Shown here: piece by piece, positions 1 through 64,000 of the stretch
Layout: the number at the start of each line of letters is the position of its first letter
Numbering within the stretch: position 1 is the stretch's first letter
Source: a virus
Virus record (IMG/VR): IMGVR_UViG_3300008262_000014
Location: 32,001 to 96,000 of that record
DNA: 64,000 bases
Direction: 5' to 3' (one strand)
Notes under the pieces: model-generated
Seen by the model: only the letters and a program-made list of their open reading frames with translations
Databases searched by the model: none
Told to the model about the DNA's origin: nothing
Translations under genes and position numbers: made by a program

Positions 1-142
1 CGGTAACCATATCATCGTCACCAACACCAGAACACGCATTTTGTATTTTGTGTAATGTTGAAAATGATGAGTATGCTGCAAACCCAAATAATATTTCTGC
101 GATTAAGTAATAATGTTTAGCTTTTAATTCTACTTGTATCAT
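1..142 (-). CDS. Partial hypothetical protein (N-terminus MIQVELKAKHYYLIAEILFGF..., runs off the window start)
   Basis: ATG at 142, frame open to the window edge, TATTTATA motif just upstream (155-162); not in the ORF track. Confidence 0.6.
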   Translation of the reverse strand, partial: MIQVELKAKHYYLIAEILFGFAAYSSFSTLHKIQNACSGVGDDDMVT

Positions 143-197
143 GATATTTTTATTTATAAATATTCGATTAATTTAATTTTACAAAAATTGACTTTTA

Positions 198-1433
198 TTA
201 TCTACTTATTTCTTCCCAATCCATTGATCCGAGAACATTACCTCCACCACCTCCAGCATCAGAAGCAACCACAACAGTAAGTTCAAATGGAGTTGATGTT
301 AATCCATTTCTTTCAAGCTGTGTTTTGAAAAGTGCCTCTTTAAGAATATCAACCTGAGTTGACCCTTGGTTTGACACACTAAAAAACCCACTTGCAAGTA
401 TTCTTCCTCCCGCAAAAGCAGTTCCTGATATGTTGTATTCTACAGAAGCACTATCTCCTGCACTAACCCAAGTACCACCTGTTGTAGTTCCACCTGCCAC
501 TACCTGCCAATTATAATTTCCTGTACTAGTTGCCATTATAGAAATTGCTGTACATATTACTATTGCATCTAAACGATTAGGAGATGTTTTAAGACGTAAA
601 CTTACGATGGGATAAAATGTTCCAGCAACCGTTAATGTTCTTGGAGTAGTTACAGGAATACCCACAGCCTGTTGTAATCCATTAAGTTGGTATCCTCCTT
701 CAGATAGTACAGTGGAACATATTTGTTTCAATGTACTAGCACCACTTGTATCACCTGTATTTGTTATTTCATATCTAAGTGGTAAAGAAGCAGTTGTGAT
801 ATAGGTAGAATCAATAAAATTAGCATGATGAAACTTATGACAAACATAATAATTTCCATCTATAACAAATCCCATTCTAACTGTTCCAAGACCTAACCAC
901 TCAATATCCATAAATAATATTTGAGCTTTTGTAATATCTAATACCACACCAGAAGGTCCAGTACCGTCCATTTTATCAACATTCCATGCTGATTGATTTA
1001 CTACAGATTCAGTAACTACTCCAGTAACCAAACTTCTTTCAACAAAGCTAAGAGTAGAATTATTTAATTGAAGATATAAACCATTTTGAGCCCCATAATA
1101 TCCAACTCTTTGTCTGAGGTTAGTCTTAGCAGGACTCATTACAAACGTACTGAGTATCAACAAACTCTTACCTGGTTGATATGAAAATACTTTTATGGTT
1201 TCTCTTACAACAGATGATCCAGAAGCCGCTGTAACATTTAATTCAACAAGTCCTTGGTTCTCATTAAATACAACTGTAGCACTAGTGCCCGTAGCTGTAG
1301 ACCACAATGCATTATCATCAAATCTATGACTAGAATCAAATAATGTAAAAGGTGTACTAACTCTCAACCTACCAAATGCATCTATGTTGGGAGAGTTTGC
1401 ATATTTTATTGAATTATTAAAGATATATGACAT
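198..1433 (-). CDS. Putative virion structural protein (DAFGRLRVS-type, beta-rich)
   Basis: 411 aa ORF directly downstream of the tail fibre; N-terminal DAFGRLRVSTPFTLFDS motif recurrent in phage proteins; S/T/G-rich. Confidence 0.55.
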   Translation of the reverse strand: MSYIFNNSIKYANSPNIDAFGRLRVSTPFTLFDSSHRFDDNALWSTATGTSATVVFNENQGLVELNVTAASGSSVVRETIKVFSYQPGKSLLILSTFVMSPAKTNLRQRVGYYGAQNGLYLQLNNSTLSFVERSLVTGVVTESVVNQSAWNVDKMDGTGPSGVVLDITKAQILFMDIEWLGLGTVRMGFVIDGNYYVCHKFHHANFIDSTYITTASLPLRYEITNTGDTSGASTLKQICSTVLSEGGYQLNGLQQAVGIPVTTPRTLTVAGTFYPIVSLRLKTSPNRLDAIVICTAISIMATSTGNYNWQVVAGGTTTGGTWVSAGDSASVEYNISGTAFAGGRILASGFFSVSNQGSTQVDILKEALFKTQLERNGLTSTPFELTVVVASDAGGGGGNVLGSMDWEEISR

Positions 1434-1444
1434 ATGTTAAAATT

Positions 1445-4400
1445 TTATATTATCCACCAATTATTATTTCTTGCTATTAATGTTAATGATATATAGTTTA
1501 TGTTCATATCGGCATATGAACCACCATCTATTGTTCCCGTTGGTGGTATTAATCTTATTCTGTAAGTACCACTATAACCACCTTCATCTTTTATTATTAT
1601 ACTTGCACCATCATTATTAACCGGTGATGGTAATGTTAAATTTACATTTCCACTATAACTAACACCATAATAACTAATTGATGTTGTTAACGTTTGTGAT
1701 GACACTGTGATTCCTGTTGTTGTGTATGTATTTATACCTGTAATACTATCTAAATTTCTGTATCTAATAACACCATTAGAGTCACTTGTTAATATTCTAG
1801 TATCGGTATTTCCACTCTGTAATCCTCCAAATCTAACAGGATTTGTAGAACCTGATACAAATAATTTATTCCCACTATCAACTGTTGTACCTATCAAGGT
1901 ATTTCCTGAAACACTATTTAAAATATTTGTACCTGTTGTATTTTGATATGCGATGTGTGTTACACCAGTCATACCAGACAATGTAGGGTTATAATATATA
2001 CCTCTAATTGTTGTAGTATAAATACTAGTATTATTTATAACAGGATCAATCAATAATGTATTGGCATCCCATCCATTTGTATTTGGACTTTCCCAACCTA
2101 AATTTATATTTACTATTGATGAATTTCCTTGAAAATAACTTCTAGTTAAACCATATCCACCTCTTCTAACAAACGCCCATTTATCTTTTGCACCACCTTG
2201 TTCATCTTCAATGATAAAAGTAACATTATTATTTCCTGGTCTTCTCCACAATCCAACATAGGCGGTTGGTTGTGTGGTTGATGTCGTATTTATTTCAAAT
2301 CCACCTACTCTTAAATTTTGTGTTACTACACCATTTCCATTTACATGTAAATTACCTGTAGAACTTATATTTGTTCTCAATGTTTGATTAAGTGAAGGAG
2401 GATTACAACCAGAACCATCACAAGACGGAGATAAGCCGGTGTCGGTATAAGACAGAGTTGTTGTACTAAATTCAGTAGTGAATGTTGTATAATATCTATT
2501 TGTACCGTTCCATGGGTTTGTTCTATATATTCTATATTGTGATACCCCATAAATTGCGGTCCAAGTAAGTTGTACCGAATTAGTTGTTCCACCAGAGATT
2601 GTTACAGATGTTGCAGTACCTGCTGGTGTGGTATAATTTAAGTTATCAACCGCAACAATTCTATATGAATATGTTGTTCCTGTTGTGTCTCCCGTGAGTG
2701 AACCCCCAATTGCAGATACTGTTGCAGATGGTTGTGATGGTGTTGATATAGTACCAACACCAAAATTACTTTGTATTCTTGTTACACCATAACTGTCAAA
2801 CTTATGACCGGAATCTGTTGTTGAACCGATGATTATGTTTCCATTATTTCTAAAATACGCACCAAATGTTGAGGTATTGTCAGAAGGTCCACCAACCAAC
2901 CATTCACCACTTAATTGACCTGTTGTGAAATTTCCTGCGTATATTCTAAATTTATACCCTTCTTGTTCCATCCAACTCCACCAGTTACCGTTAAAACCAC
3001 CAGTATTGCCTGCTGGTCTAAATGTTAATCTAGTCCTAAAAGGATTTAGTGTAGTACTCTCATCAGAAATTTCAACAATACCGTCGTTTGAGTTCCCATA
3101 TATGGAACCATACCCATAACTAGAACCAATGACGACACCCGCATTTTTGGTTCTTAAATCAATATATGTCCTATTAGAAGTCGAACCAGTATATGTTGGG
3201 GATATATCCACACCCACATAGGTACTAGTTCCTGTTGTTGTTGCACCTATTATGGGTGAAAACAAAGTACCAATTGTTGTGCCGGTAGGTGCGTTTATCG
3301 TTGGAGAAAAAGTTGTTTGTGGATTAATAGTTAGTGTATAACCACTTGTTGTTGATAATGTCCTATCACTGTTTAGTGTCCCATTACTATTGTATATGTT
3401 AGCAAAATCGGATATATTTCTATATTTAATAACACCATTATCATCACTAGATAATATCCTAGTATCCGTTGTACCACTTTGTAAACCGACTAATCTAATT
3501 GGGTCTGATGTGTCTTCTACATGTAATCTATTTAATGGTGATACGACACCAATACCTATTTTACCATTTGAGGTTGGAGAATCACTTGGACTTCCACCAG
3601 AAGTATCAAAATTAGTATTAGTACCAAATAAAACACCACCAATGTTAATAGAATCTGTAGTTCCATTTGGTAATGTAATAGAATTACCAATAATAATATT
3701 ATTTTTACCTATTTTACTAAAACCAAATCTAGGTGTACCAACATTAAAACCTATTAATGTTGAATATGATGCATTAGTTGAATTGTTACCAGCCAAATAA
3801 CCAATAAAATTAGAAAAACTGGCATTAGTGGCGTTTGAACCTGCACCAGTCCCCATAAATGTTGATCCCGATGCATACACCGCATTACTACCTGCAGAAT
3901 TACCTATAAAATTTGAATCAAACCCCTTTACTTGTCTATCAAAACCAATGTAAGTAACACCTGTAACACCATAACCCGCATTCGCACCGATAAAATTTGA
4001 AAATCCCGCATTCAATGAATTATAACCAGCAGAATTACCTATAAAGTTTGATTTATAGGCATTTTTAGCACTACTACCGGCAACCTCACCAATAAAATTT
4101 GAATTATCATTATCATTACCATTACTACCTGCACTGTAACCGATAAATGTTGACCTTGAAGCACCGGTAGTGCTTCTACCGGCATATGAACCAAATGATA
4201 TTTGGTCAAAACTTAACGACTCTGTGTTCTGCCCCAAAGCAAAGGAACCACTACCACTACTACCTGTTACAACAACTGGTTTAAGGTAAGGTAAAACTCC
4301 TGGAGTTTCACTACTTTCTGAATACCATTTAGGAACACCTTCTAAGTTTCTTCCATCACCATAAAAGGTACCGCCACTTATTGTTGTTGCACTTATCGTA

Positions 4401-7228
4401 TTAGACGTTAATCCACTTTGGAATAAAACATTTCCTGTTACGGTACCACCAGATAGTGGTAAATAATCATTGACTACTGAAGATATTGTATTTGCAGTTA
4501 AACCTGTTATGTTTAAAAATATTCTAAATCCACCACCGGTATTATAACCAAAATAAAGTACGTTGTATCTATTATCAAAACTACCACCTGAAATAAATTT
4601 ATCCGCCGTTAATTTTTCAATATCGGCATACTTTAAAACACCATCATCTTCAACTATGATAACCGTATTTCCTGTTGATGGTTGTAACCCTTGTATTCTA
4701 ACTGGATTTGTTGCACCTGTAATATGTAACAAATTTGTTGGTGATGTTGTACCAATACCAACATTTGTACCGTCATATGTAAATCCACTACTACCTGTTA
4801 ATATTCCGTTACTATTGTATATTACTTGTTTATTCGATCCAACACCATAAAATGTTCCACCACTTATTGTTGTTGCGGATATTGTATTTGCACTTAAATT
4901 ATTTAAATTTAAACCATTTAGGTTTGTGTTTCCTGTAACAGTTAAATCCCCATTAACAGTTAATCCTGTCATCACATCAATACTTGTGTTAAATGTGTTT
5001 CCAGAATTATCTTTTATTGTGAGTGTATTATTAAGATATGTGAATCCAGTTACGTATGTATCTGCGGTTACAGTATTCAAAACATCTGATATGTTTCTAT
5101 ATTGTATAGTATTTCCTGTATTTAATGTTAATATTTTAACATCATTTAAACCTAAATTAACAGTATCTAACTGAACAGTATTACTGAACCTACTAGTTCC
5201 ATTAACATCAAATTGATACGTACTATTTAATACATTCACACCAACTTTAGCATTAAATCTTAAGTAATCATTCGTGAAATCACCCCATATTAATGGTGTT
5301 GATGTGTCGGTATTATCGATATATAATAAATTCGATCCTGTTTCTAATCTACCACTATTTGTACCAATAAAGACATTACCACTACTTGTGGTTCCGTTTC
5401 TACCTGATCTATATCCAATGTAAACATTATCACTACCTGATTGATTTAACGCACCCGCACTTTTACCATATATAGTATTATTGTCACCTGTCTTATTAAA
5501 TTGAAACGAATTTGTTCCAGTAATTACGTTAAATCTTCCAGTTGTCTTATCTAAAGCAGCACCATTCCCTATGAAAATGTTGTCATCACCTGTTGTACCT
5601 GTTCCCCCCGTAAAACTTGTTGCAACATTTTCGCCGATAGCTATATTAAATTTTCCATTAATTAAAGACATTAGAGCCCTATCACCTATTGCCGTGTTTC
5701 TAAACCCTATTGTTACGGCAGAAAGGGCATTACTACCAAAAGCTGTATTTGCATATGTTGCAATTGCATTTTTACCACTATTTAATCCAAAATATAGTGA
5801 AGGTGATATTGGTACCTCAACTGTACTATAAGTCCCTCTAATTTCAAATATAGTATTACCCGAAGAGTCTATTCCATTTAAAAAAGAATCATTTATATTA
5901 GACCCTAATTTTAAAGATAGGGTATTTCCACTTAAATCAACAACCCTATTTGATTGTAAAGAACCATCAACGGTATATATATTGTCTATATTAGTTAAAT
6001 TAGATCCATCACCATAAAATGTTCCACCACTTATTGTTGTTGCAGACAATGTACCATTAACAGTTAATCCGGTAAATTGATCAATCGTAACATTGAAAGT
6101 GTTACCTGAATTATCACTTAAAGAAAGTTTATTATCATTATATGTGAAACCTGTTAGGTACGTATTGGGATCTATGGGTAAATTTTCGTAGGTTGTTGCA
6201 TATATTGTATTTGCAGTTAAACCACTTTGAAATATAACGTCACCAGTTACAGTACCTCCACTTGTTTGGAGATACGGAAAGTTTGTTTGTCCTGTAAAAT
6301 TAATACCAAAATTAGGATATGAACCTGTAATTTCTAATCCAGTTCCACCAGATATTGTGACAGTCCGGTCAGGTAAAGTATTTGTAATTGTGAAGTTAGG
6401 GTATGTACCACCCGTCAATATTCCAGTACCACCACTAATAGTCACCACCTGATCTGGTAATGTGTTTATTAAAACAACATTTCCGGTTGTACTATTCCCT
6501 GAAAGTCCTGTACCACCACTAACAGACAATACGATATTTGTTAAATTACCACCATTACCATAAAATGTTGACCCACTTATTGTTGTTGCGGATATTGTGT
6601 TGGCATTTAATTTATTTAAATTTAACACATTAAGATTTGTATCACCTGTAACTGTCAAATTACCATTAACAGTTAAACCAGTTACTTTATTAATTATTGC
6701 GTTAAATGTTCCACCTGTATTATCAGATATTGTAAACGTATTTGTGTCGTTATATCCAAAATTTGTAACATAAGTATCGGGATCTATTGGAAGGTTTTGA
6801 TAAGTTGTTGCCGATATTGTTGTTGCGGTAAATCCACCAAAGAGATTTGTATTCCCATTAACGGTTAGATTACCATTAATTGTTAACCCTGTTAATATAT
6901 TAAACGATGCGGTTAAAGTATAACCAGATCTATCAACAATTGTGAATGTATTTGCATTATTATATGTAAATCCGGTGGTATATCTATCAAAATCATATTC
7001 AAAACCACTAATTGTAATGGTATTACCACTATTACTAGTTAATGTTAGTACTCCCTGACTAAAAGATCCTCCATTTAAGTACAAGTCACTTATAGATACA
7101 CCTGATAAAAATATATTTTCAGAATAAATTGCATTTATAGGTCCATCAATTTTACCTATATCAACCGTATATCCTGAAGGTACGGTTATTGTGTCTATTT
7201 GGGACCAATTTATTTTTTGTAGTGCCAT
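1445..7228 (-). CDS. Long tail fibre / adhesin-like virion protein
   Basis: 1927 aa, G/T/S/N-rich; repeated TANTISATTISGGTFYG and YVTGFTY..TGLTVNG units; YadA-head-like SNFIGxxAG repeats; VGIGTxxP..LHV fibre repeats; C-terminal IKDEGG..TIDG..WWII fibre-type domain. Confidence 0.75.
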   Translation of the reverse strand: MALQKINWSQIDTITVPSGYTVDIGKIDGPINAIYSENIFLSGVSISDLYLNGGSFSQGVLTLTSNSGNTITISGFEYDFDRYTTGFTYNNANTFTIVDRSGYTLTASFNILTGLTINGNLTVNGNTNLFGGFTATTISATTYQNLPIDPDTYVTNFGYNDTNTFTISDNTGGTFNAIINKVTGLTVNGNLTVTGDTNLNVLNLNKLNANTISATTISGSTFYGNGGNLTNIVLSVSGGTGLSGNSTTGNVVLINTLPDQVVTISGGTGILTGGTYPNFTITNTLPDRTVTISGGTGLEITGSYPNFGINFTGQTNFPYLQTSGGTVTGDVIFQSGLTANTIYATTYENLPIDPNTYLTGFTYNDNKLSLSDNSGNTFNVTIDQFTGLTVNGTLSATTISGGTFYGDGSNLTNIDNIYTVDGSLQSNRVVDLSGNTLSLKLGSNINDSFLNGIDSSGNTIFEIRGTYSTVEVPISPSLYFGLNSGKNAIATYANTAFGSNALSAVTIGFRNTAIGDRALMSLINGKFNIAIGENVATSFTGGTGTTGDDNIFIGNGAALDKTTGRFNVITGTNSFQFNKTGDNNTIYGKSAGALNQSGSDNVYIGYRSGRNGTTSSGNVFIGTNSGRLETGSNLLYIDNTDTSTPLIWGDFTNDYLRFNAKVGVNVLNSTYQFDVNGTSRFSNTVQLDTVNLGLNDVKILTLNTGNTIQYRNISDVLNTVTADTYVTGFTYLNNTLTIKDNSGNTFNTSIDVMTGLTVNGDLTVTGNTNLNGLNLNNLSANTISATTISGGTFYGVGSNKQVIYNSNGILTGSSGFTYDGTNVGIGTTSPTNLLHITGATNPVRIQGLQPSTGNTVIIVEDDGVLKYADIEKLTADKFISGGSFDNRYNVLYFGYNTGGGFRIFLNITGLTANTISSVVNDYLPLSGGTVTGNVLFQSGLTSNTISATTISGGTFYGDGRNLEGVPKWYSESSETPGVLPYLKPVVVTGSSGSGSFALGQNTESLSFDQISFGSYAGRSTTGASRSTFIGYSAGSNGNDNDNSNFIGEVAGSSAKNAYKSNFIGNSAGYNSLNAGFSNFIGANAGYGVTGVTYIGFDRQVKGFDSNFIGNSAGSNAVYASGSTFMGTGAGSNATNASFSNFIGYLAGNNSTNASYSTLIGFNVGTPRFGFSKIGKNNIIIGNSITLPNGTTDSINIGGVLFGTNTNFDTSGGSPSDSPTSNGKIGIGVVSPLNRLHVEDTSDPIRLVGLQSGTTDTRILSSDDNGVIKYRNISDFANIYNSNGTLNSDRTLSTTSGYTLTINPQTTFSPTINAPTGTTIGTLFSPIIGATTTGTSTYVGVDISPTYTGSTSNRTYIDLRTKNAGVVIGSSYGYGSIYGNSNDGIVEISDESTTLNPFRTRLTFRPAGNTGGFNGNWWSWMEQEGYKFRIYAGNFTTGQLSGEWLVGGPSDNTSTFGAYFRNNGNIIIGSTTDSGHKFDSYGVTRIQSNFGVGTISTPSQPSATVSAIGGSLTGDTTGTTYSYRIVAVDNLNYTTPAGTATSVTISGGTTNSVQLTWTAIYGVSQYRIYRTNPWNGTNRYYTTFTTEFSTTTLSYTDTGLSPSCDGSGCNPPSLNQTLRTNISSTGNLHVNGNGVVTQNLRVGGFEINTTSTTQPTAYVGLWRRPGNNNVTFIIEDEQGGAKDKWAFVRRGGYGLTRSYFQGNSSIVNINLGWESPNTNGWDANTLLIDPVINNTSIYTTTIRGIYYNPTLSGMTGVTHIAYQNTTGTNILNSVSGNTLIGTTVDSGNKLFVSGSTNPVRFGGLQSGNTDTRILTSDSNGVIRYRNLDSITGINTYTTTGITVSSQTLTTSISYYGVSYSGNVNLTLPSPVNNDGASIIIKDEGGYSGTYRIRLIPPTGTIDGGSYADMNINYISLTLIARNNNWWII

Positions 7229-7276
7229 ATAAAAAGTAAAGTCTTTATATAAATACTTTTATATGGTTTAATTAAT

Positions 7277-7302
7277 AAAAAAAGGAGGAAAAACCTCCTT
7301 TT
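7277..7302 (-). terminator. Intrinsic terminator after the glutaredoxin gene
   Basis: AAAAGGAGG-loop-CCTCCTTTT inverted repeat followed by a T-run on the minus strand. Confidence 0.75.
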
Positions 7303-7576
7303 ATTTAAAAAAATATCTTGATATTATATCTACAATCTCATCTTCAGTTTCATAATCTATGCTTGGAATATATATGTCTCCCGTATCCGATCCTTCTGGT
7401 GTGATAAATGTAGTGGGTAAAAATTCATGTTTTATTTGTTTAACCACCTCATCCCATAAATCTTTATTATCTGTAATTTCAAGATCAATATAAGGAATTG
7501 AAATTCTATCTAATCTATTTTTAAGACTTGAACAGTGTATACACCCATTTAGGGTAAAAATAAACACTTTAGGCAT
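7301..7576 (-). CDS. Glutaredoxin/NrdH-like redoxin
   Basis: 91 aa; FTLNGCIHC CxxC motif, LPTTFI cis-Pro motif. Confidence 0.8.
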   Translation of the reverse strand: MPKVFIFTLNGCIHCSSLKNRLDRISIPYIDLEITDNKDLWDEVVKQIKHEFLPTTFITPEGSDTGDIYIPSIDYETEDEIVDIISRYFFK

Positions 7577-7886
7577 TATTTTTAATTTTATCTAGAAATT
7601 CTTTATAATAAGAATCCATCTTCGCACCATTCGATCTATCTATTAGATTTTGTCCATCGTAAATGAAAACAGTTGGAACAGAATTTATACCTAATTCCAT
7701 TGTGGCTTCTCTATTTTCATCAACATCAACTTTTAAAAATTTAAAATCAGGATAATCTTTTGATATATTTTCTAATCTCGGTGTTAATGATTTACATGGT
7801 CCACACCATTTAGCGGAGTAACTTACCAAAATTTTATTACCTTCAGATTGTAGTTGTTTAACAACACTTGCATTTACATTTTCCAT
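7569..7886 (-). CDS. trxA: Thioredoxin
   Basis: WCGPC active site, KVDVD and SVPT motifs, 105 aa. Confidence 0.93.
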   Translation of the reverse strand: MENVNASVVKQLQSEGNKILVSYSAKWCGPCKSLTPRLENISKDYPDFKFLKVDVDENREATMELGINSVPTVFIYDGQNLIDRSNGAKMDSYYKEFLDKIKNNA

Positions 7887-7888
7887 AA

Positions 7889-8959
7889 TTAATTTATATT
7901 AAATCCTATTTTATTTTCTTTTTGTGTTTTATGAACTTCTATGTCAATATTATATATATCAGCTAAAATCATTGGTTGATTAACAACATGATTTTTATTC
8001 AATGATTTTAATAATTTATTAGTTTCATCTACAGACAAAGGTGAAAATTTGTGTTCAGCAATTAATCTTCCCTTTCTAAGTAAAGCGTTATCAATTTTTT
8101 CTCTTTTCATATTAAATGTCGCTATTACTTGTATATTTAAACAATCTCCAAGTATTCCATCTGTTAAATTTAAAATATTAGATACACCTGCCGGTGATCC
8201 GTTACCTTCTCTATCTGATATAACTCGTTCAGCATCTTCAATTATTAGTACAGAATTTCTATGTTCCATCAAAAATGGGATAATTGATGGTTCCGATATT
8301 GCCTCCGCCATTGATGGTGGAATAAATAAAATTTCTTTTGAATCAATTAATTTGGTAAGGTATTTTAGATATGATGTTTTACCGGTACCGGGATCACCGT
8401 GTAATAAAATAATACCCTTATCGTTGTCGTTGTTTAGTCTATTGATAATTGTCTCATGTATTTTAACAAAAGATTTCCCATAATTCAATTCTAAATCAAT
8501 TTCAGGTATAGTTAAATCATATTCTTCTGTATCTAAATGACCCATTTCACTTTTAACTAAACTAATATTAAGTTTCTTTTTAGATTTTTCATATTTTTTT
8601 AATTTTTCAAAATCTACTTGTTCAGTTATTTCGCCATTTTTTATATCATAAAAAATTTCAAATTGGTAATATCCATCTAATTTACCTTCATTTATCATTT
8701 TTGCAATTATATTATTCTTCTTATTGATGAATATAAACTGTATACTTTGTCTATTAGATTTCCCAATTGAGTTATTTTTATACTCGAGAACAAATCCATT
8801 TGTGACTAAAAAGGTAGATAACGTAATGTCATAAAAAATAGAGTAATTGGAATGCTTAGAAGGAATTGAATCAAATTGATTTATAAATAATTGTTCAAGA
8901 GGAAAATCGTTTCCGTATACAGTGTCGTATAAAGGATAATTTATTGGTAATTTAGGCAT
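7889..8959 (-). CDS. AAA+ ATPase (BCS1-like)
   Basis: Walker A GDPGTGKT, Walker B IIEDAE, LNLTDG, second region of homology IDNALLRKGRL, C-terminal KIGF. Confidence 0.88.
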   Translation of the reverse strand: MPKLPINYPLYDTVYGNDFPLEQLFINQFDSIPSKHSNYSIFYDITLSTFLVTNGFVLEYKNNSIGKSNRQSIQFIFINKKNNIIAKMINEGKLDGYYQFEIFYDIKNGEITEQVDFEKLKKYEKSKKKLNISLVKSEMGHLDTEEYDLTIPEIDLELNYGKSFVKIHETIINRLNNDNDKGIILLHGDPGTGKTSYLKYLTKLIDSKEILFIPPSMAEAISEPSIIPFLMEHRNSVLIIEDAERVISDREGNGSPAGVSNILNLTDGILGDCLNIQVIATFNMKREKIDNALLRKGRLIAEHKFSPLSVDETNKLLKSLNKNHVVNQPMILADIYNIDIEVHKTQKENKIGFNIN

Positions 8960-8995
8960 GTTACAATAATATGTAAAATATTTTATTTAAAAAAA

Positions 8996-9325
8996 TTAAT
9001 TCAAACAAATTTTACCAAAATTTTTTAAATCAATAAAAATATTTTTTTCCTTTTCATAAGATTCTATCTTATCATCTTCGTAAGATGGAGATTTTCTTTT
9101 AGTGACATTAATATTGATAATCAATAATCTTTTCCTTATTGACTCAAACTGTTCTTTAGTTAAAATTGGTTCACCTTCCTTTTCGAAATTTTTTTGTGAT
9201 ATCTCTGTGAGATATTTAAAAAATAATTCCTCATCAATTTCATTTAAAAAATAATTTCGTGCTTCGATATCATTCTTGAAAAATTTTTTTACATTTTGCA
9301 CATAAATTAAAACTTCAGGTGACAT
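8996..9325 (-). CDS. Hypothetical protein
   Basis: 109 aa ORF tightly packed between nusG and the AAA ATPase gene. Confidence 0.65.
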   Translation of the reverse strand: MSPEVLIYVQNVKKFFKNDIEARNYFLNEIDEELFFKYLTEISQKNFEKEGEPILTKEQFESIRKRLLIININVTKRKSPSYEDDKIESYEKEKNIFIDLKNFGKICLN

Positions 9326-9330
9326 TTTAT

Positions 9331-9852
9331 TTATTTTTTAATTTGTGTTATTAATAAAGAAACTGGTGTATTCCTACCAAAAATTTTTACATCAACATCT
9401 ACTTTATCATCTTTAATTGAAGAAATGACACCAATGAAACCAAGAAACGGGCCATCAATAACGGTAATTGTCTCACCGATTTCATATTTTAGTTTTTTAT
9501 TAACTTTATGTTCGACTAATAAATCATCTTTAATTATTCTATCAACATCGTTCTTTCTCATTAATAATGGTTTTTTATCACCCATCATACCCATAATATT
9601 TGGTATTGAAGATATTTCTTTTAATTCATCCTCATTCATTTCCTTTTTTGCCTCAAAATACAAGTAACCATTATATATTACTTTTTCTCTTAACACTTTC
9701 TTGTCCTTAACAGTCACCAATTCACTATCTGTTGGACAGATAAACCTTATAATATTTTTAATATTACCTAGTGATATTTGTATATTGTATTGTTCATTCA
9801 ATTGTCTTTCTTTACCGGGTAATACTTTAATAACATACCAAAATGTATCCAT
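9331..9852 (-). CDS. nusG: Transcription termination/antitermination factor NusG
   Basis: NGN domain WYVIKVLPGKE..YNGYLY; KOW domain IGETITVIDGPFLGFIG..VKIFGRNTPV. Confidence 0.92.
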   Translation of the reverse strand: MDTFWYVIKVLPGKERQLNEQYNIQISLGNIKNIIRFICPTDSELVTVKDKKVLREKVIYNGYLYFEAKKEMNEDELKEISSIPNIMGMMGDKKPLLMRKNDVDRIIKDDLLVEHKVNKKLKYEIGETITVIDGPFLGFIGVISSIKDDKVDVDVKIFGRNTPVSLLITQIKK

Positions 9853-9873
9853 ATTCTTTATTTTATAAATATT

Positions 9874-10719
9874 TCAAAAATAGTTCATTATGAGCAATTC
9901 AGTACCTTCATTTTGAGTACCGTCTTTTTTAGCCGCCGCGGCTTTTTTAAAATTTTTACTTTCCCATCTGTATTGATTTTGTGGGAACCATGTGTGTAAC
10001 AATTCAAAATCATAATACGAAAGTGAGAATTTACCTTCTATATTTTTTAAAGTGTTAGCCAATCTTTCGTGATCGTTTCTATCGAAATCATGATTGGAAT
10101 AATAATTTTCGGTTTTCCAATATGGTGGATCCATATAAAAATATGTTGTTGGTGAATCATATTTCTTAACAACATCTTCAAAATCCATATTTTCAATAAA
10201 TGTTATTTTATCAAAATGTTCTCTATATTTAGGATTTTTTAATTTATCCATGAATATAAGAACTTTACAACGATATTTTCCTTTATAATCAGTATACGAT
10301 GAAGTTTCTGGTTTTGATCCTGAAAAAACTTGTGTTAAAACATATACATATTTACACGCAATTTCAAATTTATTTTCTTCAGTAATAATTAATTCGGGAT
10401 TAAAAACTTCTTTTTGATATTGATCAAACATTTGTGAATATTCGGGTGGAGTATCAACAACACCTAATTGTTGACATGGATATTTTGAAAGTTCATCCCA
10501 AAGTCTATCATATTCTTTTGTACATTTTAATAGATTACTATTTAACTTATTAAAATCATTATAAACTACTGTTTTTAAATTTGGATATTGATTTAAATCC
10601 ATGTTATAAAATACCCAAAACATACCTGAAAACCCCTCCACATATGTTTCGATATCTTTAGGAATGAATGGTACTATCCATTTACCAATTCTAGCTTTAC
10701 CACCAATGTAAGAAATCAT
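9874..10719 (-). CDS. DNA adenine methyltransferase (D12/Dam class, orphan)
   Basis: YIGGK N-terminus, YVEGFSG motif I, NDFN, catalytic DPPY, C-terminal ELLIMNY. Confidence 0.9.
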   Translation of the reverse strand: MISYIGGKARIGKWIVPFIPKDIETYVEGFSGMFWVFYNMDLNQYPNLKTVVYNDFNKLNSNLLKCTKEYDRLWDELSKYPCQQLGVVDTPPEYSQMFDQYQKEVFNPELIITEENKFEIACKYVYVLTQVFSGSKPETSSYTDYKGKYRCKVLIFMDKLKNPKYREHFDKITFIENMDFEDVVKKYDSPTTYFYMDPPYWKTENYYSNHDFDRNDHERLANTLKNIEGKFSLSYYDFELLHTWFPQNQYRWESKNFKKAAAAKKDGTQNEGTELLIMNYF

Positions 10720-10773
10720 ATCTTTTTTTATTTAAAATAATATAAGAAAAAAAAATTAAAATAAGAAATCTGT

Positions 10774-10804
10774 TTTGAAATTAGTTAAAAATTGTGTATA
10801 TTTG
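10774..10804 (+). promoter_or_regulatory. Bacteroidota-type sigma-70 promoter (-33 TTTG / -7 TATATTTG)
   Basis: TTTG 10774-10777, 19 nt spacer, TATATTTG 10797-10804; ATG at 10808. Confidence 0.7.
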
Positions 10805-10807
10805 AGT

Positions 10808-10960
10808 ATGGCATGTAATGAATGTAAAAAGAAAAAAGAAGAAAGAATAAAGGCAGAAAAACAATTAGATATTGTTGAGAACTGGGTAATCTTGTTTATG
10901 GTTATTTGGTCGGCACTTGCAGTGTATGGTCTTATTTCTTTAATAGGGAAATTTTTATGA
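10808..10960 (+). CDS. Small membrane protein (MACNECKKKK.., one transmembrane helix)
   Basis: ATG 10808; CxxC, basic stretch, hydrophobic C-terminal helix; ATGA overlap with the next gene. Confidence 0.65.
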   Translation: MACNECKKKKEERIKAEKQLDIVENWVILFMVIWSALAVYGLISLIGKFL

Positions 10961-11595
10961 AAAATGGTAAATATTTTATAGTTCTTTTTTGTAATAAAAA
11001 AAGAGTTAAAATACTTTATCGTTGTATGAAAAGAACTAAGGTTTATGAATATTGGCGCGAATATAAAACACAAAAAAAACCTAGGTTCATAAAACTACAA
11101 GGAAATAAACGAAAGTTAGAACTCGTTTATGAATTAGCTCTTATTTTTCCAAACAACAGATGGGCCACTAAAACATATATTAAAGACAGTTTAGGTAGAA
11201 ATATTGAAGCTAAAATAGAGGATAATAAATTTAGGATAAAAGAAATTATACCATATTGGGAAGAAGAACTAGTATATGATTTTCAGATAAAAAAAAGAAT
11301 AAGATATGGGGAAATGATCGATCAAATAAAATCCATAAAAGATATTGCACAAATTTTCACATTAAATAATAAATTATTTGTTCAAATAGATAATGATGTT
11401 AAATTTTTTGGGAATAAAAATATTCCTGACACAAATAGATTATTTGAATTAGTTAAAGAAGACATTGTAAAATCAAAAAAAGGTAATTATATTTTTGTTA
11501 AAGATATCACAACTCACCAGAGAAAGCAATTATATAATTTATTGGAATCTAAGGGATATAAACGAAGTGAATTATTTAGACATTATTCATATTGA
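10957..11595 (+). CDS. Hypothetical basic protein
   Basis: Probable start at ATG 10957 (ATGA overlap with upstream stop); Lys-rich, about 212 aa. Confidence 0.7.
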   Translation: MKNGKYFIVLFCNKKRVKILYRCMKRTKVYEYWREYKTQKKPRFIKLQGNKRKLELVYELALIFPNNRWATKTYIKDSLGRNIEAKIEDNKFRIKEIIPYWEEELVYDFQIKKRIRYGEMIDQIKSIKDIAQIFTLNNKLFVQIDNDVKFFGNKNIPDTNRLFELVKEDIVKSKKGNYIFVKDITTHQRKQLYNLLESKGYKRSELFRHYSY

Positions 11596-11815
11596 ATATA
11601 ATTTCAACCATACCAATATTAATTTTAAATGTGTCTTTTGGTTTATCTGTTTTTCTATTGAGTTTTTTTTCAACTAAATTAAAAATTCTATAAAATTCCT
11701 CTTGAGATAAATTAAAAATAATTGTTGACGATTTAATATCGGCATTTACTTTTTCAATTAAATCAGAAATAATTGCTAATTGATTTAATAATTCACCCTT
11801 TTTCTCCATATCCAA
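11576..11815 (-). CDS. Hypothetical protein
   Basis: 79 aa ORF in a chain of overlapping minus-strand genes. Confidence 0.6.
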   Translation of the reverse strand: MDMEKKGELLNQLAIISDLIEKVNADIKSSTIIFNLSQEEFYRIFNLVEKKLNRKTDKPKDTFKINIGMVEIIFNMNNV

Positions 11816-11996
11816 AAATCTTTAAAATTTTTTTAAAAAAAGTAAGTTTTTCTTTTGGTTCAGATTTGAACATTTCAGTTTTATTCAAATTTTTTATATC
11901 GTTAATTGTCTTCGTCTTGTGTTTCGAGATTTCTATATTGTCCTTCTTTATCTCCTTGTTCAACCATTCTAATCCCTGTTGAATTTTCTTGTCCAT
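11793..11996 (-). CDS. Hypothetical protein
   Basis: 67 aa ORF overlapping its neighbours. Confidence 0.55.
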   Translation of the reverse strand: MDKKIQQGLEWLNKEIKKDNIEISKHKTKTINDIKNLNKTEMFKSEPKEKLTFFKKILKIFGYGEKG

Positions 11997-12357
11997 ATTC
12001 TTCTATTAATTTAATGTCTTTAAGTTTATCTAATGAACTATTTTGAAATAACAATTTCAATTCATTTACTTTTTGTTCAAATAATCTTCTTTTTTCCTCT
12101 TCTTCTTTATTTACAAGTATTATTTCATTTGCACAACCAATAACAACATCATACCCTTCTTTTGTTGCAACAGATATTAATGATATTAAATTAAATTTAT
12201 CACTTTTATCTTGAATTTTAAATTTAATTGATTTATAAGGTGAAATTATCTCTTCATATTTCCAAGAAGATGGTAACTTAAGATCTAAGCTAACATTATT
12301 TTCTAATTCTCTTAAAGAGAAGAAATATGGTTTAAGGGTTTTAATTATATCAAACAT
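11902..12357 (-). CDS. Hypothetical protein
   Basis: 151 aa ORF with a C-terminal coiled coil. Confidence 0.65.
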   Translation of the reverse strand: MFDIIKTLKPYFFSLRELENNVSLDLKLPSSWKYEEIISPYKSIKFKIQDKSDKFNLISLISVATKEGYDVVIGCANEIILVNKEEEEKRRLFEQKVNELKLLFQNSSLDKLKDIKLIEEYGQENSTGIRMVEQGDKEGQYRNLETQDEDN

Positions 12358-12360
12358 ATA

Positions 12361-12543
12361 TTAATTAATAAAAAAATAAGTTATAAAATAAGATATTGAA
12401 AAATATAAAAAAACTTGATCTATTTTTGATATCTTTAGTATAGTCGGGTTTTCCTGAAAAAGTTTTACTACAAACTCTATTATAAATCTAAAATTATAGA
12501 TTAAACTTAATATAAATAAAAATAATTTAATTTGTTCCATCAT
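12361..12543 (-). CDS. Small two-helix membrane protein
   Basis: 60 aa, two hydrophobic segments. Confidence 0.55.
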   Translation of the reverse strand: MMEQIKLFLFILSLIYNFRFIIEFVVKLFQENPTILKISKIDQVFLYFSISYFITYFFIN

Positions 12544-12724
12544 TTTTTTTATGTTTTTTTATTTCTTCTAATATTTCTTTACGAAATATTTTTGTTAGAT
12601 CTTTTAATTCCTGAGCATATTTTCTGGCTCTTATTGACGCACTGTGGTTACCCTTTTTGAATACCTTATATGTGTCAACTGACATCTTTTCAACAATATC
12701 CTTTATGGTATTTAATGTTTCCAT
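12527..12724 (-). CDS. Histone H1-like protein (Hc1 family)
   Basis: KGNHSASIRARKYAQELK matches the Hc1 GNKxAgxRARK..xLK signature; probable start METLNT at 12724. Confidence 0.75.
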   Translation of the reverse strand: METLNTIKDIVEKMSVDTYKVFKKGNHSASIRARKYAQELKDLTKIFRKEILEEIKKHKKNDGTN

Positions 12725-12762
12725 AATTATTATGTTTTTAATATCAAAATAAGGAAAAAAAA

Positions 12763-13224
12763 TCACTTTTTCAAGTTTTGATCCATTATTCTATAAACAT
12801 CTTTTACCATGTCTAATTCGGATCTTGTTTTTATATGATCAAAATTGAATAATTTGTTTAAATATTCTTCTATACGAATTTCTTTATTCTCTATTTTATT
12901 AAAATAGAAAGCTTCTAAAAAAAAATTCCAAAAATATTCATGGTAATTTCCTCTTTCTTTAAAATAAATCCTTTCTTTACTAAAATCTTTAATTATTTTG
13001 TCCCAACACCAATTAAAATGACCTTTTATTTGATCTTCAGTTATTACAACATCCGACCCTAAATATGTTTTTTCTATTAAATCGTATAATGAAAATAAAA
13101 AGTCGTGAAATAGTTGCATTTTTTCACGACTTATATTATATGCCTTGTACCAAATTTCTATTTGGTATTTATAATTTTCAAATGAAGATAAATCAACAAA
13201 TTCTTTTTTATTTTCCATAATCAT
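12763..13224 (-). CDS. Hypothetical protein
   Basis: 153 aa, aromatic-rich; HFNWCW motif. Confidence 0.7.
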   Translation of the reverse strand: MIMENKKEFVDLSSFENYKYQIEIWYKAYNISREKMQLFHDFLFSLYDLIEKTYLGSDVVITEDQIKGHFNWCWDKIIKDFSKERIYFKERGNYHEYFWNFFLEAFYFNKIENKEIRIEEYLNKLFNFDHIKTRSELDMVKDVYRIMDQNLKK

Positions 13225-13267
13225 TATATTTTATAATATAAGAATAAAAGAAAATAAAAAAAAGAAA

Positions 13268-14668
13268 TTAATTTGTTTTTTTATTGTAAAATGCTAGTTT
13301 ATTTATTTTTTTAATTTCTTCATTAAGTAAATTATTGACCTCAGATTTAGATTCCGCAACAATATCAACATCTGTTGGTATAATTCCTCTGTGACCCCAA
13401 CTAACATCTTTTTTCTTTTTCTTATCTTCTACTTTTCTTTTTTTCTTATCAACAATTTGTTTACCAACTTTATCTTTAACAACGTTTCCGGCATCTGAAG
13501 AATTACCCATTGTACTATCACCTTCTAAAGATTTTTTAATTCTTTTTATATAATCTTTAGATGGTTCGTGATCAAAAGTTAAATCACTATTTGTCTCACC
13601 TCTATTATCTTCTATTTTTTTATCTTTTGATGATGTATTTCTATATGCCATTTTATCCCCTTTACCTATTGGTTTTGGAAATTCGGGATTGTCGTTTCCT
13701 TCAAAACTTAAATATTTTTTTAATTTATCCGCAACTTCTTTAGCGTATTTACGACTATTTTTTTCTGATGTTGATTGTGCTCTTTTAGTTACAGTTACAC
13801 CAGGGATACCAGGAATACCAGGTTGACCTTTAGCGGCCTCATTAACCATATTATTTATCAATGAAACTAATTCAGATTCTTTTAATCTTAATTTTGTTTT
13901 GGTAGACTCTTTCATATAACCACATTCCATACACATACCTTCTTTCATGTCACCACCACATTCAGAACACATTGTCTTGTCTTCAGACAAATAATCCATA
14001 TCTTCTTCAATATCTTTAGATATTGTAACTTTATGCATTTTCCCACTTCCTTTAGGGAATTCAAATTCTTTTTTACCATCATCCTTAGCGGCATCTGCGG
14101 CCAAAACAAACGCGTTTGATTCACCAATGTCATCAACTTTAGCAGATATTACTGGTGGTTTCATAAATTTTTTCACATCATCTTCAACATATTCCAAAAC
14201 TTCAATATCTTCATATTTATCCCCACATTCATCACATTGTGATTCTTCTTCTTTCATTTTGTCCCACATTTCATTAACATTAATGACTCTCTCATTAACG
14301 ATTATTTTATTTTTATTACCTAATTTAGCATCTAATATTGCTTCGGCTAAACTACCCATTGTTTTCTTTTTCATATCTATATTTTGTTTTTCTTCTAATT
14401 CTTGACCCATTTTATCTAATTCATCAATCATTTTTTCATATGATTCATATGAATCTTTTTCTATAATAAATTGTTTTCCGGGAATATCTTTTTTTAATTT
14501 GTCCACAATTTCATTTGCTTCCGATTCACTATTACAAATTTGTATGGGTTCTCCGTCACACATTACTTTATAAACCTCAAGTTTTTCTTCAGATTCTTTT
14601 AAAATCATTCTTTTCGCTACACTAAACAATGATTTTTCGATAATTTGGTTTAAATCAGTTACTTTCAT
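13268..14668 (-). CDS. Probable internal head/virion protein
   Basis: 466 aa, highly charged; ILKE, LKESEL, LLNEEI motifs; CxECG repeats; TATTTAT upstream. Confidence 0.55.
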   Translation of the reverse strand: MKVTDLNQIIEKSLFSVAKRMILKESEEKLEVYKVMCDGEPIQICNSESEANEIVDKLKKDIPGKQFIIEKDSYESYEKMIDELDKMGQELEEKQNIDMKKKTMGSLAEAILDAKLGNKNKIIVNERVINVNEMWDKMKEEESQCDECGDKYEDIEVLEYVEDDVKKFMKPPVISAKVDDIGESNAFVLAADAAKDDGKKEFEFPKGSGKMHKVTISKDIEEDMDYLSEDKTMCSECGGDMKEGMCMECGYMKESTKTKLRLKESELVSLINNMVNEAAKGQPGIPGIPGVTVTKRAQSTSEKNSRKYAKEVADKLKKYLSFEGNDNPEFPKPIGKGDKMAYRNTSSKDKKIEDNRGETNSDLTFDHEPSKDYIKRIKKSLEGDSTMGNSSDAGNVVKDKVGKQIVDKKKRKVEDKKKKKDVSWGHRGIIPTDVDIVAESKSEVNNLLNEEIKKINKLAFYNKKTN

Positions 14669-14669
14669 A

Positions 14670-15548
14670 CTAAATAAATATCTTCTTTATCTCATTTAAT
14701 ACAATATTTTCAATTTCATTTACAGGTATACCATATTTTTTTGATGTTTCATCTATTGCCTCTTTTAGAATCTCTAAAGCGTTTATATCACCTTGATTAC
14801 AATATGGAAATTTTTTACACTTATCCTTTATTTTTATAAAAATCCCACCAGGACCACCCCATTTTGGAAAATTTTTATCTTTTACCGCTCTACTTTTTTT
14901 AATGGTTTCAGGACCACCAATAGCCAATGGGTTTTTACGACCTCTAGTTGTTGTCCCAAATAAAGGAACATCAAAAGATGCGGATGATGAGACTGATGAG
15001 TCTAACGCTTCATTAAACTCTTGTTTATCCCCATACTCTTTTGAATTATTTATGTTTCCTATTTTTCTTTTAATCATTGGTGCACCTAGCGCTGGTTCAG
15101 AAGATCCTGCGGCATCTGCCCCCATACTTTCCTTTGTTTCAATTTTCTTTAATTTGGTATAATATTTTGGATCTTCATACAAATGATCCATAGCAATTTC
15201 CTTTGCTTTTGATTTATCCTTTGTATGTTCCATTTCAACTTTTATACCTTTTTCCAATTGTTTACTTAGGAACATTTTCATCTTTGTTATTTTTTCAGGT
15301 GATACTGAATCGGTAGAATCATTATACGAATGTTTCTTAGCTATTTGTACTAATGTTTTTTTATCTGAAAGACCACCTTTTAATTTATTTGTTTCAGAAA
15401 TCTCATCTTTTTTAAGGTGATCATCAATCCATTTCTGTAGTTCATGTACATCAGGAGAATAGTCTTTACCTTTAACTCTTGATATATTCTTGTGTGCCAA
15501 TTTAATTAATTTACCAACATCCTCTTTAGAGTATTCTTTCTTTTCCAT
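14670..15548 (-). CDS. DUF5661-like domain protein, probable internal virion protein
   Basis: KGIKVEMEHT..AKEIAMDHLYEDPKYYTKL motif; CKKFPYC. Confidence 0.65.
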   Translation of the reverse strand: MEKKEYSKEDVGKLIKLAHKNISRVKGKDYSPDVHELQKWIDDHLKKDEISETNKLKGGLSDKKTLVQIAKKHSYNDSTDSVSPEKITKMKMFLSKQLEKGIKVEMEHTKDKSKAKEIAMDHLYEDPKYYTKLKKIETKESMGADAAGSSEPALGAPMIKRKIGNINNSKEYGDKQEFNEALDSSVSSSASFDVPLFGTTTRGRKNPLAIGGPETIKKSRAVKDKNFPKWGGPGGIFIKIKDKCKKFPYCNQGDINALEILKEAIDETSKKYGIPVNEIENIVLNEIKKIFI

Positions 15549-15787
15549 TATTTAACTGATTTTAAAGCCCCTTCCCAAAATGACTTTCTTTGCCATAATG
15601 TTTTAAATAATTCAACAACCACTTTAGTTGATAGATCGACTATTTTATCATCTATATTTTTTGTACCTAATTCTTTTTGAATAATTTTAATGACAACATT
15701 ATGTGCATTCGTTGAATCTAAGAAATCTTTCATCTCTTTTTGTGCTATTTTCTGTATCTCCTTCTTATCGTCATTAGTTAACGCCAT
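15548..15787 (-). CDS. Hypothetical protein
   Basis: 79 aa ORF, TAATG coupling with the downstream gene. Confidence 0.7.
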   Translation of the reverse strand: MALTNDDKKEIQKIAQKEMKDFLDSTNAHNVVIKIIQKELGTKNIDDKIVDLSTKVVVELFKTLWQRKSFWEGALKSVK

Positions 15788-15789
15788 TA

Positions 15790-16329
15790 TTAATTATTTT
15801 TTCTATTGTCGATTATTTTATTCATTGTTGTTGAAAATGTATCATTAAATTTATTTAGTTTACTTATGAGATCAATAACTTCTGTCTTTATTTCTAACAT
15901 ATCGGCATTTAAATAAATTCCATTATCTTCACCAGCAATAAAAACAAAGCTAATATCATCATCAGTTAGGGTGCCATCTAACCTAATCTGATCTTTTGAG
16001 ATAGTAAAACCAGGATCAAATTCCGATAAATTTGAAACTTGAGATTTGAACCCGTCGATTAATTGAGAAATTGAATTTTTATCTTCTTCAGATATTTCCA
16101 AATCTTTAAAATCAGAAGATACTATTTTAACATCTACATCATTTATAACGGTAATATCGTCACCACTTTTTGTTTCTTCGTCATCTTTAAATACATCAAC
16201 ACCTTTTGCTTCATCTCCGTCGTCTTCTCTTAGAATTTTATTAATATTTATTTTTGATTCATTAAGTCTCCTTAACGTATTCAACATTCTTTTAGTTTGG
16301 TCATAATTCGTCAACGTTTTCTTTTGCAT
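15790..16329 (-). CDS. Hypothetical (probable virion) protein
   Basis: 179 aa; RRLNES and ILRED motifs, acidic. Confidence 0.65.
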   Translation of the reverse strand: MQKKTLTNYDQTKRMLNTLRRLNESKININKILREDDGDEAKGVDVFKDDEETKSGDDITVINDVDVKIVSSDFKDLEISEEDKNSISQLIDGFKSQVSNLSEFDPGFTISKDQIRLDGTLTDDDISFVFIAGEDNGIYLNADMLEIKTEVIDLISKLNKFNDTFSTTMNKIIDNRKNN

Positions 16330-16948
16330 CTTTAAAAAAGTTTTTAAAATTAAATGAAAGGTTTATATCTGTATAAATATCTGAAAAATTTGATTTACAT
16401 ACAACCCCATTAAATTTAGATGCATTTTTGAAAAAAGCTTGAGATGGGACAATTTGTCTCTTTATTTTGTGTTTTTCACATAAAAATTCACATAATTTAT
16501 GTACTGAATTTATTTGGTCCTGATTATATTTGTCCCAAAAATAATGATTTCTCCAACTTTTTATGAATGGTTCCGTTCTATATGGATCACCAATCCAATT
16601 GTTTAAAAACCCATTTATTGTGTTTTTACTCAACCAACCTAAATTTTCTATAGCAATTTTGATTTGTTTTTTGTCAATTTCGGGATTTTTGAATGTAACT
16701 GAACTGTAATTAGTGTCGAAAATTTGATATATGTTACCAAGTTTACTAATAATAAAATGGGGGATATCTTCATATTCCCCATTTTTACGATATTTTATTT
16801 TACTTACAAAATCATCAAATCTTCTTGTAGTATCGTACAAAAGTATTTGATTTTTTTTTGATTTTTTTCTTAATATTTTTAGACTTTCATCATCTAATTC
16901 TTCTACGTTGTGAGTTACCAACATTTCTTGATACTTTTTTTGAAACAT
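16301..16948 (-). CDS. N-acetylmuramoyl-L-alanine amidase (Amidase_2/PGRP)-fold protein, apparently catalytically degenerate
   Basis: KNQILLYDT / IPHFIISKLGNIYQ / IAIENLGWL / YNQDQINSVHKLC layout follows phage Amidase_2 endolysins; start may be 16924. Confidence 0.65.
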   Translation of the reverse strand: MFQKKYQEMLVTHNVEELDDESLKILRKKSKKNQILLYDTTRRFDDFVSKIKYRKNGEYEDIPHFIISKLGNIYQIFDTNYSSVTFKNPEIDKKQIKIAIENLGWLSKNTINGFLNNWIGDPYRTEPFIKSWRNHYFWDKYNQDQINSVHKLCEFLCEKHKIKRQIVPSQAFFKNASKFNGVVCKSNFSDIYTDINLSFNFKNFFKDAKENVDEL

Positions 16949-18473
16949 TAGAGTTTTTACTAATTAGTTCTTCATTTACTAAATTTTGTCCTATAGTATA
17001 GGAATAATGATCTTTTGAATTTTCATTAATTGTTGAACTTTCTTCATCAGATGATATCTGTGAATCTAATACTTGTATTTGGTCTTCTATTTCTTTTTTT
17101 TTTAATTCTTCAATCTGTTCTATGTCTTCTTCTGTGGCAAATGGTTCCGGAACAAATCCATCAAAATCATCTTCTTTTTGGAAAATATTTTCTTTTTCTG
17201 ATTCTATAGTGGAAAATTCTTGTGAGTTATTTTCAAATTCTGATTCTATAGTGGAAAATTCTTGTGCGATATCTTTATTATCATCTTCGGGTTTTGTTAG
17301 TATAGTTTCTTCAATAATGTTTTCCTTTTCAATGATTTTTTCTTCAACATGTTCATTACCGATTGGTTGGGTAACTTCTTCTTTAACTATTTCTTTTTGA
17401 TCAATGATTTGATGATGTTCATTAAATATAGGTTGGGTAACTTCTTCTTTAACTACCTCTTCCTTATGATGTTTATTAACAATAGATTCTTCAGACTCTT
17501 CTTTAACTACCTCTCCTTCAATATATTGATTATCAATTTGTTCTACGGTATTTTGATTTGATTCATTTTTTATCAAATCTTCTTTATTGTTAACAGTTTC
17601 GTAATTTTTATATTCTTCTATTTTATTTTCATTTTCTGATACGATTATATCATTTTTTTTTTCTTCTGATGTTTTATTAATTTGTTCATCATCTATACTA
17701 TCATATTTCCCACTATTATTAATGCTTTCATTATCATTTTCTTCTATTTCTTGATAGTCTTTATTGTGTGAATAATTCTCGTGTTCAATATCATCCTTAT
17801 TATAATTTACTTTTTCTTCATTTTTTTGATCTAAATTATTATTTTTTTTATTTAAAATTTTCTCTATCTTTTCTAATTCTTCTTCCGTTGGTGTGTACTT
17901 TTCATTTCTTTCTCTTTCCGCTTCAATTATTGCAGCCTCTCTACTAATTTTTTCCACATCAACAACAGGTTGGGGTAATGATTGTTTTTTCCTATCTTCT
18001 TCAGTAAACTTAACTAACATATGTAGAAATGATAATGAAATTATGGGTAACATACCTCCAGCAAAAAATGCTAAAAATCTTTTGTGACCAATCAAATCTG
18101 TATTATCAACACCCATAAATTCAACCATCGGAGAAACTAAATCAATCCAATCTTTAAATGATTTACTGTCAATATCAATATAAGAATAAGCAAAGTATAT
18201 ATTACCAATAAATTGTACCAATGTAACTAAACCAAATGGAAAATAAACTTTCTTACCCATATCCGCAGAAATGGCGGCCAATGTAGATAGTGCCGCTATT
18301 TCAATACCTATAGATAGGTAAATTGCCCAACTTACCGGATTTGAAATACCATACCATTTAGTTACATGTGATATTGAAACCAATGCCACTGTGAATATTG
18401 GTACTAAAAATGCACTAATAATTAATGTCCTGTAATTTCTACTAAACCAATCCTTACTAATAAATTTGCCCAT
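16890..18473 (-). CDS. Membrane protein: about four N-terminal transmembrane helices and a long acidic repetitive tail
   Basis: Hydrophobic residues 17-155, then an E/N/K-rich low-complexity region with internal repeats. Confidence 0.7.
   Translation of the reverse strand: MGKFISKDWFSRNYRTLIISAFLVPIFTVALVSISHVTKWYGISNPVSWAIYLSIGIEIAALSTLAAISADMGKKVYFPFGLVTLVQFIGNIYFAYSYIDIDSKSFKDWIDLVSPMVEFMGVDNTDLIGHKRFLAFFAGGMLPIISLSFLHMLVKFTEEDRKKQSLPQPVVDVEKISREAAIIEAERERNEKYTPTEEELEKIEKILNKKNNNLDQKNEEKVNYNKDDIEHENYSHNKDYQEIEENDNESINNSGKYDSIDDEQINKTSEEKKNDIIVSENENKIEEYKNYETVNNKEDLIKNESNQNTVEQIDNQYIEGEVVKEESEESIVNKHHKEEVVKEEVTQPIFNEHHQIIDQKEIVKEEVTQPIGNEHVEEKIIEKENIIEETILTKPEDDNKDIAQEFSTIESEFENNSQEFSTIESEKENIFQKEDDFDGFVPEPFATEEDIEQIEELKKKEIEDQIQVLDSQISSDEESSTINENSKDHYSYTIGQNLVNEELISKNSNVSKKVSRNVGNSQRRRIR
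17196..17266. repeat. 29 bp direct repeat x2 (period 42; QEFSTIESE)
   Basis: ttctgattctatagtggaaaattcttgtg at 17196-17224 and 17238-17266. Confidence 0.85.
17365..17455. repeat. 25 bp direct repeat x2 (VKEEVTQP)
   Basis: ggttgggtaacttcttctttaacta at 17365-17389 and 17431-17455. Confidence 0.8.
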
Positions 18474-18476
18474 AAA

Positions 18477-18764
18477 TTATTTTAATTTTGATTCAAGATT
18501 TGAAATTTCCCCATCGATGGTGGTTTGTCTACTAACATCCAACATTTTTCTGTCAGTAGACTGTATCATTCTTTTTTCAGATTTCAACCCTTCTATTTGT
18601 AATCTCAAATCTAATTCCTTTTTATTATATGTTGAATCCTTAAGTTGTGTCAATTCTTTTCTTATTTTCGAAATTTCTCTACTATCACCACAACTTTTAA
18701 AGAATGATAGTAATGTGATTACTAAAACGATAATTGTGAATTTTTCTTCAATAAACTTTTTCAT
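18477..18764 (-). CDS. Membrane-anchored/lipoprotein-like coiled-coil protein (spanin-like candidate)
   Basis: MKK, hydrophobic helix, KSC, then a coiled coil. Confidence 0.5.
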   Translation of the reverse strand: MKKFIEEKFTIIVLVITLLSFFKSCGDSREISKIRKELTQLKDSTYNKKELDLRLQIEGLKSEKRMIQSTDRKMLDVSRQTTIDGEISNLESKLK

Positions 18765-18775
18765 AATATTTTTTT

Positions 18776-19591
18776 TTATAAATAGTTCAACAGACTGTAA
18801 CTTTCGTTTCTTAATTTTTTTATTGCTTTATCTCTTAACTGTCTTATTCTTTCCTTAGTACATCCAAAGTATTCCCCCAAATCATCAAGATTTGATTCGA
18901 TACCTGTTAAACCATAATATCTTTCAATTATTAATTTTTCTCTATCATCTAAAACACTTAACATTAAAGAAACCCTTTTTTTAATTTCATCTTTTGTATT
19001 TAGAGAATTTTCAGGGTTATCTGCATTCTTATTTGGTATAATATCGATAATTTGATCCCCGTCCTCATTTATTTCTTGACCAAGACTAATACAATATGGT
19101 ATACTCACATCGATAAAACTATCATTTTTGTTAATTAGATGTATATCTTCATCCATTTCGACATTTTTTATTTGTTTTTGTGTCTCTTGGATAACATTTG
19201 ATGGAATTCTTATTGTTCTTGAGTTCTCATTTAATGATGCCAATATCGATTGTTTAACCCACCATACGGCGTATGAAATAAATTTAAATCCACTTGATGG
19301 ATCAAATCTTTCAGCCGCCTTTATTAATCCAATATTACCTTCAGATATTAAATCAAGTAATTCCAATCCTTGATTTTGATACATTTTAGCGACCGAGATA
19401 ACAAATCTTAAATTACCTAATACTAATTCATTAAGTAACTTTTCTTTATCGTTTTTGGTTAATAATTCTTTTTTTAATTCTAAAAAAATTTCTTCTTGTC
19501 TTTCATGACTAATTACGGGAATCTTTTTTAAATCTTTAATGTAAGATTGTAATTCATCAGTGTTTGGTGTGATAGACTTTTTTAATTGCAT
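18776..19591 (-). CDS. rpoD: RNA polymerase sigma-70 factor (RpoD/SigA-like, no region 1.1)
   Basis: NLRFVISVAKMY, DLISEGNIGLIKAAERFD, GFKFISYAVWW, RTIRIP, region 4 TKERIRQLRDKAIKKLR; probable start MQLKKSIT at 19591. Confidence 0.9.
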   Translation of the reverse strand: MQLKKSITPNTDELQSYIKDLKKIPVISHERQEEIFLELKKELLTKNDKEKLLNELVLGNLRFVISVAKMYQNQGLELLDLISEGNIGLIKAAERFDPSSGFKFISYAVWWVKQSILASLNENSRTIRIPSNVIQETQKQIKNVEMDEDIHLINKNDSFIDVSIPYCISLGQEINEDGDQIIDIIPNKNADNPENSLNTKDEIKKRVSLMLSVLDDREKLIIERYYGLTGIESNLDDLGEYFGCTKERIRQLRDKAIKKLRNESYSLLNYL

Positions 19592-19660
19592 AAAAATTAT
19601 ACGCGTTTTATCGGTTAAAAATAAAATAAACAAAAATTTTTAAAAATGGAAATATTTCAG

Positions 19661-20290
19661 TTATTTTTTTAACTTTATTTTCCAGTAGATGCCAGCTTGT
19701 ATAGATGTGGTAAAGTTATTATTTAAACCAATACCTATACTATACATGTTTTCGGATTTTGTTTTCAAAACTAGAGTAGGTCCGAAATAATTAAAACCAA
19801 CTTTTCTGTCTGCCCCAATTATTCCTCCAACATATATTTGATTTTTAGGTAATTCTTTAATAAAAATACTATCCTTTATTGTAATTTGGTTTATTTCGGA
19901 CTTAAACTTTCTACCAATAATTTTATTTTTTTGGATAGTATCTGTTAAGGTTACCATACCTAAACTATCTTCTAATTTTATCGTGTCTTTGTATACATAC
20001 TTAGCATAGTAATCTCTTAATATTTCCGTAGTATCTACGTCCTGCGGTACGTCAACATATATTGGTCTGTCGACGTAAATTGTTTCACCTGGTTTGTATA
20101 ATGTTTTTGTTTTGGTAATGTACTGTGTATCAGTAATTCTTTTAATTACCTCGTATTTTTTACCATCGACCTTTATAACCTCACCCGGTACTGGATTAGG
20201 TTTAGGTGTACACATTTTAAGTAGGAGAATAACAATAAGTAAGACAGCAATCAATAGTGTTTTAAAGTCTAATTTAAGTATACCTTTCAT
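19661..20290 (-). CDS. Membrane-anchored protein with C-terminal beta strands (spanin-like/envelope candidate)
   Basis: N-terminal hydrophobic helix ending in Cys; DT repeats; C-terminal amphipathic strands ending GIYWKI. Confidence 0.5.
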   Translation of the reverse strand: MKGILKLDFKTLLIAVLLIVILLLKMCTPKPNPVPGEVIKVDGKKYEVIKRITDTQYITKTKTLYKPGETIYVDRPIYVDVPQDVDTTEILRDYYAKYVYKDTIKLEDSLGMVTLTDTIQKNKIIGRKFKSEINQITIKDSIFIKELPKNQIYVGGIIGADRKVGFNYFGPTLVLKTKSENMYSIGIGLNNNFTTSIQAGIYWKIKLKK

Positions 20291-20327
20291 ATATTTTTTT
20301 ATAATAAATATATGAAAGATAAATTCT

Positions 20328-21002
20328 CTATTTCTTTTTATTTATGATTTCATCGATTATACCATATTTTAATGATTCTTCAGCGGATAACCAAAGATCT
20401 CTACTGGCATCCTTTAATACTTGTTTTGGTGATTTGTTACAATATTGACCCAATAAATCAAATAAAACTTGATTTATTTTTTTCCATTCATTCATATCTA
20501 TTTCAGCATCTTGAATATTTCCACGAAATCCCCCACTAGATTGATGTAACATAGTTCTAGAAAATCTTAATGACCCTCTTTTACCCTTAGTTCCCGCACC
20601 AAGTAGAACAGACCCCATGGATGCTGCCATACCTGTGTTTATTGTTCTAATTTCGGATTTAATGTAATCCATCACATCAACCATAGATAAACCTGATTTT
20701 ACACTACCGCCAGGACTATCTATATGCATTGTAATGTCATTATTGTCAATACTATCCAAGAACATAAGTTGTGCTTGTACAACCGTGGACATATGGTCAT
20801 TGACTTCACCTGCAACCCATATAATACGTTCCATCATTAATCTTGAAAATACGTCCATCGCGGTTACATTCATTTGTCTTTCCTCAAGAATGTATGGGGT
20901 TAGACTGTTCTCAATTTTTTTGTTGTAATAGTGTAAATTCAAGGAACTTACACCGTGGTCTTTAGCGTAAAGACCAAAACTTTTGTGATCTTTTGGGGTC
21001 AT
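20328..21002 (-). CDS. clpP: ATP-dependent Clp protease proteolytic subunit
   Basis: DVFSRLMMERII, IDSPGGSV, GMAASMG (catalytic Ser), MLHQ, RDLWLSAEESLKYGIIDEI. Confidence 0.95.
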   Translation of the reverse strand: MTPKDHKSFGLYAKDHGVSSLNLHYYNKKIENSLTPYILEERQMNVTAMDVFSRLMMERIIWVAGEVNDHMSTVVQAQLMFLDSIDNNDITMHIDSPGGSVKSGLSMVDVMDYIKSEIRTINTGMAASMGSVLLGAGTKGKRGSLRFSRTMLHQSSGGFRGNIQDAEIDMNEWKKINQVLFDLLGQYCNKSPKQVLKDASRDLWLSAEESLKYGIIDEIINKKK

Positions 21003-21015
21003 AATTATATTTTTT

Positions 21016-21046
21016 CAAATTTAAAAACTAAAATGAGATAAACAAA
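21016..21046 (-). promoter_or_regulatory. Bacteroidota-type promoter upstream of clpP
   Basis: Minus strand TTTG (21046-21043), 19 nt spacer, TAAATTTG (21023-21016). Confidence 0.65.
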
Positions 21047-21051
21047 AAATG

Positions 21052-23385
21052 TTAAGAAATTTTTGTTGTTACATATTCAATCGAGGATATGTTTTCCTCT
21101 TTTTTGATCATAACAATATTGTCTGACCAATTTCTAATCAGGGGATTATGTGATATAACAAAAATATGTTGAAAATAATTTTTTATTTTTTTGAAAAATT
21201 CCCCTACCATTTCTAAATTATCATCCGCAATTTTACCAAAAACTTCATCCATTACGACTATATTTGGTTTTGGTAAAGAAGATACTTTAGTTAACACACT
21301 TCTTATCGCTAAAGAAGATACTGTTTTTTCATAACCAGATCCACTTGATAATGGTTTAACTACCCTTGTTTCATTGTCGATCATTAAAAATTCTAATTCA
21401 TTTTTATCATTAATGTTTAATTCCAATGTGAAATGACAGCTATCCGATAATAACCTATGTAATTCTTGGTTTAATAATGGAATCATATTTTTAATAATAA
21501 CTTTTGATATACCATTTTTCCCATATATTGCCAAATATATTTTAAAAACAGAAATTAATTCTTCTTCTGATTTTATTTTTAATATTAAATCATTATTTAT
21601 TACTATTTTTTCTTCTAAATTTTTAATGTTATTTGTTTCTCTCTCAATATTAGTGGTGATTTGCCTTATATCACCATTGGTAGTTTCTATTTGTGTTTTG
21701 AAAAAAATAACCTCAGAATCTATTTTTTTATTTTCCTCCAGTTTATTTTTATTACTCTCGTATATTGATAATTTATTTTCTTTAGAGTCTATTTCTAATT
21801 GTTTTTGTCCGACATCTAATTCGTGCTTTGCTTTACGTAATTTATTCCTTTCATATTCGTCGTATTCTTTTTTTAAATCACTAAAAACAATTTCTTCTTT
21901 TTGTAATTCACTTAATTTTATTTGATATTGATCTTCTTTTTCTTTTAATTCTTCAATTAACTTTTTCAAGTTATTAATTTCATCTGTATGATCAACTTCT
22001 TCTAATTGTCTTTTACATGTTGGACAAATACTACCTTCTTCAAACTGTTTTATTAAATTTTCATTTCTTTTTATATTGTCAATATTTAATTTTTTTTCTA
22101 CTTTTAAATCATTTATTTCTGAAACCAATTTTTCATGATCTTCTTCTAAATAATATTTATAGGGTTCTGTCACATTTATACTTTCCGTTAATTTTTCGAA
22201 CTCTTCTTTTTTCTTTTTTAATTCATTTATTTCTTTATTTAAGACATCTGGGTTAATCTTAATTAAATCTTGATCTATATCGTTATTTCTTTTCTTTAAA
22301 AGATTTTCTCTATCATCTTCTAATTTTTTTAATTTTTTCTCTATTTTTTTTAATTCATTTTTTAAACGAATAATTTCAGATTTTGATTTTTCAATATCAT
22401 CATTATGTGATATATTTTTATTTTCAAGATCAATAATATTATTCGTGTTTGAAATTAATTTTTTGGACCAATCATTGTAAATTGTTTTACATATTTCTTC
22501 TTTTTGTTTTAAATTTTCAAGTCCTAAAAATTTTGTAAGTATTTGACCTCTAGCAGTTGGTTTAGATTCGATTAATTCTTCTAAGTTATTTCCTGTAGTT
22601 AGAATTGTGGATAAAAAGTCCTCTTCTGTACCAATTGCGGATACGATAATTTGTTCTGTTTCTCTTCTTTGTTCACCAGACAAATTTTTTATTGTACCGT
22701 CTTCAGATATTTTAGAAAAATCTAAATCATTTTTTACAGTATATTCCCCCGATTTATTCTTTTTTCTTGATACAGTTCTGGTTATGACATATTCGTCACC
22801 ATCAATAACGACATGTCCTTTTACTTTAACATCATCAACATCACTAAATTTATTAAAAACTTCGATATTTGTTTTTGTTTTAGTTGTTGAATTGAAAAAC
22901 AAAAACATTAATAAATCAACTGTTGCAGTAGTTTTACCACCAAAATTTCTCGGGGTAGATTCAATGACAGTGATACCATTTAATTCTTTAAAATCAATAA
23001 CATTGTTTTCACCAAATGAAAGAAAATTAGAAAATTCAATTTTTTTAATAAACCATTTATTGTATCTTACTTTGTCTTGATTTAATTTATCAATTTGAGA
23101 ATTTACTTTATTGTCTAATCTATCAATTAATTCCCATTTAATATTAATATTATTTTCTTTAATAAAATCTTTTACTATTTTTTTTTGGTATTCAAAATCT
23201 AAAATATTATCAGATACTTCTAATGATTTTAATTTAGTTTTAGAATCACTTATTGCAATTTTAGTAACAATTTTTACATTTGTTGAGTTATATTTTTTTT
23301 CAAAATATGACTTAACTCTTTTAATTCTTTCTTGTGTTAAATTTTCGGGAGTATCTTCCCAATCGACCTTTATAAATGGATTCAT
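21052..23385 (-). CDS. sbcC: SbcC/Rad50 (T4 gp46-like) recombination ATPase
   Basis: IEFSNFLSFG, Walker A NFGGKTT, coiled coil with CPTC zinc hook, signature LSSGSGYE, Walker B VMDEVFG, ISHN. Confidence 0.9.
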   Translation of the reverse strand: MNPFIKVDWEDTPENLTQERIKRVKSYFEKKYNSTNVKIVTKIAISDSKTKLKSLEVSDNILDFEYQKKIVKDFIKENNINIKWELIDRLDNKVNSQIDKLNQDKVRYNKWFIKKIEFSNFLSFGENNVIDFKELNGITVIESTPRNFGGKTTATVDLLMFLFFNSTTKTKTNIEVFNKFSDVDDVKVKGHVVIDGDEYVITRTVSRKKNKSGEYTVKNDLDFSKISEDGTIKNLSGEQRRETEQIIVSAIGTEEDFLSTILTTGNNLEELIESKPTARGQILTKFLGLENLKQKEEICKTIYNDWSKKLISNTNNIIDLENKNISHNDDIEKSKSEIIRLKNELKKIEKKLKKLEDDRENLLKKRNNDIDQDLIKINPDVLNKEINELKKKKEEFEKLTESINVTEPYKYYLEEDHEKLVSEINDLKVEKKLNIDNIKRNENLIKQFEEGSICPTCKRQLEEVDHTDEINNLKKLIEELKEKEDQYQIKLSELQKEEIVFSDLKKEYDEYERNKLRKAKHELDVGQKQLEIDSKENKLSIYESNKNKLEENKKIDSEVIFFKTQIETTNGDIRQITTNIERETNNIKNLEEKIVINNDLILKIKSEEELISVFKIYLAIYGKNGISKVIIKNMIPLLNQELHRLLSDSCHFTLELNINDKNELEFLMIDNETRVVKPLSSGSGYEKTVSSLAIRSVLTKVSSLPKPNIVVMDEVFGKIADDNLEMVGEFFKKIKNYFQHIFVISHNPLIRNWSDNIVMIKKEENISSIEYVTTKIS

Positions 23386-24041
23386 TTTTTCTTATTTAAG
23401 AAATTTTCTCTTTTTTTTGTATAGTTTTGAACAAATTCTTCGTAAAATTTTGGATCTTCAAATGTAGTATTTTTAATCCAAATACCATCAACTAATGTGT
23501 AAAAATGTACATCTTTTAATTCCCAACACATCCAATCTTCTGGAGTTTTATTTCCATTATTGTCTACTTTAAAAATAGTATCAGGACTCCATCGACATAA
23601 ATCAGATATTTTTTTCTTATATACCTCATAATCAACAAAGAAAAATTCGGTAAAATCAAAATTAAATCTCAATAGTGAATTATATTCATAATCAGGGTGG
23701 TGGTATGTTTTTAAATTCCCAGTATCGGTTACCCAATCAAAATATTTATTAAAATATTTTTCTTTTCTTGCGGGGAAATTTGCGGTTGGATATGGTAAAG
23801 TATATTTATTAAAATTAGACGGATCTTGGTCTCTATATGATCCCTTCCATTTACCTTCTTCAACATCACACCCACCACGTCGATTTACATGTAGTAAATC
23901 TATTTTAAATTTTTTTGTATTAGATATTAAATCCCAATTAAAAATTTGTTTTAATGCACGTATTCCGTTTTCTCGACCAATATCATCAATAGTACTAACT
24001 TTTTCATTTGTATGGCGACAAGCACCAACTAAATTACCCAT
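23382..24041 (-). CDS. Hypothetical protein, possible PD-(D/E)xK-like nuclease
   Basis: 219 aa; FKIDLL..CDVEEGKW resembles a restriction-fold core; inserted between sbcD and sbcC. Confidence 0.45.
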   Translation of the reverse strand: MGNLVGACRHTNEKVSTIDDIGRENGIRALKQIFNWDLISNTKKFKIDLLHVNRRGGCDVEEGKWKGSYRDQDPSNFNKYTLPYPTANFPARKEKYFNKYFDWVTDTGNLKTYHHPDYEYNSLLRFNFDFTEFFFVDYEVYKKKISDLCRWSPDTIFKVDNNGNKTPEDWMCWELKDVHFYTLVDGIWIKNTTFEDPKFYEEFVQNYTKKRENFLNKKK

Positions 24042-24042
24042 T

Positions 24043-24360
24043 TTAATTATTATTTAATCTACTCTCCTCGAAAAATTCTACGATGGAGTTTATTGCCCAA
24101 ACTGAGCCAGCGGTAAACATACCGTCAAAAAATATACATGGTAATGTACTAATTTCAAAAAATTTATTTGTTAATCCACCCAAACATAGTGAAAGAAAAA
24201 ATCCAACCCACGTTGATGTACAAAGAGTGCAACTTATCAGATCACCAAAAAATTTTGATATTCTTTTAATAAAATTTCTTGTTCCTTCAAAAATCGATCC
24301 CCAAACTAATATGGAAGTCATACCATAAGCCATTAATGTCCAAAAAAATAAGTATGTCAT
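24043..24360 (-). CDS. DUF1360-like membrane protein
   Basis: LISCTLCTSTWVG CxxC-W motif between hydrophobic helices. Confidence 0.65.
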   Translation of the reverse strand: MTYLFFWTLMAYGMTSILVWGSIFEGTRNFIKRISKFFGDLISCTLCTSTWVGFFLSLCLGGLTNKFFEISTLPCIFFDGMFTAGSVWAINSIVEFFEESRLNNN

Positions 24361-24421
24361 AATTTTATTGTTTTTTTAATTATAAAATAAAAAAATGATA
24401 AAAAAAAATATTTTGCCGAAT

Positions 24422-24748
24422 TTATTCGTCATAAATATCTTTTTCTTTTTTTACTATTTGTTCAGTATTAGGTTTAATTATATTTTCAATTTTTTCTTCT
24501 TGTTCTTTTTCTATTGGTTTTAACCCACTCAAAACCCCGGCATCTTCCCATTTTTTTATTAATTCTTCCTTTGAAAGTATTTCTGGTGGTTCAATTTTTA
24601 TATTCGGTTTATCACCATATTTTAAATATGTAAAACCTTTATTAAAAACTTCTTTAGCAAATTTTTCGATATTAGTAATATTATTCAATTTACAATATTG
24701 AATAAATTCATCATCCAATATTAACGTGTTCTTCTGTTTCATTTTCAA
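24422..24748 (-). CDS. Hypothetical protein
   Basis: 108 aa ORF overlapping the sbcD 3' end. Confidence 0.6.
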   Translation of the reverse strand: MKMKQKNTLILDDEFIQYCKLNNITNIEKFAKEVFNKGFTYLKYGDKPNIKIEPPEILSKEELIKKWEDAGVLSGLKPIEKEQEEKIENIIKPNTEQIVKKEKDIYDE

Positions 24749-25529
24749 TATCTTTAATATCTTTTATTTTGAAATGTAAAAATGGTTGTTCATTTGGTAA
24801 ATCAAAAAAATCATATTTATCTTTTTTTATATCGTAGACTCCATACCCGTGATGTTTAACTGTTTCACCAAAGTTTTGTTGTATTAAACTACCAATCATA
24901 ACCGCCTTACCACCGTTAGGTAATTTAAATTGTTGTCTTTTATGAATATCACCACATAACAATAAATCAAGATCAACAAAATTCAATCTATCATAGGCAT
25001 CTTCAAATTCAAATCCCAAATCTGTTGATAACCCCTGTATTGGTCCATGAAATAATCCTACCGTTAATTTATTGTCATCTTTTGTAAATTTTGGTTTTTG
25101 ATTATGTTGATATAATGAATATACAACCCAATCAATATTATCATCATAATATACTCCACTATCTTTATAGTATGTTATCCAATCATTATTAAGTAATTCA
25201 ACTACAGGAGAGATACTATCTAATCTTTGTACATTGTTTTCTAAAAAATCATGATTACCTGGTATGATAACTACTTTACCAAAACGAGTTAATTCTTTTA
25301 AAAACCAACTTGTTAACATTAATTGTTCGTTTGAAATGTTAATCTTTTGATGTGCAATATCACCTGTGATGACTACTCTTACATCTAAAGGACCAATGTT
25401 ATCATCATACCAATCCACGACTTTTTTTTGTAAATCTTCTAACAATATTTCAAATTGTTTTTTATATAAATCATGTAATTGAAATGTTCTAATATGTAAA
25501 TCAGAAATGTGTATAATCTTTTTTATCAT
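24711..25529 (-). CDS. sbcD: SbcD/Mre11 (T4 gp47-like) metallophosphoesterase nuclease
   Basis: HISDLH, TGDIAH, PGNHD, FHG, GDIH motifs, GSLIQQNFGE. Confidence 0.88.
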   Translation of the reverse strand: MIKKIIHISDLHIRTFQLHDLYKKQFEILLEDLQKKVVDWYDDNIGPLDVRVVITGDIAHQKINISNEQLMLTSWFLKELTRFGKVVIIPGNHDFLENNVQRLDSISPVVELLNNDWITYYKDSGVYYDDNIDWVVYSLYQHNQKPKFTKDDNKLTVGLFHGPIQGLSTDLGFEFEDAYDRLNFVDLDLLLCGDIHKRQQFKLPNGGKAVMIGSLIQQNFGETVKHHGYGVYDIKKDKYDFFDLPNEQPFLHFKIKDIKDIENETEEHVNIG

Positions 25530-26383
25530 CTTTTAATATATTTTGTTAAATCCAAATCAAATACTTTTTTATTTACATCTTGAGGTACTTTATACTCTAC
25601 AAATGTACCGTCATCTTTCAATAAAACAACAACACATCCAAGTAGTCTTAAGTTTTCATATTTACTACCTTTTAACATTTTAAGGAAAAGTCTAGCATAT
25701 AAAGGTAATTGTAAATAATAATGTCCCAATGCCGTATCGTGGTAATCTTGGAATGGTGAGTACAATTTACCTGTGTAATGTTGTACTTCAAAATTTTTAG
25801 GCTGATTGGTTTTCCAATCGGTGACCACCAACCCATAATCTGTTTTATCTTTATTTAACATTAACCAAAATTTATCTGGTTGTCCTGTGTAACCTAATTC
25901 ATTATCACCTAAAACCATCTCAGTATCTAAAAGTACCGCACCTCTTTCGTGCATTAAATCTAAAAAATTTTTACCAGCCGAAATCATATTATCTCCCTTT
26001 TGAATTTGACTATCGTCACACTCGAATATTGGTTGTCTAACTTCTTTATAATTTCCATATCTTTCGACAAGTTCACTCTCTAACATATAATGAACTCTAC
26101 TACCCATATTAGTTGAGTAATTACCAGTTTCTCTCCATTGTTCTTGTAATTGTTTAGCCGATTCAGGATCACCATTAGACATACGTAACGCGGTACCTTC
26201 GGCATCAAATGGTTTATAGAATTTTTTTATTAATTTAGATACTGAAGGAAAATTACTTCTAATTTTACCTTCGGTGTCCATCATATAATATATGTGTTTT
26301 TCTTCAACAAAAGTTAATTGTATTTCTTTTTGTCTGTTTGAAATAATTTGTTTTATTTCATCAGAAATTTTTTTTAATTCCAT
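25526..26383 (-). CDS. PD-(D/E)xK exonuclease (RecB/Cas4-like phage family)
   Basis: PSVS, GSRVH, GQPD..DWKT, LQLPLY motifs. Confidence 0.8.
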   Translation of the reverse strand: MELKKISDEIKQIISNRQKEIQLTFVEEKHIYYMMDTEGKIRSNFPSVSKLIKKFYKPFDAEGTALRMSNGDPESAKQLQEQWRETGNYSTNMGSRVHYMLESELVERYGNYKEVRQPIFECDDSQIQKGDNMISAGKNFLDLMHERGAVLLDTEMVLGDNELGYTGQPDKFWLMLNKDKTDYGLVVTDWKTNQPKNFEVQHYTGKLYSPFQDYHDTALGHYYLQLPLYARLFLKMLKGSKYENLRLLGCVVVLLKDDGTFVEYKVPQDVNKKVFDLDLTKYIKR

Positions 26384-26384
26384 T

Positions 26385-27326
26385 TTAATCTAATTGATAT
26401 GTTTTATAATCATCTAATTTACCTTCTAAATCTGCAATATCTTTATCCCCGTTAAGTTTTATTACCCAAATTTTACCAAATAATTTTCCACAATTTAATT
26501 TATGATACAACTTTTCGGTATCTAACCAAGCATCTGGATCTAAAACAATTATTATTTTTTTTGCCTTTTCGTATAATAAATTAAATAATCTTTGACTCAT
26601 AAATTTACCTAACATGGGAATTGAATTAGGTAGAAATAAACTATCAAAAACACCCTCAACAATATATACGGGTTCTTCCCAATTTATCAAGTGTTCGTTC
26701 CATATTATTGTTTCTTTTTGTGCACTTGGATTTTTATATTTTAATTTAGTATTAGATAGATATGATCTGGCAATAAAATAATTAACCATATCATTTTCAT
26801 CATAAGATGGTATTATTATTCTATTTGAATATGGACCATCTTTACAAAATCCTATATTATATTTTGAAATTATTTCATCAGTAACATTTCTCTTTTTTAA
26901 ATAATTTATCGCCTGTTTATAATCTGGAGTTAATTTAAATCCTTTAGATACGTTTTTTATCGTAATAAATTCTTTAGGTAATTTTACTCTTTTATGTACA
27001 ACGTTTTTAAAATTTTCAACCTCGTCTGGTTTTAATAAAAGGTATTTTTTTAATTGTTTGGGTGTACCAAATTTTTTTATTAATTTATATATTGATCCAT
27101 GCGTTTCATTTGTTTCACTACAAACCCAACATTTATAAACTGAATATTTGTAATTTACCTCAAAATTACCTTTACCATCCCCTTCATCTAAACCTTTTAT
27201 CTCATAAGAGCAAACAGGACAATCAAATGTCATTTGACATTTATAATCATTATGTGATCGATATTCACCAAGAATATCCTCAAGAATTTCTACTATTGGT
27301 TCATATTGAACATCGACACTAATCAT
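26385..27326 (-). CDS. dnaG: DNA primase (zinc finger plus TOPRIM)
   Basis: CPVC..CWVC zinc finger; RIIIP..ARSY..KYKNP; VEGVFD; LDPD; KDIAD; probable start MISVDV at 27326. Confidence 0.88.
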   Translation of the reverse strand: MISVDVQYEPIVEILEDILGEYRSHNDYKCQMTFDCPVCSYEIKGLDEGDGKGNFEVNYKYSVYKCWVCSETNETHGSIYKLIKKFGTPKQLKKYLLLKPDEVENFKNVVHKRVKLPKEFITIKNVSKGFKLTPDYKQAINYLKKRNVTDEIISKYNIGFCKDGPYSNRIIIPSYDENDMVNYFIARSYLSNTKLKYKNPSAQKETIIWNEHLINWEEPVYIVEGVFDSLFLPNSIPMLGKFMSQRLFNLLYEKAKKIIIVLDPDAWLDTEKLYHKLNCGKLFGKIWVIKLNGDKDIADLEGKLDDYKTYQLD

Positions 27327-27354
27327 TTTATAATGATAAGAAAAAAAAATGATA

Positions 27355-27430
27355 AAAAAAAATCCCCCAGATACACCACATCTGAGGGATAACACCAACC
27401 AACGTATATTTCTATACGTCCCGTCTTAAT
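27355..27430 (-). ncRNA. Candidate small structured RNA / attenuator (GAAA-capped hairpin plus intrinsic terminator)
   Basis: GACGUAUA-GAAA-UAUACGUU hairpin, GGUUGGUGUU linker, AUCCCUCAGAU-GUGGUGU-AUCUGGGGGAU hairpin plus U-run; TATTTAT motif at 27451-27457 upstream. Confidence 0.5.
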
Positions 27431-27481
27431 ATTAAAATATATAAAAAAACATAAATAGTAAAATATATTTTGCCGGATTTT

Positions 27482-28087
27482 TTATTTACCCTGTGATTTA
27501 ATCATATTGACATAACCAATTACTGCAGTTGCGGCATCGCTCATATCGTAATTTTCTTTTTTTAGTTTACCATTTTTGTCATAAATCCATTTAACATCAT
27601 GACATACGGCATTTACATGATCCCAAATAACTTGTTTTTTATCAATATCTTTAGGATATCCACCAAATAAAACTTTATTACCTTTAGTATTTTTACCAAC
27701 TAGATCAGGAAACGCAAATTTTCTTGCATTATATGTTGATATAAATGTTGGTACAATTTCTAAAGTATCGTAAACAATTTTACAAATCATTGTATTATAT
27801 CTTAATAAAGTTTGTACGGTATAGATGTTATTAGAATTTAATAATGGTTCTTCAATAATAACTCGAAGAATTCCCATATTTTTATATGCTTCCAAATGTT
27901 TTTTGAAGGCGTCAGATTTTTTTAACAATTCCTCTAATTTATCATCAGGTTGTGGTTTTATTTTGGGTGAAAAATGTGTTAATTCTAATAATTTAGAACC
28001 TGTTAAATCAAACAATGCCCATCCAATTGTTTTTGTTGAAATATCTAACCCTAATATTTTGGGTGTATTTTTTAATTTTACATTCAT
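27482..28087 (-). CDS. ruvC: RuvC-like Holliday junction resolvase
   Basis: ILGLDISTKTIGWA, VIIEEP, DMSDA acidic triad of the RNase H fold. Confidence 0.8.
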   Translation of the reverse strand: MNVKLKNTPKILGLDISTKTIGWALFDLTGSKLLELTHFSPKIKPQPDDKLEELLKKSDAFKKHLEAYKNMGILRVIIEEPLLNSNNIYTVQTLLRYNTMICKIVYDTLEIVPTFISTYNARKFAFPDLVGKNTKGNKVLFGGYPKDIDKKQVIWDHVNAVCHDVKWIYDKNGKLKKENYDMSDAATAVIGYVNMIKSQGK

Positions 28088-28126
28088 AGAACAATATATA
28101 CGTGATATTTTTAGAAATGTAAATAG

Positions 28127-30235
28127 TTAAAAATCAATTTTAACCGCAAAAACTTGTGTTCCTAATCTATCGACGGGTTTAGCTGTTTTGGCCACAACTA
28201 ATGGTTCTTTATTTTTATCTAATAAAGCAATTTCAGTTATTTTTTTAGTTTTACCGATAGAATATGTTGGGTTCTGTGTCTCAGTGAATTGTGTACTTGG
28301 TAAGTTAACTAAAAAATTCATCACTTCAATATCACTTGCTCTAACAAGTCTAATGCTTCCAGGAAATGGTTGTTCTTCACCAAATTTAGGATCATTAGAA
28401 GGTTCTCTAACTATATAATTAGGTTTTAAATAATTTTCAATGTTGAATTGTGTACCTCCAGTGTTGAATTTTGCGAAATTTAATATAAAAGATTTATCTT
28501 TTATATTATTCTTATCTAAGAAACTTATTCCATCACCACCAGCTTCAGATGTAAAATCAACTTCAACCCAATCATCTGGTACAGGGTACTGTCCTGTGTT
28601 TGTGATTTGTACTAAAATTTTAAATTCGGTTGCTAAATATCCATTAACAATATCGGTTAATGATGTTTTCATGTATCTAAATGAATTAGTACCAAATTTA
28701 ACAACTAAGCTTGTTGGAATTGTGGTGCCCTGTATTTTAGAATAGTAATTACATGGCATAGAATTCAAAGCCAAATCAGAATTTGTAAATGTATAACTAA
28801 CCCAAATTGTTTGATTTGTGGAACCAGTTAAAAGAGAATTTGCCGGTGTGTCGTCACTTGGAACTAAATATAATTTAGGTGCATCTAATGTGTGTCTTCT
28901 ATTACTTCTATAATCTAATAATGCAACTAATTCTTGATCATCAAATACTATTGTTTTCTTTGTATAAAATACTTTACCTACTTTATAATTTTGTTCATCT
29001 AACAAATATCTAAATGGTATTGATGAATTACCATTTAATATTGGTGACGGTGTGTTTATTTGATAATCAGTTGTATCCATTCTAAATAACGCACCAACAA
29101 CATTACTTGTATTTCTGTGATAACAAATAAATGGTATAAAAACTTCAAAATATTCCGTATCTGTGATTGGGATACCATCTTCATCATCAATTATTGAATC
29201 TGATAAATTAGTATTATTACTTATGTAATCATCATATTTAAAAAATCTTTCGGGATTAAAAATTATATCACCTAATTCTGAATAATGTATAACGGCAAGA
29301 ATTCTTTGTTCTTCTGGTTGGACAACAATTTCTTCGTCAAATGAATTATAGTATGTTGCCCTATTGTTAATTGTTTGTCCCGATGATGTTGTATATCCTA
29401 AAAATTGTTTTGTAGAAATATATTTATTACTTTCAAATCCCAATAAGTTACTATTTGTTATACCAGTATAACCTATTGGGTTTTCATTCCATATTACATT
29501 TAATGACCAAGGATCGTGTTGATCCATTGGATCTGGTGATTGTGGTAAACAAACAGGGGCGATACTTGTTGGGGATGAAAATTCAATTTCACATTTATTA
29601 CAAACAACTTGTGCGAATCCTGTTAATGTTGATAGATCGGGTGTTGGTCTATCCAAATAAATCGTGTTACCACTAATACTAAGTACTTTATATATTAAAC
29701 TATTTGATTGTCCTGTTACAATTGGGACATTAGGATCGGTACCCCCGAATTGATCAAAAACTAAAGTAATATATTCACAAGTTTGAAATGAATTTCCCGA
29801 TACTACTGTTAATGTATTTGTACCATTTACGGTAGATATGTCAATTCTTTCTGTTGTACAAATTACTTTTGTTCCAGTACAATCATCTTCATTATATTCA
29901 ATATATTGTGAAACAAATCCAGCTGGACCCATCGGATTTCTTAAGGTTTGTGTATATGAGTTTTGAACAGGTACCCCATATGTTGTTGTAGTTTGAGTAG
30001 AATCAATTTTATAGGGATATTTTACTACAGTATCTTTATCATTTGGTGAAAATACTTTTTGATACGGAGTATTATTTAATCCAGTTAATTGATTAAAAGG
30101 ACTATTATAATCAAACTCCGAATCACCAATTTGAAAATACGAAATAACAAAATTACCTTTTGCAATAGAATTTCTACCCTTTTTGGTAACTCTAGCTGTT
30201 AAAAAATCTGAATTAAACTCACTTAAAAAACTCAT
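28127..30235 (-). CDS. Virion structural (tail/baseplate) protein
   Basis: 702 aa; N-terminal TKKGR..YFQIGDSEFDY and C-terminal ITEIALLDKNKEPLVVAK..P motifs typical of large-phage tail/baseplate proteins. Confidence 0.7.
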   Translation of the reverse strand: MSFLSEFNSDFLTARVTKKGRNSIAKGNFVISYFQIGDSEFDYNSPFNQLTGLNNTPYQKVFSPNDKDTVVKYPYKIDSTQTTTTYGVPVQNSYTQTLRNPMGPAGFVSQYIEYNEDDCTGTKVICTTERIDISTVNGTNTLTVVSGNSFQTCEYITLVFDQFGGTDPNVPIVTGQSNSLIYKVLSISGNTIYLDRPTPDLSTLTGFAQVVCNKCEIEFSSPTSIAPVCLPQSPDPMDQHDPWSLNVIWNENPIGYTGITNSNLLGFESNKYISTKQFLGYTTSSGQTINNRATYYNSFDEEIVVQPEEQRILAVIHYSELGDIIFNPERFFKYDDYISNNTNLSDSIIDDEDGIPITDTEYFEVFIPFICYHRNTSNVVGALFRMDTTDYQINTPSPILNGNSSIPFRYLLDEQNYKVGKVFYTKKTIVFDDQELVALLDYRSNRRHTLDAPKLYLVPSDDTPANSLLTGSTNQTIWVSYTFTNSDLALNSMPCNYYSKIQGTTIPTSLVVKFGTNSFRYMKTSLTDIVNGYLATEFKILVQITNTGQYPVPDDWVEVDFTSEAGGDGISFLDKNNIKDKSFILNFAKFNTGGTQFNIENYLKPNYIVREPSNDPKFGEEQPFPGSIRLVRASDIEVMNFLVNLPSTQFTETQNPTYSIGKTKKITEIALLDKNKEPLVVAKTAKPVDRLGTQVFAVKIDF

Positions 30236-30266
30236 ATACTTTATAAATATTTAATAAATAAAATTT

Positions 30267-31235
30267 TTAATCTGGTATTATATTAAAATTAAGATCACAA
30301 GGTATTACTATTTCAATGTCACATGGAGGTGGACATTTTTCAAAATTAGTAAAGAATATATTCCCTTCAGTAACAGTTACCGCGGACCACATTTTTGTGG
30401 GTGGGTCACTAATTGGGTAATTGTTATCATAATCTAAATATGAATATAATGTTCCACTACCTAAACTATCCCTAATCTCCCATCTATTACTTGTACTTGA
30501 CCAATAAGCAACATAATCATCACAACATATTTTATAATATGGTCTATCATTATAAACTCCGACAGGACTGTAAAGAGTATGTGTAAAACCCGTATCCCCA
30601 CTACTACATTTATGATTAAAACAAACAGGACAACCAATAAAAACTACCTTAACTTGAAATCCTCCTTGTTTTTTAGGATCAATATTTGTGTTATTTTGTA
30701 TACTTCCATCACCATGTTCTAGAAAAATATATACCGGTCTATGTGTTGGGGTAAAATTTTCAAATTCGTATACTATACCTGTTGTCGGATTTGTTGTTGC
30801 TGTTGTTACAAAAGTAGATGCCGATATTTCATATGTTAAACCTGTATATACTCTATATGAGTTTGGTGTATTATTAATTACAGAGGAATGATTACCGTAA
30901 TTAGTATTACCTGAATATGAATCATAAATTGTTACTGTTTTACCAGTACAAGTACCGCCAGTACTAACATTAAGGAAAAAATCTACAGTATCGTAACATT
31001 CAAAAATTTTACTTTCGTGAGTGTAGACGATAGTTACGGCGGATTTATTATCTACAATATCTGTTATTCTTATATAGTACGTTGTGTTAAATTCTAAATT
31101 TGTAATTACAACTGATGTGGTCGCACTGGAATATGTTCCACCAAAATATAAATAATTAGTATTATCGTTTTTACTATATTCAACTGTGAAGTTGTTCGGT
31201 ACATTTAAATTATTTAGTCTAACATTCAAACCCAT
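30267..31235 (-). CDS. Virion accessory protein with N-terminal Fn3-like domain and Cys-flanked module
   Basis: ITNLEFNTTYYIRI Fn3 signature; C-terminal module shared with the 2199 aa protein. Confidence 0.6.
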   Translation of the reverse strand: MGLNVRLNNLNVPNNFTVEYSKNDNTNYLYFGGTYSSATTSVVITNLEFNTTYYIRITDIVDNKSAVTIVYTHESKIFECYDTVDFFLNVSTGGTCTGKTVTIYDSYSGNTNYGNHSSVINNTPNSYRVYTGLTYEISASTFVTTATTNPTTGIVYEFENFTPTHRPVYIFLEHGDGSIQNNTNIDPKKQGGFQVKVVFIGCPVCFNHKCSSGDTGFTHTLYSPVGVYNDRPYYKICCDDYVAYWSSTSNRWEIRDSLGSGTLYSYLDYDNNYPISDPPTKMWSAVTVTEGNIFFTNFEKCPPPCDIEIVIPCDLNFNIIPD

Positions 31236-31286
31236 GATACTATAAATATAAAATATTAATTTTTTTAAATAAAGATTATAATATTA

Positions 31287-31613
31287 TTATGGTACTTCCG
31301 CTGGTGTTGTTAACCCAACAGCTTCCGCGTATTTTAGATATGTTTCAACACATGACGGTGTTGTAAAATCTTCTATATTAAGTCCCTTAACTTTCACTAT
31401 TAGATCTTCGCAGTGTTCTGAAACAAATCTCAAATAAAAATATTGTGTAAATGCACTTATTGACGTATCATATAATTCAAATGGATTTATATTAAATTGA
31501 AAATTAGTTGTTACACCAGACGCCACTAAAGTAGTTGTTGTTGCTGATGTTATACCATAATAAACATTAAATGGAACGTTAGAAGGTACTAATTGTATAT
31601 TTGTTATTATCAT
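31287..31613 (-). CDS. Hypothetical virion protein
   Basis: 108 aa, Thr-rich, within the structural block. Confidence 0.55.
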   Translation of the reverse strand: MIITNIQLVPSNVPFNVYYGITSATTTTLVASGVTTNFQFNINPFELYDTSISAFTQYFYLRFVSEHCEDLIVKVKGLNIEDFTTPSCVETYLKYAEAVGLTTPAEVP

Positions 31614-31626
31614 ATATTATTAATTT

Positions 31627-32616
31627 TTATAGTCCACCACATTGATTAAATCTTTTTATTAAATATGTATTCGATCCCACTGTTATTGTTTGTGGATTTG
31701 ATATTATTGATATTGAGTTAACTTGTATTTGTGTTACTCTTAGAGTGGCGGTACCCGATGTTCTAGTTCCGAATGTAGTATTAGTACTAGTTGAACCAGA
31801 ATTAAGTGTTAATGTACCAACTTGAGATAGTGTACCATTAGTTGTTGAACAAATTCCATCATTATATTGTGTTATTACGCCAGATGAAAATGTTAAATTA
31901 TCTAATGTTGTACCAGATATTACATTTATAAGTAAATTAATTTGATTAGATATAACCGCATCTTCTTCAGGTATTAATTCAATTTCCGCTGTTGGTGTTG
32001 GTGCACTACAACTTTGACAAGCACCAATTACCGTTGCCACATTTGTACCATTTGTAACCACACTTACATATTGACCAGAATAAGTTAAAAATGTATTATA
32101 ACCTGGAACATAAGTACTAAATGATGGGTGAGTGAATGTTGTTGATGTACAGAATGTTGAGTTATTTCCGACGGAGTTCACCAATAAACTACCAATACCA
32201 AGACAAGCATTTAGAAATATTGATGAGGGGTTTTCAATTAATGTACCAATGAATAAAATTGTTGTGGTAGATGTAGGTGTTGGTGTTGTAGTTGTAGTTG
32301 GAGTTATTGTTGGAGTTATTGTTGGGGTTGTGGTTAATGTACTAGTAGGTGTAGATGTTATTGTTGGTGTATTAGTGGGTGTTGGAGTTGGGGTAATGGT
32401 AGGTGTGGATGTTGGTGAGACATATAAATTACATACAATATCTGAATTAGTTATTCCAGAAAATGTAATAATATATTGACCATTAATATACTCTGCAATA
32501 TATACATAAGGTATTACTTGTAACCCTAAATTAAATGTTCCACCGGTATCGGGATTATAAATTATTGATGCTGTATATCCTTCGAAATTTTGTGATGTTA
32601 TCGTTATATTTGGCAT
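31627..32616 (-). CDS. Modular virion/fibre accessory protein with Thr-Pro linkers (paralog A)
   Basis: 329 aa; N-terminal and middle domains homologous to 32635-33612; (TP)n linker. Confidence 0.65.
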   Translation of the reverse strand: MPNITITSQNFEGYTASIIYNPDTGGTFNLGLQVIPYVYIAEYINGQYIITFSGITNSDIVCNLYVSPTSTPTITPTPTPTNTPTITSTPTSTLTTTPTITPTITPTTTTTPTPTSTTTILFIGTLIENPSSIFLNACLGIGSLLVNSVGNNSTFCTSTTFTHPSFSTYVPGYNTFLTYSGQYVSVVTNGTNVATVIGACQSCSAPTPTAEIELIPEEDAVISNQINLLINVISGTTLDNLTFSSGVITQYNDGICSTTNGTLSQVGTLTLNSGSTSTNTTFGTRTSGTATLRVTQIQVNSISIISNPQTITVGSNTYLIKRFNQCGGL

Positions 32617-32634
32617 ATTAAAATTTTAATTTTA

Positions 32635-33612
32635 TTAAACACAAGCACCGTCTTGTAAAATTATTTCAACAATATCAGTTGATGATATGGGGATAGGTGA
32701 AAATGTGTCAGTAGTGGTATTAGTATACGTGTTACAATCAATAACAAATGAGTTAACAACTAATGATATATTAACTTGAGATGATGTTGTTACAGTATAA
32801 TCTATTCCGAGTGTTGTGCCGGCATGTGTTCCTTCCGCTTGTGACCCATTACTTACCGGTAATGATCCAACAGTTATTAAATAAAACGCAGGGGTTATTG
32901 ATCCAATAGAAGTTGCCGCTGTTGTGTTATTTATAACAAAGAAATTATTACCCGATGTTGGTGTACTAGTTGGTGTTGCGGTAGGTGTAATTGTTGGTGT
33001 TGGTGTAATAGTTAATGTTGGTGTAATAGTTGGTGTAGGTGTACTAGTTGACGTAGGTGTAAGTGTTGGTGTTGGACATGTTAAACATGGACCAAGTACT
33101 GATGCGGTATTTGTACCGTTAAATAATATACTAAAATATGTGGTCCCAAATCCAATAAATGTTTGAGATCCATTAAGGAATGAACTAAATGATGGATTTG
33201 TAAATGTTGTTGATGAACAGAATGTTGTACTATTACCCGTTACATTATATGTTGTCCCACTCCCCGCACAGATACCCAATTCATAATCTCCAGTATTTTG
33301 AACCACATCACCAACAAAATTACTTAATGTAGGTGTGGGTGTGTTACTTAATGTAGGTGTGGGTGTGTTACTTAATGTAGGTGTGGGTGTACTAGTTGGT
33401 ACAGGACTTAATGTATTATCAATTAATGTTGCAGAACATGTAACACCGACTCCAGAAAAATATAAAACATATGTCCCAAAAGTGTATTCAGAAGTGTATG
33501 TATAAGGTATTGTTTGTGACCCTAAATTAAATGTTCCACCGGTATCGGGATTAAATGTTATTACCGCCGTTTGTCCACTATAATTACTACTTGTTAATTC
33601 TACTGTTCTCAT
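32635..33612 (-). CDS. Modular virion/fibre accessory protein with Thr-Pro linkers (paralog B)
   Basis: 325 aa; shares NPDTGGTFNLG and NSTxFCxSTTFTxPSFS domains with paralog A. Confidence 0.65.
   Translation of the reverse strand: MRTVELTSSNYSGQTAVITFNPDTGGTFNLGSQTIPYTYTSEYTFGTYVLYFSGVGVTCSATLIDNTLSPVPTSTPTPTLSNTPTPTLSNTPTPTLSNFVGDVVQNTGDYELGICAGSGTTYNVTGNSTTFCSSTTFTNPSFSSFLNGSQTFIGFGTTYFSILFNGTNTASVLGPCLTCPTPTLTPTSTSTPTPTITPTLTITPTPTITPTATPTSTPTSGNNFFVINNTTAATSIGSITPAFYLITVGSLPVSNGSQAEGTHAGTTLGIDYTVTTSSQVNISLVVNSFVIDCNTYTNTTTDTFSPIPISSTDIVEIILQDGACV
33320..33390. repeat. 24 bp tandem repeat x3 (TPTPTLSN)
   Basis: ttacttaatgtaggtgtgggtgtg units starting at 33320, 33344 and 33368. Confidence 0.9.
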
Positions 33613-33613
33613 T

Positions 33614-36600
33614 TTATGTTGTAAAGTTTAAACAAATTTCATAATATGACCCAACATGGAATAATGGATCATCTGTTGTGAAATCAATAAATAATGTATG
33701 TGTTGTTCCTGCCGGTAATAAATATGGTCCTGGTACAATTATATTTTCAATAACAGGTCCCATAGCACAACCTTGATTTAGTTCTTGTGATGTTGCACTT
33801 GCAATTAATGTACCATCTAAATAGAATGCTATATTTTCATAATCGGTATTTTGTAATTCCGCCAAACCACTAAAACTTAAATTTAAGAAAGTATCAACAG
33901 GTCCAACAGTAATTGTTGCCGTTGCGGTACCTGTTTGTGTTATATTACATGTACCACCACAGTTGAATGAATCTGCAATGTTAAATCTAACACATAAATT
34001 ATCGGGTGATATAATCCATTCAGCGGTCTCACATCCTGTTACGCCAGATGTGTTCTTAGTTGTTGACCAAATTAAACCTGATACAGGTAATAAATAAGTT
34101 GGTGTTGGTGTTGCGGTAGGTGTAAGTGTTGGTGTAATAGTTGGTGTTGGTGTAATAGTTGGTGTAGGTGTAATAGTTGGTGTAGGTGTACTAGTTGACG
34201 TAGGTGTAGGCGTTGGTTCTAATTGTAAATTCACTGTGCAACACTCTGGTATTTGAGATGATCCATAAACTGTTAATGATGGAATTGTCTGTGTAAGTAT
34301 TGGTGTGTAAGGATATGTTAAAGGTATATTATATATTTTACCGTCCGAATTCGCAACATATAATGAACCATTATCTTGGAATATTCCATATGGTGATGTG
34401 GCAGTTGTATTTAAATTGGCACTTGTTTCAAATAATCCAGTGGTATAATCATATTGATTTAAAAATACCCCACCTGATTTTGTCACCGTAAATAAAACTT
34501 TGTTATTTGTTGTGTATACAATATCACCAGCAATACTTTCAGTTGGTGCTAAAGAGAATACTGTATTTACCGTTGCGACCGAAGATGAAATGTCTATTTC
34601 TATCATCTCATCTAATCCTGATACGGAATTATAATATGTAGATAATAATTTCGTATCATTTATCGCACATAACCCCGCACCGATGTTGTTTATTCCACTT
34701 GGTAGAGTTATTATCCTATTAAATGTTGTGGACCAAGGATTTAATGTAATATTCCATTCATATATTGAACTATTATATAACCACATTTTATTTGATGTAT
34801 GAGCGATATCAGGAGAAAATATAAATGTACCTAAATTAGTTTTAGTGTTTGAAGAATAATCATAATAATAAACGTCATTAGAATTATCATTAATTAAAAT
34901 ACTGCATTGTGGTAAAAATATTGATGATGGTATGACACATTCACCTATTACAGAGGTTCCCGATAATGGTAATGTTGAGCCGGTGTTACCTGACCATACA
35001 TTTATATCATCTGATAAGGGATAATAATCATTGTTAATTAGATATCCATACATTTGATTACTTGGTGGTGTACTAGGATTTAAATAATCATATGATTCCC
35101 ACATTTCCCATCTAGTAGTTCCACTATTCCATAAAACATATATTGGTGTTGTTGTTAATGATGGATTATTAATATAATATACTAATTTACCGTCATAATG
35201 TGTGGTTGGGAATCCTGAATATATATAGTTACTAGTACCGCCAGATGTTAAATAAAAACATACTTCTGGTGGACATTCATTTAATGATGAGTTAAGTAAT
35301 CCAACTTGTAACGAAATTCTATTCCATTGATATTCTGTACTACTTATTGGTGTGTTTCCACTATAATTTAAATACCCTATTGACGTGCCAGGTGTTTTGT
35401 TTGTTACGTTATATGAATTAACATATTCCCATCTTGTAGTTCCACTATTCCATACAACGGCACCAAAAACACAAGTAGTTGTACCTGTACCTGAGTTTGT
35501 GTAATTTAAACTATAGTAATATTTACCATTGTGATAACCGGCAGGGTACCTTAATTCAGTTGAAAGTACACAAGTAATCTCACCTGGATCGAAACTAAAA
35601 CAAACAGGATCTGGACAATTTTTTACTGTCGTTACGTATGCACCAAGTTCAGGATCATAATTATAAATCCATTGATATTCTGTACTACTTATCGGTGTGT
35701 TTCCGGTATAATTTAAATAAGAATATAAAGTACCTGATGTACCTAATGTTGTGTCAAAATTTTCCCAGTGTTCCCATCTATTTGTTCCGTTATTCCAAAT
35801 GATATAATAATCATATGTACCATCAGTAGATTTATAATAATTTCTATTATTATAAACACCTACTATTTGATATGTATATGATGTATATAATGTTGTTGAT
35901 GAATATGTACCAATTAAACAAATGTCGGCACATAACAAATCACCACAATCATCTTCGACTTCATCTATTGTTGGTGTTATAGGACAATCTTCAACATCTG
36001 TATAATATTGTTGTACACAATTATCATCACCGAAGAAATCATTTACATGAGTTTGATATTTGTGTTGTAATAGAACTTGATGCGTGTCATTACCATTAAA
36101 TACTATTAAATCGTTCCCGACAGGTATATTTCTACCAGATGTTTCAAAATTTAAATTATAGTATAAATTTGGTTCACAATAATTTAAATCTACCGCAATA
36201 ACTTCAATTAAAAATCCATCTACATTAATTAGATAATCACCATTGTTATCCAAATAATCTTCAGGATAAGGGCAACATGGGTCTATGGGTTCTTCACCTC
36301 TCACTTGTAAATGTTCCGGTATTCTTTCATCAAAAAAGTAATTTGTTTTTGTTATAATTTTACCATCAATAATTTTATTAGTATATACTTTTAATTTTGT
36401 TGTTGGTAATACTTCAATTACGGTTAATGATCCATTAGAGGTTAATCCACTAATAATACTTTTTTTAACTGAACCTAAACACTCTATACTTTTTACTTTA
36501 TTATAATCATACTCATAAGTGAAGGAATAACCATTAACATTAGCTATTTTAAAACTATTGTTTGAAAATCCTGAACATGGTAAATAATTAGCTGTTAATA

Positions 36601-39600
36601 AATTATCATCAATATTAATATCTTTTACGTCAATTATTTCAATAGCACCAACATTAATATATGACATTATTGCATTATAATCTATAGTACCATTTTGTAT
36701 TTGTATTAATGGAAATGAACTTATAATTCTAAGAGCCCTACTATTTGATAATAATCCGTAATTATATGACGGTCCATAACTTACTTTAGGTATTAAAACA
36801 CAATTTTGGAAATTATCAACAAATGTCACCGCGGTTTGTGATGATATATGTGTTAAACCAGTACAAGGTGCACATCCCAACCAAACACTTGTGCCAGAAA
36901 AATACGTATCTATCACAAATTCTTGATAGTAACTACTATCCACATCATGTTCATATTTTTTCTGAAAACCGTTAACAATTAACTTTGTTTCACAGTTTGC
37001 AGCATCGAAGAAATTAATTTGTATTTTTTCACCTAATGAAACCGCGGAGAATTGAATTGAGCATGGATCTATTTGTGTGAATGATATTCCGTTACTAGTG
37101 GTGCCAGATGATCCACTAAGTAATTCACAACCAGTATACTTATAAAAAGAAGAACCATCCCCACCTTTTTGTACTCCAACACCATTTGTTAAAGAAAAAA
37201 CTAAATCAACTTGTGGACAATAATCTGTTGGGCAATCACCAGAACTTATTGTAACATCGGCAACAAGACAGGTTGGGTTTATTGGTTTATATTCGGCGTC
37301 AAATCTATATAAAAAATAATCTTCGACCGAACAATCATTGAAATCATATTTTATTGAGGTGAATCTAACTTTTTCTTTCCCGTCAATATCGGTAAAATAT
37401 TCAAGTTTTAATTTTGGTTTATATTCCCAAGTATATGTTTGTCCTGTTGTATTTAAAAATGGTTGATAATTAACATATCCGGCAGTATATCCTGTTACAT
37501 ATTTGTTTACCACATTTTCCACCAAACCAGATAGTGCAATTTTCCACAAATCTTCGGCCTTATCAATATCAGGATCTAAATGATCTTTAAAATCACATAT
37601 CAACGGTATTCCTGTTGTACCACTATCAGGTATAATTGTACAACCTGTCATTGGTGCTGGATTAAATAATTTAACACTATTGTTTGTATTTGTCGCACCA
37701 CTAAATAAAATACAATATGATGATCCCGAAAAAACCTGTCCATCAATTTCTATTATAGGACAATACGTTATACCTGTTATATTAATTAATCCTCTGAAAT
37801 TTTCTTCTTCACCTAATATTGTTTCTAAATCTTCTGATATTGCTTTTTCAAAATCAGGATATAAATTTTCTTCGAAAGTTTTTGCTTGACACCCTATATT
37901 ATATTTGTATTTAGGTCTACCAAAAAAATTATTTGTTATCAAAACACCACCAGTCCATAATGTACTTGAAGGTATTAATTGATCTAAAACTTGCATCCAA
38001 TATGGACTCATTTTCTGAATAAATTCATGTGAGTCTATAAATTGGTATGGTGTAAATCCAATGGTATTAAAATAAGATGTGTAAACATCTTCTAAAGCTA
38101 TGTAATTTTTTTTGTATCTAATTACATGAGAATTTTTAAGTTGTGTGTGTATTGTTTTATCTAAAAATTCTGCGAATGTTACCCCTGTTTGTGGGTATAG
38201 TGTATTTGTTCCGAATGTTAATAATAAATCTCTAGATTTTCTCCAAATATCATAATCAATAGATCTACTTGGTGAAAGATACGCATCAATATTTTTTCTA
38301 TTTAAAATATATTGTGAATTGTCATTATTAAATTCTGACTTAACATTATCAATTGCGGGATCTAATCCATAACCAGTATCTAAACCAGGTAAAGTTCTAA
38401 AAACATCAAAATAATCTTCACCATACGTATATGATTTAGATTTTGTTTTTAATGTTTTTGTTCTACCTGTTAATATTGAATTTTCCTCATCAAGTATATC
38501 TACACTACGATGATTTAATGTCATGTCATACCATCCCGCACCTTTTTGGAAAAAAATATCACTAGTTTCATCAAATGCCCTTCTTGGTAATAATGTTGTT
38601 TCGTCAACCGGATAACCATCTCTATTGAAAGTTGTTAACCCTGTTATACTTTCTTTAGTATAACTAAATGTTGTTGGTGAAAATATACCTGTTGTTAAAA
38701 CTTTACTTCTTTGTAAAACATCATAAATATCACTTTCGAGATCGCTTGAATTTGGTAATGATACTACTTTATAAATGTATTCATTTACCACAATTAATGG
38801 ATCAGGAGCACCAAGAAATCTCAAAAAGAAGTTAATTGACGCTCTAGTTCCTTTTGATTTATATATCCATGCTAAGTTTACTAATAATCTTCTGTAAAAC
38901 TCATATTCCGCTTCTACTAAATTTTTACCACCATCTTGTCCTTGATAATTACTTTTAGGTCTATTATAAAATATGTCATCTAATTTTTTCTCATCAAATA
39001 AATCTACTGTTGTTATGCCTAAATTTTCTGCTAAATTTTTTAATAATATGTCGGGAAGATTATTTATACCATCATAACTTACATTTCTCATGTAAGCAAT
39101 ATTATCTATATATTTTTTAACTCTATCAAAGTTTTGTCCATATAACTGAAATACACTTTCGGCCTTTTTTTCGTCTGTATCAAATTCATATAATTGTGGT
39201 GATGTTAAAAATCTAATAAATAAATTAGATTTATAATCATCTATTTGATCTCCGATTTCTTTTAAATCTGCTAGATAAAAATCAAAATCAATGCCGTCAA
39301 TTTTTATATTCCATCCATCAACATATGTTGGCCAAGTAACTTCAACTTTTACAATATCGGTTGATGACCCATCAATTGTATCTTTTAAAACATTGAAATA
39401 TGCGGTATATTTAGGATTACTTTCTCTATTTAATAATTGTTGTTCAATCTCATCTAAATTATTATAAAATTCTTCAAAAATTGAATTACTTGGTCTAACT
39501 AAAATAGTTTGACTATACGCGGATAACCCTGAAAATGGATTACCTTTTATTTTGAATTTTATTTCATTTAAATTATTTGATTCCTGATAATCATCAATTT

Positions 39601-40213
39601 GATATGTTTGATTATTAAATTCAATAACATATTTTTTAAAAGATGAATAGAAATTTTTTATACTTAACTCTTCTTCAGGTGATTTAGGTGTTATTGGTTT
39701 TTTTAGTTCAATGTCAAGAGGATTAAATATCCTTGAACTTTCTACAGAAAATGATGTTATTTCTCTGTCTTTATCAAAAGTTATGTTATATAAAGTATAA
39801 GGAATAATATAATTAATTCTTTCTTTATCAATTAAAAAACCAGCAGGATATTTACTAATTATATTTTTTACAGATACCTCTAACCTTTTAGATAATGATC
39901 CATATAATGATTTACCTGCGTCATTTTTTGCACTTCTAAATCTTATTTTTTTATCCGCTTCTTTTTCTTTAGATAAATCAATACCAACATCGCTTAATTC
40001 TTTATTTTGATCAACTAATGTATCTAAAGTTAAAAATTCAGAAAAGGGACTTGTCCTAAAATTCTTACTATCTTTTTCAGGTATAATTCTATCTAAAGCA
40101 AAATTCGTATTAGTTAATTGACTAGATCCATCGGTAATTTGGACACCGACTAAACTATCACTAAATGTATCTTTTCCGCTTGACGCCTGACTTGGTACTT
40201 TATATTTTGCCAT
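33614..40213 (-). CDS. Large baseplate wedge protein (P2 gpI/T4 gp7-like core) with C-terminal Cys-rich receptor-binding-like modules
   Basis: LAENLG..RRLLVNLAWIYKSKGTRASINFFL motif; three repeated modules, a propeller-like region, TP linker and terminal domain. Confidence 0.65.
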   Translation of the reverse strand: MAKYKVPSQASSGKDTFSDSLVGVQITDGSSQLTNTNFALDRIIPEKDSKNFRTSPFSEFLTLDTLVDQNKELSDVGIDLSKEKEADKKIRFRSAKNDAGKSLYGSLSKRLEVSVKNIISKYPAGFLIDKERINYIIPYTLYNITFDKDREITSFSVESSRIFNPLDIELKKPITPKSPEEELSIKNFYSSFKKYVIEFNNQTYQIDDYQESNNLNEIKFKIKGNPFSGLSAYSQTILVRPSNSIFEEFYNNLDEIEQQLLNRESNPKYTAYFNVLKDTIDGSSTDIVKVEVTWPTYVDGWNIKIDGIDFDFYLADLKEIGDQIDDYKSNLFIRFLTSPQLYEFDTDEKKAESVFQLYGQNFDRVKKYIDNIAYMRNVSYDGINNLPDILLKNLAENLGITTVDLFDEKKLDDIFYNRPKSNYQGQDGGKNLVEAEYEFYRRLLVNLAWIYKSKGTRASINFFLRFLGAPDPLIVVNEYIYKVVSLPNSSDLESDIYDVLQRSKVLTTGIFSPTTFSYTKESITGLTTFNRDGYPVDETTLLPRRAFDETSDIFFQKGAGWYDMTLNHRSVDILDEENSILTGRTKTLKTKSKSYTYGEDYFDVFRTLPGLDTGYGLDPAIDNVKSEFNNDNSQYILNRKNIDAYLSPSRSIDYDIWRKSRDLLLTFGTNTLYPQTGVTFAEFLDKTIHTQLKNSHVIRYKKNYIALEDVYTSYFNTIGFTPYQFIDSHEFIQKMSPYWMQVLDQLIPSSTLWTGGVLITNNFFGRPKYKYNIGCQAKTFEENLYPDFEKAISEDLETILGEEENFRGLINITGITYCPIIEIDGQVFSGSSYCILFSGATNTNNSVKLFNPAPMTGCTIIPDSGTTGIPLICDFKDHLDPDIDKAEDLWKIALSGLVENVVNKYVTGYTAGYVNYQPFLNTTGQTYTWEYKPKLKLEYFTDIDGKEKVRFTSIKYDFNDCSVEDYFLYRFDAEYKPINPTCLVADVTISSGDCPTDYCPQVDLVFSLTNGVGVQKGGDGSSFYKYTGCELLSGSSGTTSNGISFTQIDPCSIQFSAVSLGEKIQINFFDAANCETKLIVNGFQKKYEHDVDSSYYQEFVIDTYFSGTSVWLGCAPCTGLTHISSQTAVTFVDNFQNCVLIPKVSYGPSYNYGLLSNSRALRIISSFPLIQIQNGTIDYNAIMSYINVGAIEIIDVKDINIDDNLLTANYLPCSGFSNNSFKIANVNGYSFTYEYDYNKVKSIECLGSVKKSIISGLTSNGSLTVIEVLPTTKLKVYTNKIIDGKIITKTNYFFDERIPEHLQVRGEEPIDPCCPYPEDYLDNNGDYLINVDGFLIEVIAVDLNYCEPNLYYNLNFETSGRNIPVGNDLIVFNGNDTHQVLLQHKYQTHVNDFFGDDNCVQQYYTDVEDCPITPTIDEVEDDCGDLLCADICLIGTYSSTTLYTSYTYQIVGVYNNRNYYKSTDGTYDYYIIWNNGTNRWEHWENFDTTLGTSGTLYSYLNYTGNTPISSTEYQWIYNYDPELGAYVTTVKNCPDPVCFSFDPGEITCVLSTELRYPAGYHNGKYYYSLNYTNSGTGTTTCVFGAVVWNSGTTRWEYVNSYNVTNKTPGTSIGYLNYSGNTPISSTEYQWNRISLQVGLLNSSLNECPPEVCFYLTSGGTSNYIYSGFPTTHYDGKLVYYINNPSLTTTPIYVLWNSGTTRWEMWESYDYLNPSTPPSNQMYGYLINNDYYPLSDDINVWSGNTGSTLPLSGTSVIGECVIPSSIFLPQCSILINDNSNDVYYYDYSSNTKTNLGTFIFSPDIAHTSNKMWLYNSSIYEWNITLNPWSTTFNRIITLPSGINNIGAGLCAINDTKLLSTYYNSVSGLDEMIEIDISSSVATVNTVFSLAPTESIAGDIVYTTNNKVLFTVTKSGGVFLNQYDYTTGLFETSANLNTTATSPYGIFQDNGSLYVANSDGKIYNIPLTYPYTPILTQTIPSLTVYGSSQIPECCTVNLQLEPTPTPTSTSTPTPTITPTPTITPTPTITPTLTPTATPTPTYLLPVSGLIWSTTKNTSGVTGCETAEWIISPDNLCVRFNIADSFNCGGTCNITQTGTATATITVGPVDTFLNLSFSGLAELQNTDYENIAFYLDGTLIASATSQELNQGCAMGPVIENIIVPGPYLLPAGTTHTLFIDFTTDDPLFHVGSYYEICLNFTT

Positions 40214-41133
40214 TATATATCTGTAATCGTATCAAAATCTAATGCAGTATCTATATTTGTTTTCCTTTCTCTAACTTCGAATAATGTTTCATTAAATTCA
40301 TCCTTAACTTCATAGAGATTGTATTGTCTATAGATATTGTTATTATTATCATAAATTGTGTAAATACCTGGGGCAATCGCCTTAGTTTGATTACCATACA
40401 AGGCATGTGCTAAAGTATTTGCATCATGTTCAACCATTTCTATTTCTATAGTGGTTGGATTCATAAAAGTGTTTGTTAATATTATTTTTTGTGACGGACT
40501 ACCAATAAATGGAACCGTATTTGGTCTACTAGATGGTGCAGAGGATGGTGTTACAGTTAAAAACATTAAATTTGTTGCCTGATCTGTATATTGATATCTA
40601 ATCGCCTTTTGTGTTGTATTAGTTAAATTTGACACAATTGGTGTACAATAAAATGATGAAGTTACCACCCTATAAAAATTAGGAATTTTAGTGTTATCTG
40701 TTGTGTTTATGTATTCTATTCTATATCCAATTAATCCTTGAGGGGTGAATTTATTTCTATCTTCGGTTGGTACATTACTTAAATCTATAATTAATCCTCT
40801 AACAGACGGTAATGACACTAAAATTCCACAATCCGTTATTGTCGTTCTGATTTGTTTTGGTCTAATGTGTAAGGTATATATACCAAGTTCAGAAAAATCA
40901 TTTGAATTTAATTTTAGGTTATATAACCCACCTAAAATTTCATTATTTGGTGCGGTTGTGTCAGATGTCGTATTAACATTATGAAAAACCGGTGTTAAAA
41001 TATCAGCCGAATTTAACTTTTTTAGTGTTACTTCAGATGTACTTAACCTATCCTCAACATAATGATAATAAATTTCCACATCCTGTGGTGATATGTCCGA
41101 CGGTCTAATTATACCATATGATCCTACTGCCAT
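40213..41133 (-). CDS. Virion structural protein
   Basis: 306 aa in the baseplate block; TATTTAT upstream. Confidence 0.6.
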   Translation of the reverse strand: MAVGSYGIIRPSDISPQDVEIYYHYVEDRLSTSEVTLKKLNSADILTPVFHNVNTTSDTTAPNNEILGGLYNLKLNSNDFSELGIYTLHIRPKQIRTTITDCGILVSLPSVRGLIIDLSNVPTEDRNKFTPQGLIGYRIEYINTTDNTKIPNFYRVVTSSFYCTPIVSNLTNTTQKAIRYQYTDQATNLMFLTVTPSSAPSSRPNTVPFIGSPSQKIILTNTFMNPTTIEIEMVEHDANTLAHALYGNQTKAIAPGIYTIYDNNNNIYRQYNLYEVKDEFNETLFEVRERKTNIDTALDFDTITDI

Positions 41134-41159
41134 ATATTTTTATTTAATAAATATATTTT

Positions 41160-42083
41160 TTATTGTTTTATTACATTAAAAAATCCATTTCCATAAATTT
41201 CCAATTCTCCCGTATTGTCAATTTCTGTTAATCTAAGATTATTTTCCATAACACTAAGTTTACCACGTTCAATAAAAATATCTGAATAAATTGTTGGTTC
41301 GTCTATAAAACCAAGAAAATGTTCGTTTCTTGTTAATATTTTATTAAAAACTTCTTCTTTTGTGTAACCGGTAGTATTACCCGTAATCATGGTATAACCA
41401 TCAGAATAGTCTTTATATACCAAATTGTCAATAGTATATGCACTAAAAATACCGACAGTATCTGTTCCAACGGTAACTCCACTATATAAATTTGATCCAT
41501 ATAATTTTAATTCATCAATTCTACTACCACCAATTGCAACATATTTAAATATTGTATGTCCTGTATTATTAGTATAATCTAAGTCATTTAAATAATCTTG
41601 TGAACCTAATGATGTTGTGTACGGTATCGTAAATCCACTAAATGTACCCAATGGATTGACCACTGTAAGATTTTGTGGTATTTTTACTATTTTTTTAAGT
41701 TCTTGTTTTGTCCATGGGCTATCCAATTTTATTGTTATAGTATATGAACTATATCCACTTAATGGGGTTGGGTATGTTTTAGTTGCGGTTGTTAATAAAT
41801 TATTTACATGTATTGGTAAATTATTACTTGTTCCGTCGCCCCAATTTATTGTGAACGTGGCTTCTTTTATATATCTGAATTTTTCAACAAATACGGTATT
41901 ATAAACTTGTACTGTTGATGCTGTTTGTGTATAACTAAAATTACAGAACTCTTCCACTTGTGTTATTTCACCATCAAATCCAACCATAATACCCATTTCA
42001 TCAACAGAATCATCTAAATATAATGGTATATTATAAGTTAATCCTGTATTGACTTTTAAAATACTATATTTTGTCTTTTTCAT
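41160..42083 (-). CDS. Virion structural protein with PKD-like motif
   Basis: TINWGDGT..YTITI PKD signature. Confidence 0.6.
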   Translation of the reverse strand: MKKTKYSILKVNTGLTYNIPLYLDDSVDEMGIMVGFDGEITQVEEFCNFSYTQTASTVQVYNTVFVEKFRYIKEATFTINWGDGTSNNLPIHVNNLLTTATKTYPTPLSGYSSYTITIKLDSPWTKQELKKIVKIPQNLTVVNPLGTFSGFTIPYTTSLGSQDYLNDLDYTNNTGHTIFKYVAIGGSRIDELKLYGSNLYSGVTVGTDTVGIFSAYTIDNLVYKDYSDGYTMITGNTTGYTKEEVFNKILTRNEHFLGFIDEPTIYSDIFIERGKLSVMENNLRLTEIDNTGELEIYGNGFFNVIKQ

Positions 42084-42880
42084 TAACTTAGTGCTTGATA
42101 AAATTTTATTGGTTTATAACGTGTACCAACCTTACTTCCTGTCATTCCAGAATAACTATATACCTCATATGAATAGTCTGATTTATCTATTTCTAATTGA
42201 AAATATAAATCTCTATATTCTAAAATCTCGGTAGTAGGACTTAATGGTGAATTTGTAAAATTTAATATTTCGCCATCTTTTGCATTATAAAATCTAGCGG
42301 TAAACCAAAATGTATTTCCAGTTAATGATGTTTCCTCAAATGGTGTTTCATCTTTAAACCAAAAAAGATACATATTTTCTTTATTTCTATAATTTGAACC
42401 CGAAAAAACAGGTACTGATATGAATTTTAATAACCCCGTATAAAAATATTTTTCACCTAACGGCAATGATAAATTTTTTGAAAAAACTAATTTTCTATTT
42501 GATCTCTCAGGTCTTTCGTTGTTTGGTGTTTTATAAAATTCTAATCTAAAAAAACTTTCAGTAGATTGTTTTAAAAATTTTGCATTTTCTTGATGTGTTA
42601 TACCCACTAAACTATAATCTAAACCATTATTATATGTTGTACCAGTGGTAAAATAAAAATAAAACCATATTTCATTTTGTGTAAACGGAGTCGCACCTGT
42701 TATCGGATATTCTTTATGAATATATCTAACTGTTTCATAATTATCAATTGGATTAATGATCTTTAATAAACTTTCTCTTTCTAATTCTTGTGCATTCTCT
42801 TGCCATCCCAAATCAGTTTTGAAATCATTCTCGTTATTAATAACAATATTATTTGTCAAGTTGTTTCTTAATATTTTCAT
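42083..42880 (-). CDS. Virion structural protein
   Basis: About 265 aa, translationally coupled to both neighbours. Confidence 0.6.
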   Translation of the reverse strand: MKILRNNLTNNIVINNENDFKTDLGWQENAQELERESLLKIINPIDNYETVRYIHKEYPITGATPFTQNEIWFYFYFTTGTTYNNGLDYSLVGITHQENAKFLKQSTESFFRLEFYKTPNNERPERSNRKLVFSKNLSLPLGEKYFYTGLLKFISVPVFSGSNYRNKENMYLFWFKDETPFEETSLTGNTFWFTARFYNAKDGEILNFTNSPLSPTTEILEYRDLYFQLEIDKSDYSYEVYSYSGMTGSKVGTRYKPIKFYQALS

Positions 42881-44634
42881 CAACAATCAATATTTAAATT
42901 TTTGGATTTTTTAATACCATCTTGTTTATTTGTCAAATCTTTTTCATTTAATAAATAAAAGTTAATGGTTTTTTGAATATAATGTGTGTTATTTAAAAAA
43001 GGAAAATTTGTTCCAAATCCATCAACGTCCACATATCCGTGATCATATAAATCTCTCCATTTCCATAGATTTTCGTTTTTATCGTAAATTAAATTTTCTG
43101 GTAAATTATATATATCATTTGTTTGAGATGTTTCTATATATGGTGATAATTCCCTAATTTTAACTCTATGATGTGGTTGGTATCCGATACCAACTAAATT
43201 ATTATTAGATGCTAATTTTAATGTTGTGTTTAAATTTTGTCCGTGATTAAATATGTTTAAAGGACTTGTTATTTTGTGAAACGCTTCACTAATAATTCTT
43301 TCCTTTAATTCTGTTTTATTATATTCAACAAATGCACCAGTTAAAATGGTTCCAATTGGTAATGAATTACCTCTATTAAATGTTATACCAGAATTTATAA
43401 AAGGTGTACTGGTTAATGTTGTTTCATTTGATGTTGTACCGCTAAAATGATTATCTACCCATGTATCATGAAAATGAAACCTATATCCAAGTTTGGGTGG
43501 ATAATTAAAATACCCATTATCATTTCTAAAAATTATTGTCACATATAATTCTGTAGGAGTGTAATTAAAATTATTTGTTATTCCACTTAATGTATATGGT
43601 TCCTTAAAATCAAAAAGAACCGCCTCCATTCTATTTTTCTCAACATAATAATCTATTATACCTTGTGAATTTTGAAATAATAATTTTCTTTCTTCTTCAA
43701 AAATTGGTGATTCAAATCCTGCTTTATCTAAAATATAGTTGTTTTGGTTAGTTAATGTTTTATGTTTATGTACATAATATTCAGATGTTGTTTCATCGAT
43801 TTTATTTATATTAATACATCTTTTTCCTATTATAACTCTATCTAAAATTAAAGATGGGTTAAATTGACTTCTTAAAATGTTAATAACATATTTTTCAGAA
43901 TTATACGTTTGATTACCGACAGTATTAACATAAAATGTTCTACCACTAGAAGGTACACCACTGTTTAGTGTACTTTCTAAAATTGTTAAATATTCTCCCT
44001 GTTTGATACCATGTTCAACAGGTGATGTGAATGTATAGTATTTTCCATTTATTCTCGCCCTAAATGGAATACCATCTTTTGCTTGAAATGAAAATGTACC
44101 ACCATCAGACAAAGTATATTTCATTGGATATGAAGTATCGGCACTATAAACATATGAGAGATAAAAATTCCAATTTTTATAGGGGGCATTAATTTGAGTA
44201 GTTCCTAAATGATCGGTAACACCATCAGTTAATGTTATTAATGGACTAAAATCAGATGGTGTCAAACCTGATAATGGTGTATTTTTTTCTCTTAATACAT
44301 CATTTCTTAAAAACGCAAATTCATTATAATTTATAAATCCTGTCCAATCAGAATTAGATCCATCATCTGATAATGATAAATTTCTTTGTAAAGGAGAATA
44401 TGTGGTATCGCCTGAATATGTATTTCTAAAAACCATTCTAACTTTACCAAATATTTTATAATTTTTACATTCGTTTCTTTCTTTATTAAATTGTTCTGAA
44501 ACATCCAATACAACATCTCTATCACCTTCCCTTAAAAGATTTTTAGATTCATCAAAATTTATCCTAAGAGATAAATTTTGATCTGGTGCTCTTTCATATA
44601 ATTTATTTGGTAGTACTAATATTTTCTTTTCCAT
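42880..44634 (-). CDS. Virion structural protein
   Basis: 584 aa; FNKERNECKNYKIFGK and WKWRDLYDHGY motifs; in the baseplate block. Confidence 0.6.
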   Translation of the reverse strand: MEKKILVLPNKLYERAPDQNLSLRINFDESKNLLREGDRDVVLDVSEQFNKERNECKNYKIFGKVRMVFRNTYSGDTTYSPLQRNLSLSDDGSNSDWTGFINYNEFAFLRNDVLREKNTPLSGLTPSDFSPLITLTDGVTDHLGTTQINAPYKNWNFYLSYVYSADTSYPMKYTLSDGGTFSFQAKDGIPFRARINGKYYTFTSPVEHGIKQGEYLTILESTLNSGVPSSGRTFYVNTVGNQTYNSEKYVINILRSQFNPSLILDRVIIGKRCININKIDETTSEYYVHKHKTLTNQNNYILDKAGFESPIFEEERKLLFQNSQGIIDYYVEKNRMEAVLFDFKEPYTLSGITNNFNYTPTELYVTIIFRNDNGYFNYPPKLGYRFHFHDTWVDNHFSGTTSNETTLTSTPFINSGITFNRGNSLPIGTILTGAFVEYNKTELKERIISEAFHKITSPLNIFNHGQNLNTTLKLASNNNLVGIGYQPHHRVKIRELSPYIETSQTNDIYNLPENLIYDKNENLWKWRDLYDHGYVDVDGFGTNFPFLNNTHYIQKTINFYLLNEKDLTNKQDGIKKSKNLNIDC

Positions 44635-45326
44635 TATTTTTGGATATTAAATAAATAATTTCTTATAGATTTTAATAATGTATATGGTTGTTTATCACTT
44701 CTACAAATACCTTCTTCAACTGTTATTTTATTATATTCATACGCAACACCACATGTATCCCAATTAATTTCTTCACCTTCGTCTCTTCTTATAATTTCTA
44801 TAATTTGTTTTTCATCTCTAACAATACCGTTTTTACTTTTAGGTATCTTTGATATAATATTTTCACTATAACCCTTTTCTTTACATTTACATATTGTCAT
44901 TTTACCGTTTAATGAATATGATTTTTCCATTGCAGCAATTTCCATACCATCCATATATTCAGACATTTCAACAACTCTTCTATGTACAACACCACTAAAA
45001 CAAGTTGTAAACATAAATTTTGTTTCATTATTTATTATTGGTTTTAGTGCATCCATTAATTTATAAACTTTTAATTTATCATCCGTTGTCTGTACTAAAA
45101 ATTTACCAGTACCAAAACTTGTTATATTAATTTGTTTTAATTTATCAGGATATTTTTTTATAAATTTTTTAACATCTTCAATACATTTGTCAATTGAGCT
45201 ATATGGTCCAATACTATATGTTAATCTTGATAAAAGATTATATAAAAAAGATTCTTCATTATTATATAAAACATATATTATAAGATGTGTCGGTTTCCTT
45301 TTTTTAAAAATATCTAGTATGTTCAT
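44634..45326 (-). CDS. Hypothetical protein inserted in the structural block
   Basis: About 230 aa, K/I-rich, composition unlike the flanking virion proteins; FTTCFSG. Confidence 0.6.
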   Translation of the reverse strand: MNILDIFKKRKPTHLIIYVLYNNEESFLYNLLSRLTYSIGPYSSIDKCIEDVKKFIKKYPDKLKQINITSFGTGKFLVQTTDDKLKVYKLMDALKPIINNETKFMFTTCFSGVVHRRVVEMSEYMDGMEIAAMEKSYSLNGKMTICKCKEKGYSENIISKIPKSKNGIVRDEKQIIEIIRRDEGEEINWDTCGVAYEYNKITVEEGICRSDKQPYTLLKSIRNYLFNIQK

Positions 45327-45327
45327 A

Positions 45328-48300
45328 TTAAAATGGTCCAAAAAGTTCTATAAATTTATCAAAGGCGGTTTTTCCTTTTCTCAATCCAAAATAATAATGA
45401 AATGGTGTACCGATTTCCATTATATGTCTTCTTTGTCCTCCAACGGTATACTCTTTATAATTGTCATTATATTTTTTATTACCTGATCCATAATCTAAAC
45501 AATCTCTTATTGGTGGTATAACATATGGGTTAAAATAATCATCATCTGAATTAACGACAGGATTAGGGTCTGGATTTAAATTTGACTTCATTAACTGTAG
45601 TCTTTGTGAATAGATATTTGAATTATAAAATTGTTGATTTTCACTATTACCAATTGTTAAAGCTTCACCAAAACCATGTCCAAAAGTTTCCCACATGTAA
45701 TATGGTACTTTTTGTGATGTGTCACCTAGTCTTGATGGTTCATTTAAACATCTTCTAATTAATCCACCGTATCTTTCAGTAATTACTGTATCAGGATCAT
45801 CCTCACTAAAAACAAAATCTATACCTACAGCACCTCTACCATCAAAAATTGTACTATACTGTGCAGTGTAAGGTGAATCAAATTCTTCATATTCAAAAGG
45901 ATATATACCTGTTTGTGTATTAAAATTCATCAATTGTGCTATATCTCCATCAATTAACCCATATCCTCTAGCATCAAATAAGTCTTGTACGTCTAATTTT
46001 CCCCTTTCTTTTATTTCTTTTGATTGGATAACATACTCAATTAAATCGTCTAACCCTTTATATGATGTTGAACCGACACTTCTAGTTATAGAACAATTTA
46101 CATCAAGTTCAGGATCTACACATATTTCATTTATCCATGTATTTCTTGGTCCTAAATCAACAACCGCGGTTGGAAAATTTATTTCTCTTTTTGTTTTTAC
46201 TGACCCCTCATAATTATAAGTTCTTAATTGACCATAAAAACCTTTTGTTTTATTCATATAGTCAGAAGTTAAACTAGGATTAGCCGCAAGTTGGGTACCA
46301 GTTGCCGGATCATAATCATATTGTGTTTCAGAAAAAGTATAATTTGGATTATATGGTGTTGATCTATAATATAAATGAAGACCAGAAGAGTCGGTAAACT
46401 TATAAATACATTGTTTACATAATCTATCATTTTTACCTCTTTTCATAAATTGAAAAAAGTATAAAGATCCTATCAACCACGAATCGGTAAATAAATAAGA
46501 AACAACTCCACCACACATTAATTGACCAAATAGTTTTCTTCTCCTCCATGATTTTAACATACCAAAAGTCTTTCCCGCTAAAGGTACTATTGTATAAACA
46601 CCATCCCTAAATTCTGAAAATCCTGAATTTGTTCCTTGTGTTGTTAATGAATTGTCAACATAATAGGGTCCCTTTTTCTTTACTTCACCATAATATGCAC
46701 CATTTATAACACATTGTACTGAATTATTATCAAAACCACCAAATTTCATTGGCCATTTACAATGATAACTTAGAACGGCACCAACGTTATATGGTGTACC
46801 AGAAAAACAAGGATCAGGGTGTAAATTTAAAATACTTGTTGGGTAATTATTATCCCATGAATCACTTGGATAATATCCTGTAGAGTTACTACGTTGATTA
46901 TTTATCAACCATTGTCTCATGGTAGCATAATCAGGAAATCCTGCTAATGGAAAAACAAATCCCTTTAAATTCATTTTTCCTTCTCCACCATCTTCTGTCC
47001 ATTTTGTATCTATTATGAAATCATATTTATCACAACCTCTTTCAGGTGATCCCGCCGGTCTGGCATCAGGATCATTTGCTTTATTATTACAATCACCAGG
47101 AACTTCCCACATTTTTGAAATTAAAACGCAACGATGTTTATTATGTATCGTACCATTTATTGGTTGATCCATTTGTGTAGAATATTCTTCTTTTATTTCA
47201 TTAGCAATATCATCATAAAAACCACCACCTATTTTCCAATTATTTGTTGGTCCATATAATGATACATTTGGATTAAGTGAACTAGCAGGTCCATCCCAAA
47301 TTATTGGATATTTTGTTCCACATCCAATAGCAATTTGTTGAGTAGATCCATCATTAAAAATATCAATTTCAACAATATAACTTCTATTTAATTGTACACC
47401 GTTAAATGTGACACCTGTCCATGGAGCTAATTCATATCCACCACAAAATGCGGTAGAACCAGGTGTTACAGTTACACTTAAACCCGTTATTGATGGTGGT
47501 ATAGTAAATACGGTACCTTTTTTCGCGTAAAGTGTAACAAAAGTTACACCGGTTGATGGATTAGGGGCCGTTATGGTGATTGGTGGGGCTTGTTGATTGT
47601 CACAATTAGTATACCCAGTTATGTGATAATTTAACGATCCGATATGTGTAAATGTATATGTGTCACAAGGTACATTAAAATAAAGATCACCATCAAGATT
47701 GCCGTCTTGACATTTTGAAGAAGAACTTTCCGTATACGATAAACCAGTAAAGATTGGTGGTATCACCCATGATTGACTCGGTTGCCCACAAAATCTTCTA
47801 ATATAATTTGCTGGCATTTCTTCAGTAACAGAAACACCATCACAATCAGTATATGTAATTGAGTAACCGGTTAAACCAGTATTTGTAAATGTATATTCAC
47901 TACAGGGTGTTGATGATTTTCTTTTGGGTAAATATTTCTCACCAAAATTAATATTTGTTGCAATTGGTGGTCCACTAGTATAGTCTTGAGGATTTGGTGG
48001 AGTAGGTATTGTATTTGTATCTTTTAATTCATTATCTTCAGTACAATCATAACAATCGGGATATATAATTAACGGTAATTTAAATATTTGTTTAAACTGA
48101 TATTCTTTAGCCGCCTTATTTTGTTTGGCGGCGGCTTTGTTAACAACTTTGATTCCCGATAATGCATTTGCAAAACCAAATAACACTGCAGTAACAAATT
48201 CTTTAATAAAAAGATTAATAAACTTACCAATAAATTCTATATAATTTATTACTGTTATAATAAAAAATTGAAATCTATGATTTCTAACTGCATCATTAAC

Positions 48301-49827
48301 TGGAAAATAATTATTTACTCCCTCACAATCATCTTTTTCTTGTGGCCAATTTTCTTTAATGCCAATAAAAGATTCTCTTCTATCTTTCTTAAAAAAAGAT
48401 AAAACTCTTTCAAGAGCACTGGTTTTGTAATATTTGTTCATAAATTGACCAACAGTATAAATTCTACCATATCTAAATTGATAGAAATAATCTTGTGGTA
48501 TACCCAATTTATTTTCAGAAATCGCATCCACACTAGTACCCGCAATTTCTTTTCTGGCATCTTGTGGGTAATCATCTATATTATTACTAAATGAATATGA
48601 TTTTGGGTCAATTGTTGAAATACCTCCAACAAATGATGTATCATTTATATGATATTCTCTTGCATTTGGTATTAAAAATTTACCTGTGAATCTATTTCTA
48701 GCTCCAGTGTCTTCATTTAACGATAATCTGAATCTGTAATTTCCGGCCGTAGCAACACCAACATTTGGATCGTTTGTTTCATATATTTCTCCAAATTCAT
48801 TTGTTGCTATGTACTTCATGTTCATTGGAATTCTAAAAAAGAAAGCTCCGTTTTCATCAATAGTACTATCAATATCAAAAAACTCCATTATTGGTCTGTC
48901 CGGATTTGGGGTGCCTCCGGAAGTTTCTTCATATTCACCTGTAAATCTAATTGATTCAACATCCCCTTTAAAGGTTATCAATCTACACTTTTCCCCCATT
49001 TGATTATCCACATTACAGTTAACTCTTAACGCGTCTTTACCTGAATCAGTAAAACTACCACCAACCATAATTGCATATGGATTAATTTTAATTCCTTGTG
49101 AAGAAAGATCAAAATCTGTTCTAGTAATACCTATTTGACATAATTCCGGATTACCCCAAAAAGAATAAACTTCAATTGATTTATCAAAACTAACTATTTG
49201 TGGTAACGCATCTAAATCCGAAGAAGATGCATAAGTATACTTATTAACAAATTTTTCTTCAGATATCCCGTCATATATTAAATCATATGGAACCAATGAT
49301 TGACATCCCATATCTGAAAGATCTAAATCAATATGAAGTGTTTGTTTACCTAATGGTACTCCCCAAATCATAAAATCACCGGCATCATTTGTTTTCGCAG
49401 TATATTTGTAGAATTTTTCAAAAACTTCTAAATATTCTTCTCTATTTAAGATATCTTCTTGATCAGGAAATGTCCCTGTTGGTGTATGTCCTGTATGTTG
49501 TTTTCTTGATGGTAATAAATTATATCTATAGTTATTTTCGTTTTTTTCTTCGATAGATTTATATGGATATAGTGTAGAAATTACGGGATCATTTTCATCT
49601 ACTTCAGATATTGGGACAAATATAGAGACTCTAGCATTAGGTACACCAAGTCCATTATTAACTATAATTCTACCAACAACAACACCATAATCACCACAAA
49701 AAGATGAATATGCCTCTTGTTGTGAAAATTTTAAAGATAAAATTTCTAATAGGTCATAATCCTGTTTTAATTCTACTGTGACTTTTTGATCGACACCAAT
49801 GTTGGTATAAATTCTATGTTTTTGCAT
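45328..49827 (-). CDS. Large virion/baseplate protein with N-terminal carboxypeptidase-regulatory-like (prealbumin-fold) domain
   Basis: 1499 aa; GRIIVNNGLGVPNARVSI..TNDAGDFMIWGVPLGKQTL; Cys-rich YTxC modules; FYFGL-like C-terminus. Confidence 0.65.
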   Translation of the reverse strand: MQKHRIYTNIGVDQKVTVELKQDYDLLEILSLKFSQQEAYSSFCGDYGVVVGRIIVNNGLGVPNARVSIFVPISEVDENDPVISTLYPYKSIEEKNENNYRYNLLPSRKQHTGHTPTGTFPDQEDILNREEYLEVFEKFYKYTAKTNDAGDFMIWGVPLGKQTLHIDLDLSDMGCQSLVPYDLIYDGISEEKFVNKYTYASSSDLDALPQIVSFDKSIEVYSFWGNPELCQIGITRTDFDLSSQGIKINPYAIMVGGSFTDSGKDALRVNCNVDNQMGEKCRLITFKGDVESIRFTGEYEETSGGTPNPDRPIMEFFDIDSTIDENGAFFFRIPMNMKYIATNEFGEIYETNDPNVGVATAGNYRFRLSLNEDTGARNRFTGKFLIPNAREYHINDTSFVGGISTIDPKSYSFSNNIDDYPQDARKEIAGTSVDAISENKLGIPQDYFYQFRYGRIYTVGQFMNKYYKTSALERVLSFFKKDRRESFIGIKENWPQEKDDCEGVNNYFPVNDAVRNHRFQFFIITVINYIEFIGKFINLFIKEFVTAVLFGFANALSGIKVVNKAAAKQNKAAKEYQFKQIFKLPLIIYPDCYDCTEDNELKDTNTIPTPPNPQDYTSGPPIATNINFGEKYLPKRKSSTPCSEYTFTNTGLTGYSITYTDCDGVSVTEEMPANYIRRFCGQPSQSWVIPPIFTGLSYTESSSSKCQDGNLDGDLYFNVPCDTYTFTHIGSLNYHITGYTNCDNQQAPPITITAPNPSTGVTFVTLYAKKGTVFTIPPSITGLSVTVTPGSTAFCGGYELAPWTGVTFNGVQLNRSYIVEIDIFNDGSTQQIAIGCGTKYPIIWDGPASSLNPNVSLYGPTNNWKIGGGFYDDIANEIKEEYSTQMDQPINGTIHNKHRCVLISKMWEVPGDCNNKANDPDARPAGSPERGCDKYDFIIDTKWTEDGGEGKMNLKGFVFPLAGFPDYATMRQWLINNQRSNSTGYYPSDSWDNNYPTSILNLHPDPCFSGTPYNVGAVLSYHCKWPMKFGGFDNNSVQCVINGAYYGEVKKKGPYYVDNSLTTQGTNSGFSEFRDGVYTIVPLAGKTFGMLKSWRRRKLFGQLMCGGVVSYLFTDSWLIGSLYFFQFMKRGKNDRLCKQCIYKFTDSSGLHLYYRSTPYNPNYTFSETQYDYDPATGTQLAANPSLTSDYMNKTKGFYGQLRTYNYEGSVKTKREINFPTAVVDLGPRNTWINEICVDPELDVNCSITRSVGSTSYKGLDDLIEYVIQSKEIKERGKLDVQDLFDARGYGLIDGDIAQLMNFNTQTGIYPFEYEEFDSPYTAQYSTIFDGRGAVGIDFVFSEDDPDTVITERYGGLIRRCLNEPSRLGDTSQKVPYYMWETFGHGFGEALTIGNSENQQFYNSNIYSQRLQLMKSNLNPDPNPVVNSDDDYFNPYVIPPIRDCLDYGSGNKKYNDNYKEYTVGGQRRHIMEIGTPFHYYFGLRKGKTAFDKFIELFGPF

Positions 49828-49884
49828 ATTTCTTTATATAAATAGAAAAGTTTTAATTTTCAAATAATATAAAGAAAAATGTTT

Positions 49885-51717
49885 TTAAAATGTAGTCGAT
49901 CCTAATGTTTTAACCCTAACTTTTATATCTTTATTTGGGAATCTTATTTGAAATATTTGATTAGACTTCATAAAAATAGTCATATCAGATTGTAAAACTT
50001 CTTTTGTTATTGGGTCTTTATATTGTTGTGATACTTCAGATAATGAATATTCTCCACCTGTTTTTACAAAAACTCTAATATCAACAACATTTATAACACC
50101 ATTTTCATCACCAATTTCTTTAAATAAATTACCCAAAAATAAAGGATCTCCCATTTTTCTTTTATCTATTGAGAAATAGGATATTGTTTTAGTGATTGTA
50201 TTTTTTATAACATCAGTGCTATTTACATTTTTATCCAAGATCAAATCAATTTCAAGAGAAAAATCAATTACTTGACCACTAACAATATCAATAAAATCAT
50301 TTATCATCCTGAATTCCGATAAATAATTTATGATATTATTTTTTAATGTGTTAGAAACTGTTTCAGTTAAATTACCTTTATCATCATATGATAATAATTT
50401 AATTCTAACTTTATTATCTTCTTCCATTACATTAACCTTTGCGGGTGCTCCGTATGTTGATGGCATAGTTTCTATCAAAACTTTATAATCATTTAAAGTA
50501 ACTGCTCTATTTTGTGCCGCGAAATTATATGCAACTAAATTTCTTATTTCTTCTATTGTCGGTTGATCGGCACCTCCAATAGCGGGTGTTACATTATTAA
50601 CACTCAATGAATTAACTACTTGTGTATTTATACTACTATTAGGACCATTAACATTAAATTCAATACTATCAACACTTGTTATAACATTAACACCTAAATT
50701 ACTACTTTTACCACCACCAATTCTATATTTTATAAAAAGAGTACTATCTATTTTTGGTAATGCACCTAATGATAAATTATTTAAATAAACACCAAGATTA
50801 ACTTTCATGTTATTTGTCATGAAATTATCTAAATTATCTAAAGGATCGACATTGCCTGATCCAAATGTTATTGAAAAATAATTTTCTGGAGTATATTCTG
50901 TTACAAATTTATTTTTAACATCGATATATTTTCCAGATTTAAAATTTGGTCTATCTGATATTCCTGTCGGGTCTGGAACAAATACTTTATCTTGTATCAT
51001 TGTTTTTACTTCATACCATCTATTTTCTGATGTATTAAATTCTGCAGAATTTGGATTTGCGGTAAAATTTGTTCCTTCTTTATGTATGATTGATGTCACA
51101 CCTAAAACATTTTGTTCAGGTAAAAAAAGTTTTAAAAATGGTTTTTGATCTAATTGTGTAATAACTCTTCTAAAAATTCTAGTAACTCCATTAACTACAG
51201 GTTCTCTTTTCGTTATAGTATATGATACTAATTGATTATTACCATCAAAATTTGGAATTTTCAATCTATTTGGTTCTCCTCTATTATTAAATGGATTAGC
51301 AAAATCAATATCATCAGTAGTTTCAAAAATTTGTCCTCCTCCCGAAACTTGTGCTCCCGCTTTTAAAATTCCTTCATATCTATCATCATCTTTATCACCT
51401 TTAACAGGAACAACTATTGAAAAATCACACAATGCAACTGATGGTCTGTTTCCCGGTATTCTTATCCCATATGTTTTTGCGATGAAAAATAATGATTGTC
51501 TTTGTTGTGCAAAGTCTAACATTGTCTCCTGCCAAACTCTATCAATATGGTAATGTAAATTATCCGCAACCGCGGCATTTATATCTAATAAAACCGAAAA
51601 AATAGATGCATCATTTGTGTTCTTAATTAAATCGGGATAATAATTTCTAGTTAAATTAACTAATTCCTGTCTTAATCCAACAAAATCCCTTGTTGCGTAT
51701 GATATTTTTTTAGCCAT
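49885..51717 (-). CDS. Baseplate wedge subunit (T4 gp6-like)
   Basis: RDFVGLRQEL, ITFGSG, YRIGGG..NLG, GGAD..EEIR..AQNRAVTLNDY motifs. Confidence 0.85.
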   Translation of the reverse strand: MAKKISYATRDFVGLRQELVNLTRNYYPDLIKNTNDASIFSVLLDINAAVADNLHYHIDRVWQETMLDFAQQRQSLFFIAKTYGIRIPGNRPSVALCDFSIVVPVKGDKDDDRYEGILKAGAQVSGGGQIFETTDDIDFANPFNNRGEPNRLKIPNFDGNNQLVSYTITKREPVVNGVTRIFRRVITQLDQKPFLKLFLPEQNVLGVTSIIHKEGTNFTANPNSAEFNTSENRWYEVKTMIQDKVFVPDPTGISDRPNFKSGKYIDVKNKFVTEYTPENYFSITFGSGNVDPLDNLDNFMTNNMKVNLGVYLNNLSLGALPKIDSTLFIKYRIGGGKSSNLGVNVITSVDSIEFNVNGPNSSINTQVVNSLSVNNVTPAIGGADQPTIEEIRNLVAYNFAAQNRAVTLNDYKVLIETMPSTYGAPAKVNVMEEDNKVRIKLLSYDDKGNLTETVSNTLKNNIINYLSEFRMINDFIDIVSGQVIDFSLEIDLILDKNVNSTDVIKNTITKTISYFSIDKRKMGDPLFLGNLFKEIGDENGVINVVDIRVFVKTGGEYSLSEVSQQYKDPITKEVLQSDMTIFMKSNQIFQIRFPNKDIKVRVKTLGSTTF

Positions 51718-51718
51718 A

Positions 51719-52171
51719 TTATATATTAATAATTATAAAATCAGATGATGAAAATGTTCCATTATTTACAGTGTAATCTATTTTAACTTTTGCGGTATAT
51801 GGTTTAGTTGAAAAATCTGAAACTCTAAAAAGTCTATTATCCTCATCTTCCATAGAACCAACTAATCTATCGGGATCATCTTCAGCCGATGTAATACTAA
51901 TAGAATTAATATCTAAATTTGGTATATATTTTCTAACACTTTCTCTTATTTCATCTTCAATAAGATTATATGATACGACATCATTTTGTTCAAAAATATA
52001 CTCATATATTCTTGTTCCAAAATCAGGTAGATAATATCTACTACCTTTTCTTGTTAGTAAAAGATGTAATAAGTTTGCTCTAACTTCTCTTTCAGGAGTT
52101 TCAGTCATTCTTAAAAAGTCACCTTTTCTACTATCTCTAAATGGATAATCTATACCATATGTTACTGCCAT
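51719..52171 (-). CDS. Baseplate wedge protein (T4 gp25/GPW-like)
   Basis: NLLHLLLTRKGSRYYLPDFGTRIYEYIFE motif. Confidence 0.9.
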   Translation of the reverse strand: MAVTYGIDYPFRDSRKGDFLRMTETPEREVRANLLHLLLTRKGSRYYLPDFGTRIYEYIFEQNDVVSYNLIEDEIRESVRKYIPNLDINSISITSAEDDPDRLVGSMEDEDNRLFRVSDFSTKPYTAKVKIDYTVNNGTFSSSDFIIINI

Positions 52172-52210
52172 GATAATAAATATAATGATATTCGAAATCT
52201 TTTTAAATGA

Positions 52211-52236
52211 AAAATCCAGACATATGTCTGGATTTT
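52211..52236. terminator. Perfect 26 bp palindrome, probable terminator of the replication/RNR transcript
   Basis: aaaatccagacatatgtctggatttt is its own reverse complement; T-run on the minus strand. Confidence 0.65.
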
Positions 52237-52250
52237 GTCCATGTTAATTA

Positions 52251-52340
52251 TGGTGGTTTGGTTTTCACCCCCTGTATAACCAATCCTTAGATGCTCAAGG
52301 TACGCCTTGACGACAGACTAATCTTTGAGGGAGTCATCCA
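52251..52340 (-). ncRNA. Candidate pseudoknotted structured RNA
   Basis: GC-rich island; stems GGAUG/CAUCU, UCAAGG-CGUA-CCUUGA, UUGGUU/AACCAA and 7 bp ACUCCCU/AGGGGGU cross-pairing. Confidence 0.55.
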
Positions 52341-52515
52341 ATCCTTTTTTTAAAGTGGTATTATTTTTTTCTCCTTTAGGTTCATATGGACAATGTCTAC
52401 ATCCATTACCTGATGATCCACAACAATACCCTCTTTCTATGTGATATCTTTCAGTGAAGATAACTTTATTACCATCAAGATAATAATGTGTTCCTTCAAT
52501 AAATTCATTACTCAT
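52318..52515 (-). CDS. DUF5522-like small Cys-rich protein
   Basis: YYLDGNKVIFTERYHIERGYCCGSSGNGCRHCPY signature. Confidence 0.75.
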   Translation of the reverse strand: MSNEFIEGTHYYLDGNKVIFTERYHIERGYCCGSSGNGCRHCPYEPKGEKNNTTLKKGLDDSLKD

Positions 52516-52524
52516 TTTATTGAT

Positions 52525-54798
52525 TTAGATACTGGTTATTTCACAAGATCCACCACTACAGGCCATACTAGCATAATCACTAATATCTTTATATTGTGGT
52601 TTGTCTAATATTTGACCAAAATCAACTTCTTTAAATTGACGAGTAACTGTTTCCCATTTATGGAAAAGATGAACATCTTTCAAACAATAAACCATCTTCT
52701 TAAGATCACCTTTGAAGTAATTCTTAGCAAATTTTTTGGCTCTTGTTATCCAATAATTTTTTAAAAGAACTTGTTCTCTTGTTCCAGTCACAGGAAGTGG
52801 TGAATCTGTTTGTGTACTAATTAAAGTATCACAAGCCATCCATAAATTATTTTCAAAATAGTGAAGACCGTCGATAACCAAACCAGATGCTAAAATAGAT
52901 CCTTTACCATATTCTTCGACTATTTCATTTAGGTTTAATACAGATGTAAATGGTGCTTGATTAAAATCTTTGTCACCATAATCTGACATGAAACTTACTG
53001 CAGTGAAATAATCTCTTTCATTCCAAATATATTCAACAATAGCATCTTTATCGTCAATGATAACAGTACAACTTGTATTATGATTAACGGGGCTATATGT
53101 ACATAATTCAGGATTGGTCCCTTCATTAACCCAATTTTGTTGTACCAATTTGATTAATTCAAGATGTTTAATACCTTTCATATCTTTCTTGAATAAACCT
53201 TGTTTTGGATTTTCTACAGGTACAAATACAACATAATCACTCTTAGTTGATGACCATACACTTTCTTCAAGTAAGAAAGACATATTATCTTGTAACCATT
53301 TAGCAGTATTACTTTCTTTGTTCAATTGCATAATTCTGAAATATTTCTCAGAATGTTCTGGATGAATACCGCTAGCCGTTCCTAATACAACTGAAGCGTT
53401 GCCCGATGGTTTAACACAAGTAGTTCTTGCCGCTTGATTAATTTCAATAATCTGAGCAACTTCTTTATTTGTTCTCTTAACCACCTCAGCACCTTCTTTA
53501 AGTAATTCAGCATTAAATAATTTAGGGTTGTTCATCCAACCTGTTATACTAACACCTAATAATGCCTCTCTTTCAAATATTTTTCTACTAGTTTCACCTA
53601 AATAAGGGAAATTAGTATAACCCGCTTGTAAAGTACCTAATGTTGAAGCATCTTTACATGCTTTAAAGAATTTTTCTTTTGTTGTACATTTTTCAGCATT
53701 AATTTCTGTTAAATTACAACCTTGAATTCCAAATTTATCATTATTAGTTTTAGTGAATTCCTCAATATCATCATAATGAATTTTTGAAAAATCAACATTC
53801 ATTAATACAGGTATCTTTAAAATCTCAAAACATGGGTTGAACATATCAAACCAACTATTAGCAAAAACGAATCCAATATCATTTGCACCATCGTTTAATT
53901 TAACCAAGTATTCAAATTGTTCTCTTTTAACTTCACTTCTCAATAATAACACTGAATTATTACTTCTACCTCTTTGTGGGTTTTCAACTCTCCAATTACC
54001 TGTTTTTGCGTGAATCATTTCATCGTCGTTTGGATCTACGATCATATTCAAAGCTGAACGACGAACACCTCCAGATAACACAGCGTCTGCCGAATGACAA
54101 ATAATATCAAAAGCTAATATAGGTCTAATTTCATTACCTTCTTTTTCAATCCATCTTTCAATTAATTGTTCTATTTTTTCCAAAGACTGTTTTAAACCTT
54201 CGGGACCAGGTGCTTTAAATCCACCACTAATAAAAGAACCTTTCTCTCTAATTTGAGAATAATCAAATTTAACTTCATAACCTGCGAACTCAGGAAAAGG
54301 TTGTCTGTCCACAAAGTAAGAAGACATTAACACCCCTAAAGCATCTGACCATCCTTCGATACTATCGTTGATAACGAATGTTTTAGTACCGTTTAATCTT
54401 TTCTGAATTCTACTCAAATTCTTAACAAATGGTTTTAATAATCCACCACCAAATCCACATCCGGATAAAGCTAAGTAAAAAATTTCTTGGAAGACTCTGT
54501 TTCTGGCAATGTGACCTGACGTACAATTAAACATTCTTGTGTTATGTTTCATTATTTGTTCGTGACGATACTGTAAGTTTCTTTGTGAAGCTAAAACCAA
54601 TTGGTCTTTCATACTTTCAAGTGCCGAATTGAAATATGGTAATAACTCATCTGTATATTTTTTATACTTTTTTCTGTGTCCATCCATGATGTTATCACAT
54701 GCGTCTTCCCATGTTTCGTACCTTCCTTTTTCTTCTAACCATTTAAAATAATCTGAATGTAACTTTAAGTCACTCAGAAATTTTTTACCTTTCTGCAT
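52525..54798 (-). CDS. nrdJ: Class II (adenosylcobalamin-dependent) ribonucleotide reductase, monomeric RTPR type
   Basis: MFNC, GCGFG, GGVRRSA, NPCFEI thiyl Cys, GCNLTEIN, LLGVSITG, TCVKPSG, QAPF, C-terminal ACSGGSCEI; no beta-subunit gene nearby. Confidence 0.85.
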   Translation of the reverse strand: MQKGKKFLSDLKLHSDYFKWLEEKGRYETWEDACDNIMDGHRKKYKKYTDELLPYFNSALESMKDQLVLASQRNLQYRHEQIMKHNTRMFNCTSGHIARNRVFQEIFYLALSGCGFGGGLLKPFVKNLSRIQKRLNGTKTFVINDSIEGWSDALGVLMSSYFVDRQPFPEFAGYEVKFDYSQIREKGSFISGGFKAPGPEGLKQSLEKIEQLIERWIEKEGNEIRPILAFDIICHSADAVLSGGVRRSALNMIVDPNDDEMIHAKTGNWRVENPQRGRSNNSVLLLRSEVKREQFEYLVKLNDGANDIGFVFANSWFDMFNPCFEILKIPVLMNVDFSKIHYDDIEEFTKTNNDKFGIQGCNLTEINAEKCTTKEKFFKACKDASTLGTLQAGYTNFPYLGETSRKIFEREALLGVSITGWMNNPKLFNAELLKEGAEVVKRTNKEVAQIIEINQAARTTCVKPSGNASVVLGTASGIHPEHSEKYFRIMQLNKESNTAKWLQDNMSFLLEESVWSSTKSDYVVFVPVENPKQGLFKKDMKGIKHLELIKLVQQNWVNEGTNPELCTYSPVNHNTSCTVIIDDKDAIVEYIWNERDYFTAVSFMSDYGDKDFNQAPFTSVLNLNEIVEEYGKGSILASGLVIDGLHYFENNLWMACDTLISTQTDSPLPVTGTREQVLLKNYWITRAKKFAKNYFKGDLKKMVYCLKDVHLFHKWETVTRQFKEVDFGQILDKPQYKDISDYASMACSGGSCEITSI

Positions 54799-54824
54799 TT
54801 TTTTCTAATTTATGTTTATGTTTA

Positions 54825-56198
54825 TTATTTTTTTGACATCTCTTGTCTTCTTTGAAAAGCTTCTTTTGCTCTATTTCTTTCCTTCTCAATTTTTTGTTCT
54901 TCATGACCAAGTAATGTATTTTGAGATTCGGTATCGATAATCAAATATTCATTATCAAATCTACAATTTTGGAAAATAACACCATCAGCCCCAATACGTG
55001 ATTTTAATAAAGTTAATGTTGCCAATTTATGTTCTTTCTGTTCTATTGTTTTTCCGATCGATATAATTACATGACCTATTTGGGCTTTTTTAATTGATCC
55101 ACCCATTTGATCTGTTGTTACAACTTCAGAAGAAATAGAATTACGATTACCTTGTGTTGCGGTCCAAATGGCTATATCAAATTCAGTTGTCATCGCCTCT
55201 AAACTTCTCATTATTGAACCCTCACCTTTCCATTCTTCACCATCAGTAGATCTTTCAGGTGATAAACAATCAACATAGTCTATTATCAATAAATCTATGT
55301 TAAATCCTTCATTTTTGAATTTTCTAATTTTTGATTTTATTTCTGATATACTAACAGAATCACTTGGTAATTTTAAGATTTTAATTTCACCATTGGTATT
55401 TTTATTTACATCATTTACTTTTTCAATTACTTCAGATTCACGATCAGGTTGATCATCTGGTGCAATACCTGTCCATATAGTATAATGTTTTCTTTTTACA
55501 CTATTAACATTATCTTCGAAAATTATTTGTAAAACATTAAAACCATATATAAATGAAGTGTTCGCAATTTTTGTTAAGATTGTTGTTTTACCTGTACCTG
55601 TAGGAGCCAATACAACCCCTAATTCACCTCTACCTAATCCACCTTTTAATAAATTATCAATTCCATTTATACCTGTCGGTAATGGATGTCTATAGTCTTT
55701 TTTAAGAGCATCTTCTATATTATCAAAAACATCCACAGCATCTTCGTTACTAATACCAACTTGTAAAGCTTTTTGGATAATTTGTTCAATTTTATTATAT
55801 GATTCAAATTCTCCATTTTCAATTATTGTCGATACTTTCTTTAATTCTCTTTTTAAATTTTGTTGTTTACAGAATCTTAAAGCGGTATCTTGAACATATG
55901 AAGTATCTTGATCACTTTCTTTTATATTGTTTAAAGTATCTAAATGTATTTTACCTGTTTCATTAGTAGTATTTTCGGCCATTATTTTTTGACCTAATGT
56001 ATTATAATCGGGAATTTTATTGTATGTAACATATAATTCTTTTAAATTTTCCATGATATATTTAAAAGAATTATTATCAAAATACTTACTATCGATTACA
56101 TCTATAATTGTTTCTCCATATTTTTTATCCTCTATAATTGATTTAATCAGTGATTGTTGAAATGATGATCCTAAGTGCCCAAAGTTTTTTTCTTTCAT
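54825..56198 (-). CDS. dnaB: Replicative DNA helicase (DnaB/T4 gp41-like)
   Basis: GGLGRGEL, APTGTGKT, IIDYVD, WTATQGNR, KSRIG. Confidence 0.9.
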   Translation of the reverse strand: MKEKNFGHLGSSFQQSLIKSIIEDKKYGETIIDVIDSKYFDNNSFKYIMENLKELYVTYNKIPDYNTLGQKIMAENTTNETGKIHLDTLNNIKESDQDTSYVQDTALRFCKQQNLKRELKKVSTIIENGEFESYNKIEQIIQKALQVGISNEDAVDVFDNIEDALKKDYRHPLPTGINGIDNLLKGGLGRGELGVVLAPTGTGKTTILTKIANTSFIYGFNVLQIIFEDNVNSVKRKHYTIWTGIAPDDQPDRESEVIEKVNDVNKNTNGEIKILKLPSDSVSISEIKSKIRKFKNEGFNIDLLIIDYVDCLSPERSTDGEEWKGEGSIMRSLEAMTTEFDIAIWTATQGNRNSISSEVVTTDQMGGSIKKAQIGHVIISIGKTIEQKEHKLATLTLLKSRIGADGVIFQNCRFDNEYLIIDTESQNTLLGHEEQKIEKERNRAKEAFQRRQEMSKK

Positions 56199-56209
56199 AA
56201 TAATTTTTA

Positions 56210-56656
56210 TTAAAGTTCGTATTGTAAATAAGTTGTTTCTGGTTGTGACATTGACAAAATTTCAGTCAAATCTGACAAAATTTCTTTAAGTCTTGGTCTA
56301 ATATCAACCGTGTACCTAACCTTTGGGTGATAATAGTGAGCCGGAAACGTTCTTTGAATAAATACATCGTCACCCAACTTAATTTGTAGTAAAAAATATT
56401 CTTCAACCTTCTCATTTACATCTTCCACATTATCGGAATTCAAAAAATAATTTTGATTTTCACACAGATAATCGGAACTTTTTATTTTTAAATCTTCAGA
56501 AATTTTATCCGAAATTTCTTTTACATAGTAATGTAAATCCATTGATTGTCTTGTTTTAGGATTGTGATCCTTTACATTAAAAAACCTTTGGCAGATAATG
56601 TTTTTTTCGAGTGTTAATAAAAACTCAAATTTTGTGATTTCTTGATTGTTAATCAT
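56210..56656 (-). CDS. Hypothetical protein in the replication operon
   Basis: 148 aa; IICQRFFNV and VRYTVDIR motifs. Confidence 0.7.
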   Translation of the reverse strand: MINNQEITKFEFLLTLEKNIICQRFFNVKDHNPKTRQSMDLHYYVKEISDKISEDLKIKSSDYLCENQNYFLNSDNVEDVNEKVEEYFLLQIKLGDDVFIQRTFPAHYYHPKVRYTVDIRPRLKEILSDLTEILSMSQPETTYLQYEL

Positions 56657-57668
56657 TGTTTTTAATTTTAATTATTCTTTTATTTTTTTCTTTTCTGGTT
56701 AATCTTAGGAATGGATTAAAGAATACGGTCCAAGCGTCGTCTCTTTTTGGTAAAACCTGAAATAGACCATCTTCCATCATCATTTTTATTGTGTTTTTAT
56801 ATGATCTACCTTCAGGATCTAATGTCCCATTAATTAATGATTGTATGTCTTCGATTGATTCTTCGGTTAAGAATGGTTGATCTAAACTAACTACCTTGGT
56901 AGTTAATTCATAAAATTCTTCTTCTAAGATACCTTTTTTAGTTACCCCACCCAATAGATTTAATATTACCTTGTTGGTCTTATCATTTTCAAATAGAGTG
57001 TTGGTTTTTTCTCTAATTTCTTCTATTGTCAATGGAGTGTGTTTGATCTCAGGAAATATAGATAATAATCTTTTAATTCCGAAATTTCTGATACCGAAAA
57101 TATTATCAGACGAGTCACCACATAAAATTTTGGCAATCTTTACATTTTTAATGTGAATTTCTTCCTTTAGATAAAAAATTGTATCATTTTCTCTGTATAA
57201 CTTACCGTGACTTGGATTAAAAATTATTGTATTATCGGAAACTAATTGTGTTAAATCACCATCTGATGAATAAATAATTTTATTTTCTTTTGGGGAGTTT
57301 TGAACATAGTATGCAATACAATCATCTGTTTCACAATAATCATATTCACCTTGTCTAACATATACCTCTTCAAGATACTGTTTTATTCTATTCCTTTGAT
57401 AGTTGTACGAACCTATTTCCTCTTCGGATTTTAGTCTAGATCTTCTATTGTCTTTGTATCCTTCATAAATTCGTTTACGTTGAATAGAACCTTCGTGTCC
57501 ATCCCAAAAAACGACAATCTTGTCTAAATTATAGACCTCAAAAGATTTTCTAAGAGTATTAAGAAAATGGTAAATACCTCCGATATGTTGACCCTTATAG
57601 AAGTAATTTTTAACACCGTAAAAACCAATCGTAAGTAAATTGTCCCCATCAACAATGAGTGTTGACAT
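56649..57668 (-). CDS. 5'-3' exonuclease / flap endonuclease (T4 RNase H-like)
   Basis: LIVDGDN, FWDG, YKDNR, ETDDCI, SSDGDLTQL, GDSSDNIFGI..G.KR. Confidence 0.9.
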   Translation of the reverse strand: MSTLIVDGDNLLTIGFYGVKNYFYKGQHIGGIYHFLNTLRKSFEVYNLDKIVVFWDGHEGSIQRKRIYEGYKDNRRSRLKSEEEIGSYNYQRNRIKQYLEEVYVRQGEYDYCETDDCIAYYVQNSPKENKIIYSSDGDLTQLVSDNTIIFNPSHGKLYRENDTIFYLKEEIHIKNVKIAKILCGDSSDNIFGIRNFGIKRLLSIFPEIKHTPLTIEEIREKTNTLFENDKTNKVILNLLGGVTKKGILEEEFYELTTKVVSLDQPFLTEESIEDIQSLINGTLDPEGRSYKNTIKMMMEDGLFQVLPKRDDAWTVFFNPFLRLTRKEKNKRIIKIKNND

Positions 57669-57699
57669 TAAAATTTGTATTATTGGTTAAAAAATATTG

Positions 57700-58707
57700 T
57701 TACCCCTCAATTTCTTCTTCATCACTATATGAAGTTGACTCTACTAAATCAAAATCACCACCTAATTTTTGTGACCAAAATTCAGAATATTTTTTCTTAT
57801 ATTCTTCTTCAGCTTCTTTAGTATCAGGAATATATCCGTTATGTACTGCAATAATCTTACCATCCTTATACGTAAGACCGTTTACGTGATTTTTAATAAT
57901 AGAAATTTTAGTTCTAATGGCATATGCGATTTTTCTTCCATCTTTTCTTGCTTCAATAGGATTGATACCTGCTTTCTTTTGATTACCAAATAAGAAAATT
58001 AATGAAGACGCCAACCATAATGCTTCACCACCTTTTGCCTTAATTTCTGGTTGTCCAAATGGGTTATCCGGTAAGTCGACCCATGGTTGATTAACAACAA
58101 CCATCGTATTAATTAATGGGTTGTTTGCGGTTGGGTAATCTTCTTTTTTAGATTTAGAAATTCTTGAATGAATACCCATACCAATTTTATCAGATAATGC
58201 GGCTGCGTTATGCATTTTACCACCCTTCCCTTCAAAAGTCATTTTACATGGAATAGAACCAACAGAATCCCATAAAAATAATATTGATCTATCAATTTCA
58301 CCTTTTTCTTGTGCGTCTAATATTTCATTAATAAAATCAGTTGCTTGTTCAATATATTCAAAACTATCATTAAAAATGAAATCACCATCCCACTCACCAT
58401 TACTATCTTTTTCGGCCTGTAACCCCAATTCAACAGCGTGATCCCAACTCCATTTTTTTTCTGTTATAATAAAAACAGGTAAATGACCTTTTTTCTGAGC
58501 ATCAGCCGCAGCCAACACTAACGCAGTTGTTTTAGATGAATTTGAATGTCCTAAAAACATATTAATTCCTCCCATTACAGGACCAGGCAATCCACATGCA
58601 TTTAGAAACGCGTCACCACAATAGTAAAAATTTGTTTCTTTATATTTTGTTTTTGATGAAAATTTTTCTTTATAATTGAATTCTTTTTTCTTAATTGACT
58701 TGGCCAT
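57700..58707 (-). CDS. recA: RecA/UvsX-like recombinase
   Basis: Walker A-like GHSNSSKTT, TEKK, WDSVGS, VNQ, KGGEAL, KNHV. Confidence 0.82.
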   Translation of the reverse strand: MAKSIKKKEFNYKEKFSSKTKYKETNFYYCGDAFLNACGLPGPVMGGINMFLGHSNSSKTTALVLAAADAQKKGHLPVFIITEKKWSWDHAVELGLQAEKDSNGEWDGDFIFNDSFEYIEQATDFINEILDAQEKGEIDRSILFLWDSVGSIPCKMTFEGKGGKMHNAAALSDKIGMGIHSRISKSKKEDYPTANNPLINTMVVVNQPWVDLPDNPFGQPEIKAKGGEALWLASSLIFLFGNQKKAGINPIEARKDGRKIAYAIRTKISIIKNHVNGLTYKDGKIIAVHNGYIPDTKEAEEEYKKKYSEFWSQKLGGDFDLVESTSYSDEEEIEG

Positions 58708-58737
58708 TATATGTATATTAAAATATTATTATTAAAA

Positions 58738-58778
58738 AAGAACATAGACACTATGTCTATGTTTGTGTCTATGTTCTT
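58738..58778 (-). terminator. Hairpin terminator between ssb and recA with a duplicated arm
   Basis: aagaacatagacac / gtgtctatgttctt 14 bp inverted repeat, T-run on the minus strand. Confidence 0.7.
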
Positions 58779-58784
58779 ATTGGT

Positions 58785-59615
58785 TTAGAACGGTAAATCA
58801 CTATCTACCTCATCATCTTGTGTATCTTGGGTTGTATGTGTGTTACCAATATTTGTTTCTTGTGTTGAATTGGAAACCCACTTTTTTGAATCTGAATCCC
58901 ATTTTGGGACTTCTCCATTTGCAACCATTTCAAGATATTCAAATGGTTTTTTAGAATAAACATCTGTCCATACCAAATCATCCTCTAACCATTCTTTTGA
59001 TAATTCAGCATCTGTACTAAGTGGTCCCGAATCTTCAGGAATAATTGAACTTATTGATGTATATTCTTTACCATTACCTGATTTTGTTAAAGATAAAGTA
59101 AGGATTAAATCACGACCCTTTTCAGAATCTGTAATATCACCTTTATTTCTCCAAATAGGGACGATTTTATCTAAAACCCCTTCTCCTTTTGTGTTATGTT
59201 TAAATCTCCAAAACTTAACTCCATCTTGTTCGTTTTCTCTATCGATTACTTTTACAATATAAAACTTTTTTGATCTATATTGTCTAGCCAATTCTTTATC
59301 TGAAGGATCTCCGGACATAACTAACCCTTCGGCGACTTCATTCAAAGGTGATCTACCACCTTCTTGTGCTGGATCGTATAATTTAACCCATTTTCCGTCA
59401 ACTTGAATTTCGTGAAATTTAACCTCAATAAATGGTGAAGACCCATCCTTTGTTGGAAGAATTCGAATTCTTTTTTCTTGTGTTTTAACTCCTTTTGGTA
59501 AAATAGTAGTAAAATACTTTTTCATTCTCTCTTCTTGTGAGACTTTGTTTACGTTGCCACCTGTGGCTTGTTTGTTTTTTTCGTACTGTGCGAGTACTGA
59601 ATCTAATGCTGACAT
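58785..59615 (-). CDS. Single-stranded DNA-binding protein (T4 gp32-like)
   Basis: IRILP..PF..FH, VIDR, GVKFWRF, GDITD..GRDL, acidic tail ending DSDLPF. Confidence 0.8.
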   Translation of the reverse strand: MSALDSVLAQYEKNKQATGGNVNKVSQEERMKKYFTTILPKGVKTQEKRIRILPTKDGSSPFIEVKFHEIQVDGKWVKLYDPAQEGGRSPLNEVAEGLVMSGDPSDKELARQYRSKKFYIVKVIDRENEQDGVKFWRFKHNTKGEGVLDKIVPIWRNKGDITDSEKGRDLILTLSLTKSGNGKEYTSISSIIPEDSGPLSTDAELSKEWLEDDLVWTDVYSKKPFEYLEMVANGEVPKWDSDSKKWVSNSTQETNIGNTHTTQDTQDDEVDSDLPF

Positions 59616-59667
59616 GTTTAAAAATTTAAATGTTTATAAAATGATTATGATAAAATATAAATAAAAA

Positions 59668-59691
59668 AAACCAGATTAAAAAATCTGGTTT
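59668..59691. terminator. Hairpin, probable terminator
   Basis: aaaccagatt / aatctggttt inverted repeat flanked by A/T runs. Confidence 0.55.
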
Positions 59692-59718
59692 AATTTTTTT
59701 TAAAAAATATCTTTTTAT

Positions 59719-60090
59719 TTATTCCTGTGTTAGTAAATATGACAATTTGTACATTTCCCCTAAAATTTCATCTCTAATATTTAACAAATTAGTATCTGTT
59801 TGGTCAAGTTCTTTTGTAAAATTAACCAATCCATTTGTTACCGCACTTATAAAGTTATTCACATCTAACTCATTCAAATTTAATAACTCTATTTTTTTAG
59901 TTTCTTCGTCTAAAATAAATCTACCATATTTACCCATTGCCTGCTCGACATACTCATCTATTAAATCATTTATTTTATTATATGTGTCACCAAAAGCAGA
60001 ATGTCTTGCATGGCCCTTAGTTTGCCAATGATTTATTTTTAATTGTAGTTGTAAACCTAAAAAAAAGTTTACATTAGAAGCTATATTCAT
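59719..60090 (-). CDS. Dps/ferritin-like protein (DUF5856-like)
   Basis: HWQTKGHARHSAFGDTY..IDEYVE ferroxidase-type motif; YLL C-terminus. Confidence 0.75.
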   Translation of the reverse strand: MNIASNVNFFLGLQLQLKINHWQTKGHARHSAFGDTYNKINDLIDEYVEQAMGKYGRFILDEETKKIELLNLNELDVNNFISAVTNGLVNFTKELDQTDTNLLNIRDEILGEMYKLSYLLTQE

Positions 60091-60736
60091 CTTCTTCTTG
60101 ATCTGGGTTAAAAGATTGTCTTATGGTGTCGTTTGAATAATTCTCAATTTCATCTTTTGTTAAAATGTATTCATTTTTTCCTGATTTTCTCATTTCGTCC
60201 TGTTTTTTAACAAAAAATTGTTGGGGGTTTTGATTAAATGGATATGAATCTAAGGAACGCATTTCTAATTTTTCTTCTGGTCTTTTTTCTCTAATAGAAT
60301 CAATTTTACCATCTAAAGAATTAATTCTATCCATTACTCTGTCCATTTGAGATAGCTTTTGTTCAAGATCATTTAATTTCGTGAATACATCTTCCATTTT
60401 TGTTAAAACGGCGGTGTGGTCTTGTTTATTATCTTCAATATCTTTTTTAACACTTTTAGTCATATTAACTAAATCTGTAATATCGATTTCTTCTGAATCG
60501 GCAGTAGTGTCACCACCAGATGGAGGTGGAGTAGCAGCACCACCCGGAGGAGGTGGAGGAGCACCTAAATCACCACCAGGAGGGGGAGGGGCAGCGGCAT
60601 CACCCGGGGGAGGTGGAGGAGCACCTAAATCACCACCAGGAGGGGGAGGTGCGTCTTGTTCCATTATTAGTTTATCTGCGTATTTATTAATACTTCTAAA
60701 ACGCTCTAATTCTTCTTGTAATTTTTTCTGTGACAT
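60074..60736 (-). CDS. Proline-rich probable virion protein
   Basis: LQEELERF..LIMEQ, PPPPGG repeats, EIDITDLV, coiled coil, SLDSYPFN. Confidence 0.65.
   Translation of the reverse strand: MSQKKLQEELERFRSINKYADKLIMEQDAPPPPGGDLGAPPPPPGDAAAPPPPGGDLGAPPPPPGGAATPPPSGGDTTADSEEIDITDLVNMTKSVKKDIEDNKQDHTAVLTKMEDVFTKLNDLEQKLSQMDRVMDRINSLDGKIDSIREKRPEEKLEMRSLDSYPFNQNPQQFFVKKQDEMRKSGKNEYILTKDEIENYSNDTIRQSFNPDQEEDEYSF
60541..60649. repeat. 60 bp-period tandem duplication encoding PPPPGGDLGAPPPPPG
   Basis: 60541-60589 is nearly identical to 60601-60649. Confidence 0.85.
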
Positions 60737-60740
60737 ATGA

Positions 60741-60944
60741 TTAATCTTGTAATAATTGTCTACCGTCTTCGGTAATATATTTTTTGTTTATTCTTTCAAC
60801 AATACCATCTTTTGATCTAATTACATAACATTCACCAGTCTGTAAATCACATTCTTCTTTTTCCATACCATCTTGTGAAATGTTCTTTATAACCTTTTTA
60901 TTTAAAAAGTTATCTACTGTTTTATTTAATCTATTATTATCCAT
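60741..60944 (-). CDS. Hypothetical protein
   Basis: Probable start MDNN at 60944; CDLQTGEC, ITEDGRQLL; two TATTTATA motifs upstream. Confidence 0.65.
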   Translation of the reverse strand: MDNNRLNKTVDNFLNKKVIKNISQDGMEKEECDLQTGECYVIRSKDGIVERINKKYITEDGRQLLQD

Positions 60945-60982
60945 ACTTTTTTTATATAAATATCTTATAAATACGAATATTC

Positions 60983-63900
60983 TCAATATAATTTAAAATA
61001 AACAACGTCACCATCTAATAAGGACAATTCTTTCATTAATTTAGATGATAATGCAACTGCATATTTATTACCTGTAACATTACTACGAGTAGATTTAAGT
61101 GATGGACCAACGTGAACTGGACCTTTAACAAACTTAGGATCTGAATTAAGATTGATGTCAGGTATTATTTCAATAGATTTACTATTTCTAGGATTTAAAA
61201 ATGTTACTTTTGATGTAAATATATAATCTGCGGTAGCAACATTAAGTAAGAATCTGGTACCATAAAAATATGAATCTAATTTTGAAATATCACTCCATTT
61301 TAGTCTTTCATTAATATTTGTATCTTTAAAATTACTCACAATACCCATTGACATATTAGGTGATAATGGGTAATTAAATCCACCCATTTCAACAGATTGT
61401 GCTCTAAACCATTTATTGGTGCCGTCAGGTGCGGTAAAATTGGAATTTTCAACAAGTAAAATATATTTCTCATCTGAGAAACCGTTATATGGAACTCCAA
61501 ATATGTTTACTCCCGATTCATTTACCACAACTTCATTTGGTACTTGTTGTGATCCTGGATCGATTTCAAGAGAAATATTATCTTGTACTTTTAACTTTCT
61601 TTCAGTTGATGAAGGATTTGTTTCAAGTTCATTTGTTTTAACGAGTGCTTTATTTAAAATGGCGTCAAATAATGGTTTATATGATGCCATTGTTGATTCT
61701 TTGGGATCAGGTAATGAAGCGTATGGTATCCTCGTACCATTAAAAACAGTAGATATTGAATTTCCTTTAATTGAATGGGTTACATCTGTTATCCAATATG
61801 TACCTTTGAACATAGGGATATTTTTTAAATAAAAATACATTGTTGGTTGTATCATTACATTACCCATTGAAGATACCTGGCACGCGTATGATGATTGTCT
61901 ATATATATCAAATAAACCGATATCAACTTGATATGAGTTAGATCCTGACTCTGATCTACCCAAATTTTCCATCGCAACAAATGATTCTGTGGTATTTTTT
62001 AATGTACTTTGATCTAATTGAACAGATTTAAATATTCCTTGATTCTGGTCACCAAAACTAACCTCAAAGGCCACAACCCTATTTGATTTGTATAAATCTG
62101 GATCATTAAAAACGGCAGGTGACGTTATAATTAATGGATTATTATTTGGATCTTGTATGTTAAATCCATCATCCATAAATTTATAATCTTTACTATATTT
62201 GTTTAAATCTAAATGTTTAGATGTGGGTCCCACATATTGTAATATTACTTTTGGTGAAGATTCCTGATAGTCAACTTCTAAAAATGTTCCAAATAAATTT
62301 TTCGCCAAATTTTTAGATGGTATTGGTTTTGTTTTATTACTATAATTTGCACCATAGAAATTAACATATGACGGTAATGTTCTCATATCAAAACCAGTAC
62401 CTTGAATCAACATTGAAATAACACCATATAAATTTTGTTTTTGATTTTTAGGATTATCTAATGGTGTTAGTTTTTGTATATTAATATATGCTTCAGAACC
62501 AATATCTTTATTTGCCTTATCTAAAAATAGAAACTCCTCAAGTAGTAATCTTTGTCCTATTGAATTTCCTCCAACCCATTTATCATTAAAAGACTTAAAA
62601 ACATTATATAAATCTAATTTTAATATTTCATCACCAAATCCACTCGTTGGTGTTAATTTTCTGGGTCCTTCGGCAGTTGTTTCTAATTTTGATAATTTTG
62701 TTATTAAATTATCTAAAAATTTAGTATGGTTATCAGTTAGAGTTGATGTTTTGTCTACTCTAAAAACATCAGTTTCAATATATTTTATAAAATCATTTTT
62801 TAAAGGTGTCGGTGTATTAATATATTGACCCGCAAATATTTGTACCAATGATCTAAATTGTAAAACATTTTCTTCACTTAATTCAATATCATTTGTGGCG
62901 AAAAACTGTAAATATTTATTATCAATATCTTCACCTAAATATAAATCAATATAACGTGAATTAGACATTATTTGTGAAACATCAAAACTTCTATATGTAA
63001 ATGTACTATTTGGATATAGTTGTGCGAACCCACCATAAACATATGGATCAATTTCTTTTGGATTTGATATCGTAAAACTAATTAAATTTTCTTTACTTAA
63101 TATTTTAGTTGTGATATCTTCTAATTTAGTAGATTGTCTTGTTTTTATCTCATTAATGACTTGTTCGTTAATATTAGTTTCATCAGAACTTTCTTTTTTT
63201 ACTGTACAAATATCTCTTAATAAATCTTGAAAATTATAATATTCAACATTTTTAAATCTTTTATATGGAATTTCTTCTTCAATTTTTTCTTTTGAAAATT
63301 CTAAAAACATACTTTCCATATCTTCCAAAATTTTTGGACTGAATGTTCCAATCAAATCAAGTACTTTTCTAAAGTTATTATCTATTCCAAATATATTATC
63401 ATAGGTTGAACCGGAAACAAATGTTCTACAATATTCTGAATGTTTCGGAAATGTTATACCACTAAAATTATAATTTAATGTATCATCTTCCCATATTATT
63501 CTTGTATATCTTTGTTCTCTGGCGAAAAAATTATATGGTCTGGTATCTAAATTAAAACCGACCGATGGTAATATTGTTAACCTTTGGTCGTCACTTTGGT
63601 ATTTGGAATTATCAACAAATGTTGTCCAAAATCTCATCCCATCAATTTCAGATTTTTCTAAACCCCTGATACCACCTGCGTTTGCATTTACATTAAATGA
63701 ACTGGCGCCGGAGAAAACACTATAATGATTATATCCATTAAGGATTTGATGAAATATAGCATCATAATATGGGTGAATACCAATATCACTATTATTTGAA
63801 TATGTTATATTTGTTGAATTTAATGTAAATGTAAGTCCTGAATTATTATCGAAAAAAACAGAACCATTAAATGGTTTTGTCACATTTGATGTTGTTAAAA

Positions 63901-64000
63901 AACCATCTAATATATCTACATTATCTAATATTTTTCTTTTATATCTATGATAGATAGATCCCCATTTTAATAACAAATGATAAGGAATAAAATGTGTAGA
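60983..64000 (-). CDS. Partial large tail/baseplate-hub-like protein (5' end outside the window)
   Basis: Frame open to the window end; SYACQVSSMGNVMIQPTMYFYLKNIPMFKGTYWITDVTHSI resembles hub (gp27/GpD-like) C-terminal strands. Confidence 0.6.
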   Translation of the reverse strand, partial: STHFIPYHLLLKWGSIYHRYKRKILDNVDILDGFLTTSNVTKPFNGSVFFDNNSGLTFTLNSTNITYSNNSDIGIHPYYDAIFHQILNGYNHYSVFSGASSFNVNANAGGIRGLEKSEIDGMRFWTTFVDNSKYQSDDQRLTILPSVGFNLDTRPYNFFAREQRYTRIIWEDDTLNYNFSGITFPKHSEYCRTFVSGSTYDNIFGIDNNFRKVLDLIGTFSPKILEDMESMFLEFSKEKIEEEIPYKRFKNVEYYNFQDLLRDICTVKKESSDETNINEQVINEIKTRQSTKLEDITTKILSKENLISFTISNPKEIDPYVYGGFAQLYPNSTFTYRSFDVSQIMSNSRYIDLYLGEDIDNKYLQFFATNDIELSEENVLQFRSLVQIFAGQYINTPTPLKNDFIKYIETDVFRVDKTSTLTDNHTKFLDNLITKLSKLETTAEGPRKLTPTSGFGDEILKLDLYNVFKSFNDKWVGGNSIGQRLLLEEFLFLDKANKDIGSEAYINIQKLTPLDNPKNQKQNLYGVISMLIQGTGFDMRTLPSYVNFYGANYSNKTKPIPSKNLAKNLFGTFLEVDYQESSPKVILQYVGPTSKHLDLNKYSKDYKFMDDGFNIQDPNNNPLIITSPAVFNDPDLYKSNRVVAFEVSFGDQNQGIFKSVQLDQSTLKNTTESFVAMENLGRSESGSNSYQVDIGLFDIYRQSSYACQVSSMGNVMIQPTMYFYLKNIPMFKGTYWITDVTHSIKGNSISTVFNGTRIPYASLPDPKESTMASYKPLFDAILNKALVKTNELETNPSSTERKLKVQDNISLEIDPGSQQVPNEVVVNESGVNIFGVPYNGFSDEKYILLVENSNFTAPDGTNKWFRAQSVEMGGFNYPLSPNMSMGIVSNFKDTNINERLKWSDISKLDSYFYGTRFLLNVATADYIFTSKVTFLNPRNSKSIEIIPDINLNSDPKFVKGPVHVGPSLKSTRSNVTGNKYAVALSSKLMKELSLLDGDVVYFKLY

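What the first reader, a model, noticed from the sequence alone, without database searches (positions are those of the whole stretch)
27355..27457. Promoter, GNRA hairpin and terminator unit upstream of the primase-nuclease operon (sRNA or antitermination leader)
Seen: TATTTAT motif, then an 8 bp hairpin capped by GAAA, a single-stranded GGUUGGUGUU linker and an 11 bp terminator hairpin with a U-run. UGGUGU occurs twice in unpaired positions (linker and terminator loop). Known: lambda boxB and the LoaP (NusG paralog) target are small GNRA-like hairpins acting ahead of terminators, and repeated unpaired motifs typify protein-titrating sRNAs. Inference: either a ~75 nt sRNA or a leader through which the phage NusG licenses read-through into primase/sbcD. 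The GUUGGUGUU seed is also antisense to the AACACCAAC codon runs of the Thr-Pro linker genes (speculative).
Basis: partly seen in the sequence, partly recalled or inferred. Interest (0 to 1): 0.75.

Follow-up and report, generated by a model that had tools for sequence, protein, structure and literature searches.

The report
Conserved small RNA cassette before phage primase
A clade of huge freshwater phages carries, once per genome just before the DNA primase gene, a conserved promoter, hairpin and terminator unit that should make a roughly 70-base structured RNA of unknown role, and it matches no described RNA family.

Summary
The RuvC-like gene stop is followed by a promoter-like -35/-10 pair and AGACGGGAC. 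Next come an 8-bp GAAA-capped hairpin, the linker GGUUGGUGUU, an 11-bp terminator with loop GUGGUGU, and U9. A second -10-like box sits 6 nt before the primase ATG at 27326.

The unit is a conserved RNA family.
- It was found in 58 of 88 pattern hits and after 41 of 57 RuvC homologues.
- There is exactly one strong copy in every record searched whole that has it.
- Both helices covary: 14 of 21 pairs show double changes, and 0 of 500 shuffles reach the observed score.
- In paired cells G·U outnumbers A·C by 79 to 2, so the sense RNA is what is selected.
- Rfam gives no match.

The GNRA loop is not a defining feature, because other lineages carry 6-8-nt A/U-rich loops there. The most persistent feature is the terminator loop UGGUG(U). 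Outgroups have only a promoter between RuvC and primase, so the cassette is an insertion.

The phage NusG link is weak. 45 records have both, but two NusG-positive phages lack the element and several NusG-negative phages keep a variant.

My best reading, at about 0.4, is an autonomous small RNA whose terminator also ends the RuvC operon. An antitermination gate is the main rival. No expression data were available.

The parts
27482..28087 (-). RuvC-like Holliday junction resolvase gene. Its stop codon (27484-27482) is followed directly by the cassette's promoter.
   Evidence: phrog_159, E 1.4e-7. Homologues at 57-90% identity in 57 viral contigs.
27470..27474 (-). GGCAA motif about 8 nt upstream of the -35 box. 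It is coding in some relatives and non-coding in others (as in the window), yet it is retained.
   Evidence: Upstream sequences printed. A second CGGCAAAATAT copy lies at 24417.
27457..27462 (-). -35-like hexamer TTTACT of promoter P1.
   Evidence: A TTxxxx hexamer 16-18 nt upstream of the -10 box in 44 of 47 distinct relatives (17 nt in 41). TTTACT occurs 11 times and TTTACA 9 times.
27434..27441 (-). -10-like box of P1 (TATATT at 27441-27436, or TATTTT at 27439-27434).
   Evidence: TATATT in 34 of 47 relatives, at a fixed distance from the RNA. The related 9-mer TATATTTAT is intergenic in 7 of 7 coding-strand occurrences in the 128-kb record, and in 0 of 6 on the other strand.
27418..27426 (-). 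AGACGGGAC, the conserved 5' motif (GGACGGGAC in most relatives). The inferred transcription start lies at or just before it.
   Evidence: GACGGG is invariant in alignment A1, partly because my search pattern forced it. It is also kept in RuvC-anchored, pattern-independent relatives of the main subfamily, and it changes in distant ones.
27401..27420 (-). Hairpin P1: 8 bp with GAAA loop at 27412-27409.
   Evidence: Four pairs show compensatory changes. The loop sequence is variable across lineages.
27391..27400 (-). Single-stranded linker GGUUGGUGUU. The core GUUGG is conserved in the main subfamily.
   Evidence: RNAalifold pairs part of it with the 5' motif (5 invariant pairs, so no covariation evidence either way).
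27362..27390 (-). Intrinsic terminator hairpin with 11-bp arms and loop GUGGUGU at 27379-27373.
   Evidence: All 10 modelled pairs covary. The loop keeps UGGUG in 19 of 19 pattern-independent relatives and in divergent NusG-less lineages.
27354..27362 (-). U-tract of nine T. The first T also closes the stem.
27327..27353 (-). Post-terminator T-rich spacer with a second -10-like hexamer TATCAT (27338-27333), 6 nt before the primase ATG. This is the candidate promoter P2, which would give a leaderless or near-leaderless primase mRNA.
   Evidence: A TAnnnT hexamer lies 3-11 nt before the ATG in 47 of 47 relatives. Other TATATTTAT sites in the record show the same geometry, as does the sole promoter of outgroup phages.
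26385..27326 (-). DnaG-like primase gene, first gene of the downstream gene string. The mechanical ORF 26385-27398 with a TTG start over-extends into the RNA.
   Evidence: phrog_47, E 3.3e-42; PF08275. The ATG was read.
9331..9852 (-). Phage NusG-like gene (NGN plus KOW domains), 17.5 kb downstream on the same strand. It is a possible but unproven partner.
   Evidence: PF02357 and PF00467. phrog_6386. NusG TIGR00922 scores 105 bits, below its cut-off.

Best explanation
The cassette is an autonomous small-RNA transcription unit. It was inserted into what was originally the primase promoter region.

Proposed working:
- Promoter P1 (-35 TTTACT, -10 TATATT-like) starts transcription at or next to AGACGGGAC.
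- The transcript folds into a 5' hairpin (P1), a short G/U-rich single strand and a very strong intrinsic terminator. It is released as a discrete RNA of about 70 nt.
- The same terminator ends the long upstream operon that finishes with the RuvC-like gene.
- The primase, exonuclease and SbcCD gene string restarts from a second -10-like box (P2), 6 nt before the primase ATG.
- The RNA itself is the functional product. Its sequence-conserved unpaired parts are contact sites for an unidentified partner, either a protein or another RNA. These parts are UGGUG(U) in the terminator loop (kept in every lineage that has the cassette) and, in the main subfamily, GGACGGGAC and GUUGG.

Shown: the anatomy, conservation, covariation, strand of selection, single copy per genome and insertion history.

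Inferred: the transcription start, release of a stable RNA, activity of P2, and the existence of a partner.
For: 1. Both helices are held by selection on the sense RNA. 97.6% of cells are paired, 14 of 21 pairs have changes on both sides, and 0 of 500 shuffles reach the observed values. Slid controls give 38-52% paired. G·U outnumbers A·C by 79 to 2 in the variable pairs.
2. The promoter is conserved at a fixed distance from the RNA. Its -10 motif family is strictly intergenic on the coding strand of the record, in 7 of 7 occurrences.
3. The terminator is very strong (11 bp, -16.3 kcal/mol, U9), so most P1 transcripts should end there.
4. A -10-like hexamer lies 3-11 nt before the primase ATG in 47 of 47 relatives. 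It has the geometry of other promoters in the record. Relative G001 has lost the cassette and carries a plain terminator followed by the same T-rich/-10-like module. The operon therefore probably does not depend on read-through.
5. The terminator stems change freely while the loop keeps UGGUG, in 19 of 19 pattern-independent sequences. This also holds in lineages with a different first hairpin and no 5' motif. A plain terminator does not need that.
6. There is exactly one strong copy per record: G000, G002 and G003, and 21 of 21 further records.
7. Outgroup phages have only TTTACA-N17-TATATT between RuvC and primase. The cassette is therefore a derived insert that was then kept.
Against: - There is no expression evidence of any kind.
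- No target was found. Sites complementary to the loop or linker are not enriched near start codons in the 128-kb record: 4 sites for ACACCA against roughly 7 expected, and 1 for ACCAAC.
- Complementarity of the loop to the first codons of primase mRNA (ACACC) occurs in only about 18 of 46 distinct relatives. It is absent in the window.
- Promoter calls in 28% G+C DNA are weak evidence. The sigma-70 scan finds fewer promoter-like sites than in shuffles.
- The layout of promoter, hairpin and strong terminator at the head of a 20-kb terminator-free gene string is equally what a phage antitermination gate looks like.
- In two lineages the linker shrinks to AA, so a linker 'seed' is not universal.
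Confidence: 0.4

Rival explanations
1. The cassette is a processive-antitermination gate for the replication and recombination operon. RNA polymerase starting at P1 meets a loading site made of the hairpin plus conserved flanks, and then a strong terminator. A phage factor modifies the polymerase there so that it reads through into primase and the 20 kb behind it. The factor could be the NusG-like protein or another protein.
For: - The layout matches known gates: promoter, small hairpin, then terminator.
- The next convincing minus-strand terminator after 27362 is at 7302-7280. That leaves about 20 kb and some 27 genes unpunctuated, including the sigma factor and NusG genes.
- 45 records carry both NusG and the main-type element, with NusG always 17-21 kb downstream.
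- G001 is syntenic (78 of 130 ORFs shared) and lacks both.
- G025 lacks NusG precisely between conserved neighbours, and its 5' module is eroded while the terminator is kept.
- The terminator arms vary while the upstream parts are fixed. Any read-through must therefore be factor-driven and cannot work by alternative pairing.
Against: - G088 and G093 have NusG but no element at the RuvC-primase junction.
- G060 (93% complete), G061, G051, G054 and G063 have no NusG yet keep a promoter, a hairpin and a UGGUG-loop terminator.
- G059 lacks NusG and keeps ACGGGAC, the hairpin and GGUUGG.
- On the RuvC tree NusG needs 4 changes and the element needs 4. Only one independent pair lies on starred branches, and the sign test gives p = 1.
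- The P2-like box suggests the operon has its own promoter.
- A gate does not explain a conserved terminator loop.
- The NusG protein scores below the LoaP, UpxY and RfaH cut-offs.
Confidence: 0.27
2. It is an ordinary operon-end terminator for the RuvC operon, sitting between two promoters. The conserved extra motifs are DNA-level promoter or regulator sites, or historical residue, and the short RNA has no function.
For: - Some relatives manage with a plain terminator at this junction (G001, G064, G065) or with no terminator at all (G093 and the outgroups).
- The terminator does sit at the end of a long co-directional gene string.
Against: - The first hairpin covaries as RNA.
- G·U against A·C is 79 to 2.
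- The terminator loop sequence is kept while the stems turn over.
- P1 is conserved at a fixed distance from the hairpin.
- None of this is needed for a plain terminator, and none of it appears at the other terminators in the record.
Confidence: 0.13
3. It is a replication-origin transcript. The short G-rich RNA made next to the primase gene primes or opens an adjacent A/T-rich stretch, as at transcription-dependent phage origins.
For: - It is single-copy per genome and lies directly beside the primase gene.
- It has a promoter and a G-rich transcript followed by T-rich DNA.
Against: - Cumulative GC skew in the complete relative G086 simply follows gene orientation. It shows no extremum near the element at 204.7 kb.
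- A transcript released at a strong terminator is a poor R-loop former.
- No origin-binding protein sites were identified.
Confidence: 0.05
4. It is a riboswitch or classical attenuator, in which a ligand or a stalled ribosome chooses between an antiterminator and the terminator.
For: It occupies a leader position with a terminator.
Against: - The terminator arms differ completely between relatives while everything upstream is fixed. No conserved alternative pairing with the 5' arm is therefore possible.
- There is no conserved leader peptide. An AUG in the loop occurs only in the window and a few others.
- Rfam gives no match.
- The folded part ahead of the terminator is only about 35 nt.
Confidence: 0.02

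Closest known systems
LoaP-dependent dfn leader of Bacillus velezensis (PMC12691694; abstract and section 10 read)
   Same: Both have a 5' leader with a small RNA hairpin followed closely by an intrinsic terminator. Both sit ahead of a long operon, in a genome that encodes a NusG-family protein.
   Different: - The LoaP hairpin is UNCG-type. Here the cap is GAAA or a variable A/U-rich loop.
- The LoaP terminator is weak and NusA-dependent. This one is very strong.
- loaP lies beside its target. The phage NusG gene lies 17-21 kb downstream.
- The phage protein scores 51 bits against a LoaP cut-off of 125.
- The element persists in NusG-less phages.
UpxY/opsX recruitment sites of Bacteroides capsule operons (PMC11685472; abstract and two of three parts of Results read)
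   Same: - The predicted hosts are in the same phylum.
- Both are ~40-bp leader signals made of a nascent-RNA hairpin followed by a conserved stretch about 10 nt long. Here that is the hairpin plus GUUURGUUGG, preceded by GGACGGGAC.
   Different: - opsX acts as a pause site read in non-template and upstream duplex DNA, with no adjoining strong terminator.
- upxY is the first gene of the operon it controls.
- The phage protein scores 45.7 bits against a UpxY cut-off of 100.
- Pausing could not be tested here.
Lambda late promoter PR' with terminator tR' ('6S' transcript) and antiterminator Q; lambda nut (boxA/boxB) with N. Recalled textbook knowledge; no call.
   Same: A constitutive phage promoter fires into a nearby strong terminator and makes a short RNA. 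A long operon lies behind it.
   Different: - No Q or N homologue was looked for or seen.
- boxB needs a conserved GNRA-like loop, and the loop here is not conserved.
- The conserved terminator loop has no counterpart in either system.
Phage-encoded small regulatory RNAs with a 5' hairpin and a terminator hairpin, such as the leader-derived immunity RNAs of P4 and P1. Recalled; no call.
   Same: Both are a short structured RNA of about 70-80 nt made at the head of the operon it sits in. Sequence-conserved unpaired stretches are the active sites.
   Different: - Those RNAs have known complementary target sites in the same leader. No such sites were found here.
- There is no sequence or Rfam similarity.

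Membership tests
Intrinsic (Rho-independent) terminator | G+C-rich stem-loop directly followed by a U-tract, on the transcribed strand, downstream of a gene | tested here: met
   11-bp stem, -16.3 kcal/mol, nine U, 90 nt after the RuvC stop. All 10 modelled stem pairs covary.
Lambda-type nut site (boxA + boxB) | Hairpin with a conserved GNRA-like loop that is the protein contact | tested here: not met
   The loop is GAAA, GUAA or GCAA in some lineages and a 6-8-nt A/U-rich loop in others.
Lambda-type nut site (boxA + boxB) | N-family antiterminator gene and boxA consensus | not tested
   No search was made. The boxA consensus is known to me only from memory.
LoaP leader | UNCG-type hairpin bound by LoaP (PMC12691694, section 10) | tested here: not met
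   No UNCG cap occurs in any of the 47 aligned sequences.
LoaP leader | Cognate LoaP-class NusG paralogue encoded next to the target | tested here: not met
   NF033641 scores 51.1 bits against a cut-off of 125. The gene lies 17-21 kb away.
LoaP leader | Intrinsic terminator shortly after the hairpin | tested here: met
   The terminator starts 10 nt after the hairpin.
UpxY/opsX site | ~40-bp leader signal made of a pause hairpin plus a conserved downstream stretch (PMC11685472, Results) | tested here: inconclusive
   The layout fits in the main subfamily. Pausing cannot be assessed from sequence, and the downstream stretch is lost in several lineages.
UpxY/opsX site | UpxY-family protein encoded as the first gene of the controlled operon | tested here: not met
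   NF033644 scores 45.7 bits against a cut-off of 100. The first gene is primase.
NusG-paralogue-dependent element (any class) | Presence and absence tracking the paralogue across genomes | tested here: inconclusive
   45 records have both. Two have NusG only (G088, G093). At least seven NusG-less records keep a variant or R1-like element. On the tree there are 4 changes each, 1 supported independent pair, and p = 1.
Any Rfam family | Match at the gathering score | tested here: not met
   0 matches in the window at the gathering score. The best sub-threshold match is 23.3 bits against 51, on the wrong strand.
Riboswitch / classical attenuator | Conserved alternative pairing that competes with the terminator | tested here: not met
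   The terminator arms are unrelated in sequence between relatives while the upstream parts are invariant.
Trans-acting small RNA gene | Own promoter and own terminator bounding a short non-coding transcript | tested here: met
   Met by sequence only. The -35/-10 pair is conserved, the motif family is intergenic-specific, and a terminator is present. There are no transcript data.
Trans-acting small RNA gene | Conserved unpaired seed with identifiable complementary targets | tested here: inconclusive
   Conserved unpaired motifs exist. No enrichment of complementary sites was found in the phage record. There is partial complementarity to the primase 5' end in about 18 of 46 relatives. Host targets could not be searched.
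Trans-acting small RNA gene | Detected as a discrete RNA | not testable with these tools

The most novel reading that the evidence does not exclude
The RNA is a ribosome-directed decoy or guide. All five near-complete relatives tested encode ribosomal protein bS21. Published work on Bacteroidia shows that bS21 hides the 3' tail of 16S rRNA. The invariant terminator loop GGUGU can pair with the tail segment just 5' of the anti-Shine-Dalgarno core. In 10 sampled Bacteroidota 16S ends (taken from 22 of 41 genomes that matched), that segment reads AAUACC in 5, AACACC in 2, AUCACC in 2 and another sequence in 1. GGUGU pairs with ACACC by Watson-Crick pairs and with AUACC through one G·U. An abundant phage RNA displaying this motif could bind freed 16S tails. 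Together with phage bS21, it could then bias which messages host ribosomes accept.
Probability: 0.04. Interest if true: 0.9.

Novelty: new member of a known kind. Interest (0 to 1): 0.52.

Why it matters
The huge bS21-encoding phages of freshwater Bacteroidota are abundant, and none that I know of has been grown in the laboratory. Almost nothing is known about how they control their genes.

This cassette is a compact non-coding element with strong covariation support. It sits at a fixed, single place, the junction between a recombination gene string and the replication gene string, and it has a clear insertion history.

Whichever reading is right, it is a handle on transcription control in these phages.
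- If it is a small RNA, it is one of very few conserved ncRNAs known from huge phages of Bacteroidota, a phylum without Hfq or ProQ (recalled, no call).
- If it is a gate, it would be a phage example of terminator-gated operon entry. It might be tied to a phage NusG-like factor, and a published in vitro system with Bacteroides RNA polymerase already exists for testing that.

The terminator loop, which keeps its sequence while its stem turns over, is unusual in its own right.

Tried and rejected
- **Known RNA families.** Rfam gave 0 matches at the gathering score in the window. At permissive E-values the 201-nt region gave only chance-level hits. ARAGORN found no tRNA or tmRNA.
- **Similar DNA in isolated phages.** blastn found none. 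The nearest isolate by primase protein is a Flavobacterium phage at 32% identity. It has only a plain terminator before primase and no model hit.
- **Expression.** No RNA holder was listed among 21 runs, which were all DNA from lake or freshwater metagenomes.
- **Host-genome counterpart or CRISPR-repeat mimic.** A pattern for the 5' half found 6 places in the prokaryote genome collection. None has the hairpin plus terminator.
- **Trans targets in the phage.** No enrichment near start codons.
The runs exist, but the complementary linker extension is not conserved.
- **Leader peptide.** An AUG in or next to the loop is present only in the window and a few relatives.
- **Origin of replication by GC skew.** Uninformative, because skew follows gene strand.
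- **NusG co-occurrence.** It looked strong until wider sampling found exceptions in both directions. The tree test has no power.
- **Basal extension of the first hairpin** (GAC.GG with UU.GUU). The pairs are invariant, with only a few one-sided compatible changes, so it is neither supported nor refuted.
- **Not run.** Structure and complex predictions, because no protein partner is defined.
- **Not opened.** Supplementary files of the cited papers. The supplementary tables of PMC9723584 (gene families, expression) could bear on whether this junction is transcribed.

Full report
**What is there**

All genes around the finding run on the minus strand. Reading that strand, the order is as follows:
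- The stop codon of a RuvC-like resolvase gene (27482-28087; phrog_159).
- A GGCAA motif.
- A -35-like TTTACT (27462-27457).
- After 15-17 nt, a -10-like TATATT/TATTTT (27441-27434).
- AGACGGGAC (27426-27418).
- An 8-bp hairpin capped by GAAA (27420-27401).
- The linker GGUUGGUGUU (27400-27391).
- An 11-bp hairpin with loop GUGGUGU (27390-27362).
- Nine U.
- A T-rich spacer containing TATCAT (27338-27333).
- Six nt later, the ATG of a DnaG-like primase (27326; phrog_47 and PF08275).

Behind primase come an exonuclease, SbcD-like and SbcC-like genes, a prohead protease homologue, a sigma-70-family factor, a methyltransferase and a NusG-like gene.

The exception is 'TATTTAT' (27457-27451), which lies at the -35/spacer boundary, so it cannot be the -10 box. 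The terminator is the best terminator-like site in 20000-36000. The intergenic RNA folds better than 199 of 200 shuffles.

**It is a conserved RNA family**

Loci found through the primase protein carry the same unit in 13 of 14 cases. A DNA pattern built from those hit 88 viral contigs, and 58 of them are true members by a covariance model.

The pattern forced some bases, so I also anchored on the RuvC protein. In that set 41 of 57 loci have a strong model hit directly after RuvC, and one more has a degenerate copy.

On 28 distinct sequences, 97.6% of pair cells are standard pairs and 14 of 21 pairs show changes on both sides. No shuffle out of 500 reaches the observed values, and slid controls drop to 38-52% paired. 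All ten modelled terminator pairs covary, and so do four pairs of the first hairpin.

In the 47-sequence alignment, G·U cells outnumber A·C cells by 79 to 2 in the variable pairs. Selection therefore acts on the sense-strand RNA. The opposite strand and duplex DNA are not what is selected.

Every record searched whole that has the unit has exactly one strong copy. A few records searched also give one weak extra hit of chance level. Rfam has nothing like it. Full-text searches gave nothing relevant.

**Which phages**

The window is part of a 128-kb viral record judged 41% complete. Relatives are 287-336 kb, and the DNA-holding runs come from lake and freshwater metagenomes.

All five near-complete relatives tested encode ribosomal protein bS21. 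This places the clade with the bS21 phages described in PMC9723584 (abstract and section 13 read). That paper predicts Bacteroidetes hosts. Its main text does not mention NusG, sigma, terminator or intergenic features.

Two further observations agree with a Bacteroidetes host. Start codons in the record lack Shine-Dalgarno sequences, and the nearest isolated relatives by primase are Flavobacterium phages.

**What is and is not conserved**

Pattern-independent relatives show that the GNRA cap is not a defining feature. Several lineages have 6-8-nt A/U-rich loops on a covarying stem.

GGACGGGAC and GUUGG define a main subfamily. More distant lineages change or lose them.

The most persistent feature is the terminator loop. 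UGGUG is present in 19 of 19 pattern-independent aligned sequences. It is also present in lineages whose first hairpin is unrelated and whose linker is only AA (G051, G054, G063), or whose unit has a 60-nt insert (G059). None of the other terminators in the record has this loop.

**History**

Outgroup phages (RuvC 57-65% identical) have only TTTACA-N17-TATATT and about 10 nt between RuvC and the primase ATG. So does G093. The cassette is therefore an insertion between the ancestral primase promoter and the gene.

After the terminator, every lineage again has a T-rich stretch and a TAnnnT hexamer 3-11 nt before the ATG. That geometry matches other promoters in the record. The 9-mer TATATTTAT is intergenic in 7 of 7 coding-strand occurrences, although intergenic DNA is only 3.9% of the record. 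It is intergenic in 0 of 6 occurrences on the other strand, and it sits 5-14 nt before start codons.

G001 lost the cassette, gaining an extra ORF and a plain terminator, and it keeps this downstream module. I infer a second promoter, P2, so primase need not depend on read-through.

**The NusG idea**

A NusG-like gene (NGN plus KOW domains) lies at 9331-9852. It is closest to housekeeping NusG and falls below the LoaP, UpxY and RfaH cut-offs.

At first the link looked good.
- NusG was found 17-21 kb downstream in every element-bearing record long enough to show it.
- The syntenic complete genome G001 lacks both.
- G025 lacks NusG precisely and has an eroded 5' module.

Wider sampling through the neighbouring methyltransferase changed this.
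- G088 and G093 have NusG but no element.
- G060 (93% complete), G061, G051, G054 and G063 have no NusG but keep a hairpin and a UGGUG-loop terminator.
- G059 has no NusG but keeps the main-type 5' module.

A RuvC tree needs four changes for each trait. It offers one supported independent pair, and the sign test has no power. An earlier RuvC+primase tree does place G001 and G025 inside element-bearing clades, so those two are secondary losses.

My reading is that NusG may use or shape the GGACGGGAC/GUUGG module. The core cassette, however, works without it.

**Mechanism**

A competing antiterminator fold is excluded, because the terminator arms are unrelated between relatives while the upstream parts are fixed.

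Two serious readings remain.

(a) Autonomous small RNA.
- P1 fires into a very strong terminator, and a 5' hairpin and a 3' hairpin would stabilise the product.
- Conserved unpaired G/U-rich motifs would be contact sites.
- P2 serves the operon.

(b) Antitermination gate.
- The next convincing minus-strand terminator is 20 kb downstream, at 7302-7280.
- The layout recalls the LoaP leader, which has a hairpin and then a terminator (PMC12691694).
- In size and order it also recalls the ~40-bp opsX sites of Bacteroides UpxY, made of a pause hairpin plus a conserved stretch (PMC11685472).

I rank (a) first at 0.40 and (b) second at 0.27, for three reasons: the P2 evidence, the NusG exceptions, and the conserved terminator loop, which a gate does not explain.

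No target or partner was found. Complementary sites are not enriched near phage start codons. Loop complementarity to the first primase codons (ACACC) is limited to about 18 of 46 relatives and is absent in the window.

**Limits**

- There are no transcript data.
- Promoter calls in 28% G+C DNA are weak when taken alone.
- Many records are near-duplicates, so counts of records are not counts of independent events.
- The trees rest on one or two short proteins and were built in quick mode.
- Supplementary files of the papers were not opened.

Noticed in passing
window 24361-24421 (minus strand): This intergenic region reads like the element's own intergenic region with the promoter-RNA-terminator core removed. 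It has CGGCAAAATAT followed directly by T9-ATCA-T7 and a -10-like box. It is the only other intergenic CGGCAA site in the 128-kb record. It was not found at the matching place in the relatives checked.
   Followed up: partly
G000 record, coding strand; in the window near 52184, 41155, 31250 and 20312: The 9-mer TATATTTAT occurs 7 times on the coding strand, always intergenic and 5-14 nt before a start codon. It occurs 6 times on the other strand, never intergenic. It is probably the main promoter -10-type box, and it implies leaderless or very short-leader mRNAs.
   Followed up: partly
window 9331-9852 and 18776-19633 (minus strand): The phage encodes a full-length NusG-like protein (NGN plus KOW). 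It also encodes a group 1/2-like sigma-70 factor with regions 2 and 4. Both lie inside the 20-kb terminator-free string that starts at primase.
   Followed up: partly
relatives G086, G002, G001, G054, G060: All five near-complete relatives encode ribosomal protein bS21. The clade is therefore that of the published freshwater 'bS21 phages'. The gene is not within the 128 kb held for the window's own record.
   Followed up: partly
window 31627-32616, 32635-33612, 33614-40213 (minus strand): These genes hold dense runs of AACACCAAC-like codons (Thr-Pro repeats). There are 75 matches at up to 1 mismatch in the window against 19 expected, clustered at 31991-32389, 32957-33073 and 34098-34184.
   Followed up: no
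L170 (G001), L174, L285 (G058), downstream of RuvC: In three lineages a homologous small ORF has been inserted between RuvC and primase in place of the RNA cassette. In G001 it is followed by an unrelated plain terminator.
   Followed up: partly
upstream of the -35 box in relatives (L087, L065, L023, L016, L037, window 27470-27474): GGCAA(C) is conserved about 8 nt upstream of the -35 box. This holds whether it encodes the RuvC C-terminus or lies after the stop codon, which suggests a DNA-level signal.
   Followed up: no
primase start codons in relatives: In about 18 of 46 distinct relatives the second to third primase codons read (A/C/G)AC-ACC or AGC-ACC. These use the rare ACC codon and give 5-8 nt of complementarity to the terminator loop. 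The window lacks this.
   Followed up: partly
window 26385-27398: The mechanical ORF with a TTG start at 27398 runs through the linker and terminator. The real primase start is the ATG at 27326.
   Followed up: yes
L284 (G059), RuvC-primase junction: This variant has a roughly 60-nt insert between the linker and the terminator. In it, GGUUGG is paired with a new CCAACC to form an extra hairpin.
   Followed up: no

What the first reader, a model, noticed from the sequence alone, without database searches (positions are those of the whole stretch)
52251..52340. Candidate novel pseudoknotted RNA between the nrdJ/DUF5522 operon and the baseplate genes
Seen: a GC-rich island in an AT-rich genome, reading on the minus strand GGAUG-ACUCCCU-CAAAGAUUAGUCUGUCG-UCAAGGCGUACCUUGA-G-CAUCU-AAGGA-UUGGUU-AUAC-AGGGGGU-GAA-AACCAA. 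This gives a closing stem GGAUG/CAUCU enclosing a 6 bp tetraloop hairpin, plus a second hairpin UUGGUU/AACCAA whose loop AGGGGGU can form 7 contiguous pairs with ACUCCCU inside the first domain. A perfect-palindrome terminator follows about 15 nt later. I do not recognise it as a cobalamin riboswitch, HDV, twister, pistol or hammerhead ribozyme. Inference: an undescribed phage ribozyme, riboswitch-like element or sRNA at the 3' end of the nucleotide-synthesis transcript.
Basis: partly seen in the sequence, partly recalled or inferred. Interest (0 to 1): 0.85.

Follow-up and report, generated by a model that had tools for sequence, protein, structure and literature searches.

The report
Portable pseudoknot RNA of lake phages
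The flagged stretch is a real, conserved, knotted RNA fold that many uncultured phages carry once per genome at varying places (after a reductase gene, in front of or inside their ribosome-rescue RNA, among tRNA genes); it fits no catalogued RNA family and its job is unknown.

Summary
On the minus strand at 52339-52258 lie P1 (GGAUG/CAUCU), a 6-bp tetraloop hairpin (P2), a hairpin P3 (UUGGUU/AACCAA), and a 7-bp pseudoknot (ACUCCCU/AGGGGGU) between the P1-P2 junction and the P3 loop. A terminator hairpin follows 21 nt later.

Thermodynamics alone are weak (z -2.1). Comparative data are strong. On 64 distinct relatives, P1 is 99% paired, the pseudoknot 98% and P2 96%. 18 of 27 pairs show double changes, and 0 of 500 shuffles reach this. 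Rfam 15 gives no match.

The family is not tied to nrdJ or gp25. The same core occurs in five settings:
- directly after RNR genes, before a terminator (this window);
- at the 5' end of phage pre-tmRNA;
- inside tRNA arrays;
- between protein genes, closed by a long covarying stem;
- built into three phage tmRNAs at the pseudoknot-2 position.

Four records each show a single copy.

Best reading: a portable, self-folding RNA domain that works as an RNA in its own right, probably in the translation or ribosome-rescue sphere, and not a cis switch. Ribozyme, stabiliser and antiterminator readings remain open.

First readers of this scan had already noted the tmRNA-leader form on other DNA.

The parts
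52335..52339 (-). P1, 5' strand (GGAUG)
   Evidence: Pairs with 52289-52293. Across 64 relatives it is 99.1% paired. Position 4 switches U-A (40) / A-U (24), and position 3 is G-U/A-U/G-C.
52328..52334 (-). Pseudoknot, 5' strand (ACUCCCU)
   Evidence: Pairs with 52267-52273. It is 98.4% paired in 64 relatives, although this helix was not in the model that built the alignment. Compensated variants ACUUCC/GGAAGU (L009) and ACCUUC/GGAGGU (L048) occur.
52311..52327 (-). Junction J (CAAAG...CUGUCG). It contains the TAG stop of the DUF5522 ORF at 52318-52320.
   Evidence: The first positions Y-A-A-W are nearly invariant (A in 63 and 61 of 64). The rest varies in length; other subtypes have UAAUAG.
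52295..52310 (-). P2 hairpin (UCAAGG-CGUA-CCUUGA)
   Evidence: 95.5% paired, and 5 of 6 pairs have changes on both sides. It is replaced by a longer domain in L009/L048 and is degenerate in L025/L040.
52289..52294 (-). One-nucleotide junction (G) and P1 3' strand (CAUCU)
   Evidence: The junction is 1 nt in 63 of 64 sequences (G 54, A 7, U 2). Pairing as for P1.
52258..52283 (-). P3 hairpin (UUGGUU ... AACCAA). Its loop reads AUAC-AGGGGGU-GAA and holds the pseudoknot 3' strand (52267-52273).
   Evidence: All 9 P3 pairs have changes on both sides. AUA and G-GAA are invariant in the 20 sequences collected through the gp25 protein, without any RNA pattern. In other members P3 is replaced by a closing stem P0 plus a small hairpin.
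52210..52236 (-). Intrinsic-terminator-like palindromic hairpin with a U-run
   Evidence: An 11-bp hairpin followed by U5 in the fold. The simple scan did not list it. Related loci have a terminator of different sequence at the same place, with or without the element.
52318..52515 (-). 65-aa DUF5522 ORF whose tail overlaps the element
   Evidence: Pfam PF17653, E 1.6e-14, residues 4-47. The overlapping tail lies outside the domain.
52525..54798 (-). 757-aa class II (RTPR-type) ribonucleotide reductase relative
   Evidence: NCBIfam TIGR02505, E 1.4e-36, 125.9 bits, below the 340-bit cut-off. No Pfam hit at 1e-3.
51719..52171 (-). gp25-like baseplate wedge gene, downstream of the terminator
   Evidence: Pfam PF04965, E 1.1e-12.

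Best explanation
The stretch is one copy of a conserved phage RNA family of about 65-95 nt.

The fold. P1 (5 bp) runs straight into a 7-bp pseudoknot helix. A variable hairpin P2 hangs between the pseudoknot 5' strand and the P1 3' strand. A fourth helix flanks the pseudoknot 3' strand. This fourth helix is either a local hairpin (P3, as in this window) or a long stem that closes the whole domain (P0).

The role. It is a portable, self-contained RNA domain. It is not a cis-regulator of nrdJ, DUF5522 or gp25. Phages place a single copy wherever it will be transcribed as part of an abundant or stable RNA:
- in the 3' untranslated end of the reductase operon just before its terminator (here);
- at the very 5' end of the pre-tmRNA;
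- between tRNA genes;
- between protein genes, closed by its own stem;
- as the pseudoknot-2 domain of the tmRNA itself.

In this window the likely product is the 3'-terminal piece of the reductase mRNA (domain plus terminator hairpin), that is, a 3'-UTR-borne small RNA.

Shown: the fold, its conservation, its contexts, and a single copy in each of the four records where the model was run and matched.

Inferred: that it acts as a folded RNA in trans through its conserved unpaired nucleotides (Y-A-A after the pseudoknot 5' strand, AUA before and GAA after the 3' strand). Also inferred: that its partner belongs to translation or ribosome rescue, because of its repeated linkage with tmRNA and tRNA genes. 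The partner is unknown.
For: Fold:
- Searches give the pair counts and controls.
- P0 is 7-13 contiguous pairs in 10 of 10 stand-alone members examined, with at least four unrelated sequences. Further different P0 sequences appear.

Contexts:
- 37 of 80 gp25-neighbour loci carry the element between the stop codon of an RNR gene or DUF5522 and a terminator. The others keep the terminator without it.
- Rfam tmRNA starts 27-30 nt after the core in L086, L122, L128 and L131.
- Of 58 metagenome loci parsed, out of 61 found: 23 have a tmRNA directly downstream, 8 an RNR gene upstream, 7 a tRNA within 300 nt on the same strand (L261: 8 nt after one tRNA-Leu and 13 nt before the next), 1 is embedded in a tmRNA, 6 are cut and 13 are other.
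- Three different tmRNAs (L092, L162, L233) align end to end with the domain at the same internal place, after the tag frame and its hairpin.

Copy number and distribution:
- One match per record in G000, G001, G002 (97% complete) and G003.
- It is essentially phage-borne. A canonical pattern hit 3 stretches in 185,579 species genomes. Two of these are family members on MAG contigs and one is a chance match.

Not protein-coding: 23 of 64 members have stops in all three frames, the open frames differ among the rest, and lengths differ by non-multiples of 3.
Against: - There are no expression data. The one run search and read laying gave a single relative's contig over gp25 only.
- No partner is identified.
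- In this window the first 20 nt are translated as the tail of DUF5522. In L184/L192/L202 the frame runs through P1-P2. Ribosomes must therefore unfold the domain on translated mRNAs.
- Close relatives lack it, so it is dispensable.
- The tmRNA link is incomplete. An Rfam-level tmRNA was found in 5 of 10 element-bearing virus records. Four of the other five are 36-63% complete, but G012 (92% complete) has none.
- Part of the apparent invariance (AUA, GUGAA, the P1 and pseudoknot 5' strands) was imposed by the search patterns. Only the 20 sequences found through gp25 are free of that bias.
- Many loci come from the same few phage lineages, so the counts are not independent.
Confidence: 0.5

Rival explanations
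1. It is a self-cleaving ribozyme of a new class, or a permuted relative of pistol. It would cut the transcript inside the domain: freeing the pre-tmRNA or tRNAs from upstream RNA, trimming the reductase mRNA from its terminator, or turning the tmRNAs that embed it into two-piece molecules.
For: - The helix layout equals that given for pistol ribozymes in PMC4604425 (passages read): three stems plus a pseudoknot between a hairpin loop and the junction joining the left shoulders of the other two stems, and a very short junction on the right shoulders. Here the order is circularly permuted.
- The stand-alone form has the strand order of an HDV-like nested double pseudoknot.
- Ribozymes beside phage tRNAs are known (theta ribozymes, PMC10879173, passages read).
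- An earlier first-reader note (e1-5997893) reports a ribozyme in the same kind of tmRNA transcript.
Against: - No Rfam ribozyme model matches, even at E up to 10 on short stretches.
- The right-shoulder junction is 1 nt in 63 of 64 sequences. In pistol it is strictly 2 nt.
- HDV-like ribozymes need a catalytic C at the first position of J4/2. Here that junction reads (U)AUA followed by C, A or U.
- P2 and junction J, which flank the would-be active site, vary widely or are degenerate.
- Cutting a tmRNA in its middle has no known use.
Confidence: 0.12
2. It is a cis-acting stabiliser or processing element. The compact knot would block exonucleases or direct an endonuclease. It would protect the 3' end of the reductase mRNA and the 5' end of the pre-tmRNA or tRNA precursors.
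For: - It sits at transcript ends: just before the terminator here, and exactly at the predicted start of the tmRNA transcript elsewhere. There the first nucleotides are locked in the long stem P0.
- Pseudoknots inside tmRNA are generally regarded as structural (recalled knowledge).
Against: - Protection would have to work in opposite directions in the two main contexts.
- The terminator hairpin already protects the 3' end, and it is kept in relatives without the domain.
- The leader is expected to be removed from tmRNA by RNase P (recalled), so it cannot protect the mature RNA.
- Copies between protein genes and between tRNAs have no obvious RNA to protect.
Confidence: 0.15
3. It is a processive antitermination element, in the manner of phage HK022 put RNA, the Bacillus EAR element, or the hairpin partner of boxA in rRNA leaders. 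It would make RNA polymerase read through the terminator that follows, into the baseplate genes here and through tmRNA or tRNA genes elsewhere.
For: - In types A and B it always lies directly upstream of a strong terminator.
- In tmRNA leaders it lies next to a GUUCUUUAAAAUAU-type box, read. That box resembles boxA. The resemblance is recalled and is also noted in earlier findings e1-5927125 and e1-5852528.
Against: - No such box lies near the window's copy.
- The box also stands before tmRNA without the domain, as in L209.
- An antiterminator inside a tmRNA, or between convergent or unrelated protein genes, makes little sense.
- Rfam has no match.
Confidence: 0.08
4. It is a riboswitch aptamer. 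A ligand would decide whether the downstream terminator forms, gating read-through from the reductase operon into gp25.
For: - The layout is aptamer-like fold followed by terminator.
- The pseudoknot 3' strand is Shine-Dalgarno-like (GGAGGUGA in L048), as in pseudoknot riboswitches that hide ribosome-binding sites.
Against: - The terminator and the spacer differ freely among near-identical domains. No conserved alternative pairing is visible.
- The same terminators occur without the domain.
- It lies after a gene rather than in a leader, and no start codon follows the SD-like strand.
- Most other copies precede non-coding RNA genes or sit inside one.
Confidence: 0.04
5. It is a functionless remnant, for example a leftover pseudoknot of a decayed tmRNA gene or a hitch-hiking insertion.
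For: - It shows a presence/absence polymorphism with sharp borders between close relatives.
- The same module is a resident domain of some tmRNAs.
Against: - Compensatory changes keep four helices intact over sequences that differ widely elsewhere.
- A single copy was found in each of the four records where the model matched, with no decay series.
Confidence: 0.03

Closest known systems
Pseudoknot 2 (PK2) domain of tmRNA (Rfam RF00023)
   Same: In L092, L162 and L233 the module occupies the PK2 place of a complete tmRNA, after the tag frame and its hairpin. The Rfam tmRNA model aligns its CUCCCU/AGGGGG helix to the outer PK2 helix. Most other B/C-type copies lie within 30 nt of a tmRNA gene.
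   Different: The window's copy is not in or near a tmRNA: none was found in the window or in the 128-kb record. The tmRNAs that lie next to stand-alone copies have a different PK2, and the model found no second hit in them. The canonical pattern was found in no bacterial tmRNA among 185,579 species genomes.
Pistol self-cleaving ribozyme (Rfam RF02679; PMC4604425, passages read)
   Same: Three stems plus a pseudoknot between a hairpin loop and the junction on the left shoulders of the other two stems. A very short right-shoulder junction. Phage association.
   Different: The strand order is circularly permuted (types A and B) or rearranged (stand-alone type). The junction is 1 nt, not 2. The loop carries extra conserved AUA and GAA. 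No match to the Rfam model. Cleavage is untested.
HDV-like / theta ribozymes beside phage tRNAs (PMC10879173, passages read)
   Same: The stand-alone form shares the nested double-pseudoknot strand order, and some copies lie beside phage tRNA genes.
   Different: There is no catalytic C at the first position of the junction before the last strand. The hairpin that takes the P3 place is 6 bp with a tetraloop, so no P1.1 can form. P1 is 5 bp. No Rfam HDV-family match.
Small stable RNAs C and D of the phage T4 tRNA cluster (recalled; not checked with any tool here)
   Same: Small non-tRNA RNAs of unknown function, encoded among phage tRNA genes and released by precursor processing. Earlier finding e1-6136338 used the same comparison for related lake-phage RNA operons.
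   Different: The T4 RNAs are longer (recalled).
Anonymous candidate structured RNAs of IMG/VR (DNAVirus_N set, PMC10690425; abstract and passages read)
   Same: That study mined intergenic regions of the same kind of collection for covarying structures. It lists 8,495 unnamed candidates, 1,241 of them with a terminator.
   Different: The main-text passages I read, retrieved with the search terms, do not describe a motif with these contexts.

Membership tests
Any Rfam 15 family (4227 models) | Covariance-model match at or near the family's gathering score | tested here: not met
   There were 0 matches at gathering score in the whole window. In E-value mode on 52100-52600, nothing lies on the element except an unstructured lncRNA alignment at E 8.5. 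The stand-alone form L086:640-760 gives only 12-20-bit chance hits. Fifteen related loci give only tmRNA and tRNA.
Pistol ribozyme | [quoted passage not shown] | tested here: met
   The same helix set and pseudoknot partners are present, supported by covariation, but only after circular permutation of the strand order.
Pistol ribozyme | [quoted passage not shown] | tested here: not met
   The junction is 1 nt in 63 of 64 sequences. There is no match to RF02679.
Pistol ribozyme | Self-cleavage | not testable with these tools
   This needs an in vitro cleavage assay.
HDV-like / theta ribozyme | Nested double pseudoknot with catalytic cytosine at the first position of J4/2 | tested here: not met
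   The strand order fits in the stand-alone form. However, the junction reads (U)AUA plus C/A/U, so the first position is never C. No HDV-family Rfam hit.
tmRNA pseudoknot domain | Lies inside a tmRNA between the tag reading frame and the 3' tRNA-like half | tested here: not met
   This is met for L092, L162 and L233. It is not met for the window's copy: no tmRNA in the window or in record G000.
Transcription-terminating riboswitch | Aptamer whose 3' part competes with the terminator stem (conserved alternative pairing), in a 5' leader | tested here: not met
   Terminator stems differ freely beside near-identical domains and persist without the domain. The position is after a gene, with part of the domain translated.
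Intrinsic terminator (the downstream palindrome only) | G+C-containing hairpin followed by a U-run | tested here: inconclusive
   The fold gives an 11-bp hairpin followed by U5. The consensus scan listed no terminator, because the A/U pairs extend the stem into the tail.
Small protein-coding gene | A reading frame kept open across relatives | tested here: not met
   23 of 64 members have stops in all three forward frames, the open frames differ among the rest, and lengths differ by 1-2 nt.

The most novel reading that the evidence does not exclude
The module is the working pseudoknot-2 domain of a phage tmRNA lineage. Other phages express it as a free small RNA from a reductase 3' UTR, a pre-tmRNA leader or a tRNA array. 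The free knot would then occupy the ribosomal or protein site that tmRNA pseudoknots normally contact, letting the phage redirect or block host ribosome rescue or translation. The family would also be a natural case of an RNA fold kept through rearranged strand order: local hairpin P3 versus end-closing stem P0. Such rearrangement is so far documented only for hammerhead ribozymes (PMC10085705, passages read).
Probability: 0.15. Interest if true: 0.85.

Novelty: new variant of a known kind. Interest (0 to 1): 0.62.

Why it matters
The finding turns a single odd GC-rich island into a family with more than 100 distinct members and a well-supported pseudoknotted fold. The set of contexts is unusual: the same small domain is used as a 3' UTR piece, as a leader, as a free-standing cassette, and as a built-in domain of tmRNA.

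That modularity is rare for natural RNAs. It gives a direct handle on two open questions: what tmRNA pseudoknots are for, and why large phages carry tmRNA and tRNA islands.

It also offers a compact natural fold whose fourth helix is connected in two different ways. This is of interest for RNA structure and for ribozyme searches.

If the function turns out to be mere structural padding, the value is modest: a new Rfam-type family for annotating phage genomes.

Tried and rejected
- **tRNA or tmRNA identity of the window's element.** ARAGORN found nothing in the window. Rfam tmRNA and tRNA models found nothing in the 128-kb record.

- **Known phage records.** blastn of 51700-52900 against 50,697 phage records gave no match. 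The stand-alone form plus tmRNA matched only the tmRNA T-arm of two uncultured phages. The nearest cultured relative by the baseplate wedge protein is Flavobacterium phage vB_FspM_immuto, at 27% identity. Neither its genome nor a 484-kb uncultured phage record matches the model. That call's own caveat applies: an empty answer shows little.

- **Expression.** The single run search found one RNA run, with 5% of the words. Laying four runs gave one 250-nt contig of a relative over gp25 and nothing over the element. This is no evidence either way.

- **Mimicry of ribosomal RNA.** Local alignment of five members against E. coli 16S rRNA scored no better than shuffles (101-223 of 300 shuffles at least as high). 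Rejected as unsupported.

- **Host from promoters.** The Bacteroidota-type -33/-7 promoter (TTTG ... TAnnTTTG, a recalled consensus) stands right before the stand-alone copies and before the tmRNAs of related jumbo phages. It is not enriched in this window (9 found, 6.8 expected). The host of this phage therefore stays uncertain.

- **The box before gp25.** The conserved box TATATTTAT before gp25 is not enriched in the window either (6 found, 6.8 expected).

- **Element-less relatives.** Five records lacking the element at the gp25 locus showed neither the element elsewhere nor a tmRNA. They are 10-43% complete, so this is uninformative.

- **Stop-codon read-through or frameshift signal.** The distance from stop codon to P1 varies from 5 to 10 nt. 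In DUF5522 contexts the stop lies inside or after the fold. Rejected.

- **L088.** Its copy sits in a roughly 700-nt gene-free stretch that gave no Rfam hit even at E up to 1. Left unexplained.

- **Literature.** Searches returned no paper describing this motif among the listings. 51 returned nothing. For the theta-ribozyme, pistol, permutation and IMG/VR-catalogue papers I read passages only. The supplements of PMC10690425, which may hold this motif as an unnamed entry, are closed.
Full report
**What is in the window.**

- P1: GGAUG (52339-52335) with CAUCU (52293-52289).
- P2: a 6-bp hairpin with a CGUA loop (52310-52295).
- P3: UUGGUU (52283-52278) with AACCAA (52263-52258).
- A pseudoknot: the P3 loop reads AUAC-AGGGGGU-GAA, and its G-run can pair over 7 positions with ACUCCCU (52334-52328), which follows P1 without a gap.

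A palindromic hairpin with a U-run lies at 52236-52210. The gp25-like gene starts at 52171. GC rises to 0.43-0.44 here, against 0.20-0.35 in most neighbouring 80-nt windows.

- The 65-aa DUF5522 ORF (PF17653, E 1.6e-14) ends with TAG at 52320-52318. Its stop therefore lies inside the element.
- The gap to the terminator is 21 nt.

The 757-aa protein upstream is a distant class II (RTPR-type) ribonucleotide reductase: TIGR02505, E 1.4e-36, below the family cut-off.

**Is it more than chance?**

Alone, barely. The 90-nt fold has -27.0 kcal/mol against -20.6 +/- 3.0 for shuffles, and 6 of 200 shuffles do as well. RNAfold also prefers a nested hairpin.

The comparative evidence is decisive.
- The gp25 protein has 470 relatives in viral contigs. 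Of the 80 loci kept, 37 carry the element at the same place.
- The 20 distinct sequences (alignment A1) give 92.1% paired cells. 12 of 27 pairs have changes on both sides, and 0 of 500 shuffles reach this.
- A covariance model built from them without the pseudoknot (R1) matched 99 of 100 sources searched.
- On 64 distinct matches (alignment A2), P1 is 99.1% paired, P2 95.5%, P3 83.1% and the unmodelled pseudoknot 98.4%. 18 of 27 pairs changed on both sides. 0 of 500 shuffles reach the observed values, and slid controls give 35-57%.
- Examples: P1 position 4 is U-A in 40 sequences and A-U in 24. The pseudoknot end is A-U, G-U or G-C. L009 and L048 carry ACUUCC/GGAAGU and ACCUUC/GGAGGU.
- The inner helix of the nested MFE alternative is only 51.8% paired. 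The pseudoknotted model is therefore the conserved one.
- No reading frame is conserved.

Caveats:
- A2 was fitted to the model for P1, P2 and P3.
- Many sequences are close relatives.
- The patterns I scanned with fix several 'invariant' letters.
- In the pattern-free set of 20, AUA before and G-GAA after the pseudoknot 3' strand are still invariant.

**Three connectivities of one core.**

The collected members (75 distinct in viral contigs; 41 further distinct cores in metagenomes) share four features:
- P1 and the pseudoknot;
- a Y-A-A-W start of the junction;
- P2 with a 4-nt loop;
- a 1-nt junction back to P1 (63 of 64).

They differ in the fourth helix.
- In types A (this window) and B, the pseudoknot 3' strand sits in the loop of hairpin P3.
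- In the stand-alone type C, a small hairpin precedes (U)AUAC. The strand after GAA(A) pairs instead with the strand just 5' of P1, giving a closing stem P0.
- P0 has 7-13 contiguous pairs in 10 of 10 stand-alone members examined, with unrelated sequences. Further different versions up to 15 bp appear.
- Copies embedded in tmRNA have no P0.

The helix after GAA is thus kept, but its 5' partner sits at two different places in the chain.

**Contexts.**

- Types A and B always follow the stop codon of an RNR gene. This is class I NrdA (TIGR02506, E 7.6e-201, for L132, which also carries an intein), or the class II enzyme with DUF5522. They always precede a terminator. Related loci keep the terminator but lack the element, with sharp borders.
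- Type C stands directly behind a promoter of the recalled Bacteroidota type (TAnnTTTG) and 27-30 nt before a phage tmRNA. Rfam RF00023 hits occur in L086, L122, L128 and L131 (sequences).
- It also stands in or beside tRNA arrays (L112, L126, L137).
- In jumbo relatives that have the type A copy at the RNR locus, the tmRNA has the same promoter and a GUUCUUUAAAAUAU leader but no module (L209). In type C phages the module is therefore an insertion at the 5' end of the pre-tmRNA.
- In L092 the Rfam tmRNA match (8187-8660) contains the module at 8407-8477, after the tag frame, at the pseudoknot-2 position. L162 and L233 are two further, different tmRNAs that align end to end with it and carry the module at the same place.

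A metagenome scan for type B/C cores gave 61 stretches, of which 58 were parsed:

| Context | Loci |
|---|---|
| tmRNA directly downstream | 23 |
| RNR gene upstream | 8 |
| tRNA within 300 nt on the same strand | 7 |
| Embedded in a tmRNA | 1 |
| Cut by the contig end | 6 |
| Other (mostly P0-closed cassettes between protein genes with no shared neighbour) | 13 |

In L261 the module lies 8 nt after one tRNA-Leu and 13 nt before the next.

Further distribution data:
- In 185,579 species genomes the canonical pattern hit 3 stretches. Two are type C members on MAG contigs and one is a chance match.
- Each of four virus records shows one copy.
- A tmRNA above the Rfam cut-off was found in 5 of 10 module-bearing records. 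Four of the other five are 36-63% complete; the fifth, G012, is 92% complete.

**What it most likely is.**

The one property that fits all contexts is autonomy. The domain folds by itself, tolerates any flank, is present once per genome where this was checked, and is always placed where it will be transcribed within an abundant or stable RNA.

I therefore read it as a functional RNA domain acting on its own. In this window it would be the 3'-terminal part of the reductase mRNA together with the terminator hairpin. Its partner is probably in translation or ribosome rescue, because of the repeated tmRNA and tRNA linkage and because some tmRNAs use it as their own pseudoknot domain.

The following steps are inference:
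- release as a small RNA;
- action in trans;
- the kind of partner.

I have no expression data.

**Rivals.**

- *Self-cleaving ribozyme.* This is the most interesting rival. The helix set and pseudoknot partners equal those described for pistol (PMC4604425) after circular permutation. The stand-alone order equals an HDV-like double pseudoknot. However, the junction length, the lack of the required cytosine (PMC10879173) and the absence of any Rfam match fail the membership tests. It could only be a new class.
- *Cis stabiliser.* This would need opposite directions of protection in the two main contexts.
- *Antiterminator.* This fits the terminator and the boxA-like neighbour. It does not fit the copies inside tmRNA or the window, which has no such box.
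- *Riboswitch.* This is unlikely, because terminators vary freely and persist without the domain.

**Comparison with what is known, and novelty.**

Nothing in Rfam 15 matches. Five literature searches returned no paper describing this motif among the listings.

Within this scan, first readers had already flagged the tmRNA-leader form on other genomes (e1-6191059, e1-5927125, e1-5997893). A follow-up described a pseudoknotted leader before a phage tmRNA (e1-5852528).

New here:
- the reductase-3'-UTR form, the leader form, the tRNA-array form and a tmRNA-internal domain are one family;
- the fold has full covariation support;
- the fourth helix is connected in two ways.

I rate it a new variant of a known kind (small structured phage RNAs and tmRNA-type pseudoknots), of clear interest to RNA specialists, but with function still open.

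Noticed in passing
L207, L208, L209 (tmRNA loci of records G002, G003, G001); L210 (G004): Large T4-like lake phages encode full tmRNAs with long tags. A host-type TAnnTTTG box and a GUUCUUUAAAAUAU leader resembling boxA precede them, which hints that these RNA genes borrow rRNA-type antitermination signals.
   Followed up: partly
L088:6099-6825: A gene-free stretch of about 700 nt of moderate GC surrounds a copy of the module, which has no closing stem here. It includes a T-arm-like hairpin but gives no Rfam hit even at E up to 1. It may be a larger unknown RNA or a very divergent tmRNA.
   Followed up: partly
window 52172-52205 and the same place in L001-L080: An AT-rich block (ATTTATTACCATTTTA ... 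TTTATATTTATTG.TATG) is conserved right up to the gp25 start codon in nearly all related loci, with no Shine-Dalgarno sequence. It is possibly a phage promoter or a leaderless or SD-less start region. The core TATATTTAT is not enriched in the window.
   Followed up: partly
L132:1460-4969: The NrdA upstream of a type B copy is 1169 aa and carries an intein (TIGR01445 N-terminal splicing region, E 1.6e-07, residues 434-502).
   Followed up: no
L153, L172, L085, L101 (type B copies): The 6-8 nt just 5' of P1 repeat the first bases of the P3 5' strand (for example AAUUGU and AAUCGU in both places, changing together between L153 and L172). This could be a trace of a duplication behind the two connectivities of the fourth helix, or chance.
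   Followed up: no
L049/L067 versus L073 (upstream of gp25): Near-identical loci differ by the clean absence of the whole module between the stop codon and the terminator. A few flanking letters are kept on both sides, so the module is gained or lost as a unit.
   Followed up: partly
L009:2816-2923, L048:2806-2911: Two members replace the P2 hairpin by a domain of about 50 nt that shares GUGCCCC. They carry compensated pseudoknot sequences. This looks like a subtype with an extra arm.
   Followed up: no
L126 (tRNA array), L088: By eye, ORFs that look like homing endonucleases (GIY-YIG-like and HNH-like N-termini) lie within about 0.5-1.5 kb of stand-alone copies. They were not checked against any protein family library.
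   Followed up: no
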